DNA of 64,000 nt from a virus (taxonomy: Duplodnaviria > Caudoviricetes), in IMG/VR virus record IMGVR_UViG_3300030095_004938, positions 3,695-67,694 of that record; one strand, written 5' to 3'. A program made the position numbers and the translations under genes. Shown piece after piece: positions 1-64,000 of the stretch (position 1 is its first letter; every line of letters begins with the position of its first letter). The notes below the pieces were generated by a model that was not told the origin of the DNA, did not search any database, and saw only the letters and a program-made list of their open reading frames with translations.

Positions 1-300
1 CTACCAAAAACTCCCCTAACAGAACCCTACAATCGGATATCTCGTACAAGAATCACCCTAACAAACCCCTTTTGTAAATCCTCAGCTTACAAACCCCTCT
101 TCTTGCCCCCTAGAACCCTCTCTATCTCCTATCCATGTTGCATTCGAGCCTTTGCGACATCCTTCAAAATCGACCCATAATCTATGGCCAAACGGGCAAA
201 AGCCCCGATAAGCGTGCGAAACTCTCCAACAACCCTAGTAAATCGCAAAGGCCCTTTTATTTCGGGTTCTGTTAGGGTCCCCTTACACTCCTCGTACAAG
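1..300. repeat. Non-coding, lower-GC, C/A-skewed region with iterated CCCTAACA(G/A)AACCC-like motifs; candidate origin or packaging/terminal region
   Basis: CCCTAACAGAACCC at 14-27 has its exact reverse complement at 264-277; CTCGTACAAG at 41-50 and 291-300; degenerate copies at 56-68, 87-98, 108-118; no credible ORF. Confidence 0.6.
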
Positions 301-311
301 CGGCCCCCTTG

Positions 312-344
312 CCCTGTTGTGTCGCCCCTGTTCTGTCGCCCCTG
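312..344 (+). repeat. 14-bp tandem repeat CCCTGTT(G/C)TGTCGC x2 plus partial third copy
   Basis: Units at 312-325 and 326-339, partial at 340-344. Confidence 0.8.
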
Positions 345-471
345 GCGGCCCCCACCGGCTCAGCCCGCCCTTGTGGACCCCTGAGCGCGCCGCCGCTTCC
401 CGCGACCGATCAGTCGTCCGTCCCGCTCGAACGGCCACACGCGGCGCCCTGCGCGGCCCATTCCTGGGCCC

Positions 472-1104
472 TCACCCCTCGCCGTCCTCCAGCATGGCCC
501 GGGCGTCGTCGAGGACCCGCCAGAGGGCCGCGTGTGCTGTGTGGTCCTCGCGGTCCCCCAGGGCGCGTTCGCAGAGCCCCACGGTCTCCGGGTCCCATGC
601 GGCCCCTGCTTCGTCGCGGAGGGCCAGGAGCGTCGCGTCGGGTACGGGCCCGCGTACTTGCTGCGCGGCCCATTCCTCGGCGGCTCGCCTCGCGGCGTGC
701 TTGAGCGCACAGACGCGGGTGCTGACGCTCTGCGACTCCCTGAGCCAAGTCCACGGCTCGCGTCGCATGGTCTGACCGATGCGGTCGAGCGCGGTCACCC
801 CGGCGCTTCCCATGCCGGGCGAGGGCGCGGCTTCGGGGTTGGGTCGTGACTGCCCGCAGGTGCAGCACGGAATACGCCTGGGTGCCTTGGGGTCGTAGCC
901 GAGTGCAACGTCGTCCCATAGCTTGAGCGGGATGCTGTTGAGGTGCCAGTCACCATCGGCAAGCGCCCTGCGGACACTTTCAAGCGGCACGGGGCAGAGT
1001 GCGGCGAGCGACTTCCAGCCGAGGATATCGCAAACGCGGTCCTGTTCGGCGATGAACTCGCGGTACTGGCGTGCGCGTCGTTGTTCGTTGGATTCGCCCA
1101 TCAC
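472..1104 (-). CDS. Hypothetical phage protein
   Basis: 210-aa ORF overlapping the upstream gene stop; GDWHLNSIPLKLWD segment and a CCTCG motif. Confidence 0.7.
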   Translation of the reverse strand: MMGESNEQRRARQYREFIAEQDRVCDILGWKSLAALCPVPLESVRRALADGDWHLNSIPLKLWDDVALGYDPKAPRRIPCCTCGQSRPNPEAAPSPGMGSAGVTALDRIGQTMRREPWTWLRESQSVSTRVCALKHAARRAAEEWAAQQVRGPVPDATLLALRDEAGAAWDPETVGLCERALGDREDHTAHAALWRVLDDARAMLEDGEG

Positions 1105-1346
1105 CGCACCCCCTGAATCGCCTGAAGCATCCGGGCGAGCGCGACGCGCCGGTTGTCGCTGACGCTTCCGTTGTGCGTAGCGTCGACCATTCGTCGCAGT
1201 CGCGCGAGGGCTCGCCCGTCGAGCGGGTTGCCGAGTGCCTCGCCTTGTAGCGCGTTCACAATCTCAAGGATGTGCTGGAAGAGGACGATGCTTTCGCGCT
1301 CCTCGGTGGTGGGGAGGATTGCTCCCTCGTTGAGTTCTTGGTTCAT
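1101..1346 (-). CDS. Hypothetical protein
   Basis: 81-aa ORF starting just downstream of the repeat element at 1355-1400. Confidence 0.7.
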   Translation of the reverse strand: MNQELNEGAILPTTEERESIVLFQHILEIVNALQGEALGNPLDGRALARLRRMVDATHNGSVSDNRRVALARMLQAIQGVR

Positions 1347-1354
1347 GTTGAAGT

Positions 1355-1400
1355 AAGCCGGGGGCCGCGCTCCACCGAACGCAGCCCCCGGAAGTTTTCT
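1355..1400 (-). promoter_or_regulatory. Conserved early-cassette element, copy 1
   Basis: Plus strand AAGCCG-N13-ACCGAACGC...TTTTCT; stem CCGGGGGC (1358-1365) / GCCCCCGG (1384-1391) flanks the core. Confidence 0.75.
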
Positions 1401-1424
1401 CGGCCCAAGCCCGCGCTTGTGGAC

Positions 1425-1703
1425 CTAGTAAACGCGCGTTCGACGGTCGCGATCGTCGAGAATCTCGACGCTAAGTACGCGTGGGTCGCGTTGCTTGAAG
1501 TGCCGCAAGACGCTACGGAGCGCGTAGTCGCGGCGAATCCAAGGCGCGGGTCGTGGAATGGCTAGGTGTTCTTCCTCCTCGATCACGTCGATATCATCGG
1601 GTCCGGATACGTTGACGATGACGCGGAGGAAGAGCAGGGCGGGGAAGAGGACGGAGAGCTTCCACGCAAGAGAAAGGTCCTCGATGCGATTCGGGTTGGT
1701 CAT
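1425..1703 (-). CDS. Hypothetical membrane protein
   Basis: 92-aa ORF with a hydrophobic stretch (LSVLFPALLFLRVIV); 4-nt overlap with the upstream gene. Confidence 0.6.
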   Translation of the reverse strand: MTNPNRIEDLSLAWKLSVLFPALLFLRVIVNVSGPDDIDVIEEEEHLAIPRPAPWIRRDYALRSVLRHFKQRDPRVLSVEILDDRDRRTRVY

Positions 1704-1945
1704 TTGTTAGGTCCCTCCGGGTCAAACCTTCCCCACTTTCGGACCATATCCTCGAAGGCGGCCATCCCATCGTTGACGGCGCCCCAATCGGTTACGCCTT
1801 CGCCGCTGACTTCGGCCATGAGCGACGGAATCGCGAGCCACAGCTTGCGAGCTACCGCGCTGGCCTCGCCGCGCTCCTTGGTGACTTGCTCGATACGGGC
1901 GATCAGGGATTCGCGCAGTTCTTCGCTCAACTTGTAGTCACTCAC
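1700..1945 (-). CDS. Hypothetical protein
   Basis: GTG at 1945 overlaps the upstream TGA (GTGA coupling). Confidence 0.65.
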   Translation of the reverse strand: MSDYKLSEELRESLIARIEQVTKERGEASAVARKLWLAIPSLMAEVSGEGVTDWGAVNDGMAAFEDMVRKWGRFDPEGPNK

Positions 1946-2130
1946 AGCGTGCCCCACTCTTCGGCCTCATAGGCTTTCTTGCGGAGGAGGTTGGAGGCCC
2001 TTCGGCACTTGTCGGAACAGAACCATTCTCCGCGCACGTTGCGGTAACCTTTGTTCTCTGGCGTGCGGTCTTCGTCGCAGTACCAACAGCGTTGGGCCTC
2101 CTCACAGCACGGGCACAGGTAGCGGCTCAC
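1942..2130 (-). CDS. Small Cys-rich (zinc-binding) hypothetical protein
   Basis: GTG at 2130 coupled to the upstream stop; CPCC, CWYC and CSDKC motifs. Confidence 0.6.
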   Translation of the reverse strand: MSRYLCPCCEEAQRCWYCDEDRTPENKGYRNVRGEWFCSDKCRRASNLLRKKAYEAEEWGTL

Positions 2131-2519
2131 CGTGCACCCTGCTCGCGACAGAGCGCGCTGAGGCGGACGGCTTCGGCCCAAGCCTCGTACTCCGATTCGA
2201 ACGTGTCGTTGCCCGCACCGGATTCGTCGACTTCGTCCCCGGTCTGGAGGCCCCGGAAGCACACGATCCACCCGCCGCCGAATGCCTCATCGACCGAGAA
2301 CCCGGCCTCCTCTGCCTCGCGCCGTTCAATCTGCTCAAGGATGACGGCCCGCACGTCGCCGCGCCCGTAGTCGCCGGACGGGAGGCGTTGGTAGACGTTC
2401 TCGGTCACCGTGTCGATGCGGTCCCTCATGGCCTCCAGGCATTCGACCTTCGCGCTTTTCACGGCGCTCTGGATGATCTCGCGGACTCGGCTCTCGGTGT
2501 TCTTGCAGGTCGGGTTCAT
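2127..2519 (-). CDS. Acidic hypothetical protein
   Basis: ATG 2519 preceded by GAGGAG; downstream of repeat copy 2. Confidence 0.7.
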   Translation of the reverse strand: MNPTCKNTESRVREIIQSAVKSAKVECLEAMRDRIDTVTENVYQRLPSGDYGRGDVRAVILEQIERREAEEAGFSVDEAFGGGWIVCFRGLQTGDEVDESGAGNDTFESEYEAWAEAVRLSALCREQGAR

Positions 2520-2573
2520 TGCGTGCTCCTCGTGGTTGGTGTGTGGTGTGCGGGCTTCGTTACCCACACCCCG

Positions 2574-2620
2574 AAGCCGGGCGGCACGCCACACCGAACG
2601 CGCCGCCCGGCTTTTTCTAG
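2574..2620 (-). promoter_or_regulatory. Conserved early-cassette element, copy 2
   Basis: AAGCCG at 2574 and ACCGAACG at 2593; perfect 12-bp stem AAGCCGGGCGGC / GCCGCCCGGCTT, then TTTTCTAG. Confidence 0.8.
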
Positions 2621-2862
2621 AGAACTTCGTCGGGGTCGAGTTCGGCGAGGATGCCAACGGCCTGGCGGATGACTTCGCCGCATTCGTCTAGCTCCTCGCA
2701 CCAGACTACGCGCTCGTCGGAGTCTAGTAGCTCGACGTACCAACCGCCTCGGTGGTCTTCGTCTTGAGCGTAGGCGGCCACACGGGCGCTCTGGATGCGC
2801 TCGTCACCCTTCAGGTGCTTATGGAGCGGGATCGGATAGGACTCGATGATTCGCGGACTCAT
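2617..2862 (-). CDS. Hypothetical protein
   Basis: 81-aa ORF coupled (ATGA) to the upstream gene. Confidence 0.65.
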   Translation of the reverse strand: MSPRIIESYPIPLHKHLKGDERIQSARVAAYAQDEDHRGGWYVELLDSDERVVWCEELDECGEVIRQAVGILAELDPDEVL

Positions 2863-3107
2863 GCGGTCACCTCGTTGCCCTCGGCGTCCTCGAAGTGGAG
2901 GGATTCAAGCCGAAGCTCCTCGGTGCTGGAGACCCCAAGCTCTAGGGCGGCCTCGCGGGCGAGAAGTTCCTCGGCGTGGTCTCGCACGGCGTTGAAGAGC
3001 GTGTCGGCGTCAACCTTGAAGGAGCACTCAACCTCGCACGATCCCCAAGTGTCGTCGCTGAAGGTTGCGAAGGCAAAGCATTGCACGGTGTTGGTTTCGT
3101 TCTTCAT
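2859..3107 (-). CDS. Acidic hypothetical protein
   Basis: Starts directly after repeat copy 3; Asp/Glu-rich. Confidence 0.65.
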   Translation of the reverse strand: MKNETNTVQCFAFATFSDDTWGSCEVECSFKVDADTLFNAVRDHAEELLAREAALELGVSSTEELRLESLHFEDAEGNEVTA

Positions 3108-3115
3108 GGTCACCT

Positions 3116-3162
3116 AAGCGGGATGATGCGGGGCACCGAACGCGCCCCTCGGTTTTTTCTAG
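3116..3162 (-). promoter_or_regulatory. Conserved early-cassette element, copy 3
   Basis: AAGCGG at 3116 and ACCGAACG at 3135; stem GGGGC/GCCCC; TTTTTTCTAGA. Confidence 0.75.
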
Positions 3163-3245
3163 ACGATCCCTAGCAGTACGGCCATGAAGAGGACGAACGC
3201 GATGAACGTCACAAGCTGCACGATGCAGTTGTCGCGGCGGCTCAT
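3159..3245 (-). CDS. 28-aa single-pass membrane peptide (below the ORF-track cutoff)
   Basis: MSRRDNCIVQLVTFIAFVLFMAVLLGIV*; ATG coupled to the upstream TGA. Confidence 0.6.
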   Translation of the reverse strand: MSRRDNCIVQLVTFIAFVLFMAVLLGIV

Positions 3246-3469
3246 AGGCGGGCCCCGCTTGCGCCAAACCTGATACCAAAAACGTCAACCTCGAACTCGT
3301 CGAGTTCGCTCATCTTGTAGTAGCTACCTCCAAGCTGAGTGAGCGCACACCATGCGGCCCGAAGCTCGGCAAGTTCCGCGTGGGTCGGACCAAGCCCCCC
3401 AGAGTGGCTGCGCTCGATGTCAATAGCGGCGCGCGTGAGTCGCGCCATCATCTGTTGGATGTTGCTCAT
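3242..3469 (-). CDS. Hypothetical protein
   Basis: ATG 3469 (MSNIQQ...) coupled to the upstream stop. Confidence 0.6.
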   Translation of the reverse strand: MSNIQQMMARLTRAAIDIERSHSGGLGPTHAELAELRAAWCALTQLGGSYYKMSELDEFEVDVFGIRFGASGARL

Positions 3470-3843
3470 CGAATAAGGTACTCCACGCCGCCGAAGTCGA
3501 CCGACGTATAGTCTTGCTCCAGTTCGCGGGCGGCTTGCTCCCAGTCGATGCAGCGGCCCGGCCAATCGTTCGAGCCCTCGAAGCCGCAATCCTCGGCAAG
3601 CTGTTGGGCGTACTCCTTGAAGTAGCTCCGGCGAATCAGGGCCTCGCCGTGCAGCCAATCGGCGGCGTACCCCTCGGCCTCCTGAGCAAGCTCGCCCAGG
3701 ATTCGAAGCTCTTCGGCCTCTTCCTCGTCGAGCGCCGGGCCTTCGCCGGATATGGCCTCTTCGGCCATAGCTTCGAGTTGTTCGATGCGCTCGATGATGT
3801 CGCGGGAGTCGATGATGTCGTCGATGTTGCTGATGTCGGTCAC
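3466..3843 (-). CDS. ArdA-like acidic antirestriction / DNA-mimic candidate
   Basis: GTG 3843 after GAGGA; very acidic; C-terminal CIDWEQAARELEQDYTSVDFGGVEY recalls the ArdA C-terminal motif (IDxExxARDL). Confidence 0.5.
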   Translation of the reverse strand: MTDISNIDDIIDSRDIIERIEQLEAMAEEAISGEGPALDEEEAEELRILGELAQEAEGYAADWLHGEALIRRSYFKEYAQQLAEDCGFEGSNDWPGRCIDWEQAARELEQDYTSVDFGGVEYLIR

Positions 3844-3891
3844 GGTTCTTTCCTCTTGGTTGGTGTGTGGTGTCGTTGCTGACACACCCCC

Positions 3892-3939
3892 AAGCCGGGG
3901 GCGTGTGTGGACCGAACGCGGTCCCCGGAAGTTTCTAGA
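3892..3939 (-). promoter_or_regulatory. Conserved early-cassette element, copy 4
   Basis: AAGCCG at 3892 and ACCGAACG at 3911; local hairpin GGACCG-AACG-CGGTCC; TTTCTAGA. Confidence 0.8.
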
Positions 3940-4231
3940 GCCAGCCGATGCAGCCGTCTTGCTCGGCGCCGCTTTCGGTGTGCTCCATCGCTTCGTCGTC
4001 GCCGTCGTCGTTGGTGTAGACGACGACGCGGTATCGTTCGGCGTCACCGACGATAGCGCGGTATCGTTCGTTTCCTTTTACGGCTTCGGCGACAGCGTAG
4101 GTGTGCCAGTCGTCCCAGGACTCCGCGAGGGTGCAGTCGGGAGCGTTCTCGTAGTTGTAGCGGTTGGCGAGTGCTTCGGCGGCGGCTCGCGGGTAGTCGA
4201 GCGGCGCGCGGTAGATCGTTGTCATGTTCAT
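3935..4231 (-). CDS. Acidic hypothetical protein
   Basis: 98-aa ORF immediately after repeat copy 5. Confidence 0.6.
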   Translation of the reverse strand: MNMTTIYRAPLDYPRAAAEALANRYNYENAPDCTLAESWDDWHTYAVAEAVKGNERYRAIVGDAERYRVVVYTNDDGDDEAMEHTESGAEQDGCIGWL

Positions 4232-4239
4232 GATCCCCC

Positions 4240-4283
4240 AAGCCGGGCGTGGTCAGGAACCGAACGCGGGTTTTCTGTTTTCC
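4240..4283 (-). promoter_or_regulatory. Conserved early-cassette element, copy 5
   Basis: AAGCCG at 4240 and ACCGAACG at 4259 (same 19-nt register). Confidence 0.75.
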
Positions 4284-4645
4284 GCCGCGACGTTTGCGGC
4301 TTGTTCAAGAAGTGCGACGATGAAGTCCAGTCGAGCGCGGTAGGTTTCTGACGCCTTGCTGTCCGGCTCGCCGCCGCCCGCCCGGAACGGGTCGAGCGTG
4401 TCGACTATGACGGCAAGAGGGAGGGCGCCACCTTGCTCGATGACTTGGGCGAGCCCCTCGACCTGGGAGAATCGGAACTCTGCCGCGTTGTCGAGATAGA
4501 GGACGCCGCCAGCGGCGAGGCGAAGCTCGGCGGTAAGTCCGTGGACGCCGGTGGTCCAGTGCGGAGCGCGGAACGGGATGAGCTTTCCGGCGATTGCGAT
4601 CGCTTCGGTGGTGGGCTTGTCGGTTTCGGTTCGGATGATTCGCAT
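4253..4645 (-). CDS. Truncated ComM/YifB (Mg-chelatase-related AAA+)-like protein, predicted catalytically inactive
   Basis: PFRAPHW...ELRLAAGGVLYLDNAAEF...LAQVIEQG parallels ComM PFRxPHH...GEISLAHxGVLFLDELPEF...LREPLExG; no Walker A, and Walker B DE is changed to DN. Confidence 0.65.
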   Translation of the reverse strand: MRIIRTETDKPTTEAIAIAGKLIPFRAPHWTTGVHGLTAELRLAAGGVLYLDNAAEFRFSQVEGLAQVIEQGGALPLAVIVDTLDPFRAGGGEPDSKASETYRARLDFIVALLEQAANVAAENRKPAFGS

Positions 4646-4695
4646 GGCGGCGTCCTCTTTGGTTTGTGTTGGCGGGCCTCGTTGCCCACACCCCC

Positions 4696-4741
4696 AAGCC
4701 GGTCGCGGTCAGGAACCGAACGCGGCCCCTGGGAATTTCTC
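4696..4741 (-). promoter_or_regulatory. Conserved early-cassette element, copy 6
   Basis: AAGCCG at 4696 and ACCGAACG at 4715; stem GGTCGCG/CGCGGCC; ATTTCT. Confidence 0.75.
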
Positions 4742-4957
4742 AAGAAGTCCGTGCCAGTTCAGCGCACCGTCAGGAGGCGCAACGCCGGACGCATCGGCCA
4801 GCGCCAGGGCGGCGGCGGCGTCGAGCTTGGCGCCGCGTTGCTGGGCGAGCCATGCGGCAGAGCCGGAAGCGTGCCCGTCTACAAGGAGGCGCACGGCGGC
4901 GCCTAGGGACCGGCGAGCGTCGGATAGCTCGCGGTCCCGGATAGCTTGGGAGGGCAC
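4709..4957 (-). CDS. Hypothetical protein
   Basis: 82-aa ORF abutting the upstream stop; its end runs through the repeat element. Confidence 0.55.
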   Translation of the reverse strand: MPSQAIRDRELSDARRSLGAAVRLLVDGHASGSAAWLAQQRGAKLDAAAALALADASGVAPPDGALNWHGLLEKFPGAAFGS

Positions 4958-5485
4958 CTAGTAGAGTCCCCCGTTCGCGGTGAATTCGCGACCGTTGGCG
5001 ATCAGCGACTCACGGATGGCTTCGTCGCTTTGCAGGTACTCCATATCTGCCGCCCATGCCTTCGCCCAAGAGTCGGCGCACTCGCTCACAAGCTCTTGGA
5101 GCGTCGCGTCCGTTGGTTTCTTGAGGAAGGCCCGCATTGGGTCGAGAAACGACTCGTCCCCGCAGTATCCCGTGAACGGGCAGTCCTCGCGGATGGCTTC
5201 GGCTACGCCGTTGGAGTGCAGCCACTTCCAAGCGCGGACCCCAGAGAGCGAGGCGGCAACATCATCCCGCATTTCGACGCGGGCATGAGAACGGCCCCAA
5301 GGGTTGACGCTCCAGTCGTCGACGATGAGGCCGAGAGTCTCGGAGGCGACTTGAATCGTCTCTCGCCACTTGTCGCCCCATTCGAGGCCATAGTCAAACC
5401 GTTCGCGGGCGTTCTCGATGGCGACGGCCTGAACCTCTCCGCTGAGTTCCTCGAAGGTGTAGATCGTGAAGGTTTCGGTTCGCAT
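4958..5485 (-). CDS. Conserved acidic phage early protein (MRTxxxxIYTFEELS...EYLQSDEAIRESLIAN type)
   Basis: ATG 5485 after GAGGA; N- and C-terminal motifs recognised as typical of a widespread phage/plasmid family of unknown function. Confidence 0.7.
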   Translation of the reverse strand: MRTETFTIYTFEELSGEVQAVAIENARERFDYGLEWGDKWRETIQVASETLGLIVDDWSVNPWGRSHARVEMRDDVAASLSGVRAWKWLHSNGVAEAIREDCPFTGYCGDESFLDPMRAFLKKPTDATLQELVSECADSWAKAWAADMEYLQSDEAIRESLIANGREFTANGGLY

Positions 5486-5524
5486 GGCTTCCTCGTTGGT
5501 GTGTGGTGTCGCTGACACACCCCC

Positions 5525-5570
5525 AAGCCGGGCGCCGAATGCGACCGAACGCGGAAATCGCAGAAATGTC
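5525..5570 (-). promoter_or_regulatory. Conserved early-cassette element, copy 7 (first in transcription order)
   Basis: AAGCCG at 5525 and ACCGAACG at 5544; shares the GGTGTGTGGTGTCG and TGACACACCCCC leader segments with copy 4. Confidence 0.75.
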
Positions 5571-5750
5571 GCACCCCTCTGTCTCGTAAGGGAAGGCACG
5601 ACTCCCCGGGCTTCCATGCTCGGTTGGCCGTCCCACGGGGCGGTATCACACGACCCGACCCGTTGGCCCTGATTGAAGGGATGGGCGCGCCCCACCGCCA
5701 GCCGGTCGGGTCACTTCATACTCGCCGGTATCATCCCGCCGGGTATACTA

Positions 5751-5787
5751 AATGCGACATCCTAGGCACCGAATGCGAACTCCTAGG
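5751..5787 (+). repeat. Direct repeat AATGCGA(CA/AC)TCCTAGG with 21-bp period in the divergent intergenic region
   Basis: Units at 5751-5766 and 5772-5787; TGCGACATCCT also occurs at 153-163. Confidence 0.65.
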
Positions 5788-5908
5788 TGACCATAAAGAT
5801 AGCCCCAGGTCCGGATATAGGTGGAGGTATCCCTCGCGCGCTATAGGGCGCCTCCCAATATCCGAGAATGCGGCGATTTTCGACGAGCCTCGATGCAGGA
5901 TGGGAGGC

Positions 5909-6397
5909 ATGAGGTTTCTCCAGCTCTGCGCACTCCTGACGCTCGCGAGCTGTGAGCAGACCGCCGGTCAGGCGTTGATGCCCGACGAGTTCACGCTGTT
6001 CGGCTCCCAGGGGGTCGGCGACGGCGAGATCACACGGAGCACCGCCGTGTACGACACCACCGGCGACAGCTACCGCTACGGCGCCGCCCTGACGTGGGAC
6101 CTACGCCCGCCCCAGGTGAGCACCATCCCACAGCTCGACCGCATCGCGCGTGCTGTGGAGAAGCAGCCGTACTACGCGCCGCCGGTGATCGTGCCGACGA
6201 CCGGGCCGCAGAACCCGCGTGAGGAAACCTCCACAACGAACAACAGTGACGAGCAGCCTGATGATGACCTAATCTTCGGGATGACGATGTCTCGCTTCGC
6301 GGCGACGCTTGGAGCGACGGCGGCAGCCATCGCAACGGTGCTCGCTGCGATCAAGCAGGGGCAGTCAGCCAAAACACCAACAACCGAACCAGAATGA
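5909..6397 (+). CDS. Lipoprotein with C-terminal hydrophobic helix (u-spanin-like topology)
   Basis: ATG 5909 after GGAGG; signal MRFLQLCALLTLASC with LASC lipobox; C-terminal FAATLGATAAAIATVLAAI. Confidence 0.65.
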   Translation: MRFLQLCALLTLASCEQTAGQALMPDEFTLFGSQGVGDGEITRSTAVYDTTGDSYRYGAALTWDLRPPQVSTIPQLDRIARAVEKQPYYAPPVIVPTTGPQNPREETSTTNNSDEQPDDDLIFGMTMSRFAATLGATAAAIATVLAAIKQGQSAKTPTTEPE

Positions 6398-7275
6398 AGC
6401 GACTCATCTCACTACTCGCGTTCCTGTGCGCGTTCCTCCCCGGCGGCGACCTCGTGTGGGGTCAGGACTTCGTCGTCCTGGAGCACCGCATCACCGACGG
6501 CGCGGAACTGTGCACGGTCGTCGACCCAAGCGACGACATCTACGGCCTCGACGACAACGGCCACCCCATCGGGCTGGGCTACCACTACACCGACGTCGCT
6601 ACCGGCACGCCGGACATCCGCACGCAACGAGCCCTGGCGTTCGAGGTGCCCGGCGTGAACCTCGAAGGTGTGGGCACATGGCCGCACGTTCACGAGGGTG
6701 ACCCGTCGCGGCTGATGATCCGGCTCGACATCAAGGAGCGCCGCTGGGTCGGGTGGGAGAACCTGAACCCGACCGAGAGCATCGAGGGCTTCGTGCTGAT
6801 GACGACGCATAACAGCTACCAGCTCGCGAGGAACACGAGCCCGACGAATCCAAGCTACGAACTGATCAGCACGAACTTCGGCTTCCAATCGGGATGGGAG
6901 TGGTGGCAGCCCGCGAGCCTGGCTCCGTTCGACGGCGCGATCGACGGCGAGGGTTCAAGTGGCTGGCGGTTCTCGTGCGGGCCGCTCTACTTCCACCAGC
7001 CGCAAAGCGAGTGGTGTGAGCCCGGCCAGTGGGACTACCACACGACGAGCAGCGTGACCTTCCTGGACTGGTCGGATCTCAGCTACCATGACCGCAACGC
7101 TTGGCGGTCGGGCCACACCGAGCGTCTGAAGTACCGCACCAGGCAGTACATGAACTACCACGCAGGCGGCCCGCCGCTCGATGGCCCGTTGCTGTCGGCG
7201 ACGAACGCGCACGGGTGGGCCGTCGAGTGGGGCAACCGCCCGACTGTGGACGTCACGATCATCGCCCTGGACTAG
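6394..7275 (+). CDS. Secreted protein, choice-of-anchor-E-like beta domain
   Basis: Sec signal MKRLISLLAFLCAFL; SLAPFDGAIDGEGSSG recalls the LxAFDGTIDFxGxSG motif. Confidence 0.55.
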   Translation: MKRLISLLAFLCAFLPGGDLVWGQDFVVLEHRITDGAELCTVVDPSDDIYGLDDNGHPIGLGYHYTDVATGTPDIRTQRALAFEVPGVNLEGVGTWPHVHEGDPSRLMIRLDIKERRWVGWENLNPTESIEGFVLMTTHNSYQLARNTSPTNPSYELISTNFGFQSGWEWWQPASLAPFDGAIDGEGSSGWRFSCGPLYFHQPQSEWCEPGQWDYHTTSSVTFLDWSDLSYHDRNAWRSGHTERLKYRTRQYMNYHAGGPPLDGPLLSATNAHGWAVEWGNRPTVDVTIIALD

Positions 7276-7502
7276 AAGAACGCACGGCCCACACGGGCAA
7301 GCTCGTCGCGGATGAGCTGGGCGACCTTGCGGTTCGTTGTGTGCCGGAGTACGGCGCGCAGGGCCTCAAGGTCGTCGGCGTAGATGACGTTGCCGCAGTC
7401 GTCCTCGTCGGCGGTTGCGTCGCGTCGCTCCTGCCGCGAGTCGTGCAGCACGAGCGACGGCGGCGTCTCGTCGGGCGTGAGGATGGAGTAGTAGTCGGTC
7501 AA
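7272..7502 (-). CDS. Hypothetical protein
   Basis: TTG 7502 after GGAGG, overlapping the upstream TGA. Confidence 0.55.
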   Translation of the reverse strand: MTDYYSILTPDETPPSLVLHDSRQERRDATADEDDCGNVIYADDLEALRAVLRHTTNRKVAQLIRDELARVGRAFF

Positions 7503-7717
7503 TCGACCTCCCCCTGCTCCGTGAGCGTGAAGCGCACGACGGCGGCAGTGTCGTCTAGGGTCTGGTGATCCTTCCACAGAGCAAGCTCGTTCTCGGCTCG
7601 CTCCCTACTTGGCGTGAGCGAGTAGTGGGGTGTCGCGCAGCCCTGGCGAATGTCAGACCAGAGGACTTCCGGCTCGCTCCGCAGCCTCACCGCGTACACG
7701 GTCACGGGGCTACTCAC
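7499..7717 (-). CDS. Hypothetical protein
   Basis: 72-aa ORF coupled on both sides. Confidence 0.6.
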   Translation of the reverse strand: MSSPVTVYAVRLRSEPEVLWSDIRQGCATPHYSLTPSRERAENELALWKDHQTLDDTAAVVRFTLTEQGEVD

Positions 7718-7955
7718 GGTCGGCCTCCAGGGCTTCGAGGAGGGAGTCGGCTTGCAGGACAGCCTCCGTAGCTGCGCCCTCCCTTGTGAAGCCCGGCTCG
7801 GCGTGGCGCGACAGAAGTGCCTGCATCGCCAGCCCCGCGAAGTACTCGCGGAGGGTCATGCCGGGCTCTCTGCACCCGTGATCTCTGGTGTAGGGGTTCC
7901 CGTCTGCTCCGTATCGCTCGGGTTCGGGGAACGCCATTCGGTTCGGGTTACTCAT
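7710..7955 (-). CDS. Conserved small phage protein (GMTLREYFAGLAMQ family)
   Basis: GMTLREYFAGLAMQALL...AVLQADSLLEAL is a common phage motif. Confidence 0.75.
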   Translation of the reverse strand: MSNPNRMAFPEPERYGADGNPYTRDHGCREPGMTLREYFAGLAMQALLSRHAEPGFTREGAATEAVLQADSLLEALEADRE

Positions 7956-8178
7956 CGTTCTTCTCCAGGGCTTCGAGGAGGGCGTCGGCTGACCTGACCG
8001 CGTCAGCGCCTAGGTTCTTGTAGTAGTCCACGCTGTAAGCGGCGTCGTTGGCGGCAAGGATTCCCGTCATCGCCGCCTTGGCCGCGTCGAAGCGCCGCCG
8101 CTCCGGTGAGTCCAGGACGTCACGAATGGCGTAGGCGATCGCCTGCTCAAGCTTTTGGTATTGCAGATCAGTCAGCAT
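7948..8178 (-). CDS. Small phage protein, paralogous to 7710-7955
   Basis: AAKAAMTGILA...AVRSADALLEAL shares the C-terminal motif. Confidence 0.7.
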   Translation of the reverse strand: MLTDLQYQKLEQAIAYAIRDVLDSPERRRFDAAKAAMTGILAANDAAYSVDYYKNLGADAVRSADALLEALEKNDE

Positions 8179-8539
8179 CGTTCTTCTCCTCCAGTTCTCC
8201 TCGGGCTAGGGTCAGCGCGGCGCGGAGGGCGTCTGCAAACTCAGCAAAGAGGCCCGTCTCGGGGCCATCCCCGTCGTGCTCGGCAATCTCCAGAGCTTCC
8301 GCGACATCCTCCGCAGCCTCCCTCAGCCGCTCGACCTCCCCCTCCAGCTCGGCCACGCGGGCCTCGGAGGTGGCGAGCTTGGCCTCTGCTTCCTCTGCGC
8401 GGGTGCGCTCTGCGTCCAAGAGGCGAATGAGGAACTCGTCGTAGTTCTCAATCTGGCCCTCCCAACGTGTGCGCCCCGCGAGCGTATGGCGGATCCTACT
8501 CAGGCGCGCCTCGTCGGTTTCCTTCGACCGCCTACTCAC
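8168..8539 (-). CDS. Coiled-coil hypothetical protein
   Basis: GTG 8539; contains EARVAELEGEVERLR, shared with 8820-9209. Confidence 0.65.
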   Translation of the reverse strand: MSRRSKETDEARLSRIRHTLAGRTRWEGQIENYDEFLIRLLDAERTRAEEAEAKLATSEARVAELEGEVERLREAAEDVAEALEIAEHDGDGPETGLFAEFADALRAALTLARGELEEKNDAD

Positions 8540-8631
8540 CTCGCACCTCCCGCGCCTTGGCGAGGGCATCGCTGAGGTCTTGGCGGTAGAGCCTGCGCAG
8601 ACGGGCACGGTCTCGGGGTCGGCTTAGGCAT
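8532..8631 (-). pseudogene. Probable gene remnant (deletion scar)
   Basis: ATG 8631 has the same junction as 8827 (MPK), but the tail DALAKAREVRGE* matching the end of 9202-9714 lies in another frame. Confidence 0.45.
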
Positions 8632-8827
8632 CGGACTCCTCCAAGGGTTCTGCGTGGATGTCGGTCACTTCGGCATCCTCGATCTGGCGTGAGCATTGGT
8701 GGCAAACGGAGGCGTAGCAGGAGTCGAGACCCCACGCCTTCTGGATGGCCTCTTCCTTCGTGGCGGCTTCAACCTCTCCGAGGAACTTCGAGCCACTAAC
8801 GACGGCGTAGATGATCCACTTAGGCAT
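8624..8827 (-). CDS. Small hypothetical protein with CHQC motif
   Basis: ATG 8827 after GAGGAG. Confidence 0.65.
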   Translation of the reverse strand: MPKWIIYAVVSGSKFLGEVEAATKEEAIQKAWGLDSCYASVCHQCSRQIEDAEVTDIHAEPLEESDA

Positions 8828-9209
8828 CGGACTCCTCATTGGTGGGGGAGAGCAGGGCGCGGGCCTCGTCTCGCATCCCGCTGAAGACGAGGAGCGAGTG
8901 GTTACAACCGTCGATGCACTCGGTCTCTCCGGCGCACTCGGGACAGCGAGCGCAGTAGGTGACGAAGCTCCGCAGCCGCTCGACCTCCCCCTCCAGCTCG
9001 GCCACGCGGGCCTCGGAGGCGGTGAGCTTGGCCTCGGCCTTCTCTACGCGGGCGCACGCGTCGGCTACCTGAACGCGCAGGTTCAACCAACTCACGGCGA
9101 GCTTCGACGCTTCCCCGCAGGTGTCCGGCCCGGCGTAGAAGCCCTTGGCGTGGAACTGCGCCAGCGGGAGAACGTCGCGGTCCTCGTCGGGAGGGTTGTA
9201 GCTACTCAC
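8820..9209 (-). CDS. Coiled-coil protein with C-terminal Cys cluster
   Basis: CARCPEC...CIDGC; coupled start and stop. Confidence 0.65.
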   Translation of the reverse strand: MSSYNPPDEDRDVLPLAQFHAKGFYAGPDTCGEASKLAVSWLNLRVQVADACARVEKAEAKLTASEARVAELEGEVERLRSFVTYCARCPECAGETECIDGCNHSLLVFSGMRDEARALLSPTNEESDA

Positions 9210-9714
9210 CTCGCACCTCCCGCGCCTTGAGCGCGTCGCGGAGGCAGCTCAGGAGATCCGCGCCCTCGAACCGCTCATGCGACTCGGACCCATCGGTGCC
9301 GAGTTGGTGGTGCTCGATGGCAAAGTCAGGAAGATGAAAGTCCACGCCCCGCCCGAGGATCTCCAGCCACTCCAGCTCGCCGTCGGTGAGCTTGTGCACT
9401 AGCTCGACCACTTCATCCCGGGGGTCGGGGGCATGCTCTCCCCCCAGGGTGGCGAGGGCGGCAGCGATGCGGGCGCGCAGCCCGGCCTCGTCAATGGTCG
9501 GGCCCCAGCCGTCGATATGGCGGGAACACTCCCGCACGACGCCCAGCAGCCGCTCGTTATACTTCGCCAGCCCCGGCCCCGGGGAGACGGCCCAGGCGGC
9601 GCGGAGGACGCGGGTTCGCAGCTCTTGCAGGCTCTCGTTGGGGTGATCCAGGGAGAGCTGGTCGCAGGTCTTGGACCACGCCAGCACCTCCTCTTCTGTC
9701 GGTTCCCAGGTCAT
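9202..9714 (-). CDS. Hypothetical protein
   Basis: 170-aa ORF, ATG after GAGGA. Confidence 0.65.
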   Translation of the reverse strand: MTWEPTEEEVLAWSKTCDQLSLDHPNESLQELRTRVLRAAWAVSPGPGLAKYNERLLGVVRECSRHIDGWGPTIDEAGLRARIAAALATLGGEHAPDPRDEVVELVHKLTDGELEWLEILGRGVDFHLPDFAIEHHQLGTDGSESHERFEGADLLSCLRDALKAREVRGE

Positions 9715-9727
9715 CGGTCTTTCCTCG

Positions 9728-9862
9728 TCAAAGTGCCTTCTGCATCCCCTGAATGAAACCCGCGAGCACCATCAGAAGGATGGGCGCGGCGATGAGTGCA
9801 AGGGTGATCACGAGGAAGAGCTTCGTGCAGCCCATCGGACTATTTTGATCTTGCGGGTTCAT
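9728..9862 (-). CDS. 44-aa single-pass membrane peptide (below the ORF-track cutoff)
   Basis: MNPQDQNSPMGCTKLFLVITLALIAAPILLMVLAGFIQGMQKAL*. Confidence 0.55.
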   Translation of the reverse strand: MNPQDQNSPMGCTKLFLVITLALIAAPILLMVLAGFIQGMQKAL

Positions 9863-9907
9863 GGTGTACCTTGGAAATACTCCACAGAGAATCACGAAGC
9901 CTCCTCC

Positions 9908-11053
9908 ATGTCAAGACCCCCGATTATGACCCCTGACGTCGAGCGCCACCTTACGCTCGACGCCCGTGTAGGCGTGCATCTGCGCGAACTCTCCCGCAGG
10001 CACGGCCTAGCCGCCGAGACGATCAGGCGCGCGATGCGCGACCGTGGCATCAAGGTGAGGACCCCGCCACCGCTTGTGGAATCCGAGTACGAGGAGGCCA
10101 TCGAGCGCATGGACGCCGGGGAGCCCCTGGAGTCTGTCTCGCGCTGGCTGGGCACCACGATGGCGGTCGCCCGTTCTATGGCGCTGGGGGAGTACCTGAA
10201 GATGCCCACACGCTTCTGGGGCAGGGACGACCTGGCTCGGACCAGGGCGAACGAGATCTGCCAGCTCGTGCGCGGGACTTGCGAGCCCGAGGAGGTCTCC
10301 GAGTGCGACGACCTCATCGACGCGATCCTCCAGGGCCGCGTGCTGTCCCAGGTGACCGGGCGCGAGCAGGCGCCGCTCCTGAGTGGAGAGCCCTGGTGCT
10401 ACACCGAGGCGTACCGGGACGTGACTTACGAGGATCGCCGCGACGTGCTGGAGGCCTGCCGGGAAGAGTATCTCTATGGTGAGAAACTGCCGGTCGAAAA
10501 ACTGGACGCCGTCGCGAGAAGAATCGACGTTCCCTACATGGTGGTGTGGGAGACCTGCATCGCGCTGAGGGCCGACAAGGACTTCAACGTTCCGATGCCG
10601 CTCGCCCCGGAGCCGGTGCCCAAGTCCTTCGACGACATCGACCCGAGCGTCCAGGGGATGCTGCGCCAGAAAGCAGCGCAGGCGTGCCGCCGCGAGAACT
10701 TCTACCGCACCGCCGAGGAGATGTTCGCCGACGGTTCGTTCGGATGGATCAACTCGCGCTTCCCGCAGGCGCGCGAGCCGGAGATCAAGCCCATCCCGAG
10801 CTTCCTGAACTGGGGCTACAACGCCGACGAGAACGGCGACGTGTTCCGCAAGGGGTCGCTGAAGCCGTGCAAGCTGCGCCTCGACCGCGACGAGAACGTC
10901 GAGGTGTTCATCCACAGGAAATGGTATCCGCTGGACTGGCTGGTGTGCACCGCGTGGCACGGAAAGCGCGATCCTAGCTACAGCGTCGTGCACGAGCGCC
11001 ACAAGCGGGACTGCCGACCGAAGTTCCTCTACTGGAAGGCCAACTACCGCTAG
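9908..11053 (+). CDS. HTH-containing DNA-binding protein with C-terminal degenerate HNH-like domain
   Basis: LRELSRRHGLAAETIRRAM and LESVSRWLGTTMAVAR are HTH-like; YNADENGDVF...LDWLVCTAWHG...FLYW resembles NUMOD4/HNH without the catalytic His/Asn. Confidence 0.55.
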   Translation: MSRPPIMTPDVERHLTLDARVGVHLRELSRRHGLAAETIRRAMRDRGIKVRTPPPLVESEYEEAIERMDAGEPLESVSRWLGTTMAVARSMALGEYLKMPTRFWGRDDLARTRANEICQLVRGTCEPEEVSECDDLIDAILQGRVLSQVTGREQAPLLSGEPWCYTEAYRDVTYEDRRDVLEACREEYLYGEKLPVEKLDAVARRIDVPYMVVWETCIALRADKDFNVPMPLAPEPVPKSFDDIDPSVQGMLRQKAAQACRRENFYRTAEEMFADGSFGWINSRFPQAREPEIKPIPSFLNWGYNADENGDVFRKGSLKPCKLRLDRDENVEVFIHRKWYPLDWLVCTAWHGKRDPSYSVVHERHKRDCRPKFLYWKANYR

Positions 11054-11062
11054 GCTGAAGGG

Positions 11063-11161
11063 ATGGGAGACGCGCTACTGCTACTGGGCAGCCTCGCCTG
11101 CATCGCTTTTTCCGTCGTCGTCGCCGTGAGGGCCGTCAGGGAAATCCGACGACGCCCGTAG
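11063..11161 (+). CDS. 32-aa single-pass membrane peptide
   Basis: MGDALLLLGSLACIAFSVVVAVRAVREIRRRP*; follows the positive-inside rule. Confidence 0.5.
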   Translation: MGDALLLLGSLACIAFSVVVAVRAVREIRRRP

Positions 11162-11349
11162 CGCGTGCATCATCCAGGCGTCGGACACCCACTTCGATCC
11201 TAGGTACAGGCTCATTATGTACGAGGGGGCGCGACGGTCTCCTCCGATCTCGCGCTCGTTCGACAGGTTGTCGCCGAGTCGCCCGCTGTGGGCCAGGAAG
11301 GTTGCGAACATCTTCAAAATACTGTGGTGACTAGACCGAACTCTGGTTC

Positions 11350-11556
11350 ATGGGAATCAAGACCAAGATCAAGTACCTGTACCCCTGCTACGATCAGGAG
11401 GTGATCAGCAAGATGCGGATGGCGCTGGACGCGGTCTTCAATTCTGACGTCGTCGACGACCGAGTCAAGCTCATGGTGATCGACGCGATCCGGTCACACG
11501 TCATGGACCAGCTCCGCAGCGCCAGCAACTCCACCATCGACACGACGAGGAACTAG
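11350..11556 (+). CDS. Hypothetical protein
   Basis: 68-aa ORF, first in the operon. Confidence 0.6.
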   Translation: MGIKTKIKYLYPCYDQEVISKMRMALDAVFNSDVVDDRVKLMVIDAIRSHVMDQLRSASNSTIDTTRN

Positions 11557-11557
11557 C

Positions 11558-12454
11558 ATGGCCCCGACCGAGACCCTGAGCCCCAAGGCGGTGGCCGACA
11601 TCTGGTACAAGAAGTCGATCGGCACGGGCACGACCGACGAGCAGCGCAGGATCGCCGAGCGCGGCTACCGTGCCCACTACGAGGACAACGGCATCGAGTG
11701 GCCCGGCAAGGTGTACTTCTTCCGGTCGCCTATGGCGGCGGCCCGCGCGTGCGCGAGGGCTTACGCGGAGTCCGAGGACATCGACTACTGCGTCGCTTAC
11801 GGCGAGGTCTGGTCCAGGCACATGGGCGGTCGAATGTGGCCGACCTGGCCCGCCTACATCGACTATGCGAAGCAGTTCCCGAACGATCACCCGCCGTCGT
11901 GCGACGCGATCCTGGACCAAGCCGAGTGCGGGTGGTGGTGGCCGACCGATGAAGGCGTGTGGGCCTCCGACAACCCGGTCGAGTACCACTGCGACGAGGA
12001 CCGGATGCCCCACAACGAGCACGGCCCGGCGATCAAGTGGGCGGACGGCGATGCGATCTACGCGATTCACTCGGTGGTCATTGAGGGGCGGTTCATCGAG
12101 GACCGCTCGACGATCACGCTGGATGTCATCGCCGAGGCAAGGAACATGGAGCTGCGCCGGGTGCTTCGAGAGCTGTACGGCAACGCCCGATACCTCCACG
12201 ACACGGGCGCCGAGGTGCTCGACATGGATCAGGTCCCGACCGTTTTGGCGAGGCCGAGCGACTACCCGTGGATTCAGCGCGCCCTGATGCGGGATCGTGA
12301 CGGGAATCGCTGGTTGATGACTGGCGACGGGAGCACGGAGGATGTCTACTGCATCCCTGTGGAGAAAACCACGGCGACGTGCGCCGCTGGGTACGACGCG
12401 CTGCGAGCCCACAGGGTGCGCGGCAAGACCATCAAGACCATTCTGGAGTGCTAG
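11558..12454 (+). CDS. DUF6745-like protein
   Basis: PVEYHCDEDRMPHNEHGPAIKWADG.AIYAIH...RNMELRRVL matches the DUF6745 pattern (LHxxxGPAIxYxDG...NxExRRV). Confidence 0.7.
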   Translation: MAPTETLSPKAVADIWYKKSIGTGTTDEQRRIAERGYRAHYEDNGIEWPGKVYFFRSPMAAARACARAYAESEDIDYCVAYGEVWSRHMGGRMWPTWPAYIDYAKQFPNDHPPSCDAILDQAECGWWWPTDEGVWASDNPVEYHCDEDRMPHNEHGPAIKWADGDAIYAIHSVVIEGRFIEDRSTITLDVIAEARNMELRRVLRELYGNARYLHDTGAEVLDMDQVPTVLARPSDYPWIQRALMRDRDGNRWLMTGDGSTEDVYCIPVEKTTATCAAGYDALRAHRVRGKTIKTILEC

Positions 12455-12904
12455 ATGATGCAGAGCGAAGAGGTGTTCGAGATCGTGTCCGACTCAGCCA
12501 AGGTGGCGGCGATGGCCGCGAAGTCCGACCGCGTCCGCGTCGTCGAGAAGCACGTCGTGTCCAGCACCGAGGTGTTCGAGATCCGGCAGGGTGACGTGAT
12601 GCTCTATATGTGCGAGCCGTTCAGCGACGACGAGCTGGACTCGTGGGAGCGCACGACCGATATGCAGCTCGCCCCCGGAAGCAGCAAGGGCTCCCGTCAC
12701 ATCATGGAGGACCCGAGCAAGGTCGAGATCTACATCACGCCGCGCTCTCGTGTGGAGCCGCTGGTCGGTCCTCGGCTGCGGGTCCTGGAGCGCACGCTGC
12801 TCACGCACCCCGATCACAACTTGGTGTCGCTGCCTGCGGGCGACTATTACATCCGCTTCCAGCGCGACCTCGAACGCGAGGAGATCGAGCGGCTCGCGGA
12901 CTAA
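12455..12904 (+). CDS. Conserved partner of DUF6745 (RQGDV...H...THPDH...LPAGxY.I..QR)
   Basis: His-containing motifs typical of the small gene adjacent to DUF6745 genes. Confidence 0.65.
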   Translation: MMQSEEVFEIVSDSAKVAAMAAKSDRVRVVEKHVVSSTEVFEIRQGDVMLYMCEPFSDDELDSWERTTDMQLAPGSSKGSRHIMEDPSKVEIYITPRSRVEPLVGPRLRVLERTLLTHPDHNLVSLPAGDYYIRFQRDLEREEIERLAD

Positions 12905-13121
12905 AGGCACCCCGCCAAGTCTGTCATGGCGGGGGCGATGCGGGGGAGCTTGCCGTGGAGCTGTGTGCGGCCCCCTTGGAAGTCTTACCACTTCCTCCTC
13001 AGACTGGTCGCGTGCGCCGACCTTCAGCACATGAAATCGTAACGCAGCGCGCGCACACCGGACGCAGGGCATGACGGGGAAGCAAGGCCCTGCGTCCACC
13101 TACACTCAACCGAAGAAGAAG

Positions 13122-13670
13122 ATGAGTCACTTGATGATCGACCTGGAGACCCTCGGCACGTTGCCGGGGTCTGTGTTCAAGCAGATCGGCTGGGCACTGT
13201 TCGACGAGCGCCGCGAGAACCCGATCATCGAGTCGGGCCGCATCGACGTCGACCGTGACGACGCAAAGCGTGAGGGCCTGACGACCAGCGAGGCCACGCT
13301 CATGTGGTGGATGCGGCAGGGTCCCGAGGCGCAGGCCGCGATGGAGGCTCCGGGCATCCCGCTGCGCGACGCTCTGGGTGAGCTGCGCAAAATCCACAAC
13401 AGGGCGCAGCCCTTCCGCGTGTGGGGGAACGGGCCGGGCTTCGACATGGCGCTGCTGGAGTACGCCTACTCCACGGTCATGGGCCAGGAAGCTCCTTGGA
13501 AGTTCTGGAACTCGCGCTGCGTTCGCACGATCATTGAGCACTGCCCGCGACCGATCGCGAAGCACAAGCCGGAGGTCGCCCACGACGGCGAGTCCGACGC
13601 CATCGCACAAGCGAAGACCGTTGCCGATTGCCTTCGAGCGATCGAGTCGGCTCGCTCGTACCAATCCTGA
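13122..13670 (+). CDS. 3'-5' exonuclease (DEDDh, Rv2179c-like)
   Basis: HLMIDLETLG, WGNGPGFD, RCVRTI and HDGESDA motifs. Confidence 0.88.
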   Translation: MSHLMIDLETLGTLPGSVFKQIGWALFDERRENPIIESGRIDVDRDDAKREGLTTSEATLMWWMRQGPEAQAAMEAPGIPLRDALGELRKIHNRAQPFRVWGNGPGFDMALLEYAYSTVMGQEAPWKFWNSRCVRTIIEHCPRPIAKHKPEVAHDGESDAIAQAKTVADCLRAIESARSYQS

Positions 13671-13690
13671 AACCGAACCGAAGAAGAATC

Positions 13691-14050
13691 ATGGACATCA
13701 ACATCAGAGAGATCTGGGACGCCATCACGGCGCTCACCGGCCACGCCCCTTCCGTCTCCACCGTCCCCGCCGACCCCGACACCGGGTTCGAGGCGTGGCT
13801 GGTCGAGGCCCGCTGCAACATCGTCACCGGCGACGACACGGAGCCGCTGAGCGCCACGGGGGCCAGCATCGAGGACGCGGTCGAGGAGATCTGGGTCAAG
13901 ATCCGCGAGATGGGGCCGAGCGCCCACCTGGCTTGCGGCAACCGCTCGCTGCGGTACGGCGGCGGCATGGTCGGCTTCGTGCCGGTGCGCGTCGCCCGCA
14001 AGAAGAAGACGACCCGGAAGAAGAAGGCCACCTCCGAGAAGTCGGAATAG
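13691..14050 (+). CDS. Hypothetical protein with basic tail
   Basis: ATG 13691 after the AACCGAAGAAGAA leader. Confidence 0.65.
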   Translation: MDINIREIWDAITALTGHAPSVSTVPADPDTGFEAWLVEARCNIVTGDDTEPLSATGASIEDAVEEIWVKIREMGPSAHLACGNRSLRYGGGMVGFVPVRVARKKKTTRKKKATSEKSE

Positions 14051-14056
14051 TGCAGG

Positions 14057-14134
14057 GGGTTGGACGAAGAGCTGGGTCCAACCCGATGCCCCGTGGGGGC
14101 TGGCAGCCCAATAAGCTGCTGGCCCCCTTCCTTT
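14057..14134 (+). terminator. Tandem hairpins; the second is terminator-like
   Basis: GGGTTGGAC/GTCCAACCC (14057-14084), then GGGGGCTGGCAGC/GCTGCTGGCCCCC followed by TTCCTTT. Confidence 0.6.
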
Positions 14135-14148
14135 AGCCAAGAAACTCT

Positions 14149-14337
14149 GTGGTAAGAATCGACCTAGAGACATCCCTCCGCTTCGCGGAGAAGAATGGCT
14201 TCCTTGGTGCCAGGCAGCGCATCTGGGAGCTTGAGGAAGATGTCGAGGAGCTGCATCGTCAGCTAGGGATGCTGGACGGGCAGTGCAGCTGCGACGCCTG
14301 TAGGAACGTCAGGTCACGAAGGAAGGACCGAGACTGA
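14149..14337 (+). CDS. Small hypothetical protein with Cys cluster
   Basis: CSCDAC; stop overlaps the next ATG (TGATG). Confidence 0.55.
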   Translation: MVRIDLETSLRFAEKNGFLGARQRIWELEEDVEELHRQLGMLDGQCSCDACRNVRSRRKDRD

Positions 14338-14537
14338 TGCAGAAGATGAAGGGCGAGTGGGCTGAGGACGACGCGGCGTTTCGAGACCTGGAACGCTTCC
14401 TTGGTATGGAGTTCCCCGACGGCGCACCCGCCTTCTGGGTCCACTTCCAGAAGCACGTCAGGGTGTCCCGGTGCGGCGGCAGGGTCTCTACGATCCAGCT
14501 CGGCTACATCAGGCTGGCGCTAAGGACGTTCGCCTGA
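14337..14537 (+). CDS. Hypothetical protein
   Basis: TGATG-coupled on both sides. Confidence 0.55.
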   Translation: MQKMKGEWAEDDAAFRDLERFLGMEFPDGAPAFWVHFQKHVRVSRCGGRVSTIQLGYIRLALRTFA

Positions 14538-15946
14538 TGGGCCGCTACGACCTGTGGAAGCACCAGCAGGGCTTCGTCGACTTCGCGTCCACACGCGACC
14601 ACGTCATCGGCGACATGTGCATGGGGTCGGGCAAGACGTGGTCCGCTCTACAGATTCTGTGCGAGGAGTGGCGCTCCAGGCTCGTCCTGATCTTCGCGCC
14701 CAAGTCAGTCGTCTCGACCGTGTGGCCCAAGGCCGTGCGCGAGTTCGTCGACGACGAGTGGCGCATCGTCCCGCTCACGCAGAGTGCCGTGCCCGCTCGG
14801 CTGAAGAAGCTGAAGTCAGAGGGCAAGCAGTGGGTGACGGACGAAAAGCCAGGCACGCTGGCGTTCGTCGTGAACTACGAGGCGACAAACAACGAGAAGA
14901 TGCTGGCGCAGCTAGTGCGCGTACCCTGGGAGGCGGTGATCGCTGACGAGGTCCACCGCATCAAGGGACCAAAGGCCAAGGTCTCGAAGAACGTCGCCAA
15001 GATCTTCCACGGGTGTCGCAAGCGCATCGGCCTGACCGGCACGCTCATGCCCCACTCGCCCGGCGACCTGTGGGCACAGATGCGTGCGATCAAGCCCGAG
15101 GTGTTCGGCAAGAGCTACTTCAGGTTCTACCGACAGTACGGAGTGATGGGTGGCTACCAGGGCAAGCAAGTCGTGTCCTGGGTGAACACCGACGAGATGA
15201 TGGAGCGGTGCCGCGACGTCGTCTACCGGGTCACCGAGGAGGACGCCAACCTCAACCTGCCGGAGATGCGCAACGAGTACGTCGAGCTTGAGCTGTCGCC
15301 GAAGGCACGCAAGGCTTACGACGACCTCGAAGCCGACGCCATCGCTCAGGTCGAGGCGGGGCTGATCACCGCATCGAACGGGCTGGTCAAGTTGTTGCGC
15401 CTGATGCAGCTCACCTCTGGCCTCGCGGTCACCGAGGAACTGGACGAGTTGGGCGAAGTCGTCGGGCGCGTCGAGAGCATCGTCGACACCTCCAAGCTGG
15501 AGTGGCTGACCGACCTGTTCATCGACAACCCCGGCAGGCCCATCGTGGTCTTCGGTCGCTTCAACGTCGACCTCGCCAACGTCCACAAGGCCGCTGCCGC
15601 TGCCGGTGTGGGCTCCCTGGAGCTGTCTGGAGCGCGCCGGGAGCTGGAGGAGTGGCAGCAGGGGGAGCAGCCCATCCTCGCCGTACAGATCGGCGCAGGC
15701 GCCGAGGGCGTCGACCTCACGCGGGCCAGCCGCTGCGTGTTCATGTCTACGGGGCTGCGCAGCGGCGACCTTCAGCAAGCCCTGAAGCGAGCGCACCGGC
15801 CCGGCCAGACCGACCACGTTCTGAACACGTTCCTGGTGTGCCGAAAGACTGTGGACGTTACGATCACCCAAGCGCACCGCAACCGCAAGAAGTTCGTGGA
15901 CGCGGTGCTCGACTACCTGCGCGCGAAACAGGAGGAGCCCGCGTGA
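14537..15946 (+). CDS. SNF2-family (SF2) helicase
   Basis: MCMGSGKT (motif I), ADEVHRIK (II), LTGTL (III), GAEGVDLT (V), QALKRAHRPGQ (VI). Confidence 0.93.
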   Translation: MGRYDLWKHQQGFVDFASTRDHVIGDMCMGSGKTWSALQILCEEWRSRLVLIFAPKSVVSTVWPKAVREFVDDEWRIVPLTQSAVPARLKKLKSEGKQWVTDEKPGTLAFVVNYEATNNEKMLAQLVRVPWEAVIADEVHRIKGPKAKVSKNVAKIFHGCRKRIGLTGTLMPHSPGDLWAQMRAIKPEVFGKSYFRFYRQYGVMGGYQGKQVVSWVNTDEMMERCRDVVYRVTEEDANLNLPEMRNEYVELELSPKARKAYDDLEADAIAQVEAGLITASNGLVKLLRLMQLTSGLAVTEELDELGEVVGRVESIVDTSKLEWLTDLFIDNPGRPIVVFGRFNVDLANVHKAAAAAGVGSLELSGARRELEEWQQGEQPILAVQIGAGAEGVDLTRASRCVFMSTGLRSGDLQQALKRAHRPGQTDHVLNTFLVCRKTVDVTITQAHRNRKKFVDAVLDYLRAKQEEPA

Positions 15947-16452
15947 ATAGCAACTTCCTTGTGGTGGGTCACGACCCTGGGATGACTGGAGCCCTTGCCT
16001 TGCTGAAGGGCGAGGAGCTTCTGGATGTCCATAGGGTTCAGAAGCGCGGGCCGCGCATCGACGTGTACGCTGTCGACGCATGGCTCAGGTGGGTCCTTGA
16101 TGAGCACGGGAGCATCGACGCGCTTGTCATCGAGGATCTCCACGGCTTCCAGGCGAACACCCCGACCGCGAACTGGATGCTGTCCAGGGCTGAGTCGGCT
16201 GTCGTTACAGTCGCGGACCTGATGGGTCTGCCGATGATGTGGGTCACTCCACTGCGCTGGCAAAAGGCGATCCTTCAGGGGATGCCGGTGGCTTCGCGCG
16301 AGCAGATCAAGGACTCCTCAAGAAAGTGGGCGTCTGAGAAATATCCACAGACTTCTGCCGCACTCTCAGTGAAAGCGAGCCAGGACATCGCCGATGCCAT
16401 CTGCATCGCTGAGATGGGCCGCAGACTTCTGAACCGAGGACGCACACAATGA
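15943..16452 (+). CDS. RuvC-like Holliday junction resolvase
   Basis: VVGHDPGMTGALA, VIED, VTPLRWQK and DIADAICIA motifs; GTG overlaps the helicase stop. Confidence 0.85.
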   Translation: MNSNFLVVGHDPGMTGALALLKGEELLDVHRVQKRGPRIDVYAVDAWLRWVLDEHGSIDALVIEDLHGFQANTPTANWMLSRAESAVVTVADLMGLPMMWVTPLRWQKAILQGMPVASREQIKDSSRKWASEKYPQTSAALSVKASQDIADAICIAEMGRRLLNRGRTQ

Positions 16453-16850
16453 ACCTGGAACCCTTCCGCCGCTTCATCCAACTGAGGGAAGAGAAGGCCG
16501 CGCTCAACGCGCAGGTCAAGGCACTCAACGAGCAGATCGAGCACCTCGCCGTGTCTCTCCCGAATCTGCTCATGGACGAGGGTCTCGACTCGATCAACCT
16601 CGACGGGCACGTCCTGTTCTGCAAGGATGCTGCCTACGCCAAGGCCAAGGGCGGTGACTACAGCCGACTGACCGAGGCCCTGATGCAGCACGGATACCAG
16701 TCGCTCTGCCGCGCTGGCTCCCGTGACCTGAACACCCTGTGGAACTCGCTCATCAAGGAAGGTGAGGAGATCCCCGAGTGGCTCCAGGAAGTCGCCGAGA
16801 AGGAGACCGACCTGAAGCTGACCGCCCGCAAGCAACCCAAGAAGAAGTGA
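16449..16850 (+). CDS. Coiled-coil replication-module protein
   Basis: N-terminal heptads; lies before the SSB-like gene, as is common in phage replication modules. Confidence 0.7.
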   Translation: MNLEPFRRFIQLREEKAALNAQVKALNEQIEHLAVSLPNLLMDEGLDSINLDGHVLFCKDAAYAKAKGGDYSRLTEALMQHGYQSLCRAGSRDLNTLWNSLIKEGEEIPEWLQEVAEKETDLKLTARKQPKKK

Positions 16851-16855
16851 ACCCG

Positions 16856-17698
16856 ATGTCGAACAACGAAACGAGCGCGCTTGTCGTGCGCGAAGACGGC
16901 CAGTGGGCCATCACGGCTGCGGGCGGCGGCCAAACCCTGAACGCTCTCCTGGAGCTTGGCATCCAGAAGCACGAGCTTCCGCAGGTCAAGGTCCCCAGCG
17001 GCGGCGCGGTGACCTGGGAGGTCCCGCTCGCCGACGGCATCGAGTCCACGAAGGAGCTGGACATCATCATCGCGGTGGCCCGTGGCGGGATGCGCCGCTA
17101 CTTCGCCACCTCGTTCGAGGACAGCGAGGACGGCGGCTCCGCGCCGGACTGTATGTCCGACTCCTACGTTGGAGAGGACGGGATGACTCCGTCCAAGGGG
17201 TACGGCAAGCTCGTCGCCGACGAGGACGCGCCGAAGTCGATCCGCGAGTGCCAGGGCTGCCCGAAGAACCAGTGGGGCTCCGCTGGCAAGGGCAAGAAGG
17301 GCAAGGGGTGTGGAGAATACTTCCACCTCGTCGCCTTCGTCCCCGGCGAGTCCCGGCCCATCGTCGTGCACGTTCCGCCGACCAGCCTCAAGGCGTGCAA
17401 GTCCTACATCATGGGGCAGATCTCGAAGCGAGGCATGGACGCCACCGCCAGGGTCGTGACCACGCTGAAGCTGCGCAAGGAGACGAAGCCCTCCCCGCAC
17501 TCCGTCATCGAGTTCCATTTCAAGCAAGTGCTGGGCGAGGAAGAGGCGGCCCGCATGGCGGCGTTCGGTCAGCGCCTGAACCAGCAGTACCCGAGGTTGA
17601 GCGCCGAGCAGATGGCCGCCTCCGACTCCGATGAAGGGCCGGTCGACGTCGAGGTCGAGAACAACGCTGGCGAGGACTGGGTTCAGGACGAGGACTAG
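16856..17698 (+). CDS. Putative single-stranded DNA-binding protein
   Basis: PDCMSD...CQGCPKNQWGS...KGKGC, VHVPPTSLK, and an acidic tail ending in an aromatic residue (DWVQDED). Confidence 0.7.
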   Translation: MSNNETSALVVREDGQWAITAAGGGQTLNALLELGIQKHELPQVKVPSGGAVTWEVPLADGIESTKELDIIIAVARGGMRRYFATSFEDSEDGGSAPDCMSDSYVGEDGMTPSKGYGKLVADEDAPKSIRECQGCPKNQWGSAGKGKKGKGCGEYFHLVAFVPGESRPIVVHVPPTSLKACKSYIMGQISKRGMDATARVVTTLKLRKETKPSPHSVIEFHFKQVLGEEEAARMAAFGQRLNQQYPRLSAEQMAASDSDEGPVDVEVENNAGEDWVQDED

Positions 17699-17714
17699 AA
17701 CTCCCCATCCCGGT

Positions 17715-17753
17715 GGCGGGGTCGATCTCTCCTAGGGTCGGCCCCGCCTTTTT
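17715..17753 (+). terminator. Intrinsic terminator
   Basis: GGCGGGGTCGA / TCGGCCCCGCC stem followed by TTTTT. Confidence 0.8.
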
Positions 17754-17781
17754 CTCCTAACAACGCCTCACAGCTCAAAGG

Positions 17782-19593
17782 ATGTCATCCAAGGCGCGCG
17801 TCAACAATTCACCCGATGTCGACCTCGCTCGTCACTTCTTCGACGAGCTGTACGGCGACCTGATCGGGCCTGATGCGTGCATGGTGATGTGGAGCCCAGC
17901 CAAGGGCGTGGACACCACATGGGCGACGAGCGCCGTCCAGGCTGCTTCGACAGCTATCGACCGCTCGCTGAAGCTGGACAGCTACTTCCAGCCGTGCCTC
18001 CACAGCAAGGAGAAGGTCGTGGAGATGGTCGACAAGATCATCGCCTCCGGCGACCGCACACCCAGGTCCATCGGCGCCCACCGTGGCTTCCACGAGAGCG
18101 CGGTCGTCATGCCGGGCGTCTGGGCAGACATCGACACGAAGGAGGGCAGCCACCAAAACCCGGAGGGGATGCCGCCCACAACGAAGGAGGTCTTCAAGGC
18201 GCTCGCCGGTGGCGGCGCCGGTCCTTCGCTGATCGTGGACACAGGCGGTGGCGTCCACGCCTACTGGCTGTTCGATGAGCCGATGCTATTGGAGTCGGAC
18301 GAGCAGCGCGACGCCATGCGCGAGCTGAACTACAAGTGGCAGCAGGGCTACGTCCGTGGGCTGCTCGAAGCGGAGGGGTGGACCAAGCTCGACTCGACGC
18401 ACGACCTGACTCGCGTGCTGCGCGTTCCGGGCACGAAGAACCGCAAGTACACGCCGCCCCGGATGGTCGACTGGCCCACCGGCGACGTGTTCCGCAGGTA
18501 CACAGCGGACGACCTTGAGATGTACCTCCCGAACGACATCGGGGCTGCGCCTTCGAGGATGAAGCGTCGGATTGGTCTCGACTCGATCCCCAGCGGCGAG
18601 AAGCCGCCGAGCGTGGTCGGGCTGATGATCGACATGAACCCGAGCTTCGGTGAGGTGTGGCACCGACGGCGGGACTTCAAGTCGCAGAGCGAGTACGACC
18701 TGTCGATTGCCTCGCATATGTTTGCCATCGACGCCCGCGTCGAGGACGTGCTCGATGCGATCTGTGCTCACCGTCGGCTGGGCGGCAAGGACCCCGCCGA
18801 CAAGCACCCGAGCTACTACGAGCGGACGCTGGGGCTGGCCTCCGAGAAGTCCGAGTCGCAGGTGCAGGTCGAGGAGATCGTCGACGAGATCCACGAGTCG
18901 CAGCACGAGATCCAGAGCGACACGCAGGAGGGTGCTGACAAGCGCGCTGGCATCCTAGCGAAGATCGGCAAGTTGATGGGTCTGAAGGACGGCATGAGCA
19001 TCCTGGCGATCGAGTGCACGTCCTCCGGCGAGTCGAGCAGCAAAGGCAGCGTCTATACGCTGTCCACATCGCACGGTCGGGTGAGCCTGGGCACGATGAA
19101 GCAGCTCGACTCGTATAAGAACTTCCGCGCCGCCTTGATGGAGGTGTTTCGCGTCGTGCCCAACGACATGAGTAAGAAGTGGAAGACGATCATGCAGATG
19201 CTACTGACGCTGATCGAAGAGGTTGACCTCGGCCACGACGCCACGGAGAACGGTCAGACGCAGTCGCTGCTCATGCGCTGGATCGAGGAGGGAGCGGTCG
19301 CGAGCGGCCTCCGAGAGTCGAACAAGCGAGCGGCGCTAGGTAAGGGCCGCCCGTTCTTCGAGAACGGAAAGTGCTACATTGCACCGGCCTACGCTGTGAA
19401 CTTGATCGCGCGCTACCTGCCGAGCGGGATGATGACGGTGCGCGAGCTGACCGAGCGGTTGCTCGCGTTCGGCGCTTCGATTCACTCGCACTCAAGCGTG
19501 CCCAGCGACGAGCTGCCTTCGACGAGGCAGAAGTACGACATCTGGGTGCTGCCCTACACTTCGGATTTCTGGATGAGGACCACGGCAGAGTGA
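17782..19593 (+). CDS. Primase-polymerase (AEP superfamily, RepB-primase-like) with C-terminal extension
   Basis: VWADID (motif I), VDTGGGVHAYWL (II), DLTRVLRVPGTKN (III), SQSEYDLSIA helical-bundle motif; no Walker A seen. Confidence 0.85.
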   Translation: MSSKARVNNSPDVDLARHFFDELYGDLIGPDACMVMWSPAKGVDTTWATSAVQAASTAIDRSLKLDSYFQPCLHSKEKVVEMVDKIIASGDRTPRSIGAHRGFHESAVVMPGVWADIDTKEGSHQNPEGMPPTTKEVFKALAGGGAGPSLIVDTGGGVHAYWLFDEPMLLESDEQRDAMRELNYKWQQGYVRGLLEAEGWTKLDSTHDLTRVLRVPGTKNRKYTPPRMVDWPTGDVFRRYTADDLEMYLPNDIGAAPSRMKRRIGLDSIPSGEKPPSVVGLMIDMNPSFGEVWHRRRDFKSQSEYDLSIASHMFAIDARVEDVLDAICAHRRLGGKDPADKHPSYYERTLGLASEKSESQVQVEEIVDEIHESQHEIQSDTQEGADKRAGILAKIGKLMGLKDGMSILAIECTSSGESSSKGSVYTLSTSHGRVSLGTMKQLDSYKNFRAALMEVFRVVPNDMSKKWKTIMQMLLTLIEEVDLGHDATENGQTQSLLMRWIEEGAVASGLRESNKRAALGKGRPFFENGKCYIAPAYAVNLIARYLPSGMMTVRELTERLLAFGASIHSHSSVPSDELPSTRQKYDIWVLPYTSDFWMRTTAE

Positions 19594-19913
19594 GAGCGGA
19601 CATAGCCAAGAGGATCTTCGTGTCGAAGACGCGCATGAACGGGAAGACGCTTTCGTGCTCGAAGGAGTGCTCCGTCGTGAGCGTCCCCATTATGGCGCAT
19701 GGAGACTTTGAGACGATCGAGCACCTTGTCGAAGACGTGTGGGTGTGCGAGGGGTTTCGGCTTGAGTGTTTCGTCGACATCCGGCTCGGGTTCGAGGAGG
19801 CTGAGGATCTCCTCAGTGAAATTATCGAGGCGTCAGTGCTTGGCGACGACGCCTCGCTTTACGCTCGCGGCCCCCTTTACTCCGAGCTTGTGGGGAGAGC
19901 CGATGCCGACTGA
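19590..19913 (+). CDS. Hypothetical protein
   Basis: GTG 19590 coupled to the primase stop; overlaps the helicase start. Confidence 0.55.
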   Translation: MRADIAKRIFVSKTRMNGKTLSCSKECSVVSVPIMAHGDFETIEHLVEDVWVCEGFRLECFVDIRLGFEEAEDLLSEIIEASVLGDDASLYARGPLYSELVGRADAD

Positions 19914-21573
19914 TGAGTGGCCCTGCCCTGTCCACAGGCTTCAGGGTCCGCCGGGCACCGGCAAGACCTACACCCTGACGCGGAGCTGGATTCCGAGGGC
20001 TGTGGAACTCTACGGCGAGGACGCTGTGCTGGTGTGCTCGCTGACTCGCGCCGCTGCCCACGAGATCGGCGGGCGCGCGAACCTGCCGCGTGAGAACGTC
20101 GCAACGCTGCACGCCTTCGCCTACCGCGCGCTGGGCAAGCCGCCGCTTGCGCAGGACAAGGGCAACGTGGCGAAGTGGAACGAGATCGCCCCGCACGACT
20201 GGCACCTGACTGGAACGTCGAAGCCCGGCAAGAAGGACGAGGTCGACGTGTCCACGGGTGGGGCTACGGATGGCGACGGGCTGCTGGATCGCATCACGAT
20301 CATGCGCAGCAAGATGATCCCGTCGAAGCAGTGGGAACCGCAGCTCCGCGCGTTCTGGCAGGAGTGGCTGGCGTGGAAGCGCGAGCATCAGTGGCTCGAC
20401 TTCACGGATCTGATCTGGGCACCTGTGGAGTTCAACGTCCCGCCCCCCGGCACGACCAAGGTGATCGTGTGCGACGAGGCGCAGGACTTCACACACCTCG
20501 ACGTGAAGCTCATCCGTTACTGGGCGAGCTACTGCGAGATGATCGTGATGGCTGGCGACCGTTGCCAGGCGCTCTACTCGTGGATCGGCGCGGACCCCAA
20601 GGCGTTCATCCCCGACTCGCTGCCGGACGAGGAGATCACCACGCTCGGCCAGAGCTACCGGGTGCCGGAGGCGGTGCGCGAGTACGCCTCGGCGTGGCTG
20701 GAGCAGGACACGGATGTCCGCCGGTTCCCGTACGCCGCCCGGCTGGACGACAAGGGCAAGGTGGTGAAGGGCGTGGTGAAGATGAAGCCCGGCCTGAACC
20801 TGAATAGGGTCAGCCCGCTCATCGACGAACTGGAGGCCCGAGCCGAGGAGGGCCACAGGGTGATGGTGCTGGCGACCTGTCGCTTCCAGCTTACCCGCCT
20901 GTGCTCCCAGATGAAGCTCAGGGGCGTTCCGTTCTGGAACCCCTACCGGGAGAAGGAAGGGGCGTGGAACCCCATGCGCGGCGGCCCAGACCGGCTGGCG
21001 GGCTTCCTGCGCCCCCTGCGCCCGGAGATCCCCGGAGACGAGCCCTGGAGCTGGGACGAGCTGAAGCGGTGGGTCCATCCCATCAGAGCGCGTGGGACGC
21101 TCCGTAACGGCGCCGTGACCGAGATCGAGTCTCGTGCCAAGCACCACGCCGAGGACCCCTCAGAGGAAGACCTGCGGCTGCTGATGGTGCCTGAAGCCTA
21201 CGAGTCCATGCGCGAAGCCGCCGCCCAGGAGAGCGTGGTCCCCCTCCTCGACTGGTACGAGGAGCGGATGCTCCGGGCTCACGAGGGGCTGATGCGCCTC
21301 GCGCTCGCCATCGCCCGCAAAGGCGACCCGGCCAAGCTCATCGAGCAGCCCAAGATCATCGTCGGCACCTTCCACAGCGTGAAGGGCGGCGACTCCGACG
21401 TGGTCTACATCTCGCCCGACCTGGGCGGCGCAGCGATGCGCGAGTGGCTGAACCACGGCGAACCCGAAGGCCGCAACGCGATCGTGCGCGCGTTCTACGT
21501 CGGCATGACCCGAGCACGAAAAGCCATCGCCCTCATGGGGGCTACGTCCCGCAACGCAGTCGAATGGATCTGA
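19903..21573 (+). CDS. UvrD/Rep-like SF1 helicase
   Basis: QGPPGTGKT, TLHAFAY, CDEAQD, GDRCQALY, QSYRVP, TFHSVKGGD, YVGMTRAR. Confidence 0.92.
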   Translation: MPTDEWPCPVHRLQGPPGTGKTYTLTRSWIPRAVELYGEDAVLVCSLTRAAAHEIGGRANLPRENVATLHAFAYRALGKPPLAQDKGNVAKWNEIAPHDWHLTGTSKPGKKDEVDVSTGGATDGDGLLDRITIMRSKMIPSKQWEPQLRAFWQEWLAWKREHQWLDFTDLIWAPVEFNVPPPGTTKVIVCDEAQDFTHLDVKLIRYWASYCEMIVMAGDRCQALYSWIGADPKAFIPDSLPDEEITTLGQSYRVPEAVREYASAWLEQDTDVRRFPYAARLDDKGKVVKGVVKMKPGLNLNRVSPLIDELEARAEEGHRVMVLATCRFQLTRLCSQMKLRGVPFWNPYREKEGAWNPMRGGPDRLAGFLRPLRPEIPGDEPWSWDELKRWVHPIRARGTLRNGAVTEIESRAKHHAEDPSEEDLRLLMVPEAYESMREAAAQESVVPLLDWYEERMLRAHEGLMRLALAIARKGDPAKLIEQPKIIVGTFHSVKGGDSDVVYISPDLGGAAMREWLNHGEPEGRNAIVRAFYVGMTRARKAIALMGATSRNAVEWI

Positions 21574-21809
21574 TCAACCCCGACCCCGCCTACACACGCA
21601 TCGCAGAGCTGCGCAAGCAGCTCATTCAGTCACGGCTGCTGTGCCTCGCGCTGCTGTGCTCGCTCGCCTTCGCGACCGGACTGTACGCCCGTGAGAAGCG
21701 AAGCCACGCTGCGGCAGAGGTCGCCGCTCCTCCGGTGGAGGAGTCGCACGACCGCATCCCTGATCGCATCATCCGCCCCCGCAACCGACCGAAAAACACC
21801 GTCGCATGA
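21564..21809 (+). CDS. Small membrane protein
   Basis: LLCLALLCSLAFATGLY hydrophobic segment. Confidence 0.55.
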   Translation: MDLINPDPAYTRIAELRKQLIQSRLLCLALLCSLAFATGLYAREKRSHAAAEVAAPPVEESHDRIPDRIIRPRNRPKNTVA

Positions 21810-22051
21810 GCCAGCAATTTCTTGAAGACTGTCGCGCCATCGAACTCGATGTCGCAGAGACCCTCGCAGAAGCACACGAGGTCCCCATCGACAAGGTGCG
21901 CGCCATCCTCCACGCCTACCGCGCGGACGTCTTCACGATGGTGGTCGCCGCGTTCGGTGTCGACGCCATGCAGCGCACCGAGGAGAAGCAGGCGAAGTAC
22001 GGAGCCAGGGCCGCAGAGGACGGGACCATCGAGATCACGAGGCCGAGTTGA
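21806..22051 (+). CDS. Hypothetical protein
   Basis: Coupled 81-aa ORF. Confidence 0.6.
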   Translation: MSQQFLEDCRAIELDVAETLAEAHEVPIDKVRAILHAYRADVFTMVVAAFGVDAMQRTEEKQAKYGARAAEDGTIEITRPS

Positions 22052-23154
22052 AGAAGGTCCTACGAGTGAGGTCTGGACGGGCGCCCTCCATCATTCACGC
22101 CGACTGCATCGACGCCATGCGCGCGATGCCAGCCGAGTACGTCACCGCCATCGTCACCGACCCTCCGTATGGACTGTCGTTCATGGGCAAGGAATGGGAC
22201 CGTGGCTTGCCGGGCGTGCCGTTCTGGACCGAGGCCCTGCGCGTCCTCAGGCCGGGTGGACACGCGCTGATCTTCGGAGGAACGCGCACGTTCCACCGGC
22301 TCGCGTGCGCTGTCGAGGATGCAGGCTTCGAGATCCGCGACTGCTTGAGCTGGATGTACGGGCAAGGATTCCCGAAGTCGCTCGACGTCAGCAAGTCGAT
22401 CAAGAAGGCAGATGTGGGACCCGCCGCCACCGACGACGCCCAACGCTGGCAGGGCTACGGCACCGCGCTCAAGCCAGCGTGGGAGCCGATCATCCTCGCG
22501 CGCAAGCCGCTCTCCGGCACCGTCGCAGCGAACTGCCAGGAGCACGGCACGGGCGCGCTGAACATCGACGGGTGTAGGGTTGGCCCAGGCCATGAGAACG
22601 GCTCGGGCCGAGACGGCGAGGCTTCCGCCGAACGACGCTACACCGAGAGGGGCGGGACGAACATCGCAGCGAAGCCGGGCCCGAGAGGCGGTGATCCTCT
22701 CGGACGCTGGCCCGCGAACGCCGTGCTCGACGAGGAGGCGGGGGCGGCGCTTGATGTGCAGAGCGGCAAGGTCGCCAAGCCCAAGGCTGCCCGAACGGCG
22801 AAGAAAGGCGGCAACCAGGGCGCTCTAGGCCAGTTTGCAGGGTCTACTCCCGATGCCGTAGGTACTTGGCCTGCCGACCCCGGCGGCGGCCCCTCTCGCT
22901 TCTTCTACTGCGCCAAGGCGAGCAAGAAGGACCGAGGCGACGGCAATACCCACCCCACCGTCAAGCCCGTGGAACTGATGCGCTGGCTAGTGCGGCTCGT
23001 CAGCGGCCCCGACCCCAAGCGCGACACCCTGATTCTGGACCCGTTCGCTGGCTCGGGCACCACGGGCGTCGCAGCGCGCATGGAAGGAGCGCCCTGCATC
23101 TTGATCGAGCGCGAAGCGGAGTTCGTGAAGATCATCCGATCGCGGATGCCGTGA
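22048..23154 (+). CDS. DNA N6-adenine/N4-cytosine methyltransferase (beta class)
   Basis: TDPPY catalytic motif precedes HPTVKP and the LDPFAGSGTTG SAM-binding motif. Confidence 0.93.
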   Translation: MKKVLRVRSGRAPSIIHADCIDAMRAMPAEYVTAIVTDPPYGLSFMGKEWDRGLPGVPFWTEALRVLRPGGHALIFGGTRTFHRLACAVEDAGFEIRDCLSWMYGQGFPKSLDVSKSIKKADVGPAATDDAQRWQGYGTALKPAWEPIILARKPLSGTVAANCQEHGTGALNIDGCRVGPGHENGSGRDGEASAERRYTERGGTNIAAKPGPRGGDPLGRWPANAVLDEEAGAALDVQSGKVAKPKAARTAKKGGNQGALGQFAGSTPDAVGTWPADPGGGPSRFFYCAKASKKDRGDGNTHPTVKPVELMRWLVRLVSGPDPKRDTLILDPFAGSGTTGVAARMEGAPCILIEREAEFVKIIRSRMP

Positions 23155-23157
23155 CAG

Positions 23158-23191
23158 AAAAGGCGCCCTCTCCGCGAACGAAGAGGACGCC
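23158..23191 (-). terminator. Probable terminator of the late transcript at the convergence point
   Basis: Minus strand GGCGTCCTCT-loop-AGAGGGCGCC-TTTT. Confidence 0.55.
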
Positions 23192-23227
23192 CCCGAAGAA
23201 GGAGCCCGGTGCCGGAGCACCGTGCCC

Positions 23228-23812
23228 CTAGGCTGCTGGATTGCCCTCGGCTTCGAGCTTCTGCTTGAGCTTCTGGCCGTTGGCGATGACCTCGTCGGGG
23301 TCGTCCGTCGTGTGCTTCAGTCCGACCAACGCGCCGATGGATCGCACGGCGGTCTTGATCTCCTCCGCTGCCTTGCCCGGCTCCGACTTCGACCCGATGG
23401 GGTTCGCCTCCTTCACGGAGCGGCCCATCGCAGCGAACGCCTTCTTCCAGTTGCTGCGCGGACGCTCGAAGCAGAGTTGAGCGCCGACCGCAGCGACCCC
23501 GGCTGCGAGCGGCTTCTTCATGTGCTCCGGCGCAGGCACGAATCCGAGAACGAAATCGACCCAGCTACGCGCCTGACCTTCGTTGGCCTTGCTCTGCTCG
23601 GCGTCGATCTTCTTCTGTGCTTCGGCGGCGGCCTCCTCATCCCCTTCGAGGATGGCGCGCTCCAGCTCGATCTGAGCTGCCTCGATCTTCGCCTGACCAT
23701 CGACGCTGGGCGTGGCGTTCTTGCAGCTCTGCGCCATCACCATCGGCATGAGGATGAGGACCAGGGTCGCGAAGCTGACGCGTGTGTACTGGAGGATCTT
23801 CTTCATGTTCAT
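23228..23812 (-). CDS. Membrane/lipoprotein-like protein, lysis-cassette candidate
   Basis: Basic N-terminus plus hydrophobic helix ending AQSC, coiled coil, second hydrophobic patch; last gene of the late operon. Confidence 0.6.
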   Translation of the reverse strand: MNMKKILQYTRVSFATLVLILMPMVMAQSCKNATPSVDGQAKIEAAQIELERAILEGDEEAAAEAQKKIDAEQSKANEGQARSWVDFVLGFVPAPEHMKKPLAAGVAAVGAQLCFERPRSNWKKAFAAMGRSVKEANPIGSKSEPGKAAEEIKTAVRSIGALVGLKHTTDDPDEVIANGQKLKQKLEAEGNPAA

Positions 23813-24129
23813 TTCTGTCGCTCGACTGGGTAGGGAGACTTCGGAAGCGGAGGCGGCGGTAGCCACCCGTCGTTTCTCTGCGATGCAGCTTCGAAGAGGT
23901 AGCGGACCTCGGACTTCGTGATCGTCTCATGGACGTAGGCGATCATCGCGTTCTGAAACCGCTCGTTGGAGTCGGCCATGCGACCCTGCTCTGTAGCCAT
24001 GTCACTAAGGGCATCCTCGACGCGGTACATCCACGCAGTGCAGGCGGCCACGGCTGCCAGGGCAACCGCGAAGTTCCTGAGCGACGTGGTCGTGTTGCCA
24101 CCGATGGTCGTTCCTTCGCCGTCACTCAT
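23809..24129 (-). CDS. Single-TM protein, holin/spanin candidate
   Basis: FAVALAAVAACTAWMY followed by a coiled coil and a Pro-rich tail. Confidence 0.55.
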   Translation of the reverse strand: MSDGEGTTIGGNTTTSLRNFAVALAAVAACTAWMYRVEDALSDMATEQGRMADSNERFQNAMIAYVHETITKSEVRYLFEAASQRNDGWLPPPPLPKSPYPVERQK

Positions 24130-24511
24130 CGCTGGCACCAGGGGGGAAGCGTTCCTTGGCCTTCTCGACCGTCTTCTCGTGACGGTCGCGGCACTGGTCC
24201 TCGGTCTCGTTCTCGCCACACACTGTGACCACCTCGATGATGATGATGTCACCAGAGGGGGACTCCCAGCTCCAGATCGTCGAGATGCTCTCCTCGGCGA
24301 GCACGAGACGCTCGCCCGTGGCGTAGGTCTCCACGAGGTCCATGAGCATCTCGCTGCTGTCCGAAGAGACGATGATGATTCGCCCATCGGGGGGCGCGTC
24401 GCGGAGGATGATGAACTGACTTCCGTCTGCGTCTTGTGTCATGTCGCTGATCCTTGAAAGAGTTGACTCCGCCCAGATGATGAAGACCACGATCAGCGCG
24501 GTGATGGCCAA
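24122..24511 (-). CDS. Hypothetical protein with N-terminal hydrophobic segment
   Basis: ITALIVVFIIWA; start uncertain. Confidence 0.5.
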   Translation of the reverse strand: MAITALIVVFIIWAESTLSRISDMTQDADGSQFIILRDAPPDGRIIIVSSDSSEMLMDLVETYATGERLVLAEESISTIWSWESPSGDIIIIEVVTVCGENETEDQCRDRHEKTVEKAKERFPPGASDE

Positions 24512-24530
24512 GGGCGCTGCGCGCCCAAGC

Positions 24531-24923
24531 TTACTGCGGATGGTGCCACCAGTCGCCGTTCCCGAGCGACGTCAGGACGCCCCCGTTGTTCACGGCGATG
24601 GTGGGGTTCGCACCGGCCCCGTTGATGGTGTCGCTACCGTCTCGCGTGATCGTCACTGTGTTCGTGGCGTCAGAGACGTAGTACATGATCCGCATCCCCG
24701 CCGTGGTGGCGTCGCTCGCAGGTAGCGTCAGGCCAGCGCCGGTGGTCGTCGCGTTGATGTCGAACAGGTGATCGGCCACCGTCGTGGTGACCGCGTAGGA
24801 CGTGTCCGTCACCGTGGTTAGGTTCACCCAGTGTCGGCGATCCTTCGACGTGTTCCACGTAGCGCGGAAGTCGGAGAGTTTGCCGCTGGAGGTCTGATCC
24901 GATGTGATCTCTGTGTCTACCAT
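24531..24923 (-). CDS. Tail fibre/spike-associated small protein
   Basis: LTLPASDA...VTITRDGSDTING...W motif typical of fibre tip modules. Confidence 0.65.
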   Translation of the reverse strand: MVDTEITSDQTSSGKLSDFRATWNTSKDRRHWVNLTTVTDTSYAVTTTVADHLFDINATTTGAGLTLPASDATTAGMRIMYYVSDATNTVTITRDGSDTINGAGANPTIAVNNGGVLTSLGNGDWWHHPQ

Positions 24924-24925
24924 TC

Positions 24926-26005
24926 CTACTCTGCCTGTCGAAGGGTGATCTGGTAACCGAAGGGCTCCACACGGCCATCTTCTGATCCGCTGTCCGGGGA
25001 CGGGACGCGGTGAATGGAAAGCGACGCCTGGCCGGTCTCAGCCGAAACATCCACGGTGCTGCTCGACTGGATGCGCAGGCGGATTCTGGAGCCCGAAGCG
25101 GCAACGAACCCGCCGCCGCCGTTGACGCCCTGACCGCCAGAGTTCTCGCGAGCGTAGTCCTGTCCGTACGAGTTGGGGATGATGACGTACCCCGCGCCGT
25201 CGTCGTTGGCGTCGTACTCGACCCAGCCGAAGACCCTTCCACGAGTGGTTCCGAGGCTACCATCGTCGTTGACTGGGACAGTCCAGTCCATGTGGTAGTA
25301 GCCGCCGATCGGAAGCGAGATTGAGCCGTCGACGTTCAAGGTCATGTTTCCGCTAACGACATCCTCGGTGTCGAAGGGTACGGTGGCTGCGGTGGTGGTG
25401 ATGTCCACCGAGGCCGAGTCGCTGTACGCGCCAGCGACCAGGAGAAGGCCGCCACTTCCGGACGCGCTGTTGACGTAGGAGACCCGGTAGTTGATGTAGT
25501 CGCCATCGGTGAGCGTCATTGGGGTCGTGCGCTCGACCGTCACGATGCTCGCATCTGCCGGGGAGGTGATGGCGTAAGTGTGCCCGCCGCCCTGCACTGA
25601 GTCGTTCAAGTAGCAAAGGGCGCGGAACTGAAGTTCTCGGCCATCGTCGGCGTTGTGCTTCACGTTGAAGCTGGTCGTGACGTCCACACGGATGTCGCCG
25701 AGGCCGTCGTTGTCCTGGTACCGGAGGGAGTCGGCGTTGCCGCTACCCGAGTCGTACAGGTCGAACGATGCCGAGTATGCCCCGGCGTCCAGTGTTCCGC
25801 TGGTCAGCGGGCACTTCGTCGAAGTACCAGTCAGGAAGTACGGAGACGCAGAAGAGAGGGCGTTGACGAAGACACGGTCCGTGCTGCTGCCTCCGCCGAG
25901 GTTGTCGAGGATGTACTGGATCAGCTCCTCCAGGCTTGATCCAGCTACCGAGTTCGCCATCGCGATCTCGGCAGCCTGGTGCACGTGTCTCTCCGTTCTC
26001 CCCAT
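24926..26005 (-). CDS. Tail fibre / receptor-binding protein with C1q/BclA-like jelly-roll domain(s)
   Basis: VPFDTEDVV...ISLPIGGYYHMDW...IRLRI...ASLSIHRV pattern; position after the tail tip gene. Confidence 0.6.
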   Translation of the reverse strand: MGRTERHVHQAAEIAMANSVAGSSLEELIQYILDNLGGGSSTDRVFVNALSSASPYFLTGTSTKCPLTSGTLDAGAYSASFDLYDSGSGNADSLRYQDNDGLGDIRVDVTTSFNVKHNADDGRELQFRALCYLNDSVQGGGHTYAITSPADASIVTVERTTPMTLTDGDYINYRVSYVNSASGSGGLLLVAGAYSDSASVDITTTAATVPFDTEDVVSGNMTLNVDGSISLPIGGYYHMDWTVPVNDDGSLGTTRGRVFGWVEYDANDDGAGYVIIPNSYGQDYARENSGGQGVNGGGGFVAASGSRIRLRIQSSSTVDVSAETGQASLSIHRVPSPDSGSEDGRVEPFGYQITLRQAE

Positions 26006-26006
26006 C

Positions 26007-26417
26007 CTAGAAGGTGATGTCGGTCTGGAAGCGACGCACGCAGTGGCCGATCACGGTGAGCTTGTTGTCGTCACCGACGCCAACGTAGGCGCCGACAACG
26101 TAGTTCTGCCCGGTGGCCCTAACCCGGTGACCGCTCATAATCTGAACCGTGGCGTATCTGGGGATCGAGAAGACCATCTCTGAGGCAGTGCATGCGGCGG
26201 CGTTGGCGTCGTCGGCAGGACACACGTTGAACGTGACATCGACAGTCGCCGACGTATTGTTGTGGCACTCGATCCACACGGCGTCGACCACGTCTTGCGA
26301 CGTGATGTTGTGGATTTCGTCAGCTAGGGTCTGAGTGGTGCTGCCGATTCGTATCGGGCGGCCATCGGCGCTGCCGCTCAGCCTGTCTGTCAGCACTTCT
26401 CCGGGTCTTTCAGCCAT
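26007..26417 (-). CDS. Putative tail-associated structural protein
   Basis: Beta-rich 136-aa ORF, TAATG-coupled to the tail tip gene. Confidence 0.6.
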   Translation of the reverse strand: MAERPGEVLTDRLSGSADGRPIRIGSTTQTLADEIHNITSQDVVDAVWIECHNNTSATVDVTFNVCPADDANAAACTASEMVFSIPRYATVQIMSGHRVRATGQNYVVGAYVGVGDDNKLTVIGHCVRRFQTDITF

Positions 26418-29400
26418 TAGAGGATCTCCTGGTCAAGTCCGCGACGCTCTGGGGTGGCCTGCTCGATGCTAAGGCCCGGCGCCGTGATTCGAGTATGCAG
26501 CTTCTTCAACCTCATGTCGAAGCCTGTGTCGGGTCGTGTCGCGCGCAGCCGGAAGCGTACGTCAACAAGGCTGTAGAGCCCAGGCTGGTATCTCCGGAAC
26601 CCGCTCCATCCGTCAGAGGTCCCGTCTTCGTTGATCGAGACTTCCATCAACAGGCTCACCTCGCCGTTGCTCGGAAGCGGCGAGGTCGGACCTTCCCAGG
26701 TCCACGTGCTGTACACGTCGTCGGACCACGAGCCGACAGCGTACTCCCACGTCAGGCTGTGGACCTGCTCGGCCTCCCAGTACGCCTCGACGTAGCACAT
26801 CCGGTTCTCCCGTCCAGAATTGCCGGAGAGGGGGATGATGCGAGAGCTGGTCGACTCCCACACAGTCTTCGGGCTGGTCGTCTCTGTGGACGCGGGGTCC
26901 CAGTGAACATACCCATCGCCGTCCTCCGCGAACTCAGGCCCGAGAACCGGGTCGCCCGCCACGGGGACGTCTTTGATCCACCCCGACCCGCTCCCCTCGT
27001 CCTGCGCGTAGGTCTCCCATCGGCGGGTCTGGTCCGTGAGGTCCGGAACCTTATCTGAGTCGACGTAGGGCGACGGCTCGTACTCGACGACTAGCGGGTC
27101 CGAGTATTGCCCGCCCTCGTGAAGCGCGCAGAAGTAGAGCTTCGGCGTGGTGTAGTCCGATCCAACCCAGTCCCTGTTGCGGCCCCAGTTGAGCGAGCCC
27201 GGCGACGACGTGAACACACGGTACCCGAGCACCCATCCGCCACGCCTGCACTCGACGCTGAGCTGCGTGTCGTCAGGCGGGAGATCCCAGTCGTAGCGAG
27301 CGTAGCCAGCCTGTTCGCGTGCTTCAGCGAACGTTAGCGCGGAAGGCGGGGTAGACATCCCGAGGATGTAGATGCGACGGCGTGCGCATCTCTCGATCGA
27401 ACGCGACATGCCAAACCGAGTCACTGGCTGAACGGCGACCTCGACGTACTGGCCGGGAGCCCCGAACAGGCAGGCGCAGTCCGCGAACCTGTCGCCAGGC
27501 GCGGAGGTGCCCATGAGCTGCCAGCGCGCGCTCTCGCTGTCGATGGGCCGTCCCCAGATTCGGTACTCCTGGAGGACTATCAGGTCCTCTTTCACCGGGT
27601 CCCAGTTGACCTTGATGTGCGAGGTCCAGGAGCCGTTCGCGGTCTTCACGTTCCAGTCGTCAACGCCCGTGATCGTCGGGTTGCTCGGCGGCCTTAGCTG
27701 CCCCTGACCAGAGTCGACACCGCCGGACGCGCCGCCGTGGCCGTCGTTCGAGATCTCGATGATCTGGCCGTCGTCGGAGCGGTCGCTGTAGATGTCCTCG
27801 TTGTACTCGACGAACTCCACCTTGCTGACGAGCCCAGGCCCGAGAGTCATCGAAGTGATCTCAACGACCAACTCGTCGCCTGTGGTCACCGCCATGTACG
27901 GGTCGTGCCTGCCGGGCTCGAAGCCGAGGCCGAACGCGACGTTCGTGAAGAGCGTCTCGCCAGGGCCGAACGTGCCGACCTGACCGTCGATGAGCGGCTG
28001 ACTCTGCATCTCGTCGTTGCGGTCCTGGACGTACAGCGTGTCCGAGTCGGCAACAGTTAGCTCGCGGTCGATCGTGACGCCACGACGGGCCAGGCCAGCG
28101 TTGAACAGCGGGTGCTTGCCTTCGCACAGGGCAGCGTTCGAGACAAAGCACGAGCCTTCGGCGCTCTGGGTGAACCCGTCCGCACCAGGAGCGGGGTAGA
28201 TACCCACACGGATTGCGCTTGCGGCCAGGCCAGGTGAGTAGCGGAACCAGATGGTTAGGAAGTAGTCCGTCCCGTCGATGTTGGTGATCGTTGCGCCGCC
28301 ATCGACCTCCTTGTTCTCCAGCTCGATCTCTCCGCTGCTGAGGTTGAACAGAGCCCAGTAGCGCAGCCCGCCAGAGCCTGTGTCGAGAAGCTCCGCACGG
28401 ATCAGGCCGTTGCCCGTGTCGTTCGACGCGACAAACGAGAAGCAGTAGACGCCGGGCGGGAAGCCAGCAGCGGTCGACTGGTTGACGTACCCAACAGTTC
28501 CGCTCTGCGCGTCCTCCAGCTTGTACCTTGTGGAACCGAAGACGTCCGTGCCGCTGGAAACCACGGTCTCAAGACCACCCGCGATGTTCCACGACCCTCC
28601 AGTCAGGTCGTCGCCATCGCCGATGATCGACTGCGTACCAGGGGGCGCGTTCAGTGCGTAGCCGCCCTGTCCACGGGGGAGCAGGTCGCTCGACAGGCGC
28701 ACGGTGTCGCCGACCTGTAGAGACAGCGCGCTGGGGCCGATGCTGAACTCGCCGGTGCGGATGAGCAGGCGGTTGGCGTTCGCCTGGAAGTTGCCCTCCC
28801 TGGAAGCCTGCCCGTAGTTCGTGACACCGAACAGCTCGCGCTGGTCGCGGCGGATCTCGTTGAGGTCGGACGGGTTCACCACGCTGTCGTCGATGACCGT
28901 CGCAGTGTCCTGCTCGAACAGCCTGTCTCGGTTGAGGAAGAGGAAGTCGAAGCTGTTGAACCGCTCCTTCCTGTCGGTGTAGCTGATCTTGAAGCTGCCC
29001 GCCTGGATGGCAGAGTTCGTGATCAGCGCCACGGGGGTCTGCGGGTGGCTGTACCGGAAGCGGATGAGGTTGCCCTCCTTCACCGGCGCGGCACGACACA
29101 CCGAGAGCAGCTCGCCGAGCGCGTCCCACGCACCGCGCGCTGTGTCGTAGACGCCGTTGAACTCGAATCGCGCACCGGCGCCCTCGACGATCCAGCCTGC
29201 GGGCAGCTTGTTGTCGGCGTCTCCAGTGCCGTCGCCCATCGAGCCGGTGAGAGTCAGGTCGTCATCGTTCTGCCCCGTCCACCAGCTACCGACGGCGATC
29301 TCGCCGGGCTCCACAGCGAAGCACTTGATGACGTGGTATCCGGGCGCGTAAGCAACCGTCGCTCCAGGGTGAGCGGTGCCCAACGTGTCCACGCCGATGC

Positions 29401-32092
29401 TGTAGATCTCGTACCCACCGACGCCAGCGGGGGCGGAGTCCTCTGGCGTGTTCCCGTTGTAGTTGATGCCGGGGGTGGCGTCGTCGGGGAGGTTGCGCAG
29501 CCTGATGTAGTGGCCGGGCACCCACTCCTTCGGCAGTGATCCGTTGATCGTATCGCCGGTCGTCTGGTCGCGGTAGACGACGTGGATGGTGATCAGGCCA
29601 CGGATCTGGCCGCTGACCGGGTCGACGAAGTTCGGGTCGTACCAGATGTTCTCGCAGATCGCGTTGTCAGCCGTGCCGGTTGAGACGAGGGGCTTCGTGC
29701 CGTCGTAGACGATCTCGTCACAGTAGTCGGCGAGCGCCTTCGTCTCCGCGAGGTCGACGCGGTAGTCACCGGGGAGCTTGTAGAGGTTGTTCCCCTGCAC
29801 GATCGAGGCGGCGTGCCACGCAGGGTTCGCCGTGTACTCCGTCGAGTAGCTCGGGTTGTCCGTGCTGACGCCGTCCCAGATCGGAACCTTCAGGCACTCG
29901 TTGATGGCGCTCGACTGCGGGATGCGACCCCCGAGCTGCTCTGTGGCCTCGATGCGGAAGGCCATCAGCGCGTGGTTCGGGTAGATCAGTCCAGCGTAGG
30001 TGACGCCTTGCACCTCGACCCACTCCATGTCGTCCCTGGTCCTCGTGCTCGTCGAGTCCACGTTGGTTCGGACGATCTGGATGCGGGCCTTCATCTTTTT
30101 GACCTCGCCCGGCTCGACCGTGTCGACGATGCCGTCGCCGGCCAGAAGCGTGCCGCCGTTGGTCGTGATGTCGAGCGAGCCCCACCAGGGGTCAGGATCT
30201 CCGACCACAGGAGAGGCCGTGTTCGTGTCGGGGTCGGTCTCGATCAGCCACTCGCTGTTGATCTGCGGAACCGAGATGCCGCCGATCGAAGCGCCGACGC
30301 CTTCCTGGTAGAGCGCGACGACCTGAGACCCAGACAGGTTCGTGTTGAAGATCCTGACCGCGTCGACCAGCACGGTGTCACCCGTGTTCGTGCACATGAA
30401 GTCCGCCTGCGTGTGGTTGCGACCGATGCACAGCGGCGTGTCCGACCATGTCGGCGGAATCGGGGACAGATCTACGTTCTTCGCCAGGACACCGTTGATG
30501 TAGATCCTGTTCCGGCGAACGAGGTCGTCCGTGATGAACCACTCGCAGTAGATGTGGTTCCAGTTCCCTAGCTCGAACGACTGGCTGAAGTTCTCCTCCG
30601 TGTCGACCTGTCCGGTCTGCGACCAGATCTTCCAGACGACGGAGATGAAGACATCCGTCGGGTTGTTGATGGAAGCCTGCGACTCCAGGTAGACGGTCCA
30701 TCCGTTCGTTGCCGAGTTCGACGTGGAGGCGTCCTCGCTACCGATAAGGTAGATCCTGCGGCTCACGCCAGCAGCGATGGCGGGGTCGTTCTCCAGCTTG
30801 GCCCACAGCGACACGCCGATGCCGCGCGTGGACGAGCCGGGCGGGTACTGTTCGCCAGCGGATAGCGGGTTCGACACGTCGACCGCCGCCTGCATCCGAT
30901 CGGACTGGTCGGAGACGAAGCTGGCCGCGCTTCCACTCGCGCCAATCGCTGACGTCTGCGGGTCACGCAAGGGGACCTTGATCTCGAAGTCGAACTGACC
31001 CTGCTGCGCGAAGACAGGGAAGCCGATGCCCATGTTCGGGGGCTCCCTGTACCAGCCGTCGTTGTTGTCGCCGCCGGTCGTGATCGGCAGGTTGCTCCCG
31101 TCAAGCTCCTGATATCGGATGGCGTACTTGAACGGCGCGCTGGTGATCTCTCCGTTGGCGTTCGAGGAGTAGTACCCTCCAGACGGGCGAAGCCGAAGCA
31201 CCAGCTCGTCATACGCAGTCGTCACGTCGTAGGTGCGAGCGTACTCGTCCCAGTGCGGGTCGGTCGACGTGTCGGCCCAGTCGTAGGTGCCCTGGTCCCA
31301 GAGCACGGCGTCAGCGTCAACGCTGGCACCGGCAACCTCCTCCGAGGTCAACGCGAACGGACCCACAGCTTCCGGCACGACGAGCTGCTCGAAGCCAGCG
31401 ATGGGCTCCTGCTCGTTGTTGCCGAGCCTGACCTGAACGTAGACGTCGTCGTAGTTCTCGATCGGGTTCTCGTTGATGAAGATCTTGCCAGCGAAGTCAG
31501 CACCAGGCAGCTCAGTGTTCGGCGGCGTGTCTTCAGTCTGGCCCGCGACCGACTGGAACGGCCCCCAGCCGAACGACACGAGCTGGTACAGCGTCGAGGT
31601 CACGGGGCTGTAGGTCGACCGGATGTACTCGCCGATGATCGTGCCGCCAGTCCGCATCTCCCCGAACGCAACCTCGACCGGGCCGTGCTCAGTTCGGTTC
31701 TGGCTGATGCCCTGGAAGTTGTAGGTCGGGCTCGACTCGTCGTCCCTCGCCCGCGTCGGCTTGGGCGGCGGGAAGAGCAGGCTGATCACGAAGCCGACCG
31801 CAGCCGCGACGGCGGTCTGGATCAGGGTGATCAGGACGATCTGGCCGACCGTCAGCTCGCCGATGCCCTGCGGGACGGCTGTGACCACGACGCCGCAGTC
31901 CCTCTCCAGGGGATCGCACCACATCTCGCGCTCGACACGGTTGCCGTCGACCCACACCGCCGTGTGCTCGCTGCTGCGCAGCGGCTCGTCCAGCGCGTCC
32001 ACGATGTCGCGAACGCACGACGCCTCCATCGAGACCCGCTCGCGGCCAGCGAGCTTGAAGGGGTTCTTGGACGCGAGGACTTCAGCTCTCAT
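26417..32092 (-). CDS. Tail tip/hub protein (lambda gpI+gpJ-like fusion) with LamG and CBM-like insertions
   Basis: N-terminal ubiquitin-like plus hydrophobic gpI region; PVEVAFGEMRTGGTII; IYPNHALMA; NPAWHA; FEFNGVYD; FGVTNYGQASR gpJ-like motifs. Confidence 0.88.
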   Translation of the reverse strand: MRAEVLASKNPFKLAGRERVSMEASCVRDIVDALDEPLRSSEHTAVWVDGNRVEREMWCDPLERDCGVVVTAVPQGIGELTVGQIVLITLIQTAVAAAVGFVISLLFPPPKPTRARDDESSPTYNFQGISQNRTEHGPVEVAFGEMRTGGTIIGEYIRSTYSPVTSTLYQLVSFGWGPFQSVAGQTEDTPPNTELPGADFAGKIFINENPIENYDDVYVQVRLGNNEQEPIAGFEQLVVPEAVGPFALTSEEVAGASVDADAVLWDQGTYDWADTSTDPHWDEYARTYDVTTAYDELVLRLRPSGGYYSSNANGEITSAPFKYAIRYQELDGSNLPITTGGDNNDGWYREPPNMGIGFPVFAQQGQFDFEIKVPLRDPQTSAIGASGSAASFVSDQSDRMQAAVDVSNPLSAGEQYPPGSSTRGIGVSLWAKLENDPAIAAGVSRRIYLIGSEDASTSNSATNGWTVYLESQASINNPTDVFISVVWKIWSQTGQVDTEENFSQSFELGNWNHIYCEWFITDDLVRRNRIYINGVLAKNVDLSPIPPTWSDTPLCIGRNHTQADFMCTNTGDTVLVDAVRIFNTNLSGSQVVALYQEGVGASIGGISVPQINSEWLIETDPDTNTASPVVGDPDPWWGSLDITTNGGTLLAGDGIVDTVEPGEVKKMKARIQIVRTNVDSTSTRTRDDMEWVEVQGVTYAGLIYPNHALMAFRIEATEQLGGRIPQSSAINECLKVPIWDGVSTDNPSYSTEYTANPAWHAASIVQGNNLYKLPGDYRVDLAETKALADYCDEIVYDGTKPLVSTGTADNAICENIWYDPNFVDPVSGQIRGLITIHVVYRDQTTGDTINGSLPKEWVPGHYIRLRNLPDDATPGINYNGNTPEDSAPAGVGGYEIYSIGVDTLGTAHPGATVAYAPGYHVIKCFAVEPGEIAVGSWWTGQNDDDLTLTGSMGDGTGDADNKLPAGWIVEGAGARFEFNGVYDTARGAWDALGELLSVCRAAPVKEGNLIRFRYSHPQTPVALITNSAIQAGSFKISYTDRKERFNSFDFLFLNRDRLFEQDTATVIDDSVVNPSDLNEIRRDQRELFGVTNYGQASREGNFQANANRLLIRTGEFSIGPSALSLQVGDTVRLSSDLLPRGQGGYALNAPPGTQSIIGDGDDLTGGSWNIAGGLETVVSSGTDVFGSTRYKLEDAQSGTVGYVNQSTAAGFPPGVYCFSFVASNDTGNGLIRAELLDTGSGGLRYWALFNLSSGEIELENKEVDGGATITNIDGTDYFLTIWFRYSPGLAASAIRVGIYPAPGADGFTQSAEGSCFVSNAALCEGKHPLFNAGLARRGVTIDRELTVADSDTLYVQDRNDEMQSQPLIDGQVGTFGPGETLFTNVAFGLGFEPGRHDPYMAVTTGDELVVEITSMTLGPGLVSKVEFVEYNEDIYSDRSDDGQIIEISNDGHGGASGGVDSGQGQLRPPSNPTITGVDDWNVKTANGSWTSHIKVNWDPVKEDLIVLQEYRIWGRPIDSESARWQLMGTSAPGDRFADCACLFGAPGQYVEVAVQPVTRFGMSRSIERCARRRIYILGMSTPPSALTFAEAREQAGYARYDWDLPPDDTQLSVECRRGGWVLGYRVFTSSPGSLNWGRNRDWVGSDYTTPKLYFCALHEGGQYSDPLVVEYEPSPYVDSDKVPDLTDQTRRWETYAQDEGSGSGWIKDVPVAGDPVLGPEFAEDGDGYVHWDPASTETTSPKTVWESTSSRIIPLSGNSGRENRMCYVEAYWEAEQVHSLTWEYAVGSWSDDVYSTWTWEGPTSPLPSNGEVSLLMEVSINEDGTSDGWSGFRRYQPGLYSLVDVRFRLRATRPDTGFDMRLKKLHTRITAPGLSIEQATPERRGLDQEIL

Positions 32093-32447
32093 AGCGGTAG
32101 ACTCCGACCCTGCCCCGGATCTTCGTGATGCGGGTGATGAAGACGCCGTGGTGCCTCGACGAGGAGATCACTCGCTCGCGCGTGGGCTCGCAGACCGCCG
32201 AGACGTGCATGAGCCCGTCCGGCTCCTCGGAGATCAGGATGTCGCCCACCTGGAGCGGCTCGCCGTTCCCCAGCTCCCTCCAGGCTGCCTGTGGAGCCCC
32301 CTGCGAGCAGCAATCCACCAGCGACTCCGCAGCCCCGTGCATCCCCGCGCGCCGCAGCAGGGCCGTTGAGGCGGCCAGGCAGTCCGATTCCGGCACCGAC
32401 CAGGGCTGGCCGATCAGGTCGCTACAGTCGATGGAGGTTCTAGCCAC
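32082..32447 (-). CDS. Tail assembly protein, NlpC/P60 (gpK-like)
   Basis: LIGQPW...DC...GDIL...HVSAV...VISS; GTG 32447; lies between gpL-like and gpJ-like genes. Confidence 0.75.
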   Translation of the reverse strand: MARTSIDCSDLIGQPWSVPESDCLAASTALLRRAGMHGAAESLVDCCSQGAPQAAWRELGNGEPLQVGDILISEEPDGLMHVSAVCEPTRERVISSSRHHGVFITRITKIRGRVGVYRYES

Positions 32448-33141
32448 GCGGGATTCCCGGCTCGCCGCCGAAACGCGCGGGGTGCTTGCGCGTGAGCGAG
32501 TTCGCCTCTTCATCATCCCCAACGAGAGTGCAGGCAGCAAGGCTGAAGGGCCGCGCCACCTCGACCCCGTCTGTGGTCACGCCGCACTTCGAGTAGCCCG
32601 CCGAGGAATTGAACGTATTGTAGCCACACTGCTGGCTGCCGAAGGCCCACTTGCACGAGAAGCGGGAGTAGATCAGTTGCGGGAAACGAGCCTGGAAAAG
32701 CTCCGTCCCGGCCACAGTGAAGCGCATCCCCTCGTGGGTGAGCATCATGTCCGCCACCTTCGCGGTCTCGTCGATGATGGCCTCGCCGGAGTCCAGGTCC
32801 AGCGTGGACACCGCGATCACTCTGATCGGGTTGCCCACAAACCCATCGCTCGGGTCGATAACGAGTGGGCTGATCGGCCCGCTGTTCCCGATGGCGATCT
32901 CCAGCGTAGGCAGGTCTCCCTCGCTGGTCTCTTCGAGGTTGCCGAGAACCATCGGCACGGGGTAGTAGATGAACGCCTCGCCGTTGGAATCCGAGCCCCA
33001 GTAGAGGCGCTTGTCGAAGTTCGTCAGCCGGTATCGTCGCGGAGGGTCCTGACTGTCCTGAATCTCCACAAGGAAGATGAACGGCGCGTTGGCGACGAGC
33101 TGGTTCTTGTGCAGCGTCGCGATGTTGGTGAGGCTTCTCAT
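32440..33141 (-). CDS. Minor tail protein, gpL-like
   Basis: FLVEI...YRLTN...YYPVP, C-terminal CKWAFGSQQCGY...C...C...FGGEPGIP iron-sulfur-type Cys pattern. Confidence 0.85.
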   Translation of the reverse strand: MRSLTNIATLHKNQLVANAPFIFLVEIQDSQDPPRRYRLTNFDKRLYWGSDSNGEAFIYYPVPMVLGNLEETSEGDLPTLEIAIGNSGPISPLVIDPSDGFVGNPIRVIAVSTLDLDSGEAIIDETAKVADMMLTHEGMRFTVAGTELFQARFPQLIYSRFSCKWAFGSQQCGYNTFNSSAGYSKCGVTTDGVEVARPFSLAACTLVGDDEEANSLTRKHPARFGGEPGIPRG

Positions 33142-36100
33142 CAGACGTTGACCTTGGGCTGGCCGAAGAACGACTGGTGGTAGTCGAGGAGGATAACTCT
33201 GGCGTCAATGTCTGCCTGAACTCCGCTCGCGGCGATGTTGTTCGTTTCGCCGGGATCAACGCTCAGGTCGTACATCTCGTAAGCCTGGCCCTGCGTGACG
33301 GGGCCGTTGGGATAGTTCTTTGCGTAGATGCGGCGCACCTTGTATCCCTCGGCTGCTCCGCTCTCCGATGACCCGACGACGCTCATGTCGTACTCGTAGT
33401 ACTCCGTCGTCACGGTGTGGATGTAGCCAGGCTGGAACACGCAGTGGCTGGTGATCGCCTTGCCAGCCGACGACCCCGTGCCGAACGCATCGTAGAAGCT
33501 AACCCCGTCGATCTTAGCGTAGTCGTCCGTCGTGACGAAGTCCCGCCAGTTCGGGGAGATGATGTCGAGGATCGTCGGGTAGAAGTCCATCGCGTCGATG
33601 TACCTGTCGCAGTCCGTTCCTCTGAGGGCGGTCGGGATCAGCGGCCCCCACACGAGCAGCGGGGTCAGGATGCCCTCGTCCTTCGTGCTGCCCTTCGCGT
33701 CGTCGGCGATGTGGTACTGCGTTCCGCCAGTAGTGCCGTCGGATGTCGGCGGAAATGAGTTGTACCAGGGGTCCAGGGGAAACCCACTTCCAAGCCCCCT
33801 GAACTCCGTCGTCGTCATCGGCTCAAGAACGCTCTTGTCGCCGCCATTGTCGGCGTAGTGCATGAACGTCGTGAGCGCATAGGCGTCTGGATGGTTGACC
33901 TGGATGTAGTTTTCAATCTCTTTGGTCAGGGTGTCCACCGCCTCCATCATCGCGACGAACCGGCGGAACGGCGTGTGCACCTGGCCCTCTGGGCCATACG
34001 GGTACGACAGGTAGGGCTCCGAATCCCGGTCAACGAAGACGTACGGAGCCCCCCCGTTGTCGTCCTCGTAGCTTGTTCCGGACGCGTTCCATCCGCCTTC
34101 GTCGGTTTCACCGTTGGTTCCTCGCGCATTCTCCACAAGCTCCGCCTGCGTGTAGGTGCTGTGGAGCTGAACGCTGCGCCCCGACGGGTTGGCCGGGTCG
34201 ACGAGCAGATGGTTCTGAGCGAGCTGCGGCCACAGTCCGTGCGGAAGGTTCGTCTCGAAGTCGACGACGAAGGGCTTCCCGGCGCTCACGCACTCATTGA
34301 TGAAGTAGGTGATCTTCTTGTACATCAACGCCGGGCTGAAGATGTTGCCCTCGGGCAGGTCGTCACCGGCGAAGTAGGTAGTCTGGTCGCTCTGAGTCGT
34401 GTAGATGTACGGGTAGCTAAAGTATCCGTAGTCGGGCTCGCCAGGGTCGCCGCTCGTGTTCGTCAGCAGCGCCTCGTGAGACTCTGTGAATCCAGCCTCG
34501 TCGACGATGTCCCTTGGGCTGTTCCTGTTCGAAAGCGCGCCGCTCCCGCCACCGGGCCCGCTGTAGTCAAAGAGGTGGTACTTGCCGAACATCGCGATGC
34601 CGTGCTGAACGCCGGAGTCCGTCGCGATCTTGGGCCACGGATTCTGCCCTGACTTGATGCCCTCGTAGAACGGGTCTTGCTGCGGATAGGTGGCCGGGTT
34701 CGGAGTATTGCCGAGGACGTCACCGATGCCAGTACCGTAGGTGTGGAGCGGAGTCCGATGGCCCTGCCTGCCGGTGAAGATAGCAGCGCGCGTCGGAGCA
34801 CAGCGCGCATTTACGCGGGCCTGAGTGAAGCGCATGGCCCGCCCGAGCACGTCGCCATCCAGGTGCGCCATGTTTGGGTACGGGAAGTTGTCAGCAACGC
34901 CAGGCCACCTGTTCTCCGCGTCGTAATAGGGAATCATCGAACGCGGGACGTCGTCCATCATAAAGAGGACGAGGTTGTTCGCGGGCGGGCCAGCCTGCGG
35001 GTTGAAGAGCTGAGTGCCGAGCACCTCCTCGATCGTTGCCGTGACGTCACCGACGCCGGTACCTTCCGCCGTGTGGACGTGCTTGTAGGGCAGCGAGGCG
35101 TTGAGGAACCTGACCGTCACGGTCTCGCCGGTGTCCTCACGAGTCCAGTCGAACGGGATGCTACCCGCGTAGTTCGAGCGGTAGATCCTGTGGAAGGCGT
35201 CGGTCTCTTCGTAGGTGCCCCCACTGAGCTTGATGTTCCACCGCCTGCGCCTCGTCGAGAGCTGCGGGCCGGAGTTCATAAAGCCGGTCTGCGTCCGCAT
35301 CCTGCGGTCGACGTCGCAGTATTCCTCGGTGATCGACCAGGACAGCGGCGTCACCAGGGAGCCGGACTTGTTCGTGTCCTCAGCGTCGAGGGGGATGGAG
35401 AGCTGGTCCTGGTCGGGCGGGTCGCCGGGCAGGCTCGGCGCGTCCACAGAGAAGCTGTTCCACCTGACCGCGTTGGCGAGGTAGGAGGACCCAGCGTGCT
35501 CGTACTTCACCCCGATGCCGATACCGTCCAGGACTGCGTTGCTGCTGATGTCCGTGACGTACCCATCGACGAACTCCACACCGATCCCAGCGGAGCCTTC
35601 GGCCACCACGAACGTCTGGTTGACCGAGTCCAGAGCCACGCGCATAGCCACGAAGTCGCCCTGGCCCTGGTTGATGTTCTGGCACTCGAAGTCGATCTCG
35701 AAGGGCACTCCGCTAGTCGGAGCGGTGATCGCAGCGGTCTGCGCGATGACCGGCGCGTCTTCGCCGCTTCCAGTCTCGCCGTCGTTGAACCGCTGGATCT
35801 GGATGCGCGTGTCCACGCCGTCCTTGACGATCGAGGCGACGTAGGCGTTGTGCGCGAAGTCGACGACGGTGCCGTCGGGGAGGCCGCCAGCCGTCTGTAG
35901 CCGCGACCGAAGGACTGCCAGGTTGCCCGCGCTCGGGATGTACTTCGGCGTGTACCGAAGCACCACCCCAAGCTCGTACTGAGTTGCGGCGTCGATGGTG
36001 AAGGTGGCCTTCGCGCGCTGCTGCGGATCAGAGACCATGTCCTGCCGCAGATACCACCCGTAGTTCTGGTCCTCGTCGGTCGAATACGAGGTGTGGGTGA

Positions 36101-37286
36101 ACGGGTCCGCCCCAAGGACGACGTAGTCGTTGGTCTGGTCTCCGAGAAGGTGGCTGTGGTGGCTACTGAACTCGTTCGGGTCGTTGGAGGGGTTCGTCCC
36201 CATGCCGGACCCGTGCTCGTCGCCTGTCCACGCCTGCTGGAGACTGTTGCCGCCGGGCTGGAACTGCGGGTACGTCGCGTGCGCCGGGACACGGTAGCCG
36301 AGGCGGTGGAAGGGACGCCGGAACTCGTCGCGGATGAACAGGTTGAGCGGCGTGAGCGTCGACACCTCGAAGCTCTTCACCGTCATGTAGGACTGGTAGT
36401 TGCTGCCGACAACGAACCCCTGCGTCCCGAAGCCCCAACGGCCTGGAGCATCGGTGAAGAGCGCGTCGTCCTCATCGAAGATCAGGACTTCACCCTTCAC
36501 CTGGACGCCACCGCCTGTAGATCCCACCAGGACCGGGTCCGCGTTCTGGTAGGGGCGAACGAGCGCCGGTCCTATTTCTGCGTAGCACCGGACCCTCGTG
36601 CCCTGGCAGACCATGCGGAGGGAGCGAGGCTTGAAGTGGTTGAACGGCTGGACTGAAGAGACCGCCCCATCAAGCACCGCTCCCGAGTTCTCAACCCTGA
36701 CGGAGTAGGAGACCGTCGGGGCTCCTGCTGAAAACTTCCCGAGCACGAACCAGTCCGCCAGCTCACCCTCGTCCCTCATGTGGCCGAAGAAGATCCCTTG
36801 CGGCTCCTTGATGTAGTACCTCGGCGTGTCCGTGAAGCCAGGTGAGGTCGCGACTCCGAGGGTGCCGAGTCGGACCCTGCCGTAGACGAAGTACCCCTCC
36901 AGACTTCGAGCGTTCGCGCTGCCGGAGTCGTACATCGCGAAGTTCGCCTTGACCTGGGCGTCGTTCGCCCAGAGCTGCCGATCGACACAGGAGAAAAGCC
37001 GAACGTCTCTGGGGTCCCCTGGCGTACTGTCGAACTGTCCGTCGTGCTCCTGGAAGCACGCCTCGAACTGAAACCCAGGTGAAACCGGAGCGTCGAGGGA
37101 GCCGCGAGCGTGAAGCACGCCGGGGATGCTGTAGAAGTTCTTGTCGAACCCACTGCCGGTGAAGTGACCGTTGGGGCTCGTGCCACTGGAGTTGCTGACC
37201 GTGATCCCCAGGTAGCGATCGGGGAACCTGTAACCGACTAGGTCGTTGACGAGGAAGTCTTCAGTGCTGGGCCAGACTTGAGTCAT
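33141..37286 (-). CDS. Distal tail (Dit/gpM-like) protein fused to N-terminal beta/lectin-like domains and a C-terminal formylglycine-dependent sulfatase
   Basis: Follows the tape measure gene; Dit-like core at ~35019-35363; sulfatase motifs FMMDD, CAPTRAAIFTG (34788-34802 for CAPTR), FGKYH, LPH, ADNGG, AKGS, DFYPTILD, YDLSVDPGETNNIA. Confidence 0.88.
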   Translation of the reverse strand: MTQVWPSTEDFLVNDLVGYRFPDRYLGITVSNSSGTSPNGHFTGSGFDKNFYSIPGVLHARGSLDAPVSPGFQFEACFQEHDGQFDSTPGDPRDVRLFSCVDRQLWANDAQVKANFAMYDSGSANARSLEGYFVYGRVRLGTLGVATSPGFTDTPRYYIKEPQGIFFGHMRDEGELADWFVLGKFSAGAPTVSYSVRVENSGAVLDGAVSSVQPFNHFKPRSLRMVCQGTRVRCYAEIGPALVRPYQNADPVLVGSTGGGVQVKGEVLIFDEDDALFTDAPGRWGFGTQGFVVGSNYQSYMTVKSFEVSTLTPLNLFIRDEFRRPFHRLGYRVPAHATYPQFQPGGNSLQQAWTGDEHGSGMGTNPSNDPNEFSSHHSHLLGDQTNDYVVLGADPFTHTSYSTDEDQNYGWYLRQDMVSDPQQRAKATFTIDAATQYELGVVLRYTPKYIPSAGNLAVLRSRLQTAGGLPDGTVVDFAHNAYVASIVKDGVDTRIQIQRFNDGETGSGEDAPVIAQTAAITAPTSGVPFEIDFECQNINQGQGDFVAMRVALDSVNQTFVVAEGSAGIGVEFVDGYVTDISSNAVLDGIGIGVKYEHAGSSYLANAVRWNSFSVDAPSLPGDPPDQDQLSIPLDAEDTNKSGSLVTPLSWSITEEYCDVDRRMRTQTGFMNSGPQLSTRRRRWNIKLSGGTYEETDAFHRIYRSNYAGSIPFDWTREDTGETVTVRFLNASLPYKHVHTAEGTGVGDVTATIEEVLGTQLFNPQAGPPANNLVLFMMDDVPRSMIPYYDAENRWPGVADNFPYPNMAHLDGDVLGRAMRFTQARVNARCAPTRAAIFTGRQGHRTPLHTYGTGIGDVLGNTPNPATYPQQDPFYEGIKSGQNPWPKIATDSGVQHGIAMFGKYHLFDYSGPGGGSGALSNRNSPRDIVDEAGFTESHEALLTNTSGDPGEPDYGYFSYPYIYTTQSDQTTYFAGDDLPEGNIFSPALMYKKITYFINECVSAGKPFVVDFETNLPHGLWPQLAQNHLLVDPANPSGRSVQLHSTYTQAELVENARGTNGETDEGGWNASGTSYEDDNGGAPYVFVDRDSEPYLSYPYGPEGQVHTPFRRFVAMMEAVDTLTKEIENYIQVNHPDAYALTTFMHYADNGGDKSVLEPMTTTEFRGLGSGFPLDPWYNSFPPTSDGTTGGTQYHIADDAKGSTKDEGILTPLLVWGPLIPTALRGTDCDRYIDAMDFYPTILDIISPNWRDFVTTDDYAKIDGVSFYDAFGTGSSAGKAITSHCVFQPGYIHTVTTEYYEYDMSVVGSSESGAAEGYKVRRIYAKNYPNGPVTQGQAYEMYDLSVDPGETNNIAASGVQADIDARVILLDYHQSFFGQPKVNV

Positions 37287-40200
37287 CGGTTGCGCCCTCT
37301 CTGCTGCGCTTGTCGGACACCCCTGACCAGCTTGGAGCTTCGACCGCGTAGCAGCGAGCCGCCCAGCGTGTCAGCGATCCTCGGCATGGCCTTGTCGATC
37401 GCGCGGTCCACAGACGCCTCGACCTGAGCCGGGTCCTGTGCTCCGCGAGCGTCGACCGTGATCGGCATCGAGATCTCGGTGGTGGTGTTATAGACCATGC
37501 CGTTGCCGACAGGGGTCTGCGTCGCCGTAGACGAGTGCGCCATCTCCACACGGTTGATGAGGTCCATCGTGAGCTTCTGCATCTCGGCGAGGCCGGTGAT
37601 GTTGAGCTTGACCGGGATGTTCTTGCCGTCGGGCAGGGGAACGAACGCCTCGGCGCCGTCGCCCTCGCCGAAGATCGCGAACTGAGGCGAGTTTGCGACG
37701 CCGCCGCTGGCGTAGGCGTTGATCGGGAGGTTGCCCCTGCCGAGCATCTTGCCCTGCATGATGCCGCCACGGGCGAACGACCCGTCTGCCTGCGGTGGCC
37801 CGATCGGGCCGTCGCCGCCTCCGCCTCCGAGGTTGAACACGCCTGCCAGCTTCTGGATCGCGATCAGCGTCAGCAGCTCGGCGATGATGTTGCCGATCAC
37901 CTTGATCGCGGTCTGCCCGAGCGCCTCCCACGAGAACTGGTTGTTCGCGAGGTCGTTCACGAGCTGCCGTGTGATCAGCGCGAGGCCCTGGCCCGCACGC
38001 TCGCCAGCCTCGGCCCAGTCCTCCACAGCGTCGATCGCTTGCTCGTAGCCGAAGACCAGGGCTTCGCCGAAGCTCGCGTCGGCGATGGCCTGCTGCTGCT
38101 CCTTGATCTTGCGCAGCACCTCGATCTGCTCGTAGAGCAGCCGGACTTCCTCCTCTGAGAGGCCCGCGTTCAGCAGCAGCCGCTCGCGCTCTGCGATGGC
38201 GGCCTCGGTCTTCGCCACGTTGAGCGCCAGCGTCGCCTGCCGCTCCTTGCCGAGGATGGACAGCAGGTCGGCGTTGATCTCACCCAACTCTTCGCGGAGG
38301 TCGACCTCGCGCTCGATCTGCTGGTTGATCAGGTCGTTGACCTGCGCGTCGGCCAGCGCCTGCGTGAGCGGAATCAGCGCCTGGTACTCTTCCTTGAGGT
38401 CGGCGTTGCCCTGGATCTTCGCGTTGAGCGAGGCCACCTCGGCGGCTGCGTTCGCGTCGATGGCCGCGATCTGGTCTTCAAGCGACAGCGTGACCTGCGC
38501 CTGAAGGCCGAAGATCTTCGCGATGGACGACGCCCGCTGCGCCTCAAGCTCCAGGCCGCTGGCGTTGACGTCCTGCTGGACGGCGAGGAGGCGCTGGAGT
38601 GCAGCGATCTGCTCTTCAACGATCGCGACCTGATCGCTGCCTTCGGCGAGGCCAGCCTGGACTGCCTTGGCTTCCTCGATCCTCGACTGGATCTTCGCCT
38701 CGGACAGAAGCTCCGCAGCCTCGCGCTCTCTGCCGAGAAGGGAAAGCGTCTCTGCCGTGATGTCGTTCAGCTCATCCTGAAGTCGAGCCTGGTTGCGGAG
38801 TGCTGCGCTCTCGGCGTCACGGCTGCTCGCATCGGCCACTGCATTGATCAGGTGGAGCAGCTCCTGAAGTTCCTCGCGCAGCTCGCTGTTCTTGGCGATG
38901 CGCTCCTTCAGTGCGACTACGGCGACGCGGCGGTTCGCCTCGATGGCGGTGAGCTGATCCTCCAGCGACCCAGTGAGTTGGACCTGAAGCTTCGCGGCGT
39001 CGGCGAAGGCGTCCACACGGGCCGACTGGCCACTGAGGGCGGCGAGGTCGCGCTCCTGCGCCACCAGACCGGCTGTGGCAGCCTTCCTCGCGTTGACCGT
39101 CTCCAGGACGAGCTTGGACTGTGCCTCCAGCTCGGCGGCCCTACGGGCGATCTCAGCCTCCGTCTCGGCGGACTCCTCCCCCGCCGTGGCGAAGTCCTTC
39201 TGGAACGTCAGGATCGCCTGGTTGAGCCGGTCGATCTCCTGGAGGTTGTCGATCTGAGCTTGCAGACCCTTGGCCGTTGCCGTGTCGCCACGGACTTCTG
39301 CGAGCCGAAGCTCCAGTTGCAGCAAGTCCTTGTCGCGGTTGAGGAGGATGTCGAGTTCCTTCGACTCACCCCTGACCTGATCCCTGATGCGACCGGCGAC
39401 TTCGAGCCTGCGGTTGTTCACCGTCTCGCCATCGCGAAGCTCCTCGTTGAGCGCCTCGCTGACCGTCTTCAGCTCCTTGCCGATCTGCACGACCCGCTCG
39501 GCGTCTTCGAGGGCGCCACGGCTGACCACCTGGAAGCCTCCGTCCTCGCCGAGGCTGACAGAGATCAGATCGCGGAGCGGGTCAAGGCCCGAAGCGAACG
39601 CCTGCGCCGACGCAGCTCCCGCCTCCTGAAAGACCGAAGACACGCGGGTCGGGTCCACCTCGATCGGAGACAGGAGGTCCCCGTCAGCGAACGCCTCCTC
39701 AACTCCAAGGCGGAACCGTAGCGCAAACTCATCCACGGCTGCGGAAGCCGCCTTGGCGCCTGCAAGCTCGGCACCGGCCTGGACCGACTGCTCTGCGATC
39801 TCAGTCGCACTAACGCCTCCGAAGTCATCACCAACGCGAGTCCTGTCCCGCTGCTCTGCGAATCGAATCTCGTCCGCACGGGATTCCGCATACGCCTTTC
39901 CGGCTGCCTTGCCCGCCTCGATGGCGACAGCCCTGGCGCTTGCGATGTAGTCGGCCTGCTCTGACGGCGGGATTTCCGCCAGGTCAATTTCAAGCTGAAG
40001 TCCGCCAGGAAGATCGAGCGCGAACTTCTCGATCTCTGATAGAGAGCCAGCGCCGATCACTCCGAGGTCCTGAAGCCTCGCGTTTAGCTTGGCTGAGGCA
40101 ATCTCAAGATCGCTGATCGCCCCTTTAGCTGCGATGGCCTGCCTGACGACCTCATCGAACGACTCCTGCGTGCCGCTCCTGCTGTCGAGGATTCCAAGAA

Positions 40201-41542
40201 ACCTCGCAAGCTCAACGGTGGCACCGGAGATCTCCTCGCCAAGCCCAGTGAAGAAGTTACCGATGGTGTTCTTCAGCTCGTCGAACGCTCGGCCAGAGCT
40301 GGAGCGAAGCTCGTTCATCGCCTGGTCAGCGGCGCCCAGGCTACCCTCCATGCCGTCCATCGCCTCGGTGAACAGACGCGCATCATCGTCGACCAGGGAG
40401 AGCAGGCCAGCCAGGCCCTCCACACGACCGATCACCTTGCCCATCTCATCGTTGTTCCCGTTCAGCGCGCGTTGCAGCGTCTGAAGGGTCTCGATGAAGC
40501 CGAGGTTCTTGATGGTGGACGAGTCGAATCGCTGGCCGATTCTCTGGAACGCCTTGTCGAAGTCGTCCTGCTTCTTGATCGTCGCGTTGATGATCGAGCG
40601 GATCTTGGTGATCGCCTCAGACGCGGACGAGCCCGACCGCGTGAGCGCCACAATGGAGGCGCCCAGCTCCTTGAAGCTGACACCGGCGGCCTTCGCCAGC
40701 GGAGTGATCCGACCAAGGGACGGGTCCAGCTCGTTCAGGTATAGCTTGCCCTGGCGGACGATCGCGAAGAAGTCGTCCGTGACCTTGGCGGCGCCTGCGA
40801 CCTCGTCCCCGTAGGAGTTCAGAACACCGATCAGAAGGGACGCGGCCTCCTGCTGCGTGGAGACCGTGCCGATCGACAGCTTGATCGAGTTGTCCAAGAC
40901 CGCGTTGGCCTCGGCAGCGTTCGTCGCGCCAGCACTGATGGCGTCGTAGAGCGCCGGTGCGGTCTTCAGCAGCGACTCTCCGTAGGCATCAGCAACATCC
41001 TCGACGATGTCGCGCTGCGCCTGCGAGGAGAAGGTCGCCTCATCGGTCAGCGTGGCGATCTCGGCCAGCCGAAGGTTGTACTCGGCGCCAGCCTTGGTCG
41101 CCTCACCAGTGACCCTTGCCGCAATCCTGAAAGCCTGAATCGCCAGCCCGATCTTCAGCAGCCCAGCAGTCGTTCCACCGAGCGTTTGGTTGTACTCCTT
41201 CGCAGCGTCTGAGGCCCCCCGCGTGTTCGTCTTCAGGTTGACGAGCTGCGTGTTCGCGTCCTTCAGCCGGGCGTTCTCACCCTTCGGGAAGAGCGGGCCG
41301 ATGAACTGAGCGTCAGCGCCGGTGAAGCCCTTCGCGCCAGCGCCGGGGCCGACCTTCGGCACCGCGATCGTCGGAGCCTTCAGCTTGTTGAAGGCGTTCT
41401 TGATCTTCCGAGCTTCAGCCTCGACCACGCCGGTCGTTGCCACCATCTTCTTCTCGAAGTTCGTGAGGGCCGTGATGGCCTTCATCGTGTCGAGGAGAAG
41501 TCTGACGTCGATGACGCCGGGGTCGGACTGCTTGCTGGTCAT
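37283..41542 (-). CDS. Tape measure protein
   Basis: 1419 aa, Ala/Glu-rich helical; N-terminal TP901-type region; C-terminal ASGG...GEGDGAEAFVPL motif. Confidence 0.92.
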   Translation of the reverse strand: MTSKQSDPGVIDVRLLLDTMKAITALTNFEKKMVATTGVVEAEARKIKNAFNKLKAPTIAVPKVGPGAGAKGFTGADAQFIGPLFPKGENARLKDANTQLVNLKTNTRGASDAAKEYNQTLGGTTAGLLKIGLAIQAFRIAARVTGEATKAGAEYNLRLAEIATLTDEATFSSQAQRDIVEDVADAYGESLLKTAPALYDAISAGATNAAEANAVLDNSIKLSIGTVSTQQEAASLLIGVLNSYGDEVAGAAKVTDDFFAIVRQGKLYLNELDPSLGRITPLAKAAGVSFKELGASIVALTRSGSSASEAITKIRSIINATIKKQDDFDKAFQRIGQRFDSSTIKNLGFIETLQTLQRALNGNNDEMGKVIGRVEGLAGLLSLVDDDARLFTEAMDGMEGSLGAADQAMNELRSSSGRAFDELKNTIGNFFTGLGEEISGATVELARFLGILDSRSGTQESFDEVVRQAIAAKGAISDLEIASAKLNARLQDLGVIGAGSLSEIEKFALDLPGGLQLEIDLAEIPPSEQADYIASARAVAIEAGKAAGKAYAESRADEIRFAEQRDRTRVGDDFGGVSATEIAEQSVQAGAELAGAKAASAAVDEFALRFRLGVEEAFADGDLLSPIEVDPTRVSSVFQEAGAASAQAFASGLDPLRDLISVSLGEDGGFQVVSRGALEDAERVVQIGKELKTVSEALNEELRDGETVNNRRLEVAGRIRDQVRGESKELDILLNRDKDLLQLELRLAEVRGDTATAKGLQAQIDNLQEIDRLNQAILTFQKDFATAGEESAETEAEIARRAAELEAQSKLVLETVNARKAATAGLVAQERDLAALSGQSARVDAFADAAKLQVQLTGSLEDQLTAIEANRRVAVVALKERIAKNSELREELQELLHLINAVADASSRDAESAALRNQARLQDELNDITAETLSLLGREREAAELLSEAKIQSRIEEAKAVQAGLAEGSDQVAIVEEQIAALQRLLAVQQDVNASGLELEAQRASSIAKIFGLQAQVTLSLEDQIAAIDANAAAEVASLNAKIQGNADLKEEYQALIPLTQALADAQVNDLINQQIEREVDLREELGEINADLLSILGKERQATLALNVAKTEAAIAERERLLLNAGLSEEEVRLLYEQIEVLRKIKEQQQAIADASFGEALVFGYEQAIDAVEDWAEAGERAGQGLALITRQLVNDLANNQFSWEALGQTAIKVIGNIIAELLTLIAIQKLAGVFNLGGGGGDGPIGPPQADGSFARGGIMQGKMLGRGNLPINAYASGGVANSPQFAIFGEGDGAEAFVPLPDGKNIPVKLNITGLAEMQKLTMDLINRVEMAHSSTATQTPVGNGMVYNTTTEISMPITVDARGAQDPAQVEASVDRAIDKAMPRIADTLGGSLLRGRSSKLVRGVRQAQQRGRNR

Positions 41543-42012
41543 CGTTTGCCTCTAGCCTTGGCTGCGCTGGACTTGGCCTTCTGCTTCGCCGCCCGAGCAT
41601 CCGACTCCTCCTTCTGCACGCGAGCCATCTCGCTGCCGACGGTGGAGCAGAAGTGCAGGAAGCTCGGTGCCTGATCGAGCAGGCCGCCGGGCTCGGGGAA
41701 GATCCCAGCCTCGGCGTGGTCGTAGTGGCGCAGCGCCACAGAGATGTCGTTCGTGATGAAGCTCGTCGGACACCGACTGATGCGAAGCTCACCCCCAGTG
41801 CAGAGGTCACACTTCTCGCCGTCCACAGACGAGATGCGCGACCCGTCGCACCGGGGGCAAGTAATCGTGTACTGCGGGGCCGGGGCGGGTTCGTCGCAGC
41901 CGAACAGACGCCGCTGCTGCGCCTGCTGTGGAGTCAGCGACTCAGGGTACAGGGCGCCGAGGCGCCCGCCGCAGTCCTGGGGACAGCGCGGCAGGCCCTC
42001 GGACAGCGACAT
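41539..42012 (-). CDS. Tail assembly chaperone, second (T) segment, with CxxC...CxxC motif
   Basis: Between the chaperone and tape measure genes; CPRCDG...CDLCTGG; PxxGGLLDQ motif. Confidence 0.7.
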   Translation of the reverse strand: MSLSEGLPRCPQDCGGRLGALYPESLTPQQAQQRRLFGCDEPAPAPQYTITCPRCDGSRISSVDGEKCDLCTGGELRISRCPTSFITNDISVALRHYDHAEAGIFPEPGGLLDQAPSFLHFCSTVGSEMARVQKEESDARAAKQKAKSSAAKARGKR

Positions 42013-42029
42013 ACCCACTGCCACGGCCC

Positions 42030-42428
42030 TTACGCTTCCTTTTCCTCTTCCTCCAGCACGGCGGAAGACGTGATCGCGACGAACATCTCCTGCTGCACTT
42101 CCCACGGGAGGCGCTCCAGGAACTCGTCGGCGACCTGCCCGTTCTTGTCCTTCAGGAACGGGACGTTCTTCCCCTCCTCGTCCTTCAGGAAGTAGCCCTC
42201 GGCGATGTCGACCAGGCCGCACTTCAGCGTGATGTACACGCGGGTGCCGAGGCCCTGGCTTACCGCTCCGGAAAGCGGGTTGACCGAGATCTGAACGGAG
42301 TCGTTCAGCGTCACTCGTTCGCGCTCGGTCAGGTCGCGAATGATCCACATGGTGCGGTCGGCGTCGTCGAGGGTGAGGTCGCCTCTGGTGCACCACTTGC
42401 GCTCCTTCTTCGGTGTTACAGCAATCAT
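42030..42428 (-). CDS. Tail assembly chaperone (G)
   Basis: ATG 42428; position after the tail tube genes; ends with candidate slippery GGAAAAG (42039-42045). Confidence 0.75.
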   Translation of the reverse strand: MIAVTPKKERKWCTRGDLTLDDADRTMWIIRDLTERERVTLNDSVQISVNPLSGAVSQGLGTRVYITLKCGLVDIAEGYFLKDEEGKNVPFLKDKNGQVADEFLERLPWEVQQEMFVAITSSAVLEEEEKEA

Positions 42429-42503
42429 CTCTTCTTCTTCGGTTAGAGAATCGGGGCGCGCACCGCTCATCATCGGCGCACGCCCCAGGTGGATCGCGCG
42501 CTA

Positions 42504-44030
42504 CTACGGCGTCACGATGTACATCAGGATCAGCTCGTTGTCCCCGGTGGTCGAGCTGATGCCGCCGGTGTTCACGAGGTTGTTGATGACGGCAGCGTTC
42601 AGGCTGAAGTCCATGTTGCGCGTGAGGATGCCGTCGATATCACCGGAGGCAGCCCCGGTGTACTGAATCGCGGGCATCTGGAACACGAAGCCCCCGGTCG
42701 GGTCGCCAGCCGCACCGCCGATCTGGGTGCTGAGTCGGACGACCTCGCCGGAGCGGAAGGTGCCCAGCCACGGGATGTCGCCCTCGTTGGTGGCGTTCGC
42801 CTCCAGGGAGCCGGAGCCGGAGCGCGTCGAGCCGACGATCTCCAGCAGGCCCTCGGGGGAGTGCGCGCACTTCACGTCCGCCAGCGTGACGCCCGCGTCG
42901 AGCGTCATCGTCTTCAGGCAGGGCGTCCTGTTGTCGGCGAAGTCCATGTCGGCGAGCGTCTCGTTGACGCCGATGCCGACGGCCTGACCGGCCCACAGCT
43001 TCGGGTCGATGACCGCCTCGGAGCCCGCGACCTGCGGGGTGTCGCCGACGCCGTTGAGGTCGCTGCCACTGTCCGCCGAGTCCCACCGTCCCCGCGTCGT
43101 GAAGGTCATCACGACCGGGCGGTTGACCTCGAAGGCGAAGCTGACGTTCGCACGGCTCGCGACGAAGTCGACGGCGACGCCGTCCTCGTTGAGGCGGATG
43201 GAGCCGGTCGGCCATGCGGAGTACGCTTCGTTCGCAGCGCCACCGACGGTGAGGTTCGATCCCGTTCCGCTGATCAGGGTGAGGGTCTCCGAGTTGTCGA
43301 GGCCGCCGCCGCCACGGAAGTAGAGGCGAGTCACGCTGGTCCCGTCCCTTGAGGCGACGACGACTTGGCCGCTGGTCGAACCCTCGTAGACGTTGCCCTC
43401 GACGAAGGTGCCAGAGGCGATGGTGACGAACTTCTCCGGCTGACTGACCGGGACCCAAGCCCAGCCGCAGCTTGCTTCGATCGTCGCACCAGCGACGAAC
43501 GAGAAGTTGGTCGTGCCCGTGGTCCATACCTCGCTGGGGGTCATCGTGCCGGTGAGCGCCTCGTAGTAGAGGTAGCCAGAGCCCGACTGGTAGTGAACGT
43601 CACCGATGACGCGGGCCGTGTCGCCGCCGGTCGTGTCGGTGATGATCTCCCCGTGACGAATGGGGCCAGACCCCGCCGTCCAGCCCGCCTGCGTGCCGAT
43701 GTTCACACGGTCCAGGACAACCAGGCGGAACCCGGCCATCTCCATGAACTTCGACCAGGCGGGGACGCCGCCGGAGAACACGTCGGTCGCGTTGCCCACC
43801 AGCTCCGTCGTCATAGTGACCCCCCCAGTCTTCTGGCCGGGGATCGACTTGAGCTTGGTGATGGTGGTGCGGAGGAACTCACGGTCGATGTACTCGACGT
43901 CGAACGTGGGCTCCGCGCTGTTGAGCAGGATGTCCGCGTTGGAGCCATTGGTCATCGCGCCGGTCGGCGTGACGCCAGCGACGGCCTCGTGGATCGAGAC
44001 GACCTGCTTCTTTGCTGAGAGTAGAGTCAT
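42504..44030 (-). CDS. Tail tube (major tail) protein, paralogue 2
   Basis: IDREFLRTTITKLKSIPG...; RANVSFAFEVNRPVVMTFTTRG; FVFQMPAIQY; ELILMY. Confidence 0.8.
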   Translation of the reverse strand: MTLLSAKKQVVSIHEAVAGVTPTGAMTNGSNADILLNSAEPTFDVEYIDREFLRTTITKLKSIPGQKTGGVTMTTELVGNATDVFSGGVPAWSKFMEMAGFRLVVLDRVNIGTQAGWTAGSGPIRHGEIITDTTGGDTARVIGDVHYQSGSGYLYYEALTGTMTPSEVWTTGTTNFSFVAGATIEASCGWAWVPVSQPEKFVTIASGTFVEGNVYEGSTSGQVVVASRDGTSVTRLYFRGGGGLDNSETLTLISGTGSNLTVGGAANEAYSAWPTGSIRLNEDGVAVDFVASRANVSFAFEVNRPVVMTFTTRGRWDSADSGSDLNGVGDTPQVAGSEAVIDPKLWAGQAVGIGVNETLADMDFADNRTPCLKTMTLDAGVTLADVKCAHSPEGLLEIVGSTRSGSGSLEANATNEGDIPWLGTFRSGEVVRLSTQIGGAAGDPTGGFVFQMPAIQYTGAASGDIDGILTRNMDFSLNAAVINNLVNTGGISSTTGDNELILMYIVTP

Positions 44031-44060
44031 GGTTCAGTTGCTAGTTGGTTGGTCGTTCGA

Positions 44061-45659
44061 TCAGTCAGCGACGCTGTTGACGATGTACATGAGAAGCAGC
44101 TCGTTGTCCCCCGTGGTCGAGCTGATGTTTCCGTCGGCGGTCGCTCCGGGGTTGTCGATCACGCCGCCGTTCAGGCTGAAGTCCACCGAGCGAGTCAGGA
44201 TGCCGTCCTCGTCGCCGCTCGACACGCCCGTCATCTGAATGGCGGGCATCTGGAAGATGAAGCTGTTCTCGTTCGTCGCGAGGCTGCCTCCAACGTCGAC
44301 CCGAAGGCGCATCACCTCGCCAGAGCGAAGCGTGGTCATCCAGGGGATCTCCGTCTCCAGCGTGGCGTTCGCCTCCAGCGAGCCCGTGCCGCTGCGAGAG
44401 GTCCCGACGATCTCCTGGAGTCCGTTCGCTGCTCCGGCGCAGCGGACATCAGTCAGCGTGACTCCAGCGTCCAGGGTCAGAGTCTTCAGGCAGGGCGTGT
44501 CGTAGAAGACCTCATCCTGCTCGGCGACGGTCTCGTTGATCCCGAACGCGATGCCGTATCCGGCCCACAGCTTCGGGTCGATGACCTCTTCCGACCCCGC
44601 AAGGAGCGGCGTGTCGCCCGCGCCGTCGAGGTCGCTACCGGCGGTCTCATCGCTGGCCCAGATGCCGCGAGTGGTCACGGTCATCACGACCGGACGGTTG
44701 ACCTCGAAGGAGAAGCTGACGTTTGCGCGGCTGCCCACGAAGTCCACAGCGACGCCGTCCTCGTTGAGTCGCGTCGAGCCGGTGGGCCACTGGACGAAAG
44801 TCTCGGCGGCGTCAGCCGCCAGGGTGATCGGAGAGTCTCCAGTCCCGCCAGCGGTCGCCAGCGTGAATACTTCGTTGTTGACCGGAGCCGTTGACCCAGG
44901 ACGATAGATGATCGTGGTCGAGCCGGTTTGCGACTCGCCAACCACGATGACTGCGCCGGACCCTGCGGTCCCGGTTCCACCGTCGCCAACGTAGACCTCT
45001 CCAGCAACCGTCGCGACGGAGGCTGTCGTCGTGACTTGCTTCAGCGGCTCGCTGACCGGAATCCACGCCCAACCAGCCTGCGAGGTGAAGGCCGTAACAC
45101 CGATCAGGTCGAACTCGGTCTCGCTGGTCGACCAAGGCTCCTGGGCCACATCCATCGCGCCGCTGATCGCCTCGAACCAGATGAACCTTTCGCCGGGGTG
45201 GTAGTTGCCAACGAGGCGAGCGGTCGCCCCAGCGTTGTCGGTGATGATCTCGCCGTGACGCAGAGGCCCACTGGTTCCGTCGGCGGCCCAGGGCGTACCG
45301 AGGTTGCCCGTCACTTGGTCCGCGCCAATGAGGGCCTTCTGGACGACGGCCAGCCGGAACCCGGCCATCTCCATGAACTTCGACCAAGCGGGCGGGCCAC
45401 TGGCAAACGTGTCGTCGGAGTTGCCGAGCATCTCGAACGTCAGCGACAGCCCGCCAGTCTTCTGACCGGGAATCGACTTCAGCTTCGTGATCGTCGTCCG
45501 CAGGAACTCGCGGTCGATGTAGTCGATGTCGAACGTGGGCTCCGCTGCGTTGAGCAGAACATCGGCGTTCGTGCCAGTGATCATCGCGTTGGAAGGCGTC
45601 GTTCCGGCGACATCTTCCAGCACCGAGACGACCTGTTTCTTCGAGGAGAGCAGAGTCAT
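44061..45659 (-). CDS. Tail tube (major tail) protein, paralogue 1
   Basis: Collinear and highly similar to 42504-44030 at the N- and C-terminal parts. Confidence 0.8.
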   Translation of the reverse strand: MTLLSSKKQVVSVLEDVAGTTPSNAMITGTNADVLLNAAEPTFDIDYIDREFLRTTITKLKSIPGQKTGGLSLTFEMLGNSDDTFASGPPAWSKFMEMAGFRLAVVQKALIGADQVTGNLGTPWAADGTSGPLRHGEIITDNAGATARLVGNYHPGERFIWFEAISGAMDVAQEPWSTSETEFDLIGVTAFTSQAGWAWIPVSEPLKQVTTTASVATVAGEVYVGDGGTGTAGSGAVIVVGESQTGSTTIIYRPGSTAPVNNEVFTLATAGGTGDSPITLAADAAETFVQWPTGSTRLNEDGVAVDFVGSRANVSFSFEVNRPVVMTVTTRGIWASDETAGSDLDGAGDTPLLAGSEEVIDPKLWAGYGIAFGINETVAEQDEVFYDTPCLKTLTLDAGVTLTDVRCAGAANGLQEIVGTSRSGTGSLEANATLETEIPWMTTLRSGEVMRLRVDVGGSLATNENSFIFQMPAIQMTGVSSGDEDGILTRSVDFSLNGGVIDNPGATADGNISSTTGDNELLLMYIVNSVAD

Positions 45660-45662
45660 GTT

Positions 45663-46145
45663 TCAGGGAGTGGTGGTCAAAGTCGGGTTCTCCGACAGGT
45701 GCCGGTAAACGACGCGCAGCGAGATAGTCGCGAGACCGATGGTCTCGTCGGTGATCTCGTACACGTCCTCTGCCTCGACCTCGTGGTAGATGCAGGTGTT
45801 CGAGAGATTCGGGTCAGACCGAAGCGCGTACTTCATGTCGGAGACCATCCAGTGCAGCTCCTTCTTCCACGACGGATCGCGGAAGTCGAGCCGGATCGCC
45901 CCGACGACCGTGATGATCGCCTGGCGCTCGACGGCGAGACACGACAGGTCCCGCAGGCGGCTGTCCTCCTCGGGGATGATCGCGATGAACGGCATCGCCG
46001 TCCCGCCCTGGATGCGACCAGAGTCGAAGACCCGCACCTCCTCGAAGGTGAAGTGGTACGCCGGGGTCGCCACGCTCTCGAAGAGCGCCTTGATCGCCTC
46101 CAGGATCTGCCACTTCACCGGGTCGCCGTCGTTCGGGTAGACCAT
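45663..46145 (-). CDS. Tail terminator-like protein
   Basis: WQILEAIKALF...MPFIAIIPEED...ATISLRVVYRH; directly before the tail tube genes. Confidence 0.75.
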   Translation of the reverse strand: MVYPNDGDPVKWQILEAIKALFESVATPAYHFTFEEVRVFDSGRIQGGTAMPFIAIIPEEDSRLRDLSCLAVERQAIITVVGAIRLDFRDPSWKKELHWMVSDMKYALRSDPNLSNTCIYHEVEAEDVYEITDETIGLATISLRVVYRHLSENPTLTTTP

Positions 46146-46525
46146 CAGTGGTCCTCCTCGATGCGGGCTTCCAGGGTGTAGCTGCCGTACCCCTTCTGAA
46201 CCAGCCTGTACGGCCCCACAAGGCGACCGACGACCGTAGACGTCACCGAAGCCCTGGGAGTGCTCAGGGTCGGCCCCTGCGGTCCTGTGGGCGGTGTGTA
46301 GAAGACCTGCGGGCTCGCCTGGGTGTTCTTGATCAGGATGCGAAAGGCCGCCGCGTCCGCCTCGTTGGCGTCAGGCCAGCGGACGCGGAAGACTCGGTAG
46401 GGCTGCGAGGGGCTGACGTACTGGCCGCTCCAGTTGTCCGGACACGACGTCTCACCGCCGACGACGAAGTTCTCGTCGAAGGACATCTCCATCGGTGAGC
46501 AGAGAGCGGAGGTGAGGTTGATCAT
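46145..46525 (-). CDS. Neck/tail-associated hypothetical protein
   Basis: Coupled ORF within the head-tail joining block. Confidence 0.6.
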   Translation of the reverse strand: MINLTSALCSPMEMSFDENFVVGGETSCPDNWSGQYVSPSQPYRVFRVRWPDANEADAAAFRILIKNTQASPQVFYTPPTGPQGPTLSTPRASVTSTVVGRLVGPYRLVQKGYGSYTLEARIEEDH

Positions 46526-47175
46526 CGCTTGAACCCCACAGACGTGATGGCCTTGCGGGTGGCGTTCACCATACGCTTCCGGCGGTCCTCGACGATCTTC
46601 GGGTTGCGGCGAATCGTGTCGCCGAACTTGAATCTGGGAGGGATCTTGACCTTGTTCACGAGCACGAAGAGGTACTCGAACGGGTCGCCAGTCTTCTTGC
46701 CACGGCTCTTCAGGCGGCGGACCAGAGTCTTGCCCGTGGACGGGCTTCTCCAGTACGTCGCGCCACCGGCGAGGGCCTCCTCGACAGTGGAGAAGCGGCG
46801 TCGACCTGTCGGCGTGATGTTGTCACCCAGCGGGACGAAGATCCGGCCCGTGTAGACCTTGCCGAACTCGTTGTCCACAGCGCGGGGGTCTCCCGTGCCC
46901 CGGCCCGCCTCGATGACCATGCCGCCCTTGTCGGCGATCGGGATGGCCTTGATCGAGCGGCTGAGCTTGCCCGTCCTGCGGTACAGGAAGGTGCGGCCCT
47001 TGTCCTCGTTCTCGTAGCCCGGATACACGCCGAACCGCTCCTTCCTGATGAAGTCCACGACGAACTTCGCGTGGCGCTTCAGGCCGAGCTGCATCTCCTT
47101 CGGGAGCCGCGTCTTCAGCTTCCGGACGGCGACGATGGTGGGCTGTCCGAAGAAGAACTTGTCGGGGGCTGCCAC
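46522..47175 (-). CDS. Tail completion / neck protein (HK97 gp10-like position)
   Basis: Basic; RRTGKLSRSI, NEFG, LFVLVNKVKIPPR motifs; GTG 47175. Confidence 0.7.
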   Translation of the reverse strand: MAAPDKFFFGQPTIVAVRKLKTRLPKEMQLGLKRHAKFVVDFIRKERFGVYPGYENEDKGRTFLYRRTGKLSRSIKAIPIADKGGMVIEAGRGTGDPRAVDNEFGKVYTGRIFVPLGDNITPTGRRRFSTVEEALAGGATYWRSPSTGKTLVRRLKSRGKKTGDPFEYLFVLVNKVKIPPRFKFGDTIRRNPKIVEDRRKRMVNATRKAITSVGFKR

Positions 47176-47801
47176 TAGATCGGCTGCCTGCGGATCGCGT
47201 CGAGGACCGAGGTGACCGAGTGCAGAAGCTTGTACTGCGACATGAACTGCGTCGAGTTCCCGGCGATCGACTTGACGTTGCCACCGAGGGAGTCGCGGCG
47301 CTGGATCAAGTAGCGAACCTGCGACGAGCACGCGCGAGCCAGCTCCGGGTAGGCCGCCTCCATGCCAGCCGCGTCGTCGGCCAAGCCGCCGGAGTACGTG
47401 ACCTCGACGTACGCCGTGGTCGGGTACATCCGTCGGCTGAACTTGATCGCACCCGCCTCACGGCGCACGACGTAGTCGCGACTGTCGATCTGCGTCACGG
47501 ACGACAAGTCATCCGGATGCTGCGCGATCTTCAGCGACGTGATGCCAGGCGAAGCCGGGATCGGCCTCGCGTCTAGCGTCAGTATCCGCTTGCCGTGGCG
47601 CAGCTCGTACACCTCGGTCCTCACGCCGATCAGCGTGTGGAAGCCAAGGTAGCGCGTCATCATTGCCGAGACATCAGTGATCCCACGGCTGATCGCCGCG
47701 TCGTTCGCTGTTGTCACCGAAGTCGCGTCGATCTCTGCCTTGACCGTAGCCAAGGTGCAGAAATCGACGGACTCGAAGGTGGTGGTCTCGACGGCAGTCA
47801 C
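47175..47801 (-). CDS. Head-tail connector/adaptor (gp6/gp15-like)
   Basis: FCTLATVKAEI...DVSAMMTRYLG...VEVTYSGG...ELARAC...VTSVLDAIRR. Confidence 0.82.
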   Translation of the reverse strand: MTAVETTTFESVDFCTLATVKAEIDATSVTTANDAAISRGITDVSAMMTRYLGFHTLIGVRTEVYELRHGKRILTLDARPIPASPGITSLKIAQHPDDLSSVTQIDSRDYVVRREAGAIKFSRRMYPTTAYVEVTYSGGLADDAAGMEAAYPELARACSSQVRYLIQRRDSLGGNVKSIAGNSTQFMSQYKLLHSVTSVLDAIRRQPI

Positions 47802-47810
47802 GGCGTTCGC

Positions 47811-48038
47811 CTACAGGGTATCGTAGTCGTCCGCGTCGGCGCTGGAGTCAGCCTCCGGCTCGACCGAAGCGGCTTCCTCCGGCTTCGCGGGGGCGGGGTC
47901 GCCGCCACCCACCGGGTAGAAGTTCGCCCAGCCCTGCTCCACCGCCTCGTGAGTCTCGTCCACGAGGTCGCCGTGCTTCAGGGTGGTGCCGTCTCCGAGC
48001 TTGATCGGGATCTGACCCCGGTACATGAACTTCGCCAT
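47811..48038 (-). CDS. Small virion-associated hypothetical protein
   Basis: 75 aa, in the head gene block. Confidence 0.6.
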   Translation of the reverse strand: MAKFMYRGQIPIKLGDGTTLKHGDLVDETHEAVEQGWANFYPVGGGDPAPAKPEEAASVEPEADSSADADDYDTL

Positions 48039-48475
48039 CAGTCTTCCTCCAGGTTGGACAGGCGCTTCTTGATGTCTTCCGACTCCCTCTTCAGCGAGGC
48101 GTTCTGCTTCTTGAGCACCTCGTTCTGCTTCTTCAGCTCGTTGATCGTGTCCTCCAGCTCCTTGCTGGGACGACCGACCGGCGGGAACTCACCAGCCTCG
48201 CCGCCGTCGCGCTGCTTCGCGTTCCAGACGTCGATCTCGCGGCTGAACCGCTGCGGGGTGACCGCGACCTTGGCGCCCTTCGGCAGGCCCTTCAGCTCTT
48301 CGAGCTTGAACTCCTGGCCCTTGAGCTTCTCGCGGATGAGCGGGTGGTCGATGCAGATGACGTCGCCGGGCTCTGCCCAGGTCTCCATCCTGCCGTTCGT
48401 CAGCGGAAGGTGAACGTAGCGACGCTCCTTCACGCGGTAGTAGACGGTGTCGTTCTCGGTCATGGTTGCTTGCAT
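48038..48475 (-). CDS. Hypothetical protein with C-terminal coiled coil
   Basis: ATG after the AACCGAAGAAGAA leader. Confidence 0.65.
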   Translation of the reverse strand: MQATMTENDTVYYRVKERRYVHLPLTNGRMETWAEPGDVICIDHPLIREKLKGQEFKLEELKGLPKGAKVAVTPQRFSREIDVWNAKQRDGGEAGEFPPVGRPSKELEDTINELKKQNEVLKKQNASLKRESEDIKKRLSNLEED

Positions 48476-48501
48476 GGCTCTTCTTCTTCGGTTGGGAGAG
48501 T

Positions 48502-48525
48502 AGGCCCCCGCCGAAGCGGGAGCCT
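48502..48525 (-). other. 10-bp stem with cUUCGg tetraloop after the decoration genes (terminator or RNA stabiliser)
   Basis: Minus strand AGGCTCCCGC-TTCG-GCGGGGGCCT; no U-tract. Confidence 0.65.
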
Positions 48526-48537
48526 CTGTGGATCAGC

Positions 48538-49020
48538 CTAGTAGGGGTAGCCCGACTTGGCCTTGCTGGTGATCTGGAACGAAAGATCCTGATCGACGAT
48601 GGTCCCACGACGGGCCTTCGAGAGCACGGCGTGCGCGCAGATCAAAAGGGTCCCGTTCGTGTCGTTGTCGACCGTAGTCCGGATGACTCCAGGGTGCTGT
48701 CGCAGGTCGATCTCTCCATACCGGGTTCCGGTGAAGCTCTGAGCCTGAGAGAACCCAGCAGTGACGCCTGATCCGCCAGCGACCATGTTGGCGCTGTCGT
48801 CCTCGATCACCGAGTAGGTCCCGCCGATGGTCTGAGCGGCCTCCAGCGTAACCGTCGAAGTCCCGGTCGACCCGGAAGCCGCGTCGACCTCGAAGACGAC
48901 GTACATCCAGTCGTACCCACGGCAGTCGACATCTGCGGTGACCGCAGTATTGCCGGTGCCGAGGGAACGGATGGGGATAAGGGTCACGACCTTACCCTGC
49001 TCGCTGAAGGTGCCGGTCAT
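48538..49020 (-). CDS. Capsid decoration-like protein, paralogue 2
   Basis: DVDCRGYDWMYVV...FQITSKAK; similar to 49024-49518. Confidence 0.7.
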   Translation of the reverse strand: MTGTFSEQGKVVTLIPIRSLGTGNTAVTADVDCRGYDWMYVVFEVDAASGSTGTSTVTLEAAQTIGGTYSVIEDDSANMVAGGSGVTAGFSQAQSFTGTRYGEIDLRQHPGVIRTTVDNDTNGTLLICAHAVLSKARRGTIVDQDLSFQITSKAKSGYPY

Positions 49021-49023
49021 GGC

Positions 49024-49518
49024 CTAGTACGCGGCCTTGGCCTTCGTCGTGATCTGGAACTCCAGGGCGCTCGAAAGCGGGACGCTCTGAAGGCCGTTGT
49101 CGGCGCCGGAGAGGATCACCACAGCCGACATCGCCGAGGAGCCGCCCGTCCCGTTCGTGAGGTCGAACTGAAGCCAGTTGTCGAACTGGTCCAGGTCGAT
49201 CTCAGCGTAGTAGAGCGTGTCGTCGGTCACACCCGGAAGGGTCATCGTAGCCGTGACGTTCGAGGAGGCCCCGCCCGTCAGGTTCGACGTGTCATCCGTG
49301 ATCAGCGTGTAGCTCCCGCCGGAAGCCGGGGCCGAGCTGACCGTCAGCGTGCCGTCGGCAGTCGTGGTGTTCGTGCCAACGGAGACGATGATGTACATCC
49401 AGCGGAAGCCGGTGCAGTCGACGTCGGAAGTCGAGATGGTCTGCCCAGTCGTGTAGGTCGCGGGCGGCAGCGCCTCGACGACCTTCACGCCGGAAGAGAG
49501 GTTGTTTTTGATGGTCAT
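49024..49518 (-). CDS. Capsid decoration-like protein, paralogue 1
   Basis: Directly after the major capsid gene; DVDCTGFRWMYII...FQITTKAK; Thr/Ser/Gly-rich beta sandwich. Confidence 0.72.
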   Translation of the reverse strand: MTIKNNLSSGVKVVEALPPATYTTGQTISTSDVDCTGFRWMYIIVSVGTNTTTADGTLTVSSAPASGGSYTLITDDTSNLTGGASSNVTATMTLPGVTDDTLYYAEIDLDQFDNWLQFDLTNGTGGSSAMSAVVILSGADNGLQSVPLSSALEFQITTKAKAAY

Positions 49519-49536
49519 GTGTCTTGTCTCCTGCGC

Positions 49537-50775
49537 CTAGAAGGCGGCGATGCTCGCCATGTTCTCGGCGACGACGAAGGCTTCCGGGTAACGGACGCCG
49601 TAGTCGATGTCCGTGTACGCGACGATGTGGGTCTGGCGACGACGCATCGCGTCACCGGCCACGTTCGACGCTTCGAGCTTCATGCCCCCCCACTGGGCGA
49701 AGAACATATGCTTCCACACGCCGAGGATGACCTCGGGAGAGGCGCCACCCTGAAGGGTGCCGGTCTCGACGTAGTTGCGGTTCACGATCCGACCCGTGTC
49801 GGCGGACGTGAAGACCTTGCGGCTGATCTCCAGGTTCTGAGCCGAAGCACCGGGAGTGGTGTTCGAGCTGGTCATCTGCTGAAGCATCCGCACGAACTGG
49901 TGCGGAACGACCCACGTCGGCTCACCGCCGTCCTCGTAGATCTTCGCGTCGGCGAGGACGCCGTCGGTCTTGATCAGCTCGTTGTAGACCTCGCTGGCCC
50001 CCATCGTGATGGAGGTCCAGTCGTGCGTCCCGACACCCGTGGTGTTCAGGATGCCGATGGGCTGGCCGCCCGAGCCGGTGCCGGTGAGCGCCCACTGGTT
50101 GTAGGTGCGCGAGATGCCGTCCACGATGATCTCGCGGATGATGTTCTCGGCGCCAACGCCCATCTGGAGGAAGCGCCGAGACGAGACCAAGTAGGTCTGA
50201 CACGTCTTCGGCGTCATCTGCATCATGTTGAACGTGATGTTCTGATCCGGCGTGCCCTGGTTCTCGGCGACCGCCTCGGGGGTCGGCTCGCTGACGACCA
50301 TCGGGATATCGACCGGGCTGCCGGTCGCCTGCATCCGCGTCATGCCCAGCTTGTCCGCGATGATGCGGTTCTGGAGCAGCGGGATGATCATCTCGTTGTG
50401 GACCTCGTTCGGAACGAGGAAGCCGCCGAGGTCGTCCGGAGTCGTGGCCTGCGGGTCGGCGTACTGCTTCTGTCGCAGTTCCTCCGACATCTCGAACTCC
50501 ATCGGCGCGTACCGCTCGATGTCACCGGCGGCGATGCCAGCGAAGACCTTCGCGAACGAGTAGGACTCGCCCTTGTGCTTGGCCTCGGACGAGCCAGGGA
50601 GGTCGTGATCGTTCTGGGAGTCCTCCAGCACGACCATCTTCTCTTCGATGGCGGCCATGCGCTCCGTGAGGGGCGTAGTCGCAGCCTGAACGGCGCCAGA
50701 GACGGTCTCGCTGATGTTAGCGAGGAACTTCTCTTCCGCCTCTGCCGCGCGCTTCTCTTTGTCGGTTTGAGTCAT
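49537..50775 (-). CDS. Major capsid protein (HK97 fold)
   Basis: N-terminal coiled coil (delta domain); GGFLVPNEV; GTGSGGQPIGIL; IDYGVRYPEAF. Confidence 0.93.
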   Translation of the reverse strand: MTQTDKEKRAAEAEEKFLANISETVSGAVQAATTPLTERMAAIEEKMVVLEDSQNDHDLPGSSEAKHKGESYSFAKVFAGIAAGDIERYAPMEFEMSEELRQKQYADPQATTPDDLGGFLVPNEVHNEMIIPLLQNRIIADKLGMTRMQATGSPVDIPMVVSEPTPEAVAENQGTPDQNITFNMMQMTPKTCQTYLVSSRRFLQMGVGAENIIREIIVDGISRTYNQWALTGTGSGGQPIGILNTTGVGTHDWTSITMGASEVYNELIKTDGVLADAKIYEDGGEPTWVVPHQFVRMLQQMTSSNTTPGASAQNLEISRKVFTSADTGRIVNRNYVETGTLQGGASPEVILGVWKHMFFAQWGGMKLEASNVAGDAMRRRQTHIVAYTDIDYGVRYPEAFVVAENMASIAAF

Positions 50776-50804
50776 TGGTTTGTGTCCCCTGGCGTGGCAG
50801 AGGG

Positions 50805-51839
50805 TCAGTTGTCTTCGGGGCTGCGCCCCGCTTCAAGGATCTCGGTCAGTCGCTCAAGCGAAAGACCGAACACGGTCTCGTCCCCGTCGTCGTCGCCGTC
50901 ACCGGCGTCGTCGGAGTCGAGTCGTTCGGTGAGCTGCTGGACTTGCTCCTCCAGCTTGGTGATGCGGTCGCGGGCCGCTTTGTCGGTGGCATTCCACACA
51001 TGGGTCACGGCGTCGAACACGCCGACGTTGCCCAGAGCTACCGCCGCAGGACCGCCGGTGGCGGGCTCGACCGCGCCTTCCTCGCCCTTCGCAAGCCAGG
51101 TGCGCAGCGCGTGGAAGGACTTCGTCGAGGGGGTCTTCAGGATCGTCTCGCGCACACAGGCGACGGACTCCTCGGTGAACCGCTCGGCGTTCTCAGCCAG
51201 CCACCCGTCGAAGCTCGCACGGCCCTCGTCGGTGTAGATCACACCGGCGCGGGGGTCGCGGCCAAGGGAGACGACGCTGTACTCGACGAGGTCCATCTGC
51301 TCGAAGATCGCCGAGAACTTGCCGAGACCCCACTTCTTCGCCTCCTCCTTCGTCGGCTCGCGCATCTTCTTGATGTTGAATCCGACCGAGCCGCAGTTCA
51401 GGAAGCCAGCGCCGACCATCGACTCCACGAGGTCCGCCTGGTCCGAGAGTCCCTGCGGCGCGAACTCGACCTGGCCGAGCATCGCCTTCAAGCCCTCGTA
51501 GTCACGGTTGCGCTGCACCGTGAGACCGCGACCGACCGGGGCGCTGTCAGAGTCGTGGCCGAAGAGGATCGGGCTGTTGCGTGCGCGGAACTGCTTCAGG
51601 TCCCAGCCGTTCGCGAGCGGCACGTCCTTGAACGAGCCGATCGGCGACTCGGTGACGAAGACGTAGCGATACACGCGGTCGCGGACAGCCTTCGGCTTCT
51701 CCGCTGTGCCCCAGGTCTCGAAGCCCTGGGTGTCCTCGCGCATCTTGATGAAGTCGCCGGGAGCGACGTTCTCTTCCAGCAGCACATCCTCGGTGAGGTC
51801 GCCCTGCTCGAACATCTTCTGAAGGTCTGTGAAGTTCAT
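50805..51839 (-). CDS. Prohead maturation protease (HK97-type)
   Basis: PILFGHD, GSVGF, LVEYSVVSLG catalytic-type motifs. Confidence 0.88.
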   Translation of the reverse strand: MNFTDLQKMFEQGDLTEDVLLEENVAPGDFIKMREDTQGFETWGTAEKPKAVRDRVYRYVFVTESPIGSFKDVPLANGWDLKQFRARNSPILFGHDSDSAPVGRGLTVQRNRDYEGLKAMLGQVEFAPQGLSDQADLVESMVGAGFLNCGSVGFNIKKMREPTKEEAKKWGLGKFSAIFEQMDLVEYSVVSLGRDPRAGVIYTDEGRASFDGWLAENAERFTEESVACVRETILKTPSTKSFHALRTWLAKGEEGAVEPATGGPAAVALGNVGVFDAVTHVWNATDKAARDRITKLEEQVQQLTERLDSDDAGDGDDDGDETVFGLSLERLTEILEAGRSPEDN

Positions 51840-53353
51840 TCGCTCTTGGCCTCGGCCTCGATTTTCTTGAGCAGTGCCAGCATCTGCTGGACGGTCTTCT
51901 TCTTGTCGCCGGGCCCCTTCTCTTCGGAGCCCTCCGGCTGCGCAGGCGCCTGACCGTAGGTCTCGCCCGTGTCCATGTCGGTCATGCCCTGACCAGCCCA
52001 GTGCTTCTCACCGGAGTCCTTCAGGCCGACCTTCGTTCCCAGCATCTCCAGTGCCTCGTTGAACGAGACGCCGATGCCAGACTGTGCGATCTCGCGGGCG
52101 AGCGTCAGCTCGTTGATGTAGTCCTCCTGAAGGACCTCGATCTGCGAGTGGTCGAAGTGGGCGACCGCCTTGGAACCGCGCCACACACCAGCAAGGCGGG
52201 GCAGCATGAGGTTCGTGATGACGTCGGAGGTCTGTGTGCCGAGCGCGATCACGCCGTTCGTCCCGCGCCAGAACTCCAGGAACGCCGTGCGGACGTTCTC
52301 GTAGGTCGCGTTCTCGAAGATGCCGACGACCGGCTCCGGCGTACCCATCGCGGTGAGGATCGCCGAGGTCATCCCCTTCCACAGCTTCTCGTACTCGAAG
52401 TCCTTCGGCGTGAAGCTCGACGGGACGAACTTCGCTCCACGGTCCACGACCTTGACGCGTCCGGCGTTCTCGACGCGGAACTCGTCGTCGACCTCTTCCT
52501 GCCTGCGCTCAAGCTCCGAGGGAGCGAGCGCCTCCTCGAAGATCAGCATCCCCGAGGGCGCCCCACCGTTACGCAGCGAGGCGTCGATGTAGCGCATGAT
52601 CTGGTGCTGGATGTCGATGGGGCGGATCGCCGCCTCCGCGTCACCAAGCCCGCGAGTCTGGTCCTCCGGGTCACCGTCGAGGAACGGGATGACCGAGTAC
52701 CAGGGGAACTTCGCCGACTCGCCCTTCGTGCTGCCCTTGCCCACCGTGTAGCGGTAGTTCTTCGGCCAGCCGTCGGGTCCGCGCTCCATCTTCACCTTGC
52801 TGCCGCTGACCTGGATGATCTGCTTCGGCACGCGAGTGAGGACGCCAGTTCGGTCGGAGCCAGCGAGCGGGCCACCACTCTGACCAGCCAAGAACCAGTA
52901 GCTCTCGCCGTCGAGCTTCATCGACCGCGTGTGGGCCTGCCAGAGCTGACGCTCCGTCTGCCGCTTGTTCGGTCGACGGATGAGCGCCATCAGCGGGTGC
53001 TCTTCGACCAGAGTGGCGTCGGCCTTTGTCGGGTCGTCGCTCCACATCCCGAAGCTCAGGCGGGCGATGCCGGAGGCGAACGCCTTGACCGCAGCCCGCA
53101 CGAAGACGTTCTCGCTGAACGGGCTCGTGACGTGCTCCTGACCGGCAAGCTCGTACTGGAGCCTCGCGAAGTTCAGGAACGAGTCGTGGTACTGCTTCTC
53201 CGCGCCGCCGGGGCCGAAGAACCGGCCATGACCGTCGCTCAGCTCACCATCCGTTCCGAGTAGACGAAGGGTGGGCACGCCACCGCCCGAGAACGATTCG
53301 CTAGGGCGTTCCTTGAACAGGAATTCGGCTGATTCGGCGGTTGTGGTGCCCAC
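51836..53353 (-). CDS. Portal protein (HK97 family)
   Basis: VRAAVKAFASGIA; LIRRPN; MKLDGESYW; LRNGGAPSGML; DFEY; ILTAMGTP; NATYENV. Confidence 0.92.
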   Translation of the reverse strand: MGTTTAESAEFLFKERPSESFSGGGVPTLRLLGTDGELSDGHGRFFGPGGAEKQYHDSFLNFARLQYELAGQEHVTSPFSENVFVRAAVKAFASGIARLSFGMWSDDPTKADATLVEEHPLMALIRRPNKRQTERQLWQAHTRSMKLDGESYWFLAGQSGGPLAGSDRTGVLTRVPKQIIQVSGSKVKMERGPDGWPKNYRYTVGKGSTKGESAKFPWYSVIPFLDGDPEDQTRGLGDAEAAIRPIDIQHQIMRYIDASLRNGGAPSGMLIFEEALAPSELERRQEEVDDEFRVENAGRVKVVDRGAKFVPSSFTPKDFEYEKLWKGMTSAILTAMGTPEPVVGIFENATYENVRTAFLEFWRGTNGVIALGTQTSDVITNLMLPRLAGVWRGSKAVAHFDHSQIEVLQEDYINELTLAREIAQSGIGVSFNEALEMLGTKVGLKDSGEKHWAGQGMTDMDTGETYGQAPAQPEGSEEKGPGDKKKTVQQMLALLKKIEAEAKSE

Positions 53354-53497
53354 AACCGGCAGGGTAGGTCAATGCGCGCTACACAATCTACCGTTGTGCA
53401 CCCGCTACGAGTTCGCAATCTGACCCTGTGTATTGCCAGGACTCGACTTACGTCAGGTGGGAAATTGTCCCCCAACTGGGGGCCAGGCGACTCACCC

Positions 53498-53743
53498 TCA
53501 GCAGCGGTACATCTGGTTCGCCTGCTGTCGCTCAGACCGCGTCAGGAGCCCCTGTGCGTCGAGCGCCATCACGATGTGCTTCGTAGCCCGGTTGACCAGC
53601 TCCATGCGCATCCCGGGCTTCATGGCCTCGTAGGAGGGGCTTTGGACGCACAAGCGGGCGGGCATCAGCGGCCCGGCAGGGTTCTCGCTGAAGTGGTAGG
53701 TCTTCCCGCCACGCCGGATCGACACCTCAAGCAGATCCCTCAT
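53498..53743 (-). CDS. Hypothetical protein
   Basis: ATG 53743 coupled to the TerL stop. Confidence 0.6.
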   Translation of the reverse strand: MRDLLEVSIRRGGKTYHFSENPAGPLMPARLCVQSPSYEAMKPGMRMELVNRATKHIVMALDAQGLLTRSERQQANQMYRC

Positions 53744-55533
53744 CGAACCTCGAACCTCTTCCACTGGCGCCTGCTGCGGGTTGGCCTCGTGATTGCCCTC
53801 TCGCCCATGCCCTTGTCCCCGATCATCGGCAGGTCGTTCGAGAGGACAGGGCCGCCGGTCGACCAGATGATCTTGCTGTCCCCGGTCGGAACGCAAGCCA
53901 GGACGAATGAGTCGGCGTAGTCAGGCGAGTGCCCGTGCCGCTCGATGACCTTCTTCTTCGGCTCCAACTTGATCGTGTCGAACTCACGCTCGTACAGCGT
54001 CCACGGAAGCTGCTCCCAGTAGTGTGCGAACCGCTCCTCTCGCGGGACGTGGTAGACGCCCTCCTGCAAGCCCATGCGCGCGTGCCAGTACATCCCCGCA
54101 CGCTGGTTGACCATCTTCATGTTCGCGCTGACCAGCTCCATCGGGTCGCCGCGATAGGAGCTACCGAAGTCGACACGGTCGGTCTCGACGTCAAGCTCAT
54201 GCAGGATGTCGCACACGCCAGGCAGACCAGTCTGGTCGATGGACAGTCGCTGGCCGACAATGGCACCACCATCCCATGATTCGGGGAACTCCTGCGCAAC
54301 CTCACGGCCCCAGTGCTGCACAAGTTGCGAGATCTTCCGAGCGCAGTTGACCTGCATCGCCTTGTCGTCGCGCGGGCTCCTCCAACTGTAGGTCGAGCAC
54401 ACGATGCCGTCGACCATCAGCGTCGCAACGCTGGGGTCGCCACCGAAGCCCAGGTCAACGCCGACACGCGGGCCGATAGCGTGCCGCGACGACCTGTCCA
54501 TGTATCGCTCACCGCTGACGATCAAGGCGGTCAGCGGGATGACCTGCGCAGCCATCGCGTCTTCGCTGAACAGGCCGCGCCAGTCAGACAGGAAGATCGG
54601 GTCCTGGCTCTGGTTCTTCCGCTTGGCGATCTGGCGCTCCTCGTGACCGACGAGCCATCCAGGGACGGTGTAGATCTCGTCGAACATCGCGATCTGATCC
54701 TCGTTCTCGCCGGGGAACTCAGAGTGCGGGATCGAGTTCAGGTTGATCGTGTGCGCCTTGCTCTCGATGTTGCGCAGGTGGTTCGGGTAGGTGTGGTCCT
54801 CGAACAGCGACTGCGCCGGGTTGCCGATGAACAGGATGCGAGCGCCGGGCTTCGACAGCGTGCCCTCCAGGACACGGAAGACTTCGTCGCTGATGCCCTC
54901 CGGCTCGTCCACAACGATCAGCACCTCGTCCGCCTCCTTGCCGCCCTCGTCGATGATCTGCTGGATCATCTGAACGTCGACCTCGGTCAGCTCGTCTTGG
55001 TCAGGGTCACCGGGGCAGTCAACGCCAGCGTGGAATCCGCGCACGCGATCGGGGTCGCCAGCCGGGATGCCGAGGATGTAGTGACTCGCGTCATCCGGAA
55101 GCTTCAGCTTCAAGCTGAGTAGCTCGCCTTCGAGTTTCTGCTTCGCGCCGTGGAACCTCTTACTCACCTCGGAGAAGAGGATGACCTGAAGCTGCCGCAT
55201 CGAAGGCGCCAGGCACAGCACGCGAGAGAAGCGCGTGTAGAAGAACGCGAGCATCAGCTCGGAGGCGACGTGGTCCTTGCCCGTTCCACGGGAGGAGTAG
55301 GCGCAGGTCACCTTGTTCTTGAAGACCGACTCGACGATCGCTCGCTGACCCTCCCACAGAGCGACCTTGCCCTTCCACGTCCGCTTGCCGAGCACGTCGC
55401 CGATGAAGTCGAGCGGGCGGTCCCTGTACTCCGGGTACAGGTAGGAGGTGCTGGCGCCAGAACCGATGGGGGAGGTCTGGTCGATCTGGGCCAGCTTGTC
55501 GCCAATCCACTCCCAGGTCTTGCTGTCGTCCAC
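53740..55533 (-). CDS. terL: Terminase large subunit
   Basis: SRGTGKD Walker A, LIVVDE Walker B, FIGNP motif III, GVDLG and SPDYADS nuclease motifs. Confidence 0.93.
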   Translation of the reverse strand: MDDSKTWEWIGDKLAQIDQTSPIGSGASTSYLYPEYRDRPLDFIGDVLGKRTWKGKVALWEGQRAIVESVFKNKVTCAYSSRGTGKDHVASELMLAFFYTRFSRVLCLAPSMRQLQVILFSEVSKRFHGAKQKLEGELLSLKLKLPDDASHYILGIPAGDPDRVRGFHAGVDCPGDPDQDELTEVDVQMIQQIIDEGGKEADEVLIVVDEPEGISDEVFRVLEGTLSKPGARILFIGNPAQSLFEDHTYPNHLRNIESKAHTINLNSIPHSEFPGENEDQIAMFDEIYTVPGWLVGHEERQIAKRKNQSQDPIFLSDWRGLFSEDAMAAQVIPLTALIVSGERYMDRSSRHAIGPRVGVDLGFGGDPSVATLMVDGIVCSTYSWRSPRDDKAMQVNCARKISQLVQHWGREVAQEFPESWDGGAIVGQRLSIDQTGLPGVCDILHELDVETDRVDFGSSYRGDPMELVSANMKMVNQRAGMYWHARMGLQEGVYHVPREERFAHYWEQLPWTLYEREFDTIKLEPKKKVIERHGHSPDYADSFVLACVPTGDSKIIWSTGGPVLSNDLPMIGDKGMGERAITRPTRSRRQWKRFEVR

Positions 55534-56090
55534 TACCCCTCGGGCTCGATCTCTCTAGGGCCTACCTGCTCCGCGTTCTTCGGGAACAGGTTGAGCAGCT
55601 CAGCATACGCCTTCTGGGCTCGCTCTCGCGGCAGGTAGTCCCTGAGAATGCGGGCGAACCCATCCATCAGCTTCTCCACAGCCGAGGCGCTGAGCGCGTT
55701 GATCCGCGCGCTCTTCAGCTTCTCGTACTCCTCGACGCGCTTGAGCGTGCGTTCGACCACGTCCATGAACTCGACCTCGGCGTCCATGTCCACGAGGCCC
55801 TCCGCAGAGAGGGCTTGGATGCGAGTCAGGCATCCAGAGAGGAGCGGCCCGTGCTTGGAGCGGTCCTTGCCCTCCAGCTCATCGGCCACCATTTCTGAGA
55901 GGTGCTCGTCGGCCTCACGAGCGAGGGAGGCCATCTCTGAGCGAAACGAGCGCCCGTCATTCTTTGCCAGGCGCTTCGCGGCTCGCCTCGCGATTACCGA
56001 GAGCACCTTGTTGTGAGCGAGGATGTCGGGCTGATCCGGAACGTCATCCAGTTCGTCGCCGAAGTCCCCGTAGATTCCCTTCCGAGTCAT
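55533..56090 (-). CDS. Terminase small subunit (putative)
   Basis: Helical 185-aa ORF directly upstream of, and coupled to, TerL. Confidence 0.6.
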   Translation of the reverse strand: MTRKGIYGDFGDELDDVPDQPDILAHNKVLSVIARRAAKRLAKNDGRSFRSEMASLAREADEHLSEMVADELEGKDRSKHGPLLSGCLTRIQALSAEGLVDMDAEVEFMDVVERTLKRVEEYEKLKSARINALSASAVEKLMDGFARILRDYLPRERAQKAYAELLNLFPKNAEQVGPREIEPEG

Positions 56091-56371
56091 TGCCTCGACT
56101 CCGACCGGGTGCCCCACCGCACCGACTTCGCCGTGCACGAACCAGGGCCGTTCTTGTAGATGACGCAGACCCCGCGACCGCGAGGCATCTTCCCGTGGAA
56201 GGTCTCGCAGAGCAGTTGCCCGAGCGGGCGGTTCTTACCGCCGATGTTGAAATACAGGTAGCCCGCCCCGTGAACGGTTGGCTTCAACTCCTTGCCGTAG
56301 ATGCCGAGCACCTTCCCGCTGCTGGAGATGCTGTACCTGGGGTCACTCGGGATCGGTTGAAACTGGGACAT
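56087..56371 (-). CDS. Degenerate NUMOD4/HNH-like protein
   Basis: FQPIPSDPRYSISSSGKV (NUMOD4-like); LGQLLCETFHG in place of VHRLVxxAFxG. Confidence 0.6.
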   Translation of the reverse strand: MSQFQPIPSDPRYSISSSGKVLGIYGKELKPTVHGAGYLYFNIGGKNRPLGQLLCETFHGKMPRGRGVCVIYKNGPGSCTAKSVRWGTRSESRQ

Positions 56372-56690
56372 CGGCCACTCCTTTGTAGGACTCCCCGTTG
56401 ACGATTCGACGGATGGTCCTTCTGGACACACCGTAAGCCCTCGCAATATCTGTGGTGGATTCTCCCGCGTCAATCCTTTTTCTGACCCACAGGATCTGAT
56501 CGGGGGTCAGCTTGCCTGGGCGACCCACCTGTCCGCTGCCGGACGGGATGTCACGGCAGATCCAGTGGACCGACCCGACCGGCATCCCAAGGCGACGAGC
56601 GATGTCGCCAGCCGTCGGGCCACCCTTCTTCCCGTAGGCTTTGCGGATCTCCCTGCACGTCTCCTCGCTGTACTTTCTCGGTCGAGCCAT
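56343..56690 (-). CDS. Tandem helix-turn-helix DNA-binding protein
   Basis: TAGDIARRLGMPVGSVHWI and STTDIARAYGVSRRTIRRI. Confidence 0.8.
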   Translation of the reverse strand: MARPRKYSEETCREIRKAYGKKGGPTAGDIARRLGMPVGSVHWICRDIPSGSGQVGRPGKLTPDQILWVRKRIDAGESTTDIARAYGVSRRTIRRIVNGESYKGVADVPVSTDPE

Positions 56691-56695
56691 CGAGC

Positions 56696-56989
56696 CTAGC
56701 TCCAGTAAGACAGGCCGCCCATTTCCCACGGACTGCTCCGCCCGGAGAACCGCGCCCACACCAGAGAGTTCGCGCCGTAGTCGGCGAGGCTCTGCATATG
56801 AACGAAGTCGGGCATATGGAAGAAAGAAATCCCATCCCGCGCGGGGCCGACCTTGATGTCGAAATTCAGCATCCTCATGGCCCCATATTCGTCGCACAGG
56901 CGACGATATTTTCCAACCACAAAGATTCTTAGATCAGCCCTCGTCATCCACGAGCGCCCACTCGAAAACGCCCGTTCTGGCGAGGTCAT
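56696..56989 (-). CDS. Hypothetical protein
   Basis: ORF in a locally lower-GC segment; start uncertain. Confidence 0.4.
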   Translation of the reverse strand: MTSPERAFSSGRSWMTRADLRIFVVGKYRRLCDEYGAMRMLNFDIKVGPARDGISFFHMPDFVHMQSLADYGANSLVWARFSGRSSPWEMGGLSYWS

Positions 56990-57134
56990 CCATCACCTCC
57001 TCAGCCAGCCAGTGCGTCAGGCCAAAGCGCCTCATGACTGCCTCCACAGTCATGCCGATCTCGTCCAGCTCGACCGCGTCGCCGACCTCCACAGTCAAGC
57101 GCGCGATGTCTGACTCTCCGGACAGCCCTTTCAT
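56934..57134 (-). CDS. Small putative winged-helix protein
   Basis: TVEAVMRRFGLTHWLAEEVMDDLARTGVFE. Confidence 0.45.
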   Translation of the reverse strand: MKGLSGESDIARLTVEVGDAVELDEIGMTVEAVMRRFGLTHWLAEEVMDDLARTGVFEWALVDDEG

Positions 57135-57176
57135 AAACGATCCCTCGGCTTGTGCTCACTTAGGTACTTCAACGCG

Positions 57177-58595
57177 CTACCCAGTGTAGGCGTTACGGGG
57201 GTTGTCGGAGAACCACGACTGCCCGCTTTCGAGCTTGTCCAAGTCGTAGTTCGACGCATCTCCAAGGATCAGGTCCGTCCAGGGCGTCTGCTCCGTGGAA
57301 GACCACTCGGGGTGGCCGATGACTGCGAGCTGGCTGTTGTCGGATTCGAGGCGCTCGATCAGTCGATACAGCACGTTGTCGAGCGGCCCCCACTTGAGCA
57401 CGCGCTGCGCGTGAGTGAGGCCGAGGTAGACCCGCGCCAGCTCGAACGTCTTGTAGACGACCGGGCGCGCACCGTCCCAACTAACGAAGCCGCCGCTGGA
57501 GTTGTAGACCGCGCGACCGGGGATCGAGTGGTTCCAGCTCTCGTCGATCACCTTGTGCTTCCACTTCGACGACACAGTCCCGTGCTCGTTCAGGTAGTTG
57601 ATCGCGTACAGCGCCCGATCGTCCTGATCGAAGCAGTAGACCGCGAGCTTCGCCAGGAGCATCAGGTCTGCCTTGAACTCCTCGAAACCACACTCGATGG
57701 CGGCGACGAGCGCGCGGAAGGCTCCGTCAATCTCCCGTCCGAGGATCGGAGAGCCGGTCCCACGCGGGGTGTTCCCCATGATGCCGTGCGCGCTCCACAT
57801 CAGCGCGTCCCTCTTCGTGTCGCGCACGTTCGGCAGGTCCCAGCTCGCGCGAACGTCCTGGGCGTAGCACCAAGACATGAAGCGACAGAAGGCGTTCCCG
57901 TGCTTCGCCGCGTAGCCCGTCGGCAGCACGGCGCGGTTCATGTGGGAGTGGTCCGCAGGCCGCACTCCAGTCGGGTGCTTCAGCACGAAGGGCTCCGGCG
58001 CCACGTTGCGAGAACGGTCCAGGCCCTTGTGCTGCTCGCCCCAGTCGTAGGGGCGGATCTGACCAGCTACCAGCGCATCCCAGTCCAGGCGTGCGACCGG
58101 CATCCGCTCTGCCCAGGCACGGGCAATCGTGTGGCAAGTCCGCAGGCCAGCGCGGCAGCCGACCGCCCACTCGCTCTCCATGTAGATGCCCGCGCCGCCG
58201 GGGGCGTTCGCGTCGTTCGGAGCCTGGTAGGCGCCCTCGTACTTCTCCGCGTTGCGGCGACCGTTCTCCGTCGCCGTCTGCGGATTCGGTGCCGCATCCC
58301 AGCCGCCAGTGCCGAACGTGGCGATCGAGCCGTTCCGGTAGACCTCAGCCTTCATCGTCAGACCGTCGAACGTCAGCATAGCGCCCACGTCGTCCACACG
58401 CTCCACGGTCACCCCCTCCATGCCCGTGTCCCCAGGGGGCCTCGTGGGCGGGCGCGTGGGCGGCTCAGGGTCGATCACCGGCGGGCGCGTCGGCGGCTCC
58501 ACGGGCACGCCGTCGTCGTCCATGCCGAGCCGCGTCTCCCTGGCGATCCGCTCGATCTGAAGCAGGTTGTCCTGGATCTCTTTGTTTGTGGTCAT
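57177..58595 (-). CDS. 472-aa protein with Pro-rich linker and a probable helical enzyme-like domain
   Basis: EPPTRPP repeats at the N-terminus; Trp/Tyr/His-rich globular region. Confidence 0.75.
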   Translation of the reverse strand: MTTNKEIQDNLLQIERIARETRLGMDDDGVPVEPPTRPPVIDPEPPTRPPTRPPGDTGMEGVTVERVDDVGAMLTFDGLTMKAEVYRNGSIATFGTGGWDAAPNPQTATENGRRNAEKYEGAYQAPNDANAPGGAGIYMESEWAVGCRAGLRTCHTIARAWAERMPVARLDWDALVAGQIRPYDWGEQHKGLDRSRNVAPEPFVLKHPTGVRPADHSHMNRAVLPTGYAAKHGNAFCRFMSWCYAQDVRASWDLPNVRDTKRDALMWSAHGIMGNTPRGTGSPILGREIDGAFRALVAAIECGFEEFKADLMLLAKLAVYCFDQDDRALYAINYLNEHGTVSSKWKHKVIDESWNHSIPGRAVYNSSGGFVSWDGARPVVYKTFELARVYLGLTHAQRVLKWGPLDNVLYRLIERLESDNSQLAVIGHPEWSSTEQTPWTDLILGDASNYDLDKLESGQSWFSDNPRNAYTG

Positions 58596-58864
58596 TTTCT
58601 TTTCCGTAGGAGTATTGGGTTGATGGCGGCGCCGGTCGTGCAGTTGTCGATGGCTCGGTAGTTGTCGGTGACGCTCGCGTGCGTCGTCCAGAAGACGTGA
58701 CCACAGTCGTGGCAGCGGACCTCATGCTTCCAGCGCGGGGTGTTCGCCTGGCGTGTCATCTTAGGCGGCGTCGATGTCTTGCGCACGCATTCGATGATTC
58801 TGCGCTTGCCCCACATGCCGCGCTGGCACTTGCGGCACTTCAGGGTCAGGGCTTGGCTGCCCAT
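58592..58864 (-). CDS. Zinc-ribbon protein
   Basis: CRKC...CHDCGHVFW. Confidence 0.65.
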   Translation of the reverse strand: MGSQALTLKCRKCQRGMWGKRRIIECVRKTSTPPKMTRQANTPRWKHEVRCHDCGHVFWTTHASVTDNYRAIDNCTTGAAINPILLRKRK

Positions 58865-59088
58865 CACACGCCGGGCCTGCGCGGCGGCTTGCCGGTGGTG
58901 GGATCGAGCAGCCACTCGACGCGGAGGTTCGGGCGCTCTTCAAGGATACCGTCGTAGAGGAGCCTCCATACGCGCCCGCAAGTGTCGAGCATGAAGCACG
59001 GGTGTCCCTTCACGGTCCACGCCTTCACGGGCTCCCCCGTCTCGGCATCGACAACGCGGAACAGGGGCTTGGGGGCGGGGTCAGGCAT
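58864..59088 (-). CDS. Small hypothetical protein
   Basis: Coupled 74-aa ORF. Confidence 0.6.
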   Translation of the reverse strand: MPDPAPKPLFRVVDAETGEPVKAWTVKGHPCFMLDTCGRVWRLLYDGILEERPNLRVEWLLDPTTGKPPRRPGV

Positions 59089-59254
59089 GGGATCGTATCC
59101 CCCGGTAGAGGCGGTGGGTGAGGCGGGCGGCGCCGCTGGCGATTTCCGCGACCCCGAGGGAGGCGAATAGCACGGGCACGACGACCAGTAGAAGTGGTGA
59201 CGCCAGGTAGCAGAGCGCCCTCTGGCCTGGGGTGAGGTCTTCCCATTCAGGCAT
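59081..59254 (-). CDS. Small membrane protein
   Basis: LCYLASPLLLVVVPVLFASLGV. Confidence 0.55.
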   Translation of the reverse strand: MPEWEDLTPGQRALCYLASPLLLVVVPVLFASLGVAEIASGAARLTHRLYRGIRSHA

Positions 59255-59504
59255 CGGGGGTCTCCAGCCCGCAGGCTCGGTCAATGGCTGCTTCGATGGG
59301 CGAGCGTGCTCGACGCCGCCGGGCGATGGCCGCGCGTGCTTCCCGCAGACGCCGAGCCCTTCGGTTGCGCTCCTCCTGGACGGCCTTCGCGGAGTGGCAG
59401 GCGCAACGGCACGGGTTCTTGAGGCTCCGCGCGTCGGCGCAGCTCCTCGCTCTTCCAGTGCCGTGGATGTCGCAGACGCAGCGGAAGAGGTTGCGCTCAG
59501 GCAT
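59247..59504 (-). CDS. Small Cys-containing basic protein
   Basis: CVCDIH...CRCACH; ATG after GGAGGAG. Confidence 0.55.
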   Translation of the reverse strand: MPERNLFRCVCDIHGTGRARSCADARSLKNPCRCACHSAKAVQEERNRRARRLREARAAIARRRRARSPIEAAIDRACGLETPDA

Positions 59505-59640
59505 CTCCTCCCCCCTCGGTGATGATGTGCGTTGGCTGCGTGCTGCTCGGGGGGTAATCGGTGATCTCCCACATTCCGTAGGGGTCCACGGCAACGGCGA
59601 TGCGCACTTTGACGGTGCGGGGCTTCTCAGTGTCAGTCAT
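59497..59640 (-). CDS. 47-aa hypothetical protein (below the cutoff)
   Basis: MTDTEKPRTVKVRIAVAVDPYGMW...; TGATG-coupled. Confidence 0.5.
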   Translation of the reverse strand: MTDTEKPRTVKVRIAVAVDPYGMWEITDYPPSSTQPTHIITEGGGDA

Positions 59641-59927
59641 CAGTCGTGCTTCGGGTCGGGGCGTTCTTCATTCGTTGAGTTGTTCCAGCGGCGCCGTCGT
59701 CGCTTGAGATGCGGGTCGTTCTTCTCCGGGTGGCAGGTGGCGCACTTCGTCGCGCCGCAGTCCAGGTGCGAGCGGCTTCGTCCTACGCCCTTCGTGCGTC
59801 GCGTGCGTGGCTGGCCGAACACCGCCTCCATCCACTCCAGGCGCCGACCGCACAAATCCCGCCACTGCTTCCAGCGACGCTTCATCACGGACTCCGTGCG
59901 CCTCCTCCGCTCTCCTCGCTCAGTCAC
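59640..59927 (-). CDS. Basic protein with HxxC...CxxC motif
   Basis: HLDCGATKCATCHPEK; GTG 59927. Confidence 0.55.
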   Translation of the reverse strand: MTERGERRRRTESVMKRRWKQWRDLCGRRLEWMEAVFGQPRTRRTKGVGRSRSHLDCGATKCATCHPEKNDPHLKRRRRRWNNSTNEERPDPKHD

Positions 59928-60213
59928 TTCCACTTCCTCCTTCGTTGGGTAGGCACGCGGCGAGCTTGCAGTCGGGGGCGTGCTTGGGGCTGCGGTCGAG
60001 CTTGTTCCCTCCGCAGGACGGGCAGTAGTGCTCGGCAAACTCGGCGTCGTAGTTGCCCCACTCCACCTCCCGCAGCACCTCGCGGGCGGCGGCGAGCTTG
60101 GCCTCCAGGGCCGCTGCGTGCCAGGCGAGTTCTTCGAGGTCGCACTCTTCTAGCGCTCTAGCTCTGGCGCGGCCCTCGAACGCCAGCTTGTCCTTCAGCA
60201 GCTCACTCCCCAT
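59920..60213 (-). CDS. Hypothetical protein with CPSC...H..C motif
   Basis: YCPSCGG...HAPDCKLA. Confidence 0.65.
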   Translation of the reverse strand: MGSELLKDKLAFEGRARARALEECDLEELAWHAAALEAKLAAAREVLREVEWGNYDAEFAEHYCPSCGGNKLDRSPKHAPDCKLAACLPNEGGSGSD

Positions 60214-60631
60214 CGTTCTCCTCCTGCACCTGGGGGGTGCGGGCCACGAGGAGTCCCCGCCACTCCAGACCGTACCCGTGGATGCACCAGCATTCGTAGC
60301 CGATGGCCCACGCCTCGCGCTCGCCCTCGGGGATGTAGTCCGGGACCACGATTGCGCCGCCCGGACCACTCGCAGCATGCAGGCCAACACCCTCGCAGTC
60401 GTCCTGGTAGGCTTCCATGAAGCCGCGCTCGTAGGGCGCCTCGGCGATCACGAGCACGAACTTCGTGGGCTCGCCGCGCCCGCCCATGTGCTCGACATGG
60501 ACGGCCCACGCTGCTGCGAACGAGTCGTAGACGACGGTGCTCGTTGGCCAAGACACAACACACTTGCGGTTCGGGAAGACGGCGACGTGAGCGCATACTT
60601 CGCCGCCACGAACCATGTCGTAGAAGATCAC
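60203..60631 (-). CDS. Hypothetical protein
   Basis: VAVFPNRKCVVSW...VHVEH motif; GTG coupled to the upstream stop. Confidence 0.6.
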   Translation of the reverse strand: MIFYDMVRGGEVCAHVAVFPNRKCVVSWPTSTVVYDSFAAAWAVHVEHMGGRGEPTKFVLVIAEAPYERGFMEAYQDDCEGVGLHAASGPGGAIVVPDYIPEGEREAWAIGYECWCIHGYGLEWRGLLVARTPQVQEENDGE

Positions 60632-61212
60632 GGCTTCTCCTGCGGTACGTACACCATCTTCGACTTGATCGCCGCCAGCTTGTCGCCGAGGATGCGCCCG
60701 GCCTTGATCTGCTCGCCCGAGGTCGGTGAGGAGTCCCACCAGAAGTCCAGGTACTCGTCCACGGCATCGACCAACTCGATCAGGCGGTTCGACTCTTGCT
60801 GGAATGCCTTGCGGGCCTCTGCGAGCGGAGAGCGCTGCCCCTCCTCCCGCCCCAGGGCGTCGAGCACGTCGTCGGCGTCGAGCCAGTTGCCTTCGGGGTC
60901 GGGCTCTACCAGGTGCCCAGCCTCCTCATCTGTGGTCCGGATGCTGTACCTCGGCAGCCCCCGCACGCGCTCCACGGCGTCGCGCATCTCCAAGTTGATA
61001 CCGGCAAGTGCGTCGGCCCGTGCCCTCTGCCGCCGCGAAGCGCTCTCCAGCTCCGCTACCCGCTCGCGGAGGGCGTCGCGCTCGTCGCGCATCTCAAGCA
61101 GCATATCGCGCCCCCGCGTGTCGCGGTGCAGCTCGCACCAGTTGACGACCCTGCCACCGATGACGGTGCAGCCGCAGGCGAGGGCCTGGTTGAGGATGAT
61201 CGGCTTGCTCAT
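60628..61212 (-). CDS. Modular coiled-coil hypothetical protein
   Basis: 194-aa coupled ORF. Confidence 0.65.
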   Translation of the reverse strand: MSKPIILNQALACGCTVIGGRVVNWCELHRDTRGRDMLLEMRDERDALRERVAELESASRRQRARADALAGINLEMRDAVERVRGLPRYSIRTTDEEAGHLVEPDPEGNWLDADDVLDALGREEGQRSPLAEARKAFQQESNRLIELVDAVDEYLDFWWDSSPTSGEQIKAGRILGDKLAAIKSKMVYVPQEKP

Positions 61213-61946
61213 CGGGCTCTGTTCCTCCTACTCGGCGTCGGCTCCTCGTCGATGTCAGCGAGCCCCAGGAACTTCATGTCGTGCTCCTTGCAGTAGCGTA
61301 GGAATGCCGCTCCGTGTAGCTCGCCGGGCTTCATCTCGATTCCGTGACCGACGGTGCCGCCTTTCCACGAACCCTTGCGCCTTCCAGTTTCGCCGGAGAA
61401 CTTGATCTCCAGGGTGCGTTGGATGCGAGGCTTGCAAAGCGATGACAGCCATCGAAACCAACCCGTACCTCGACGCCACTCGCGCTCCTCGATGTAGGTG
61501 CGCGCCGTGAGGCGCTCGCCGTCGAAGTCCTCGAAGAGGAATGTGTGCCCTGGGCAGTCTTCAAGCAAACGCAGCCACTCAAGGATGGGGTCGCTGCCAC
61601 GGGTGGCCAGGTGATTGCCACAGTGGTCGTAGAGGCTCTCCCGAACGTGCCTCCAGGCCGTCCACGGGATCTCCCAGCAGGCGGACTTCTCGATCTCGCC
61701 GTCGAAGGTCTGCACGCCGTAGCAGGAGTGCACGTATCCCTCCTGGATGTTCAAACCGTACTGCCTGCCGGGTTTGAACAGCCGTGGCAGTAGAACGAGC
61801 AGCGTTCGTCCGGCGACGTGGACCCGGAAGTGCGGCTCATCCTCGTCGGGGCCACCCGTGTCCAGGCAGAATCCGAACGGCGCGTAGCGGTCCCGTGCAT
61901 AGGTGAACGGGCCGAAATTCTTGTCGTTGTCGCTCCAGCGCATCAT
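61209..61946 (-). CDS. Conserved hypothetical phage protein
   Basis: WSDNDKNFGPFTY...FSGETGRRKGSWKGG...GIEM..GELH..AF.RYC. Confidence 0.72.
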   Translation of the reverse strand: MMRWSDNDKNFGPFTYARDRYAPFGFCLDTGGPDEDEPHFRVHVAGRTLLVLLPRLFKPGRQYGLNIQEGYVHSCYGVQTFDGEIEKSACWEIPWTAWRHVRESLYDHCGNHLATRGSDPILEWLRLLEDCPGHTFLFEDFDGERLTARTYIEEREWRRGTGWFRWLSSLCKPRIQRTLEIKFSGETGRRKGSWKGGTVGHGIEMKPGELHGAAFLRYCKEHDMKFLGLADIDEEPTPSRRNRAR

Positions 61947-62203
61947 CGTTCTCCCTCGAAGACGTGCCACACCAGGCCGCTGCGCATCTGCACGGTTCCG
62001 ATATATCCACTCGGGTCAAGGCACTGCCTGCCTCCAGTCGGGTGGACCTCAATCGTGCGTTCGCTGGCATCAATGGACGTGTCGACGTGCGCCCACAGCA
62101 CCAGATCGCCCGCCTGCTCGCCGACCGAGAGGATCGTGGCTGCGCTGGGCATCTCGACCGTGTTCATCCCCGGTTCCAAGGGGTACTTGTGGATGGTTCT
62201 CAT
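61943..62203 (-). CDS. Conserved small phage protein (MRTIHKYPL...LVWHVFE type)
   Basis: Recognisable motif pattern IxKY...LWAxVD...YIGTVQ...VWHVFE. Confidence 0.75.
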   Translation of the reverse strand: MRTIHKYPLEPGMNTVEMPSAATILSVGEQAGDLVLWAHVDTSIDASERTIEVHPTGGRQCLDPSGYIGTVQMRSGLVWHVFEGER

Positions 62204-62206
62204 GGG

Positions 62207-62578
62207 CTACCTCGTCACCCGCTCGATGGCGGAAAGTTCAGGGGTCAGTGCGGCGGCCAGCTCGTCGAAGGCCGCGCCGACGGACGACATGAAGAAGGGC
62301 AGGAGCAGCAAGGACAGGACGACCAGCGCGATGAGCTTGCTCGCAGCGGCGTCGCTCTCGCCCATCTCGTCCTCCCCTCGGAGCTTCCTGATCATCCGAA
62401 AGGCTGCGCGCAGGAAGGCGATGTAGAGCGCGGCGAAGATGCCCGAGAAGAGCAGCTCTGCCCCGAACGAGACCCAGTGCCGAGTGGCGACCTGCTCGAC
62501 GATGCCCGGCGCCTGCGCCGTGGCGAAGGCGATGCCGCGCTCCAAGAGGTCGCGGAAGTAGGGGAAGATGTCGTTCAT
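62207..62578 (-). CDS. Two-TM membrane protein
   Basis: LLFSGIFAALYIAFL and LIALVVLSLLLLPFFM. Confidence 0.7.
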   Translation of the reverse strand: MNDIFPYFRDLLERGIAFATAQAPGIVEQVATRHWVSFGAELLFSGIFAALYIAFLRAAFRMIRKLRGEDEMGESDAAASKLIALVVLSLLLLPFFMSSVGAAFDELAAALTPELSAIERVTR

Positions 62579-62880
62579 AGCACCCGCCCCTCCGCCCACG
62601 CCTGTGCCTGCGTCAGCGACTTCTCCACACGGCGCGCAGCGTTGCGCAAGACCACCTGATGACGGTCGCGGCTCGTGCCCTCCTTCGCCTTCGGGCAAGT
62701 GCGAAGACCGTGCGCCACAGCCTCCACATCGGACGGCGTGCCGCGCCAGGACGTGCCGAGATTCGTGAAGGACGTTCGGTCGCAGCGACCAAGCGCGGCA
62801 AGGGCCACAGGGCAGTCCAAGAAGGCACGGGCGCGGTGACTGAGCGAGAAACGGACGGAGATCGGGGTGTTCAGTGTCAT
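62575..62880 (-). CDS. Hypothetical protein
   Basis: ATG 62880; stop coupled to the next start. Confidence 0.55.
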   Translation of the reverse strand: MTLNTPISVRFSLSHRARAFLDCPVALAALGRCDRTSFTNLGTSWRGTPSDVEAVAHGLRTCPKAKEGTSRDRHQVVLRNAARRVEKSLTQAQAWAEGRVL

Positions 62881-62906
62881 TGGGTCGGTTGGGTAGAAGG
62901 GATGCG

Positions 62907-63176
62907 TTAGTAGTCGTTCGGATCGTATCCGCAAGCGGGGCAGGCGTCCTCGTCGGGGACCCAGGGCTCGTCTACGCAGCCGCACTGCCACAGGCCCTCG
63001 TACTTCTCCAGGTAGTCCAGCACCTCGCCGAAGACCCGGCGACGAACGCCGGTCACGATCTTGGAGTCGATCAGCTTGTCGTCGTTCGGTCGACGCGAGA
63101 GATCAAGCTGGGAAAGCCGGTCAGACTCCACGGCCTCACGATGGCGGAGGCGGACCCACACAAGCGGCGGCTTCAC
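62907..63176 (-). CDS. Hypothetical protein with C-terminal Cys cluster
   Basis: WQCGC...CPACGY. Confidence 0.6.
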   Translation of the reverse strand: MKPPLVWVRLRHREAVESDRLSQLDLSRRPNDDKLIDSKIVTGVRRRVFGEVLDYLEKYEGLWQCGCVDEPWVPDEDACPACGYDPNDY

Positions 63177-63324
63177 TGGCGGGGCTCCTCGTCGTTCAAG
63201 TCGACATAGCCAAGGTAGACCAGATCGCAGATCGCGTCCCAGAACTCGCGCGTGATCGAGAGCGGGTCACTTTCGAGCGATCCTTGATCCGCTGCGTGAG
63301 CTGGCCGCGCTTCCGTTGGGGCAT
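63173..63324 (-). pseudogene. Probable internally deleted, frameshifted gene
   Basis: ATG 63324 gives MPQRKRGQLTQRIKDRSK, while SITREFWDAICDLVYLGYVD lies in another frame and ends coupled to the next gene. Confidence 0.5.
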
Positions 63325-63791
63325 CAGACGGACTCCTCCTCGACCTGGGGGCGGTAGCGCTCGAACGCCTGCCCGAACTGCTTGCGGAAGAATGCGCGCT
63401 GCTCCTGCAAGGCGCGCAGCTTGGTGTGCAGCTTCTCCTCCTCACGACTGAAGTGACCCTCGATCGTCTCACGAGTGGGCAACAGGTCCGACTCGTACAT
63501 CGGCGCGATCTCGTTCTCGCCCTTGCCCTCCTGGATGCTCTCGAACTTCAACGGGCTCTCGGAGTGCGGCTCGATGTAGGCCACACGGATCGTCGGGCGG
63601 TTCTTGAAGTCGTCGAAGCCGACGATGCAGCCAGGGTAGGTGTTGAAGCCGCTGTAGTCCTTGATCAACACGCGGACGGCGTCGCCCACACGGTAGGTGT
63701 CGATCTTCTTGGCCGTGCGGAGGTCGACCTCCAGCTTCACACCCTCGATCTCGACAGTGCGGCGGAATTCCTCGGGAATGGGGTTGCTCAT
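63324..63791 (-). CDS. Conserved hypothetical phage protein
   Basis: VEIEGVKLEVDLRTAKKIDTYRVGD.V.VL...YPG.IVGFDDF...PTI.VAY; C-terminal coiled coil. Confidence 0.75.
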   Translation of the reverse strand: MSNPIPEEFRRTVEIEGVKLEVDLRTAKKIDTYRVGDAVRVLIKDYSGFNTYPGCIVGFDDFKNRPTIRVAYIEPHSESPLKFESIQEGKGENEIAPMYESDLLPTRETIEGHFSREEEKLHTKLRALQEQRAFFRKQFGQAFERYRPQVEEESV

Positions 63792-63843
63792 GGCGTTTCA
63801 GGCGGGTTTTGGGTTTCTTGGAGCGTAACAGGGCCGATCGCGG

Positions 63844-64000
63844 CCACAGAGGGGATTTCGGGTTCTCTGTGGTGATATTTTCGGGAGAGGGGGGATTTTC
63901 TGTGGTGGGAAACGGCGTGGGAGGGTTTTTGTGGCACGAAAAAGACGCCCCCAAGAACCGGGGCTCAAGGGGGCGTCGGATCTTTGTGGTGAGAAGTTGA
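63844..64000. promoter_or_regulatory. Non-coding G/T-skewed region with clustered TGTGG motifs upstream of the leftward accessory cluster
   Basis: CCACAGAG-N13-CTCTGTGG inverted repeat (63844-63872); further TGTGG at ~63901, ~63930, ~63985. Confidence 0.55.

Follow-up and report, generated by a model that had tools for sequence, protein, structure and literature searches.

A repeated three-box element in the early gene array of an uncultured siphovirus as a possible counterpart of promoter-early stem-loop cassettes

Promoter-early stem-loops (PeSLs) of T4-type phages are cassettes that begin at the upstream gene's stop codon within an A/T tract and continue through promoter boxes and a polyG/polyC stem-loop of variable position to a Shine-Dalgarno (SD) sequence and a start codon (PMC2839356), and the promoter boxes are either TTGACA-N17-TATAAT or a Mot box (PMC2839356; PMC4122927). 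Both promoter/terminator activity and recombination have been demonstrated for PeSLs (Arbiol et al. 2010, PMC2839356; Comeau et al. 2014, PMC4122927), and PeSL-like motifs have been reported for the haloarchaeal virus HGTV-1 as well (PMC3950731). We have examined a stretch of 64,000 nucleotides (hereafter called the window) of an uncultured marine tailed phage, which is a GC-rich siphovirus; only one sequencing run was found to hold this phage, namely a DNA run that is possibly the source sample. Like PeSLs, the elements described below are multi-copy, intergenic and mosaic, and they are spread over a hyperplastic early region in which ORFans abound. We consider the chances about even that they are PeSL-like composite cassettes, in which a phage-private non-sigma70 promoter and a stem-loop together head units of 1-4 early genes.

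The three-box motif itself is real. On the gene strand, which is the minus strand, the window contains seven exact copies of GCGTTCGGT-N13-CSGCTT against about 0.5 expected. An initial annotation of this DNA had reported seven such copies (c1-c7), with AAGC(C/G)G spaced by 19 nt; indeed, AAGCSG was found exactly 19 nt before ACCGAACGC in all seven with no mismatch (0.51 expected in the 64-kb window), none of 100 shuffled sequences reached seven copies, and the 9-mer core occurs nine times against 1.08 expected. Two further copies on the minus strand lie within the 3.7 kb to the left of the window, an eighth with one mismatch (c8, genome 2951-2978) and a ninth with three (c9, genome 2528-2555); no copies with two mismatches were found, and the motif family is thus sharply bounded. 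All nine copies share the orientation of the leftward genes and are restricted to one genome arm. One element is present in each of the intergenic gaps of the array (7/7), and none in the overlapping gene junctions. The three constant boxes have a fixed spacing: AGAAA, 12 nt, GCGTTCGGT, 13 nt and CSGCTT(GGGGG). The first of them, which had been noted as a TTTCT(AG) box, was confirmed as (CT)AGAAA on the gene strand, 17 nt before the core in c2, c3, c4 and c6 and 18 nt before it in c1, and its position tracks the core and not the end of the stem. The boxes are invariant and the spacers are unrelated (on average about 5/13 identical, with the exception of the c5/c6 pair), which speaks for selective constraint on both the boxes and the distances between them, and against recent duplication.

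Table 1. Elements, leaders and gene cassettes of the array (positions in the window)
Feature	Position	Strand	Remarks
Element c7	5525..5552	-	First in array; core GCGTTCGGT, N13, CGGCTT; GTCGCATTCGG box, like boxes of the control region upstream; no A-box, no hairpin
c7 leader	5486..5524	-	CA-rich, type A (common to c4); SD GAGGAA, ATG at 5485
c7 cassette	4709..5485	-	E14 + E13
E14	4958-5485	-	phrog_10310; homologues in Chi-like phages
E13	4709-4957	-	Stop codon inside element c6
Element c6	4696..4742	-	AGAAA box, core, spacer identical to that of c5 at 11/13, CGGCTTGGGGG; weak stem
c6 leader	4646..4695	-	Type B (common to c2); SD AGAGGA, ATG at 4645
c6 cassette	4253..4645	-	E12, 130 aa; last codons (..AFGS, stop) encoded by c5 core
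Element c5	4240..4283	-	Two A-tracts, core, CGGCTT; no hairpin (z +1.8); ATG (4229-4231) exactly 8 nt past GCTT
c5 cassette	3935..4231	-	E11, 98 aa; no family match
Element c4	3892..3937	-	E11 stop TAG in CTAGAAA; short stem GGACCG/CGGUCC centred on core; CGGCTTGGGGG after stem
c4 leader	3844..3891	-	Type A; SD AAGAGGAAAG, GTG at 3843
c4 cassette	3159..3843	-	E10 + E9 + hydrophobic ORF
E10	3466-3843	-	ArdA-like anti-restriction protein, phrog_25535, E 2e-29
E9	about 3242-3469	-	
Hydrophobic ORF	3159-3245	-	28 aa
Element c3	3116..3161	-	Stop TAG in CTAGAAAAAA; 7-bp stem around core; CCGCTT; ATG (3105-3107) 8 nt past GCTT
c3 cassette	2617..3107	-	E8 (2859-3107), E7 (2617-2862); neither with family match
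Element c2	2574..2619	-	Stop TAG in CTAGAAAAA; hairpin with core at apex
c2 leader	2520..2573	-	Type B; SD GAGGAG, ATG at 2519
c2 cassette	1425..2519	-	E6, E5 (Cys-rich, 62 aa), E4, E3; ORFs overlap or abut
Element c1	1355..1400	-	GAGAAAAC box; 15-bp hairpin; ATG (1344-1346) 8 nt past GCTT, without SD
c1 cassette	472..1346	-	E2 (1101-1346), E1 (472-1104)

In terms of the order of the parts, the elements agree with PeSLs point by point, with the exception of the box sequence. In c2, c3 and c4, the upstream gene terminates at the TAG within CTAGAAA, which thereby corresponds to the upstream stop in the A/T-rich tract of PeSLs; in c1 the A-tract lies 25 nt past the upstream stop, in c5 and c6 the stop is inside the element, and c7 and c8 have no upstream gene. 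A strong stem-loop is seen only in c1 and c2, whereas the stems of c3, c4 and c6 are short and c5, c7 and c8 have none; its register varies between copies, as is the case in PeSLs. The differences are that the boxes, GCGTTCGGT and CSGCTT, are not sigma70-like, that half of the copies lack an SD and place their ATG 8 nt past the second box, and that the activities and recombination demonstrated for PeSLs are ones we infer here, in a GC-rich siphovirus.

The gene starts can be divided into two classes. GCTT-N8-ATG is exact in four copies, namely c1, c3, c5 and c8, where a properly spaced SD is absent, and c2, c4, c6 and c7 run into a CA-rich leader of 40-54 nt with a canonical SD, in which the leader of c2 matches that of c6 (type B) and the leader of c4 that of c7 (type A). 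These four leaders with their ribosome-binding sites, and the 1-4 leftward genes behind each element, are as the initial annotation had described them. We propose that the functional core of the element would be a DNA-level, three-box, promoter-like signal on the gene strand; the A-tract AGAAA may be the equivalent of an UP element at about -50, the -35 zone would be occupied by GCGTTCGGT and the -10 zone by CSGCTT(GGGGG), and transcription would start about 9 nt past GCTT. If so, c1, c3, c5 and c8 would give leaderless or near-leaderless mRNAs, and the other four would give mRNAs with the CA-rich leader and a normal SD.

The elements had initially been regarded as hairpins with an invariant loop core, but the hairpin turned out to be an inconstant feature of them. 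When folding was compared with shuffled sequences, significance was reached only by c1 (15 bp, -34 kcal/mol, z -4.8) and c2 (16-17 bp, GC-rich, -35 kcal/mol, z -4.6), with short stems in c3, c4 and c6 (z -0.3 to -1.1) and none by folding in c5 and c7; c8 also has no hairpin. The apex wanders by about 5 nt between copies, the core is partly within the stem, and the conserved letters are unpaired in some copies and paired in others. Furthermore, RNAalifold gave no consensus hairpin across the copies (-0.63 kcal/mol), the covariation sought as a check of the stem did not appear (0 compensatory pairs, with pair counts not clearly above those of shuffled controls), and no Rfam family matched the 64-kb window at the gathering score. 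It is this lack of a conserved structure that argues for a signal at the DNA level. The GC-rich stem-loop is probably secondary: it would be formed by the two non-conserved spacers flanking the -35-zone box, appears only where the upstream gene ends before the element, and may attenuate or stabilise read-through transcripts of the upstream unit.

Alternatively, the elements might act as RNA, in processing, stability or attenuation between the cistrons of a long polycistronic early transcript, in a manner reminiscent of the RNase III sites in the T7 early region, with the transcript coming from a host-type promoter upstream of c7. Indeed, c7 and c8 are preceded, at distances of about 300 and about 240 nt respectively, by GATATT, a better host-type -10 that forms part of a conserved CTCGGATATT box, a full sigma70-like match (TTGAGA-N18-GATATT) is present at genome 3318, the very stable hairpins of c1 and c2 directly follow the upstream genes, and cleavage near GCTT could yield mRNAs with short leaders. 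We nonetheless think this unlikely, given the absence of a common structure and of covariation, the unfolded c5 and c7, the variable pairing of the conserved letters and the A-box spacing that follows the core; nor does the genome encode elsewhere a trans RNA complementary to both boxes, and the lack of an Rfam match also speaks against a role as RNA. Less probable still is that the hairpin and its T-tract are intrinsic terminators on the plus strand against antisense rightward transcription, to which the core would be incidental. On that strand, T5-T6 follows the stems of c2 and c3 and TTTTCT those of c1 and c5, and a sigma70-like candidate for a rightward promoter is found at window 152-181; the T-tract, however, lies 0-7 nt from the stem end, which is the wrong placement for a terminator tail, and yet keeps a fixed distance to the core, c7 and c8 retain the boxes with neither stem nor T-tract, a terminator scan called none of the elements, and the invariant boxes and the ATG spacing would be left unexplained.

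The variable stems around a conserved apex in several copies also call to mind the hairpin promoters of phage N4, whose virion RNA polymerase has about 3,500 aa and whose hairpins keep a fixed register (5-7 bp stem, 3-nt loop), or site-specific recombination sites such as integron attC, which combines an inverse-core with a core site (consensus GTTRRRY) and depends on the tyrosine recombinase IntI. Some copies indeed have conserved letters at a hairpin apex upstream of early genes, the cassettes of 1-4 promoterless-looking ORFs share a single orientation, and GTTCGGT is near the integron core. However, the three longest ORFs encode a tail fibre J homologue, the tape measure protein and a distal-tail protein and hence no giant virion RNA polymerase, nor was a tyrosine/serine recombinase found, with no match to PF00589 (integrase) or PF00239 (resolvase), and each element has a single GTTCGGT with no paired inverse core. 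The N4 analogy drawn in the initial annotation is not supported, since a conserved register, covariation and a virion polymerase are all lacking, and c5, c7 and c8 have no hairpin to be read; as either an extruded-hairpin promoter or an attC-like site, the element has hardly any probability left and is largely refuted by the missing enzymes.

Consistent with the initial remarks that sigma70 consensus sequences are not matched and that no RNA polymerase or sigma gene is visible, two scans found no sigma70-like site inside the array, the elements lack an A/T-rich -10 hexamer, and no sigma70 r2/r4 domain or T7-type polymerase was found in six frames or about 70 scanned ORFs. PF00940 also gave no match, in a search in which the control genomes gave none either. 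To our knowledge, the box sequences match no sigma specificity. Given boxes unlike those of sigma70 and no evident polymerase or sigma gene in the phage, the host RNA polymerase would need either an alternative host sigma or a small phage cofactor not yet recognised as such. Anti-restriction genes are usually expressed immediately by the unmodified host polymerase, and the ArdA-like gene in the array is thus an uneasy fit with the need for a phage cofactor.

A precedent for such a cofactor is phage YuA, a Pseudomonas siphovirus with 64% GC and no phage polymerase, in which five 28-bp repeats are annotated as "putative sigma70 promoter requiring phage-encoded cofactor" (NC_010116). Nine transcription starts have been mapped at the YuA motif (Putzeys et al. 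2024, PMC10914365), and the repeats showed no activity in the absence of phage factors (NC_010116 annotation; PMC10914365). As in the present phage, the YuA repeats are near-identical, co-oriented, 28 bp in span, placed before gene groups including an anti-restriction gene, and surrounded in three of the five by variable inverted arms around a conserved core. The YuA motif, CTTTACTTCTTCGGA-N6-CACTATAC, nonetheless keeps a -10 TATACT, which our elements lack; the pentamer TTCGG in the core is all that the two motifs have in common, a model of our elements gave no match in YuA, and no kinship of the two phages was detectable among the proteins compared. The Streptomyces phage phiC31 is also comparable, with 11 co-oriented GC-rich repeats (GGTTGCCGACTCCCTTAC) before early genes, 30-50 nt from the gene starts, and with terminator hairpins that abut some repeats, the 3' arm overlapping the repeat; these early promoters were reportedly described by Ingham and colleagues in Mol Microbiol in 1993. 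While both sets of repeats are GC-rich with no TATAAT-like box, the phiC31 motif is a single contiguous block of about 20 bp instead of two boxes and a 13-nt spacer, and phiC31 has a temperate life cycle involving a repressor and palindromic operators. The phiC31 RefSeq record also annotates gp12 as an RNA polymerase sigma factor.

The stoperators of cluster A mycobacteriophages, which go with an immunity repressor and a temperate life style, are asymmetric, co-oriented, intergenic sites. Instead of being part of a promoter, the core might likewise be an operator or stoperator at which a phage DNA-binding regulator shuts off early transcription, with the same protein acting on the GAATGCGACATCC boxes that stand in tandem in the control regions and to which the GCGTTCGGT core bears a likeness; indeed, the plus-strand core ACCGAACGCG resembles the tandem boxes ACCGAATGCGAC, which are present only in the two control regions and in c7, and our elements are asymmetric, intergenic and co-oriented with transcription as stoperators are. 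Three fixed boxes over about 50 bp and the exact 8-nt distance to the ATG in four copies would be unneeded for an operator, however, the sites lie only in one genome arm, and neither an integrase, a resolvase nor a clear repressor was found apart from a sub-threshold HTH_3 match at window 56388-56453. We therefore judge a regulator site improbable.

In the collections searched, no close relative of the phage was found, and the motif is shared by none of the relatives compared. When the array proteins (n=16) were searched across 69 E14-bearing loci, E14 alone was widely shared; E10, EL8 and EL9 occurred in 1-2 of the 69 and the other 12 in none, and most array proteins have no Pfam or PHROG match. 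In one relative (L061), the E14 homologue (45% identical) is preceded by a near-consensus promoter, TTGCAC-N17-TATACT, with its -10 box 40 nt from the ATG; the CSGCTT of c7 is 41 nt from its ATG, so that a sigma70-type promoter occupies the position equivalent to the c7 element. Repeated motifs upstream of genes also occur in other E14-bearing phages (e.g., L067 and L071), where they are again private to the phage. Taken with the spacing, the strand, the gap occupancy, the start distance and the PeSL-like anatomy, the promoter of L061 partly supports the promoter-cassette proposal of the initial annotation, but not the idea that the structure would be the feature recognised. As for recombination, the copies are mosaic (the spacer of c5 resembles that of c6, the leaders of c2 and c4 those of c6 and c7, and the upstream part of c2 that of c3), and this likeness gives only indirect support to the idea of a recombination cassette. 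The repeated tracts of 30-90 bp could provide homology for recombination and thereby shuffle ORFan cassettes; joined variants were not found in the contigs.

In conclusion, the cassette most likely represents a type familiar from T4-type phages and others, with different box sequences. A more radical possibility, to which we give a probability slightly below that of a regulator site, is that the promoters are read by no known sigma and that a small phage protein, as yet unrecognised, redirects the host RNA polymerase to GCGTTCGGT/CSGCTTGGGGG, giving leaderless mRNAs, with a stem-loop extruded around the -35-zone box to tune the promoter. If true, this would be a new kind of sigma appropriation and would place a new transcription-specificity factor among the phage ORFans.

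The phage is a siphovirus with a G+C content of ~64%, and its record (67,694 bp; IMG/VR, rated complete) encodes a 1419-aa tape measure protein, a tail fibre J homologue and a large terminase as well as a replication module with SNF2 and UvrD helicases, primase and methylase. A terminase search found no close relative in IMG/VR and matched cultured phages at 21–30% identity only, a host search by the tail sulfatase domain found no relative, and the sole sequencing run with the phage is a marine metagenome, which may be the record's own source; no RNA run was listed for the region. The repeated elements lie in a block of small leftward genes, which is backed by GC3, start codons and ribosome-binding sites and whose content is almost wholly private to this phage; the products include E10 and E14 (Table). 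Elsewhere in the genome, the full-length Acb3 match at the right end marks a probable anti-CBASS gene, and the tRNA-Pro(TGG) called by ARAGORN is probably false. Also, the purine-rich sequence AACCGAAGAAGAAG(AG) occurs more than 80 times as often as expected and, at the inspected sites (13110, 13678, 42442 and 48491), was seen directly 5' of the start codons of at least four replication- and structural-module genes; the motif may be a special translation-initiation region.

Table. Coordinates of the features discussed (window, bases 3695–67694 of the record; genome, whole record)
Feature	Position	Strand	Remarks
Element copies c1–c7	window 1355, 2574, 3116, 3892, 4240, 4696, 5525	-	No mismatch
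Element copy c8	genome 2951–2978	-	One mismatch
Element copy c9	genome 2528–2555	-	Three mismatches
Look-alikes in 140-bp direct repeat	genome 1099–1126, 1549–1576		Three mismatches
Repeats at left record end (left of window)	genome 1–240, 1855–1985, 1040–1180, 1496–1640		(GCCAGC)n-like and (GGCTC)n-like tandem repeats; 140-bp direct repeat
E10, ArdA-like anti-restriction protein	window 3466–3843	-	phrog_25535, E 2e-29; Pfam ArdA below cut-off
E14	window 4958–5485	-	phrog_10310; homologues in Chi-like phages
AFGS* ends of E12 and E13	window 4253–4267, 4709–4723	-	
~110-bp repeat, three copies	window 5745–5885; genome 2040–2160, 3095–3240		Latter two at 590–710 and 1645–1790 of L008, the locus left of the window
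TTGACG-N17-GATATT with adjoining candidate regulator ORF	window 56388–56473	-	
tRNA-Pro(TGG) call	window 6488–6561	-	Opposite ORF 6394–7275 (+) of GC3 0.89
AACCGAAGAAGAAG(AG)	window 13110, 13678	+	
AACCGAAGAAGAAG(AG)	window 42442, 48491, 53961	-	
253-aa protein	window 61209–61970	-	Pfam Acb3 (CBASS inhibitor), E 5.8e-64
YuA repeats with inverted arms	NC_010116 10500–10527, 29058–29085, 31098–31125		

All seven copies reported in the initial annotation (c1–c7) are present; the pattern AAGCSG-N13-ACCGAACGC occurs without mismatch seven times against 0.51 expected, a number reached by no shuffle. Since the genes run leftward, the element is read on the minus strand as GCGTTCGGT-N13-CSGCTT. A search of the entire record added an eighth and a ninth copy (c8 and c9), both lying ahead of leftward genes within the 3.7 kb on the left side of the window; the record contained no copy with two mismatches, and the four-mismatch background equaled the shuffle expectation. 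A sequence model of the nine copies scored them at E 6e-13 to 2e-7 and had no other hit in the window. One element occupies every intergenic gap of the array (seven in all), and none occurs at an overlapping gene junction. These copies make up a genuine and well-delimited motif family. Two further matches fall in a 140-bp direct repeat, which carries a sequence weakly resembling the element (CAGTTCGGA-N13-CCGGCTT); these were not counted because the nine-copy model missed the one within the searched locus.

Alignment of the copies (A5) confines the invariant letters to two boxes, the core (G)CGTTCG(GT) and C..CCSGCTT, with exactly 13 non-conserved letters between them; the second box is usually followed by GGGGG. 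A third box, AGAAA, lies 17 nt 5' of the core in c2, c3, c4 and c6 and 18 nt in c1, while c5 and c9 have an A-tract abutting the core, about one helical turn nearer. In c2–c4 this A-box reads CTAGAAA, whose TAG serves the upstream gene as stop codon. The ORFs upstream of c5 and c6 extend into the element, and both end in AFGS* encoded by the core; the common end of the otherwise unrelated E12 and E13 thus arises from both reading through the core of the next element, so that a regulatory box supplies their C-terminus. On the downstream side, the ATG opening the next ORF lies exactly 8 nt 3' of GCTT in c1, c3, c5 and c8, none of which has a properly spaced Shine–Dalgarno sequence. The CA-rich leader with a ribosome-binding site previously ascribed to four copies was indeed seen in c2, c4, c6 and c7; it is 39–54 nt long, has a canonical Shine–Dalgarno sequence, and its predicted hairpins are no better than those of shuffles.

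As read from the sequence, these features most likely point to a DNA-level signal for RNA polymerase rather than a structured RNA, given three boxes about two helical turns apart, a strand kept throughout, a single copy in each intergenic gap, boxes that stay invariant beside free spacers, and the exact distance to four start codons. Transcription would start ~9 nt 3' of GCTT, giving leaderless mRNAs at four copies and leadered ones at four. Comparison of 69 loci with E14 homologues lends what would be positional support to this promoter reading; namely, one locus (L061) has a near-consensus TTGCAC-N17-TATACT ahead of its E14 gene, with the -10 box 40 nt from the ATG as compared with 41 nt for the CSGCTT of c7, together with a CA-rich leader of similar type. 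Two others (L067 and L071) carry their own private repeated motifs ahead of their genes.

The element had also been described as a hairpin with an invariant loop, a description that holds in part. In RNA folds of the gene strand, significant stems of 15–17 bp arise in c1 and c2 (-34 and -35 kcal/mol; z -4.8 and -4.6), but c3, c4 and c6 have short stems that shuffles match, and c5 and c7 do not fold. The loop centre shifts between copies from core position 3.5 to 8.5, and part of the supposed loop core therefore lies in the stem in some of them. The covariation expected of such a hairpin did not appear either: RNAalifold gave no consensus hairpin and no compensatory pairs, and when two registers were set explicitly, neither paired fraction nor covariation rose clearly above shuffled or slid controls. 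The stem arms are the two variable spacers on either side of the first box, and stems occur where the upstream gene stops before the element (c1–c4) and not where an ORF overlaps it or is absent (c5–c8). No U-tract was found 3' of the stems on the gene strand, and the T-tract on the other strand keeps a fixed distance to the core, not to the stem end. Antisense terminators, N4-type hairpin promoters and attC-like sites were rejected on stem position, missing enzymes and hairpin-free copies; the missing enzymes and the hairpin-free copies tell against the N4 analogy drawn in the initial annotation. A trans-acting ribozyme or antisense RNA matching both boxes was also rejected, the complement of the second box being absent outside the elements. 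It is possible that the elements are instead processing or stability signals on one long transcript, for which the GATATT boxes upstream would provide a start; this would, however, leave such a signal with neither a conserved structure nor an Rfam match, of which there were none in the whole window.

If the elements are promoters, which polymerase reads them becomes the question. Two scans found no sigma70 promoter in the array and the boxes resemble none, while the GG-to-GC offset, read from the sequence, is 18 and not the 12 of sigma54, in agreement with the earlier observation that neither consensus is matched; we recognise no sigma32, sigma28, sigmaB or ECF consensus in the boxes. Equally, six-frame and ~70-ORF scans detected no sigma70 region 2/4 and no T7-type polymerase, as had been noted before. 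Because the boxes are not sigma70-like and no phage sigma factor or polymerase was found, reading the elements would call for either an alternative sigma or a small factor from the phage. Host-type candidates do occur elsewhere; one is TTGACG-N17-GATATT at 56473 (-), another a conserved CTCGGATATT box that lies upstream of both c7 and c8, so the host probably reads ordinary promoters. The former, the best sigma70-like site in the genome, lies at the head of the late-gene strand beside a candidate regulator ORF whose HTH_3 and NUMOD4 matches are sub-threshold.

A second repeat of ~110 bp is present in three copies, two of which (b and c) lie ~120–190 nt upstream of c8 and c7. Its flanks, GGCATAAAGAGAGCC..TCCGGATAT and CAATATCCGAGAA..GCGATTT, enclose a variable, self-complementary middle of 33–38 nt, and tandem GAATGCGACATCC boxes precede two copies; a -10-like GATATT is present on the minus strand, and the repeat may serve as a control region or form a structured RNA. 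The resemblance of the core to the GAATGCGACATCC boxes of such control regions suggests, alternatively, that the core is a regulator site with no promoter function, which nonetheless leaves the three-box spacing and the ATG distance unexplained, and neither an integrase nor a clear repressor was found in the phage.

The promoter reading has a close analogue in the promoter-early stem-loop (PeSL) cassettes of T4-type phages, in which an upstream stop codon in an A/T tract is followed by promoter boxes, a polyG/polyC stem-loop, a Shine–Dalgarno sequence and a start codon, and the stem-loop may sit between or over the boxes (PMC2839356); these cassettes are located in ORFan-rich hyperplastic regions (PMC2839356; PMC4122927). 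Except for the box sequences, the description fits this array. YuA, likewise a siphovirus of 64% GC, has five 28-bp repeats annotated as "putative sigma70 promoter requiring phage-encoded cofactor", and in one study the motif lies at nine transcription starts and is inactive on its own (PMC10914365), with no mention of inverted arms in the passages searched. In three of these five repeats, variable inverted arms flank a conserved CTTTACTTCTTCGG core (z -2.8 to -3.7), a pattern of partial hairpins like that of the present elements. In phiC31, eleven co-oriented GC-rich repeats, reportedly the early promoters of Ingham et al. 1993, lie ahead of early genes, and terminator hairpins abut some of them. 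Our best reading, on which our confidence is evenly balanced, is a PeSL-like composite cassette with a putative phage-private, non-sigma70 promoter.

The copies are also mosaic: in c6 the spacer is shared with c5 (11/13), the leader with c2 and the upstream part with c4; c4 and c7 share a leader, and c2 and c3 an upstream part. Together with the private gene content, this would fit, though not prove, exchange at the conserved boxes. Among three DNA runs, one gave a contig spanning 1–8353 with no variants or joints at the elements, and the others gave spurious 22–38-nt pieces only. Searches for related phage contigs, whose variation the initial annotation had envisaged as a check, found no close relative. 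Exact-pattern scans gave 49 scattered single matches in IMG/VR and, in 185,579 species genomes, another 20 spread over unrelated taxa, which is chance level, with no multi-copy record in either. The nine-copy model found its training copies only in 0.7 Mb of E14-bearing phage loci plus YuA and phiC31 (next best E 0.036). The motif was absent from two loci of the metagenome scan with E14 relatives 50% identical (L092 and L093), a pattern match in the latter lying inside an ORF and hence due to chance.

The general kind of element has been described already, and its wider value is limited. If our reading is true, nonetheless, PeSL-like promoter/attenuator cassettes extend to a GC-rich marine siphovirus, where they would both arrange and shuffle the genes for host takeover, and are not limited to T4-type, Felix O1-type, T1-type and phi92-type phages, and the private non-sigma70 box pair would point to either a so far unrecognised specificity factor or an atypical host sigma. 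The motif would also serve as a predicted transcription-unit map for 16 unannotated early genes, including that of the ArdA-like protein, and predicts which of the genes use leaderless mRNAs.

What the first reader, a model, noticed from the sequence alone, without database searches (positions are those of the whole stretch)
33141..34980. Apparently intact formylglycine sulfatase fused to the distal tail (Dit/gpM-position) protein: a candidate virion-borne sulfatase
Seen: the gene right after the tape measure gene and before the gpL/gpK/gpJ-like genes encodes ~640 aa of beta-rich domains, then a ~115-aa Dit/gpM-like core (WSITEE...RRRRWNIKL...IPFDWT...VTVRF...TIEEVL, ~35019-35363), then ~610 aa with every canonical S1 sulfatase residue in order: DD (FMMDD), CAPTRAAIFTG (CxPxR at 34788-34802), GKYH, PH, DN (ADNGG), K (AKGS), DFYPTIL and YDLxxDPxExxN. 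Established: S1 sulfatases need Cys-to-formylglycine conversion by FGE or anaerobic maturases, and evolved Dits are known to carry carbohydrate-binding modules. Inference: a hexameric ring of sulfatases at the tail tip could strip sulfate from a sulfated capsule, EPS or glycoprotein coat. No maturase is encoded here, so the phage would depend on a host enzyme. I am not aware of a characterised structural sulfatase in a phage tail.
Basis: partly seen in the sequence, partly recalled or inferred. Interest (0 to 1): 0.93.

Follow-up and report, generated by a model that had tools for sequence, protein, structure and literature searches.

The report
Phage distal-tail protein carrying a sulfatase
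An uncultured tailed phage has welded an apparently intact sulfate-removing enzyme onto the ring protein at the tip of its tail, and I found no published example of such a particle-borne sulfatase.

Summary
Window 33141-37286 (-) is one uninterrupted 1381-aa gene, translationally coupled to the tape-measure gene upstream and a gpL-like gene downstream.

**Three parts**
- Residues 1-620: lectin/CBM-like beta-sandwiches.
- Residues about 640-760: a lambda gpM-type distal-tail (Dit) core.
- Residues 770-1381: an S1 formylglycine sulfatase with its catalytic residues in place.

**Not an assembly artefact**
- The same fusion, in the same gene order, occurs in a 63%-identical phage seen in two other datasets.
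- The nearest sulfatase-less relative (781 aa, same gene order) stops right after the core. The sulfatase is therefore a 3' gain.

**New here**
- The sulfatase belongs to a small clade found mainly on phage contigs. It stands alone in podovirus-like contigs and is fused to a capsid-cement domain in a Mu-like myophage.
- Only 2 of about 185,000 cellular species genomes carry it. One is a Planctomycetaceae MAG.
- The two Dit-fused domains are not sisters, which suggests module exchange.

**Still open**
- No FGE or radical-SAM maturase is encoded, so maturation would depend on the host.
- Activity, substrate, virion incorporation and host are all inferred.
- This scan noted other phage sulfatases on other DNA, none on a Dit.

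The parts
37283..41542 (-). Tail tape measure protein, 1419 aa; its stop overlaps the start of the next gene (ATGA)
   Evidence: PF10145 PhageMin_Tail 76 bits and 11 PHROG tape-measure families. Junction read.
33141..37286 (-). Whole fusion gene, 1381 aa (P0001): lectin-like domains + gpM-type Dit core + S1 sulfatase
   Evidence: Single ORF. 63%-identical full-length homologue P0004 with the same gene order.
35427..37286 (-). Residues 1-620: ConA-like lectin / CBM66-like beta-sandwich domains
   Evidence: AF2 model with 65-sequence alignment, mean pLDDT 83.5. VIA-align Z 13-14 to CBM66, legume lectins, Mycobacteriophage Douge central fibre gp20 and TM4 gp23 receptor-binding domain. Foldseek hits to tandem galectins and laminin-G pairs.
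35007..35369 (-). Residues about 640-760: lambda gpM-type distal tail protein (Dit) core
   Evidence: Family profile versus PDB: 8iyk_M E 6.4e-4, then 6tba RcGTA Dit, 9l9p_H, 8gtc_G. hhalign to lambda gpM probability 84.5%, residues 656-729 versus gpM 16-88. Foldseek 9l9p_H prob 1.0, TMt 0.53. BFVD minor tail proteins TMt 0.65-0.74. 82% identical between the two fusion phages.
33144..34979 (-). Residues 770-1381: S1 (formylglycine-dependent) sulfatase domain with C-terminal subdomain
   Evidence: PF00884 37.5 bits over cut-off 25, weak PF16347 at 1288-1361. PDB sulfatases. Clade alignment with invariant catalytic residues.
34788..34802 (-). C829-A-P-T-R833, the formylglycine (CxPxR) motif
   Evidence: Translation. 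Aligned to CSPTR of 6uss. C, P, T and R are invariant in all 16 clade members.
32440..33141 (-). gpL-like tail tip protein, 233 aa; its start overlaps the fusion gene's stop (TGATG)
   Evidence: Four invariant Cys (C163, C172, C186, C204) in three homologues. The motif C-x-W-x6-CGY aligns with lambda gpL 155-187, though the hhalign probability is low at 11.6%. Junction read. No Pfam or PHROG hit.
32082..32540 (-). Small ORF in the gpK position (152 aa as listed; 128 aa called in the relative). Identity not established.
   Evidence: ORF list. Homologous position in L001 and L002. No family hit.
26417..32092 (-). gpI-gpJ-like central tail fibre / tip attachment protein, 1891 aa, with a LamG insert
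   Evidence: phrog_31 central tail fiber J 232 bits, phrog_32 tail assembly protein at 77-158, PF13550, PF13385. Lambda J 8iyk_J E 3e-10.

Best explanation
The gene encodes the distal tail protein of a lambda-like siphovirus tail tip. Its gpM-type core would form the ring under the tail tube, six copies if lambda's stoichiometry holds.

The core carries two outward-facing additions:
- N-terminal lectin-like domains, which would bind a glycan.
- A C-terminal Cys-type S1 sulfatase, joined to the family's natural C-terminus by only about 8 residues.

The proposed sequence of events is as follows. The protein is made in the host cytoplasm. A host formylglycine-generating system converts C829 to formylglycine before or during folding. 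The protein is then built into the virion. On contact with a cell, the lectin domains hold a sulfated surface or matrix polysaccharide. The sulfatases remove sulfate esters from it. This would expose or create the receptor for the gpJ-like tip, or let the tail pass through a polyanionic layer. It is a substituent-stripping, receptor-modifying enzyme, analogous to deacetylase tailspikes rather than to backbone-cleaving depolymerases.

Shown here: the architecture, family memberships, conservation of the catalytic residues, conserved fusion and gene order, and absence of a phage maturase. Inferred: formylglycine formation, activity, substrate, incorporation and copy number, and the host.
For: **Architecture and position**
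- One ORF, coupled to the tape measure gene (ATGA) and to the gpL-like gene (TGATG).
- gpM/Dit core.
- Lambda chain counts in the PDB are 30 gpM chains in 5 entries and 15 gpJ chains in 5 entries. That is 6 gpM and 3 gpJ per tip.

**Sulfatase membership and intact catalytic set**
- PF00884 above its cut-off.
- DD, CxPxR, SDNG and KGS aligned to solved sulfatases.
- D778, D779, C829, P831, R833, K902, H1016, D1146, N1147 and K1198 are invariant or nearly so across 16 clade members at 31-61% identity. This argues for selection on catalysis.

**Real fusion**
- P0004/L001 and L002 carry it with the same neighbours.
- 93 family members mostly end at the core. The closest, P0005 (781 aa), sits in identical gene order without a sulfatase.
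- Other members carry different add-ons after the core (Calx-beta, unknown), so the Dit C-terminus is a display slot.

**Independent virion link for the same clade**
- P0101 is a Phage_cement_2-sulfatase fusion in a Mu-like myophage contig.
- Phage copies lack signal peptides, whereas the two cellular ones have them. This fits action from the particle or after lysis.

**Lectin-like domains**
- They resemble phage receptor-binding domains.

**Maturation by the host is plausible**
- Both cellular genomes with the clade hold 12 and 22 FGE-domain genes.
Against: - There is no experimental evidence of any kind.
- No model of the sulfatase domain was obtained. The single-sequence AF2 run failed.
- The Pfam match is only 37.5 bits, with about 170 residues of insertions. 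The substrate pocket is therefore unlike any characterised subfamily, and no substrate can be assigned.
- The phage encodes no FGE or anSME and the host is unknown, so maturation is an assumption.
- The sequence hit to gpM is weak (E 6.4e-4). The Foldseek match to 9l9p_H has TMt of only 0.53, because the model was not cut to the domain.
- Nothing shows that the C-terminal domain stays attached in the virion.
- Most clade members in phages stand alone and sit outside tail modules, next to terminase genes. The clade's basic role may therefore not be virion-bound.
Confidence: 0.58

Rival explanations
1. The domain is displayed on the virion but works as a binding module, not an enzyme. Without a dedicated maturase the cysteine stays unmodified, and the pocket simply grips a sulfated or otherwise anionic glycan, acting as an extra adhesin alongside the lectin-like domains.
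For: - No FGE or radical-SAM gene in the phage.
- Evolved Dits are known to carry binding modules rather than enzymes (PMC6669499, PMC10688798).
- The same protein already has lectin-like domains.
- From general knowledge, Cys-to-Ser/Ala sulfatase mutants still bind substrate.
Against: - The whole catalytic set, including metal ligands and general acid/base residues that are not needed for mere binding, is invariant across clade members down to 31% identity.
- The CxPxR-xxx-x-TG-R context that FGE recognises is conserved.
- The candidate host lineage is rich in FGE-domain genes.
Confidence: 0.14
2. The enzyme is active and virion-borne, but its target is the environment rather than the host envelope. 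It would desulfate algal or particle-gel polysaccharides (fucoidan-, carrageenan- or ulvan-like) or debris. This would let the phage diffuse through a sulfated matrix to reach surface-attached hosts, or avoid being trapped after release, acting as a receptor-destroying enzyme at exit.
For: - The same clade is fused to a capsid cement domain, that is, on the head and not at the adsorption device.
- It also occurs as stand-alone genes outside tail modules.
- The contig labels suggest aquatic metagenomes, but no habitat record was available.
- The nearest large sulfatase clusters are mostly from Planctomycetota. From general knowledge, these bacteria live on sulfated algal polymers.
Against: - In this phage the enzyme sits exactly at the tail tip beside the receptor-binding protein, together with lectin-like domains. 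That is the place expected for action on the host surface.
- Desulfation alone does not depolymerise a gel.
Confidence: 0.15
3. The domain is a catalytically active member of the S1/alkaline-phosphatase superfamily but hydrolyses another ester. It could be a phosphonate monoester or phosphodiester hydrolase of the formylglycine type, acting on a phosphorylated envelope polymer.
For: - The clade is very divergent from every characterised sulfatase. The best PDB match is E 1e-15 even with a profile, and there are large insertions.
- Some neighbouring Atlas clusters also carry PF01663 Phosphodiest.
- From general knowledge, formylglycine-dependent phosphonate monoester hydrolases share the CxPxR motif.
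Against: - All 23 PDB hits are sulfatases.
- Pfam assigns Sulfatase plus the SGSH_C-type C-terminal subdomain, and no phosphodiesterase family.
Confidence: 0.1
4. Artefact: the long ORF is a mis-assembly or a sequencing-error read-through that joins a normal Dit gene of about 770 aa to a separate sulfatase gene.
For: - The closest sulfatase-less relatives end within about 10 residues of the junction.
- Stand-alone sulfatases of the same clade exist in other phages.
- Reads could not be inspected.
Against: - A 63%-identical phage assembled independently in an ENA sample and in an IMG/VR sample has the same uninterrupted fusion, with a conserved junction FNPxAGPPAxNLVLFMMDD.
- The downstream gpL-like gene is coupled to the end of the sulfatase, not to the end of the core.
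Confidence: 0.02

Closest known systems
Lambda tail tip protein M (gpM, PF05939; PDB 8iyk chain M) and the RcGTA distal tail protein (DUF2460/PF09343; PDB 6tba)
   Same: - Same gene position, directly after the tape measure and before a gpL-like protein with four cysteines and a gpJ-like tip.
- Same core of about 110 aa by profile (E 6.4e-4; hhalign 84.5%) and by fold.
   Different: - Lambda gpM is 109 aa and bare.
- Here the core is the middle of a 1381-aa protein, with about 620 aa of lectin-like domains in front and a 612-aa enzyme behind.
- P0001 itself does not reach the Pfam threshold for either family. Only sub-threshold hits in homologues were seen.
Evolved Dits of siphophages of Gram-positive bacteria (lactococcal 936/skunaviruses, Bacillus phage Deep-Purple; PMC6669499, PMC10688798, PMC9128512)
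   Same: A distal tail protein used as a scaffold to display extra carbohydrate-directed modules around the tail tip.
   Different: - Those carry non-catalytic carbohydrate-binding modules inserted in the galectin-like arm of a classical two-domain Dit.
- Here the core is the small gpM type. The additions are terminal, and one of them is an enzyme that needs a post-translational formylglycine.
Substituent-removing virion enzymes: the O-antigen deacetylase tailspike gp63.1 of coliphage G7C (reviewed in PMC10743462)
   Same: A virion-borne enzyme that would modify a surface polysaccharide by removing a side group instead of cutting the backbone, as a step in adsorption.
   Different: - Different chemistry (sulfate ester versus acetyl ester), fold (alkaline-phosphatase-like versus SGNH esterase) and carrier (Dit ring versus tailspike).
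- G7C's activity is demonstrated. This one is predicted.
S1 formylglycine-dependent sulfatases with solved structures: Pedobacter yulinensis sulfatase 6uss (PMC8746622), Bacteroides mucin/GalNAc sulfatases 7oza, 7stt, 7all, 7p24, and carrageenan sulfatases 9fo1, 6b0j
   Same: Same Pfam family, CxPxR motif, metal ligands, catalytic Lys/His and C-terminal subdomain.
   Different: - Those are secreted or periplasmic cellular enzymes of 450-540 aa.
- This clade has about 170 residues of insertions and no signal peptide in its phage copies.
- It is found mainly in phage contigs and is fused to virion proteins.
- The SulfAtlas subfamily was not determined.
Phage-encoded sulfatase-maturation genes reported as auxiliary metabolic genes (FGE in Pseudoalteromonas phages, PMC10232697; AslB in huge phages, bioRxiv 10.64898/2026.10.24.761521)
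   Same: Shows that phages interact with the sulfatase/formylglycine system.
   Different: - Those phages carry the maturase, and the papers interpret it as metabolic support for the host.
- This phage carries the sulfatase itself, on a structural protein, and no maturase.

Membership tests
S1 (type I, formylglycine-dependent) sulfatase, Pfam PF00884 | Sequence match to the family model above the curated threshold | tested here: met
   PF00884 37.5 bits versus cut-off 25, residues 771-1242 on model positions 2-298 of 301. Same result on the whole phage record. The clade profile hits 23 solved S1 sulfatases, best at 1e-15.
S1 (type I, formylglycine-dependent) sulfatase, Pfam PF00884 | C/S-x-P-x-R formylglycine motif with the downstream xxx-(L/M/F)-T-G-(R/K) context | tested here: met
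   C829-APTR-AAIFTGR. Aligned to CSPTRCSLITG of 6uss. C, P, T and R are invariant in 16 clade members.
S1 (type I, formylglycine-dependent) sulfatase, Pfam PF00884 | Divalent-metal ligands (N-terminal DD pair, later D-N pair) | tested here: met
   D778/D779 align to DD of 6uss and 7oza. D1146/N1147 align to SDNG of 6uss. D1146/N1147 are invariant and D778/D779 nearly so across the clade.
S1 (type I, formylglycine-dependent) sulfatase, Pfam PF00884 | Catalytic Lys/His set (ARSA K123, H125, H229, K302 equivalents; numbering from memory) | tested here: inconclusive
   - K1198 aligns to the GKGS lysine of 6uss and 7oza.
- K902 and H1016 are invariant in the clade.
- H904 is Gln in the cellular members P0102, P0103 and P0110.
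- K902, H904 and H1016 were assigned by motif order only. No structure-based alignment was obtained, because the AF2 model failed.
S1 (type I, formylglycine-dependent) sulfatase, Pfam PF00884 | Cys actually converted to formylglycine, and sulfate-ester hydrolysis | not testable with these tools
   Needs expression with an FGE, mass spectrometry and assays. The phage has no FGE and no radical-SAM gene.
gpM-type distal tail protein (lambda gpM PF05939 / DUF2460 PF09343) | Sequence relationship to the family | tested here: met
   - P0001 alone gives no Pfam hit.
- A profile of 65 family members hits lambda gpM 8iyk_M at E 6.4e-4. The next three hits (6tba, 9l9p_H, 8gtc_G) are all Dit or minor tail proteins on the same columns.
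- hhalign to lambda gpM gives probability 84.5%, E 7e-6.
- Homologues give sub-threshold PF09343 and PF05939 hits.
- The relationship is weak but consistent.
gpM-type distal tail protein (lambda gpM PF05939 / DUF2460 PF09343) | Fold of the core domain | tested here: met
   In the AF2 model the core blocks have pLDDT of about 86-95. Foldseek matches T1 tail tip complex chain H with prob 1.00, TMt 0.53, 114 columns. BFVD minor tail proteins of 110-125 aa match at TMt 0.65-0.74, rmsd 3.4-4.1. The aligned range in the model is not printed by Foldseek.
gpM-type distal tail protein (lambda gpM PF05939 / DUF2460 PF09343) | Gene position: directly after the tape measure, before gpL-like and gpJ-like genes | tested here: met
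   The same order is seen in L001, L013 and the contig of P0015.
gpM-type distal tail protein (lambda gpM PF05939 / DUF2460 PF09343) | Forms the ring between tail tube and tip in the virion | not testable with these tools
   Needs virion proteomics or cryo-EM.
Evolved Dit (Dit carrying carbohydrate-binding modules) | Dit core decorated with carbohydrate-binding-module-like domains | tested here: met
   Residues 1-620 match CBM66, legume lectins, galectin-like proteins and phage receptor-binding domains at Z 11-14. Glycan binding itself was not tested.
Evolved Dit (Dit carrying carbohydrate-binding modules) | Classical two-domain Dit (belt plus galectin arm) with the module inserted in the arm | tested here: not met
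   The core is the single small gpM-type domain of about 110 aa. The extra domains are N- and C-terminal, not inserted. It works like an evolved Dit but is not a member of that structural class.

The most novel reading that the evidence does not exclude
A small clade of formylglycine sulfatases is essentially a phage gene family and a mobile virion-display module. It moves by recombination between siphoviruses (on the Dit ring), myoviruses (on a capsid cement protein) and podovirus-like phages (stand-alone). These particles are armed by a host-catalysed Cys-to-formylglycine modification. That would be the first case of a virus structural protein depending on that modification, and of desulfation as an adsorption or penetration step. 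It points to sulfated envelope or matrix glycans as a barrier in the still unknown, possibly planctomycete, hosts.
Probability: 0.45. Interest if true: 0.85.

Novelty: new variant of a known kind. Interest (0 to 1): 0.78.

Why it matters
Virion-borne enzymes that open a path through bacterial surface glycans are central to phage host range. The known ones are glycosidases, lyases and deacetylases. A sulfatase on the tail tip would add a new chemistry.

It would also imply that sulfated surface or matrix polymers act as phage barriers or receptors in poorly studied aquatic bacteria. It would be a rare example of a virion protein that needs a host post-translational maturation system, which is a possible host-range determinant in itself.

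The clade also offers compact, signal-peptide-free sulfatases of unknown specificity for glycobiology. The recurrent fusions give a direct, testable handle: express, mature, assay, and image the tail tip.

Tried and rejected
- **Sulfatase model.** Single-sequence AF2 of the sulfatase domain gave pLDDT 31 and was unusable. That spent one of two folding jobs, so there is no model of the enzyme.
- **Dit core with the gpL-like protein.** Complex prediction scored 0.28 against a mark of 0.32. This is no verdict and is not used either way.
- **Reads.** No read-level check of the junction and no habitat information were obtained.
- **Isolated phages.** tblastn of the whole protein against 50,697 phage records found no match.
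- **Haloarchaeal host.** I considered this because haloarchaeal S-layer glycans are sulfated and the GC content is 64%. I rejected it because protein pI values and acidic content are ordinary.
- **Host search.**
  - The search for related loci with the broad Dit alignment failed for lack of conserved stretches.
  - The capsid protein searched in 301 genomes of the Planctomycetaceae MAG's phylum gave only distant matches of 29% identity or less. The host is therefore not established.
- **FGE in other phage contigs.** Searching the metagenome contigs that carry the clade was not possible because the records are not held. Their precomputed Pfam lists show no FGE in the flanks.
- **gpL-like and gpK-position proteins.** Pfam and PHROGs gave nothing, and phmmer of the gpL-like protein against the PDB gave nothing.
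- **Partner genes.** Pfam/PHROG scans of the 500-aa gene next to the stand-alone sulfatases (L003) and of other neighbours gave nothing.
- **Literature.** Searches for a phage, viral or virion sulfatase, or for sulfatase together with distal tail protein, found no such report.


Full report
**1. What is there**

The window is most of a 67.7-kb IMG/VR virus record that CheckV rates complete. On the minus strand it carries a siphovirus structural module:
- portal, protease and HK97-type capsid protein;
- two large tube-like paralogues;
- a 1419-aa tape measure (PF10145);
- the gene in question at 33141-37286 (1381 aa, P0001);
- a 233-aa protein, then a small ORF;
- an 1891-aa gpI-gpJ-like tip protein (phrog_31, PF13550, lambda J 8iyk_J E 3e-10).

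The three central genes are translationally coupled. The junctions are ATGA at tape measure/P0001 and TGATG at P0001/233-aa gene.

**2. The sulfatase part (residues 770-1381)**

- Pfam Sulfatase scores 37.5 bits against a cut-off of 25, spread over 472 residues for a 301-position model. That means about 170 residues of insertions. There is a weak SGSH_C hit at the C-terminal subdomain.
- phmmer finds the solved sulfatases 6uss and 7oza. The DD pair, CxPxR, the KGS lysine and DFYPxIL are aligned.
- A profile of 16 clade members finds 23 solved S1 sulfatases (best 1e-15) and also aligns the SDNG metal site.
- D778, D779, C829, P831, R833, K902, H1016, D1146, N1147 and K1198 are invariant or nearly so across the clade, down to 31% identity.

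The domain is therefore an S1 sulfatase whose catalytic apparatus is under selection. Its subfamily and substrate are unknown.

**3. The Dit part**

phmmer of residues 1-769 against 1.84 billion representatives gave 93 relatives. Most are 660-780 aa and end where the core ends, typically at '...EEvF....FNP..'.

A 65-member alignment (A2) gave these results:
- Against the PDB, lambda tail tip protein M is the best hit (E 6.4e-4). The RcGTA distal tail protein, the T1 minor tail protein and another Dit follow, all on the same profile columns.
- hhalign to lambda gpM gives 84.5% probability, aligning P0001 656-729 with gpM 16-88.
- Homologues give sub-threshold DUF2460 and Phage_min_tail hits.

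An AF2 model built with A2 has mean pLDDT 83.5:
- Foldseek matches the T1 tail-tip chain H (prob 1.0, TMt 0.53) and small BFVD minor tail proteins (TMt up to 0.74).
- Residues 1-620 are ConA-like lectin/CBM66-type sandwiches. They also resemble mycobacteriophage receptor-binding proteins (Z 13-14).

The next gene has four invariant cysteines. Its C-x-W-x6-CGY motif aligns with lambda gpL. From memory, gpL holds an Fe-S cluster.

PDB chain counts give 6 gpM and 3 gpJ per lambda tip. Six sulfatases per tail is therefore the expectation, but it has not been shown.

**4. The fusion is real and is a gain**

- P0004 (1364 aa, 63% identical) lies on a 20.7-kb ENA contig with the same order: tape measure, fusion, gpL-like, small ORF, gpJ-like.
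- An IMG/VR contig carries the same protein as P0004 in the overlap.
- The junction FNPxAGPPAxNLVLFMMDD is conserved.
- The closest sulfatase-less relative is P0005 (781 aa, 40% identical). It sits in the same gene order, including the two tube paralogues, and stops just after the core.
- Other family members carry other additions: Calx-beta or unknown domains after the core, and Big_9/cadherin repeats before it.

The Dit C-terminus is thus a display slot, and the sulfatase is one occupant.

**5. The sulfatase clade is mostly phage-borne**

The closest relatives of the domain alone (31-57% identity) are as follows:
- Stand-alone genes of 553-656 aa on phage contigs. One group lies beside a T7-type terminase (L003, L004). 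Another lies upstream of Terminase_3, portal and an SU10-type adaptor (L007, with L015 and L016). A third lies upstream of a terminase large subunit (L017).
- One fusion to a Phage_cement_2 domain (PF09956, 44 bits), on a Mu-like myophage contig (P0101, L005).

On distribution, IMG/VR holds six contigs with the clade besides this one. Among about 185,000 cellular species genomes, only two clear members appeared. One is an uncultured Planctomycetaceae MAG and the other an unnamed MAG. Both cellular copies have signal-peptide-like N-termini, whereas the phage copies do not. Both genomes hold many FGE-domain genes, 12 and 22. The nearest large Atlas clusters are mostly from Planctomycetota, which is a lead only.

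**6. Module exchange**

A maximum-likelihood tree of the domain places this phage's domain with the T7-like-terminase stand-alone genes (support 95/96). The domain of P0004 groups with the SU10-like stand-alone genes (100/100).

The two proteins are 73% identical before the junction, and 82% in the core. They are only 56% identical after it. Their gpL-like neighbours are 82% identical. This fits replacement or repeated capture of the sulfatase module. It is not proof, because the tree is unrooted and rates may differ.

**7. Maturation**

The phage record has no FGE and no radical-SAM gene. A Cys-type sulfatase would therefore depend on a host system. From general knowledge, bacterial FGEs and anSMEs act in the cytoplasm on unfolded sulfatase. 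That is compatible with tail assembly there, but it is inference.

**8. Comparison with the known**

- Evolved Dits carry binding modules (PMC6669499, PMC10688798, PMC9128512).
- Virion enzymes that strip a substituent are known, such as the G7C deacetylase tailspike (PMC10743462).
- Phages are reported to carry FGE or AslB as auxiliary genes (PMC10232697; bioRxiv 10.64898/2026.10.24.761521).
- No paper in the searchable library describes a virion or tail sulfatase.
- Notes from this scan mention other phage sulfatases on other DNA: one beside tail-fibre genes, one upstream of packaging genes, as in L007 and L017 here. None is on a Dit. Those notes are unchecked.

**9. Verdict**

Activity, substrate, incorporation into virions and the host remain open. 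This is a new variant of known kinds: an evolved Dit, and a receptor-modifying virion enzyme. It has wider interest because the clade recurs on virion proteins of unrelated phages.

Noticed in passing
L005:10001-12316 (protein P0101): A member of the same sulfatase clade (45% identical, catalytic residues intact) is fused behind a Phage_cement_2 (PF09956) domain in a Mu-like myophage contig. A 185-aa paralogue with the same cement domain lies just upstream (L005:9052-9609). An Acb2/Tad1-hairpin gene lies just downstream (12279-12557).
   Followed up: partly
window 33144-34979 versus L001:11900-13699: The sulfatase domains of the two Dit fusions are not sister sequences. Each groups with stand-alone genes of a different phage type (support 95/96 and 100/100). 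Identity drops from 73% to 56% at the junction, which suggests exchange of the enzyme module between phages.
   Followed up: partly
L004:235-1896 (= L014:205-1884; protein P0098): This stand-alone phage sulfatase lacks the N-terminal strand with the DD metal ligands. The open frame starts only 48 residues before CxPxR, although about 230 bases of contig lie upstream. It may be truncated, frameshifted or wrongly started.
   Followed up: no
window 42504-44030 and 44061-45659 (-): There are two tandem proteins of about 510-530 aa upstream of the tail chaperone and tape measure genes, with no Pfam hit. The same pair is kept in the relatives L001 (529 and 509 aa) and L013 (522 and 514 aa), so the duplication is conserved.
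   Followed up: partly
window 32440-33141 (-): The 233-aa protein after the fusion gene has four invariant cysteines. Its motif C-x-W-x6-CGY aligns with lambda gpL, although no family model recognises it. It is a very divergent gpL.
   Followed up: partly
window 26417-32092 (-): The gpJ-like protein begins with a gpI-like tail-assembly segment (phrog_32 at residues 77-158; PDB 25vf chain 9, E 5e-4). It also carries a Laminin_G_3 insert at 422-591.
   Followed up: partly
proteins P0015, P0035, P0045 (relatives of residues 1-769): Other members of this Dit family carry 550-850 residues after the core with no Pfam match. These are further unknown modules displayed at the same slot.
   Followed up: no
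L003:4625-6127 and L004:1893-3395: A conserved 500-aa gene with no family match always follows the stand-alone sulfatase in the T7-like-terminase phages. It could be a partner or carrier protein.
   Followed up: partly
window 6488-6561 (-): A single tRNA-Pro (TGG) lies among the early genes.
   Followed up: no
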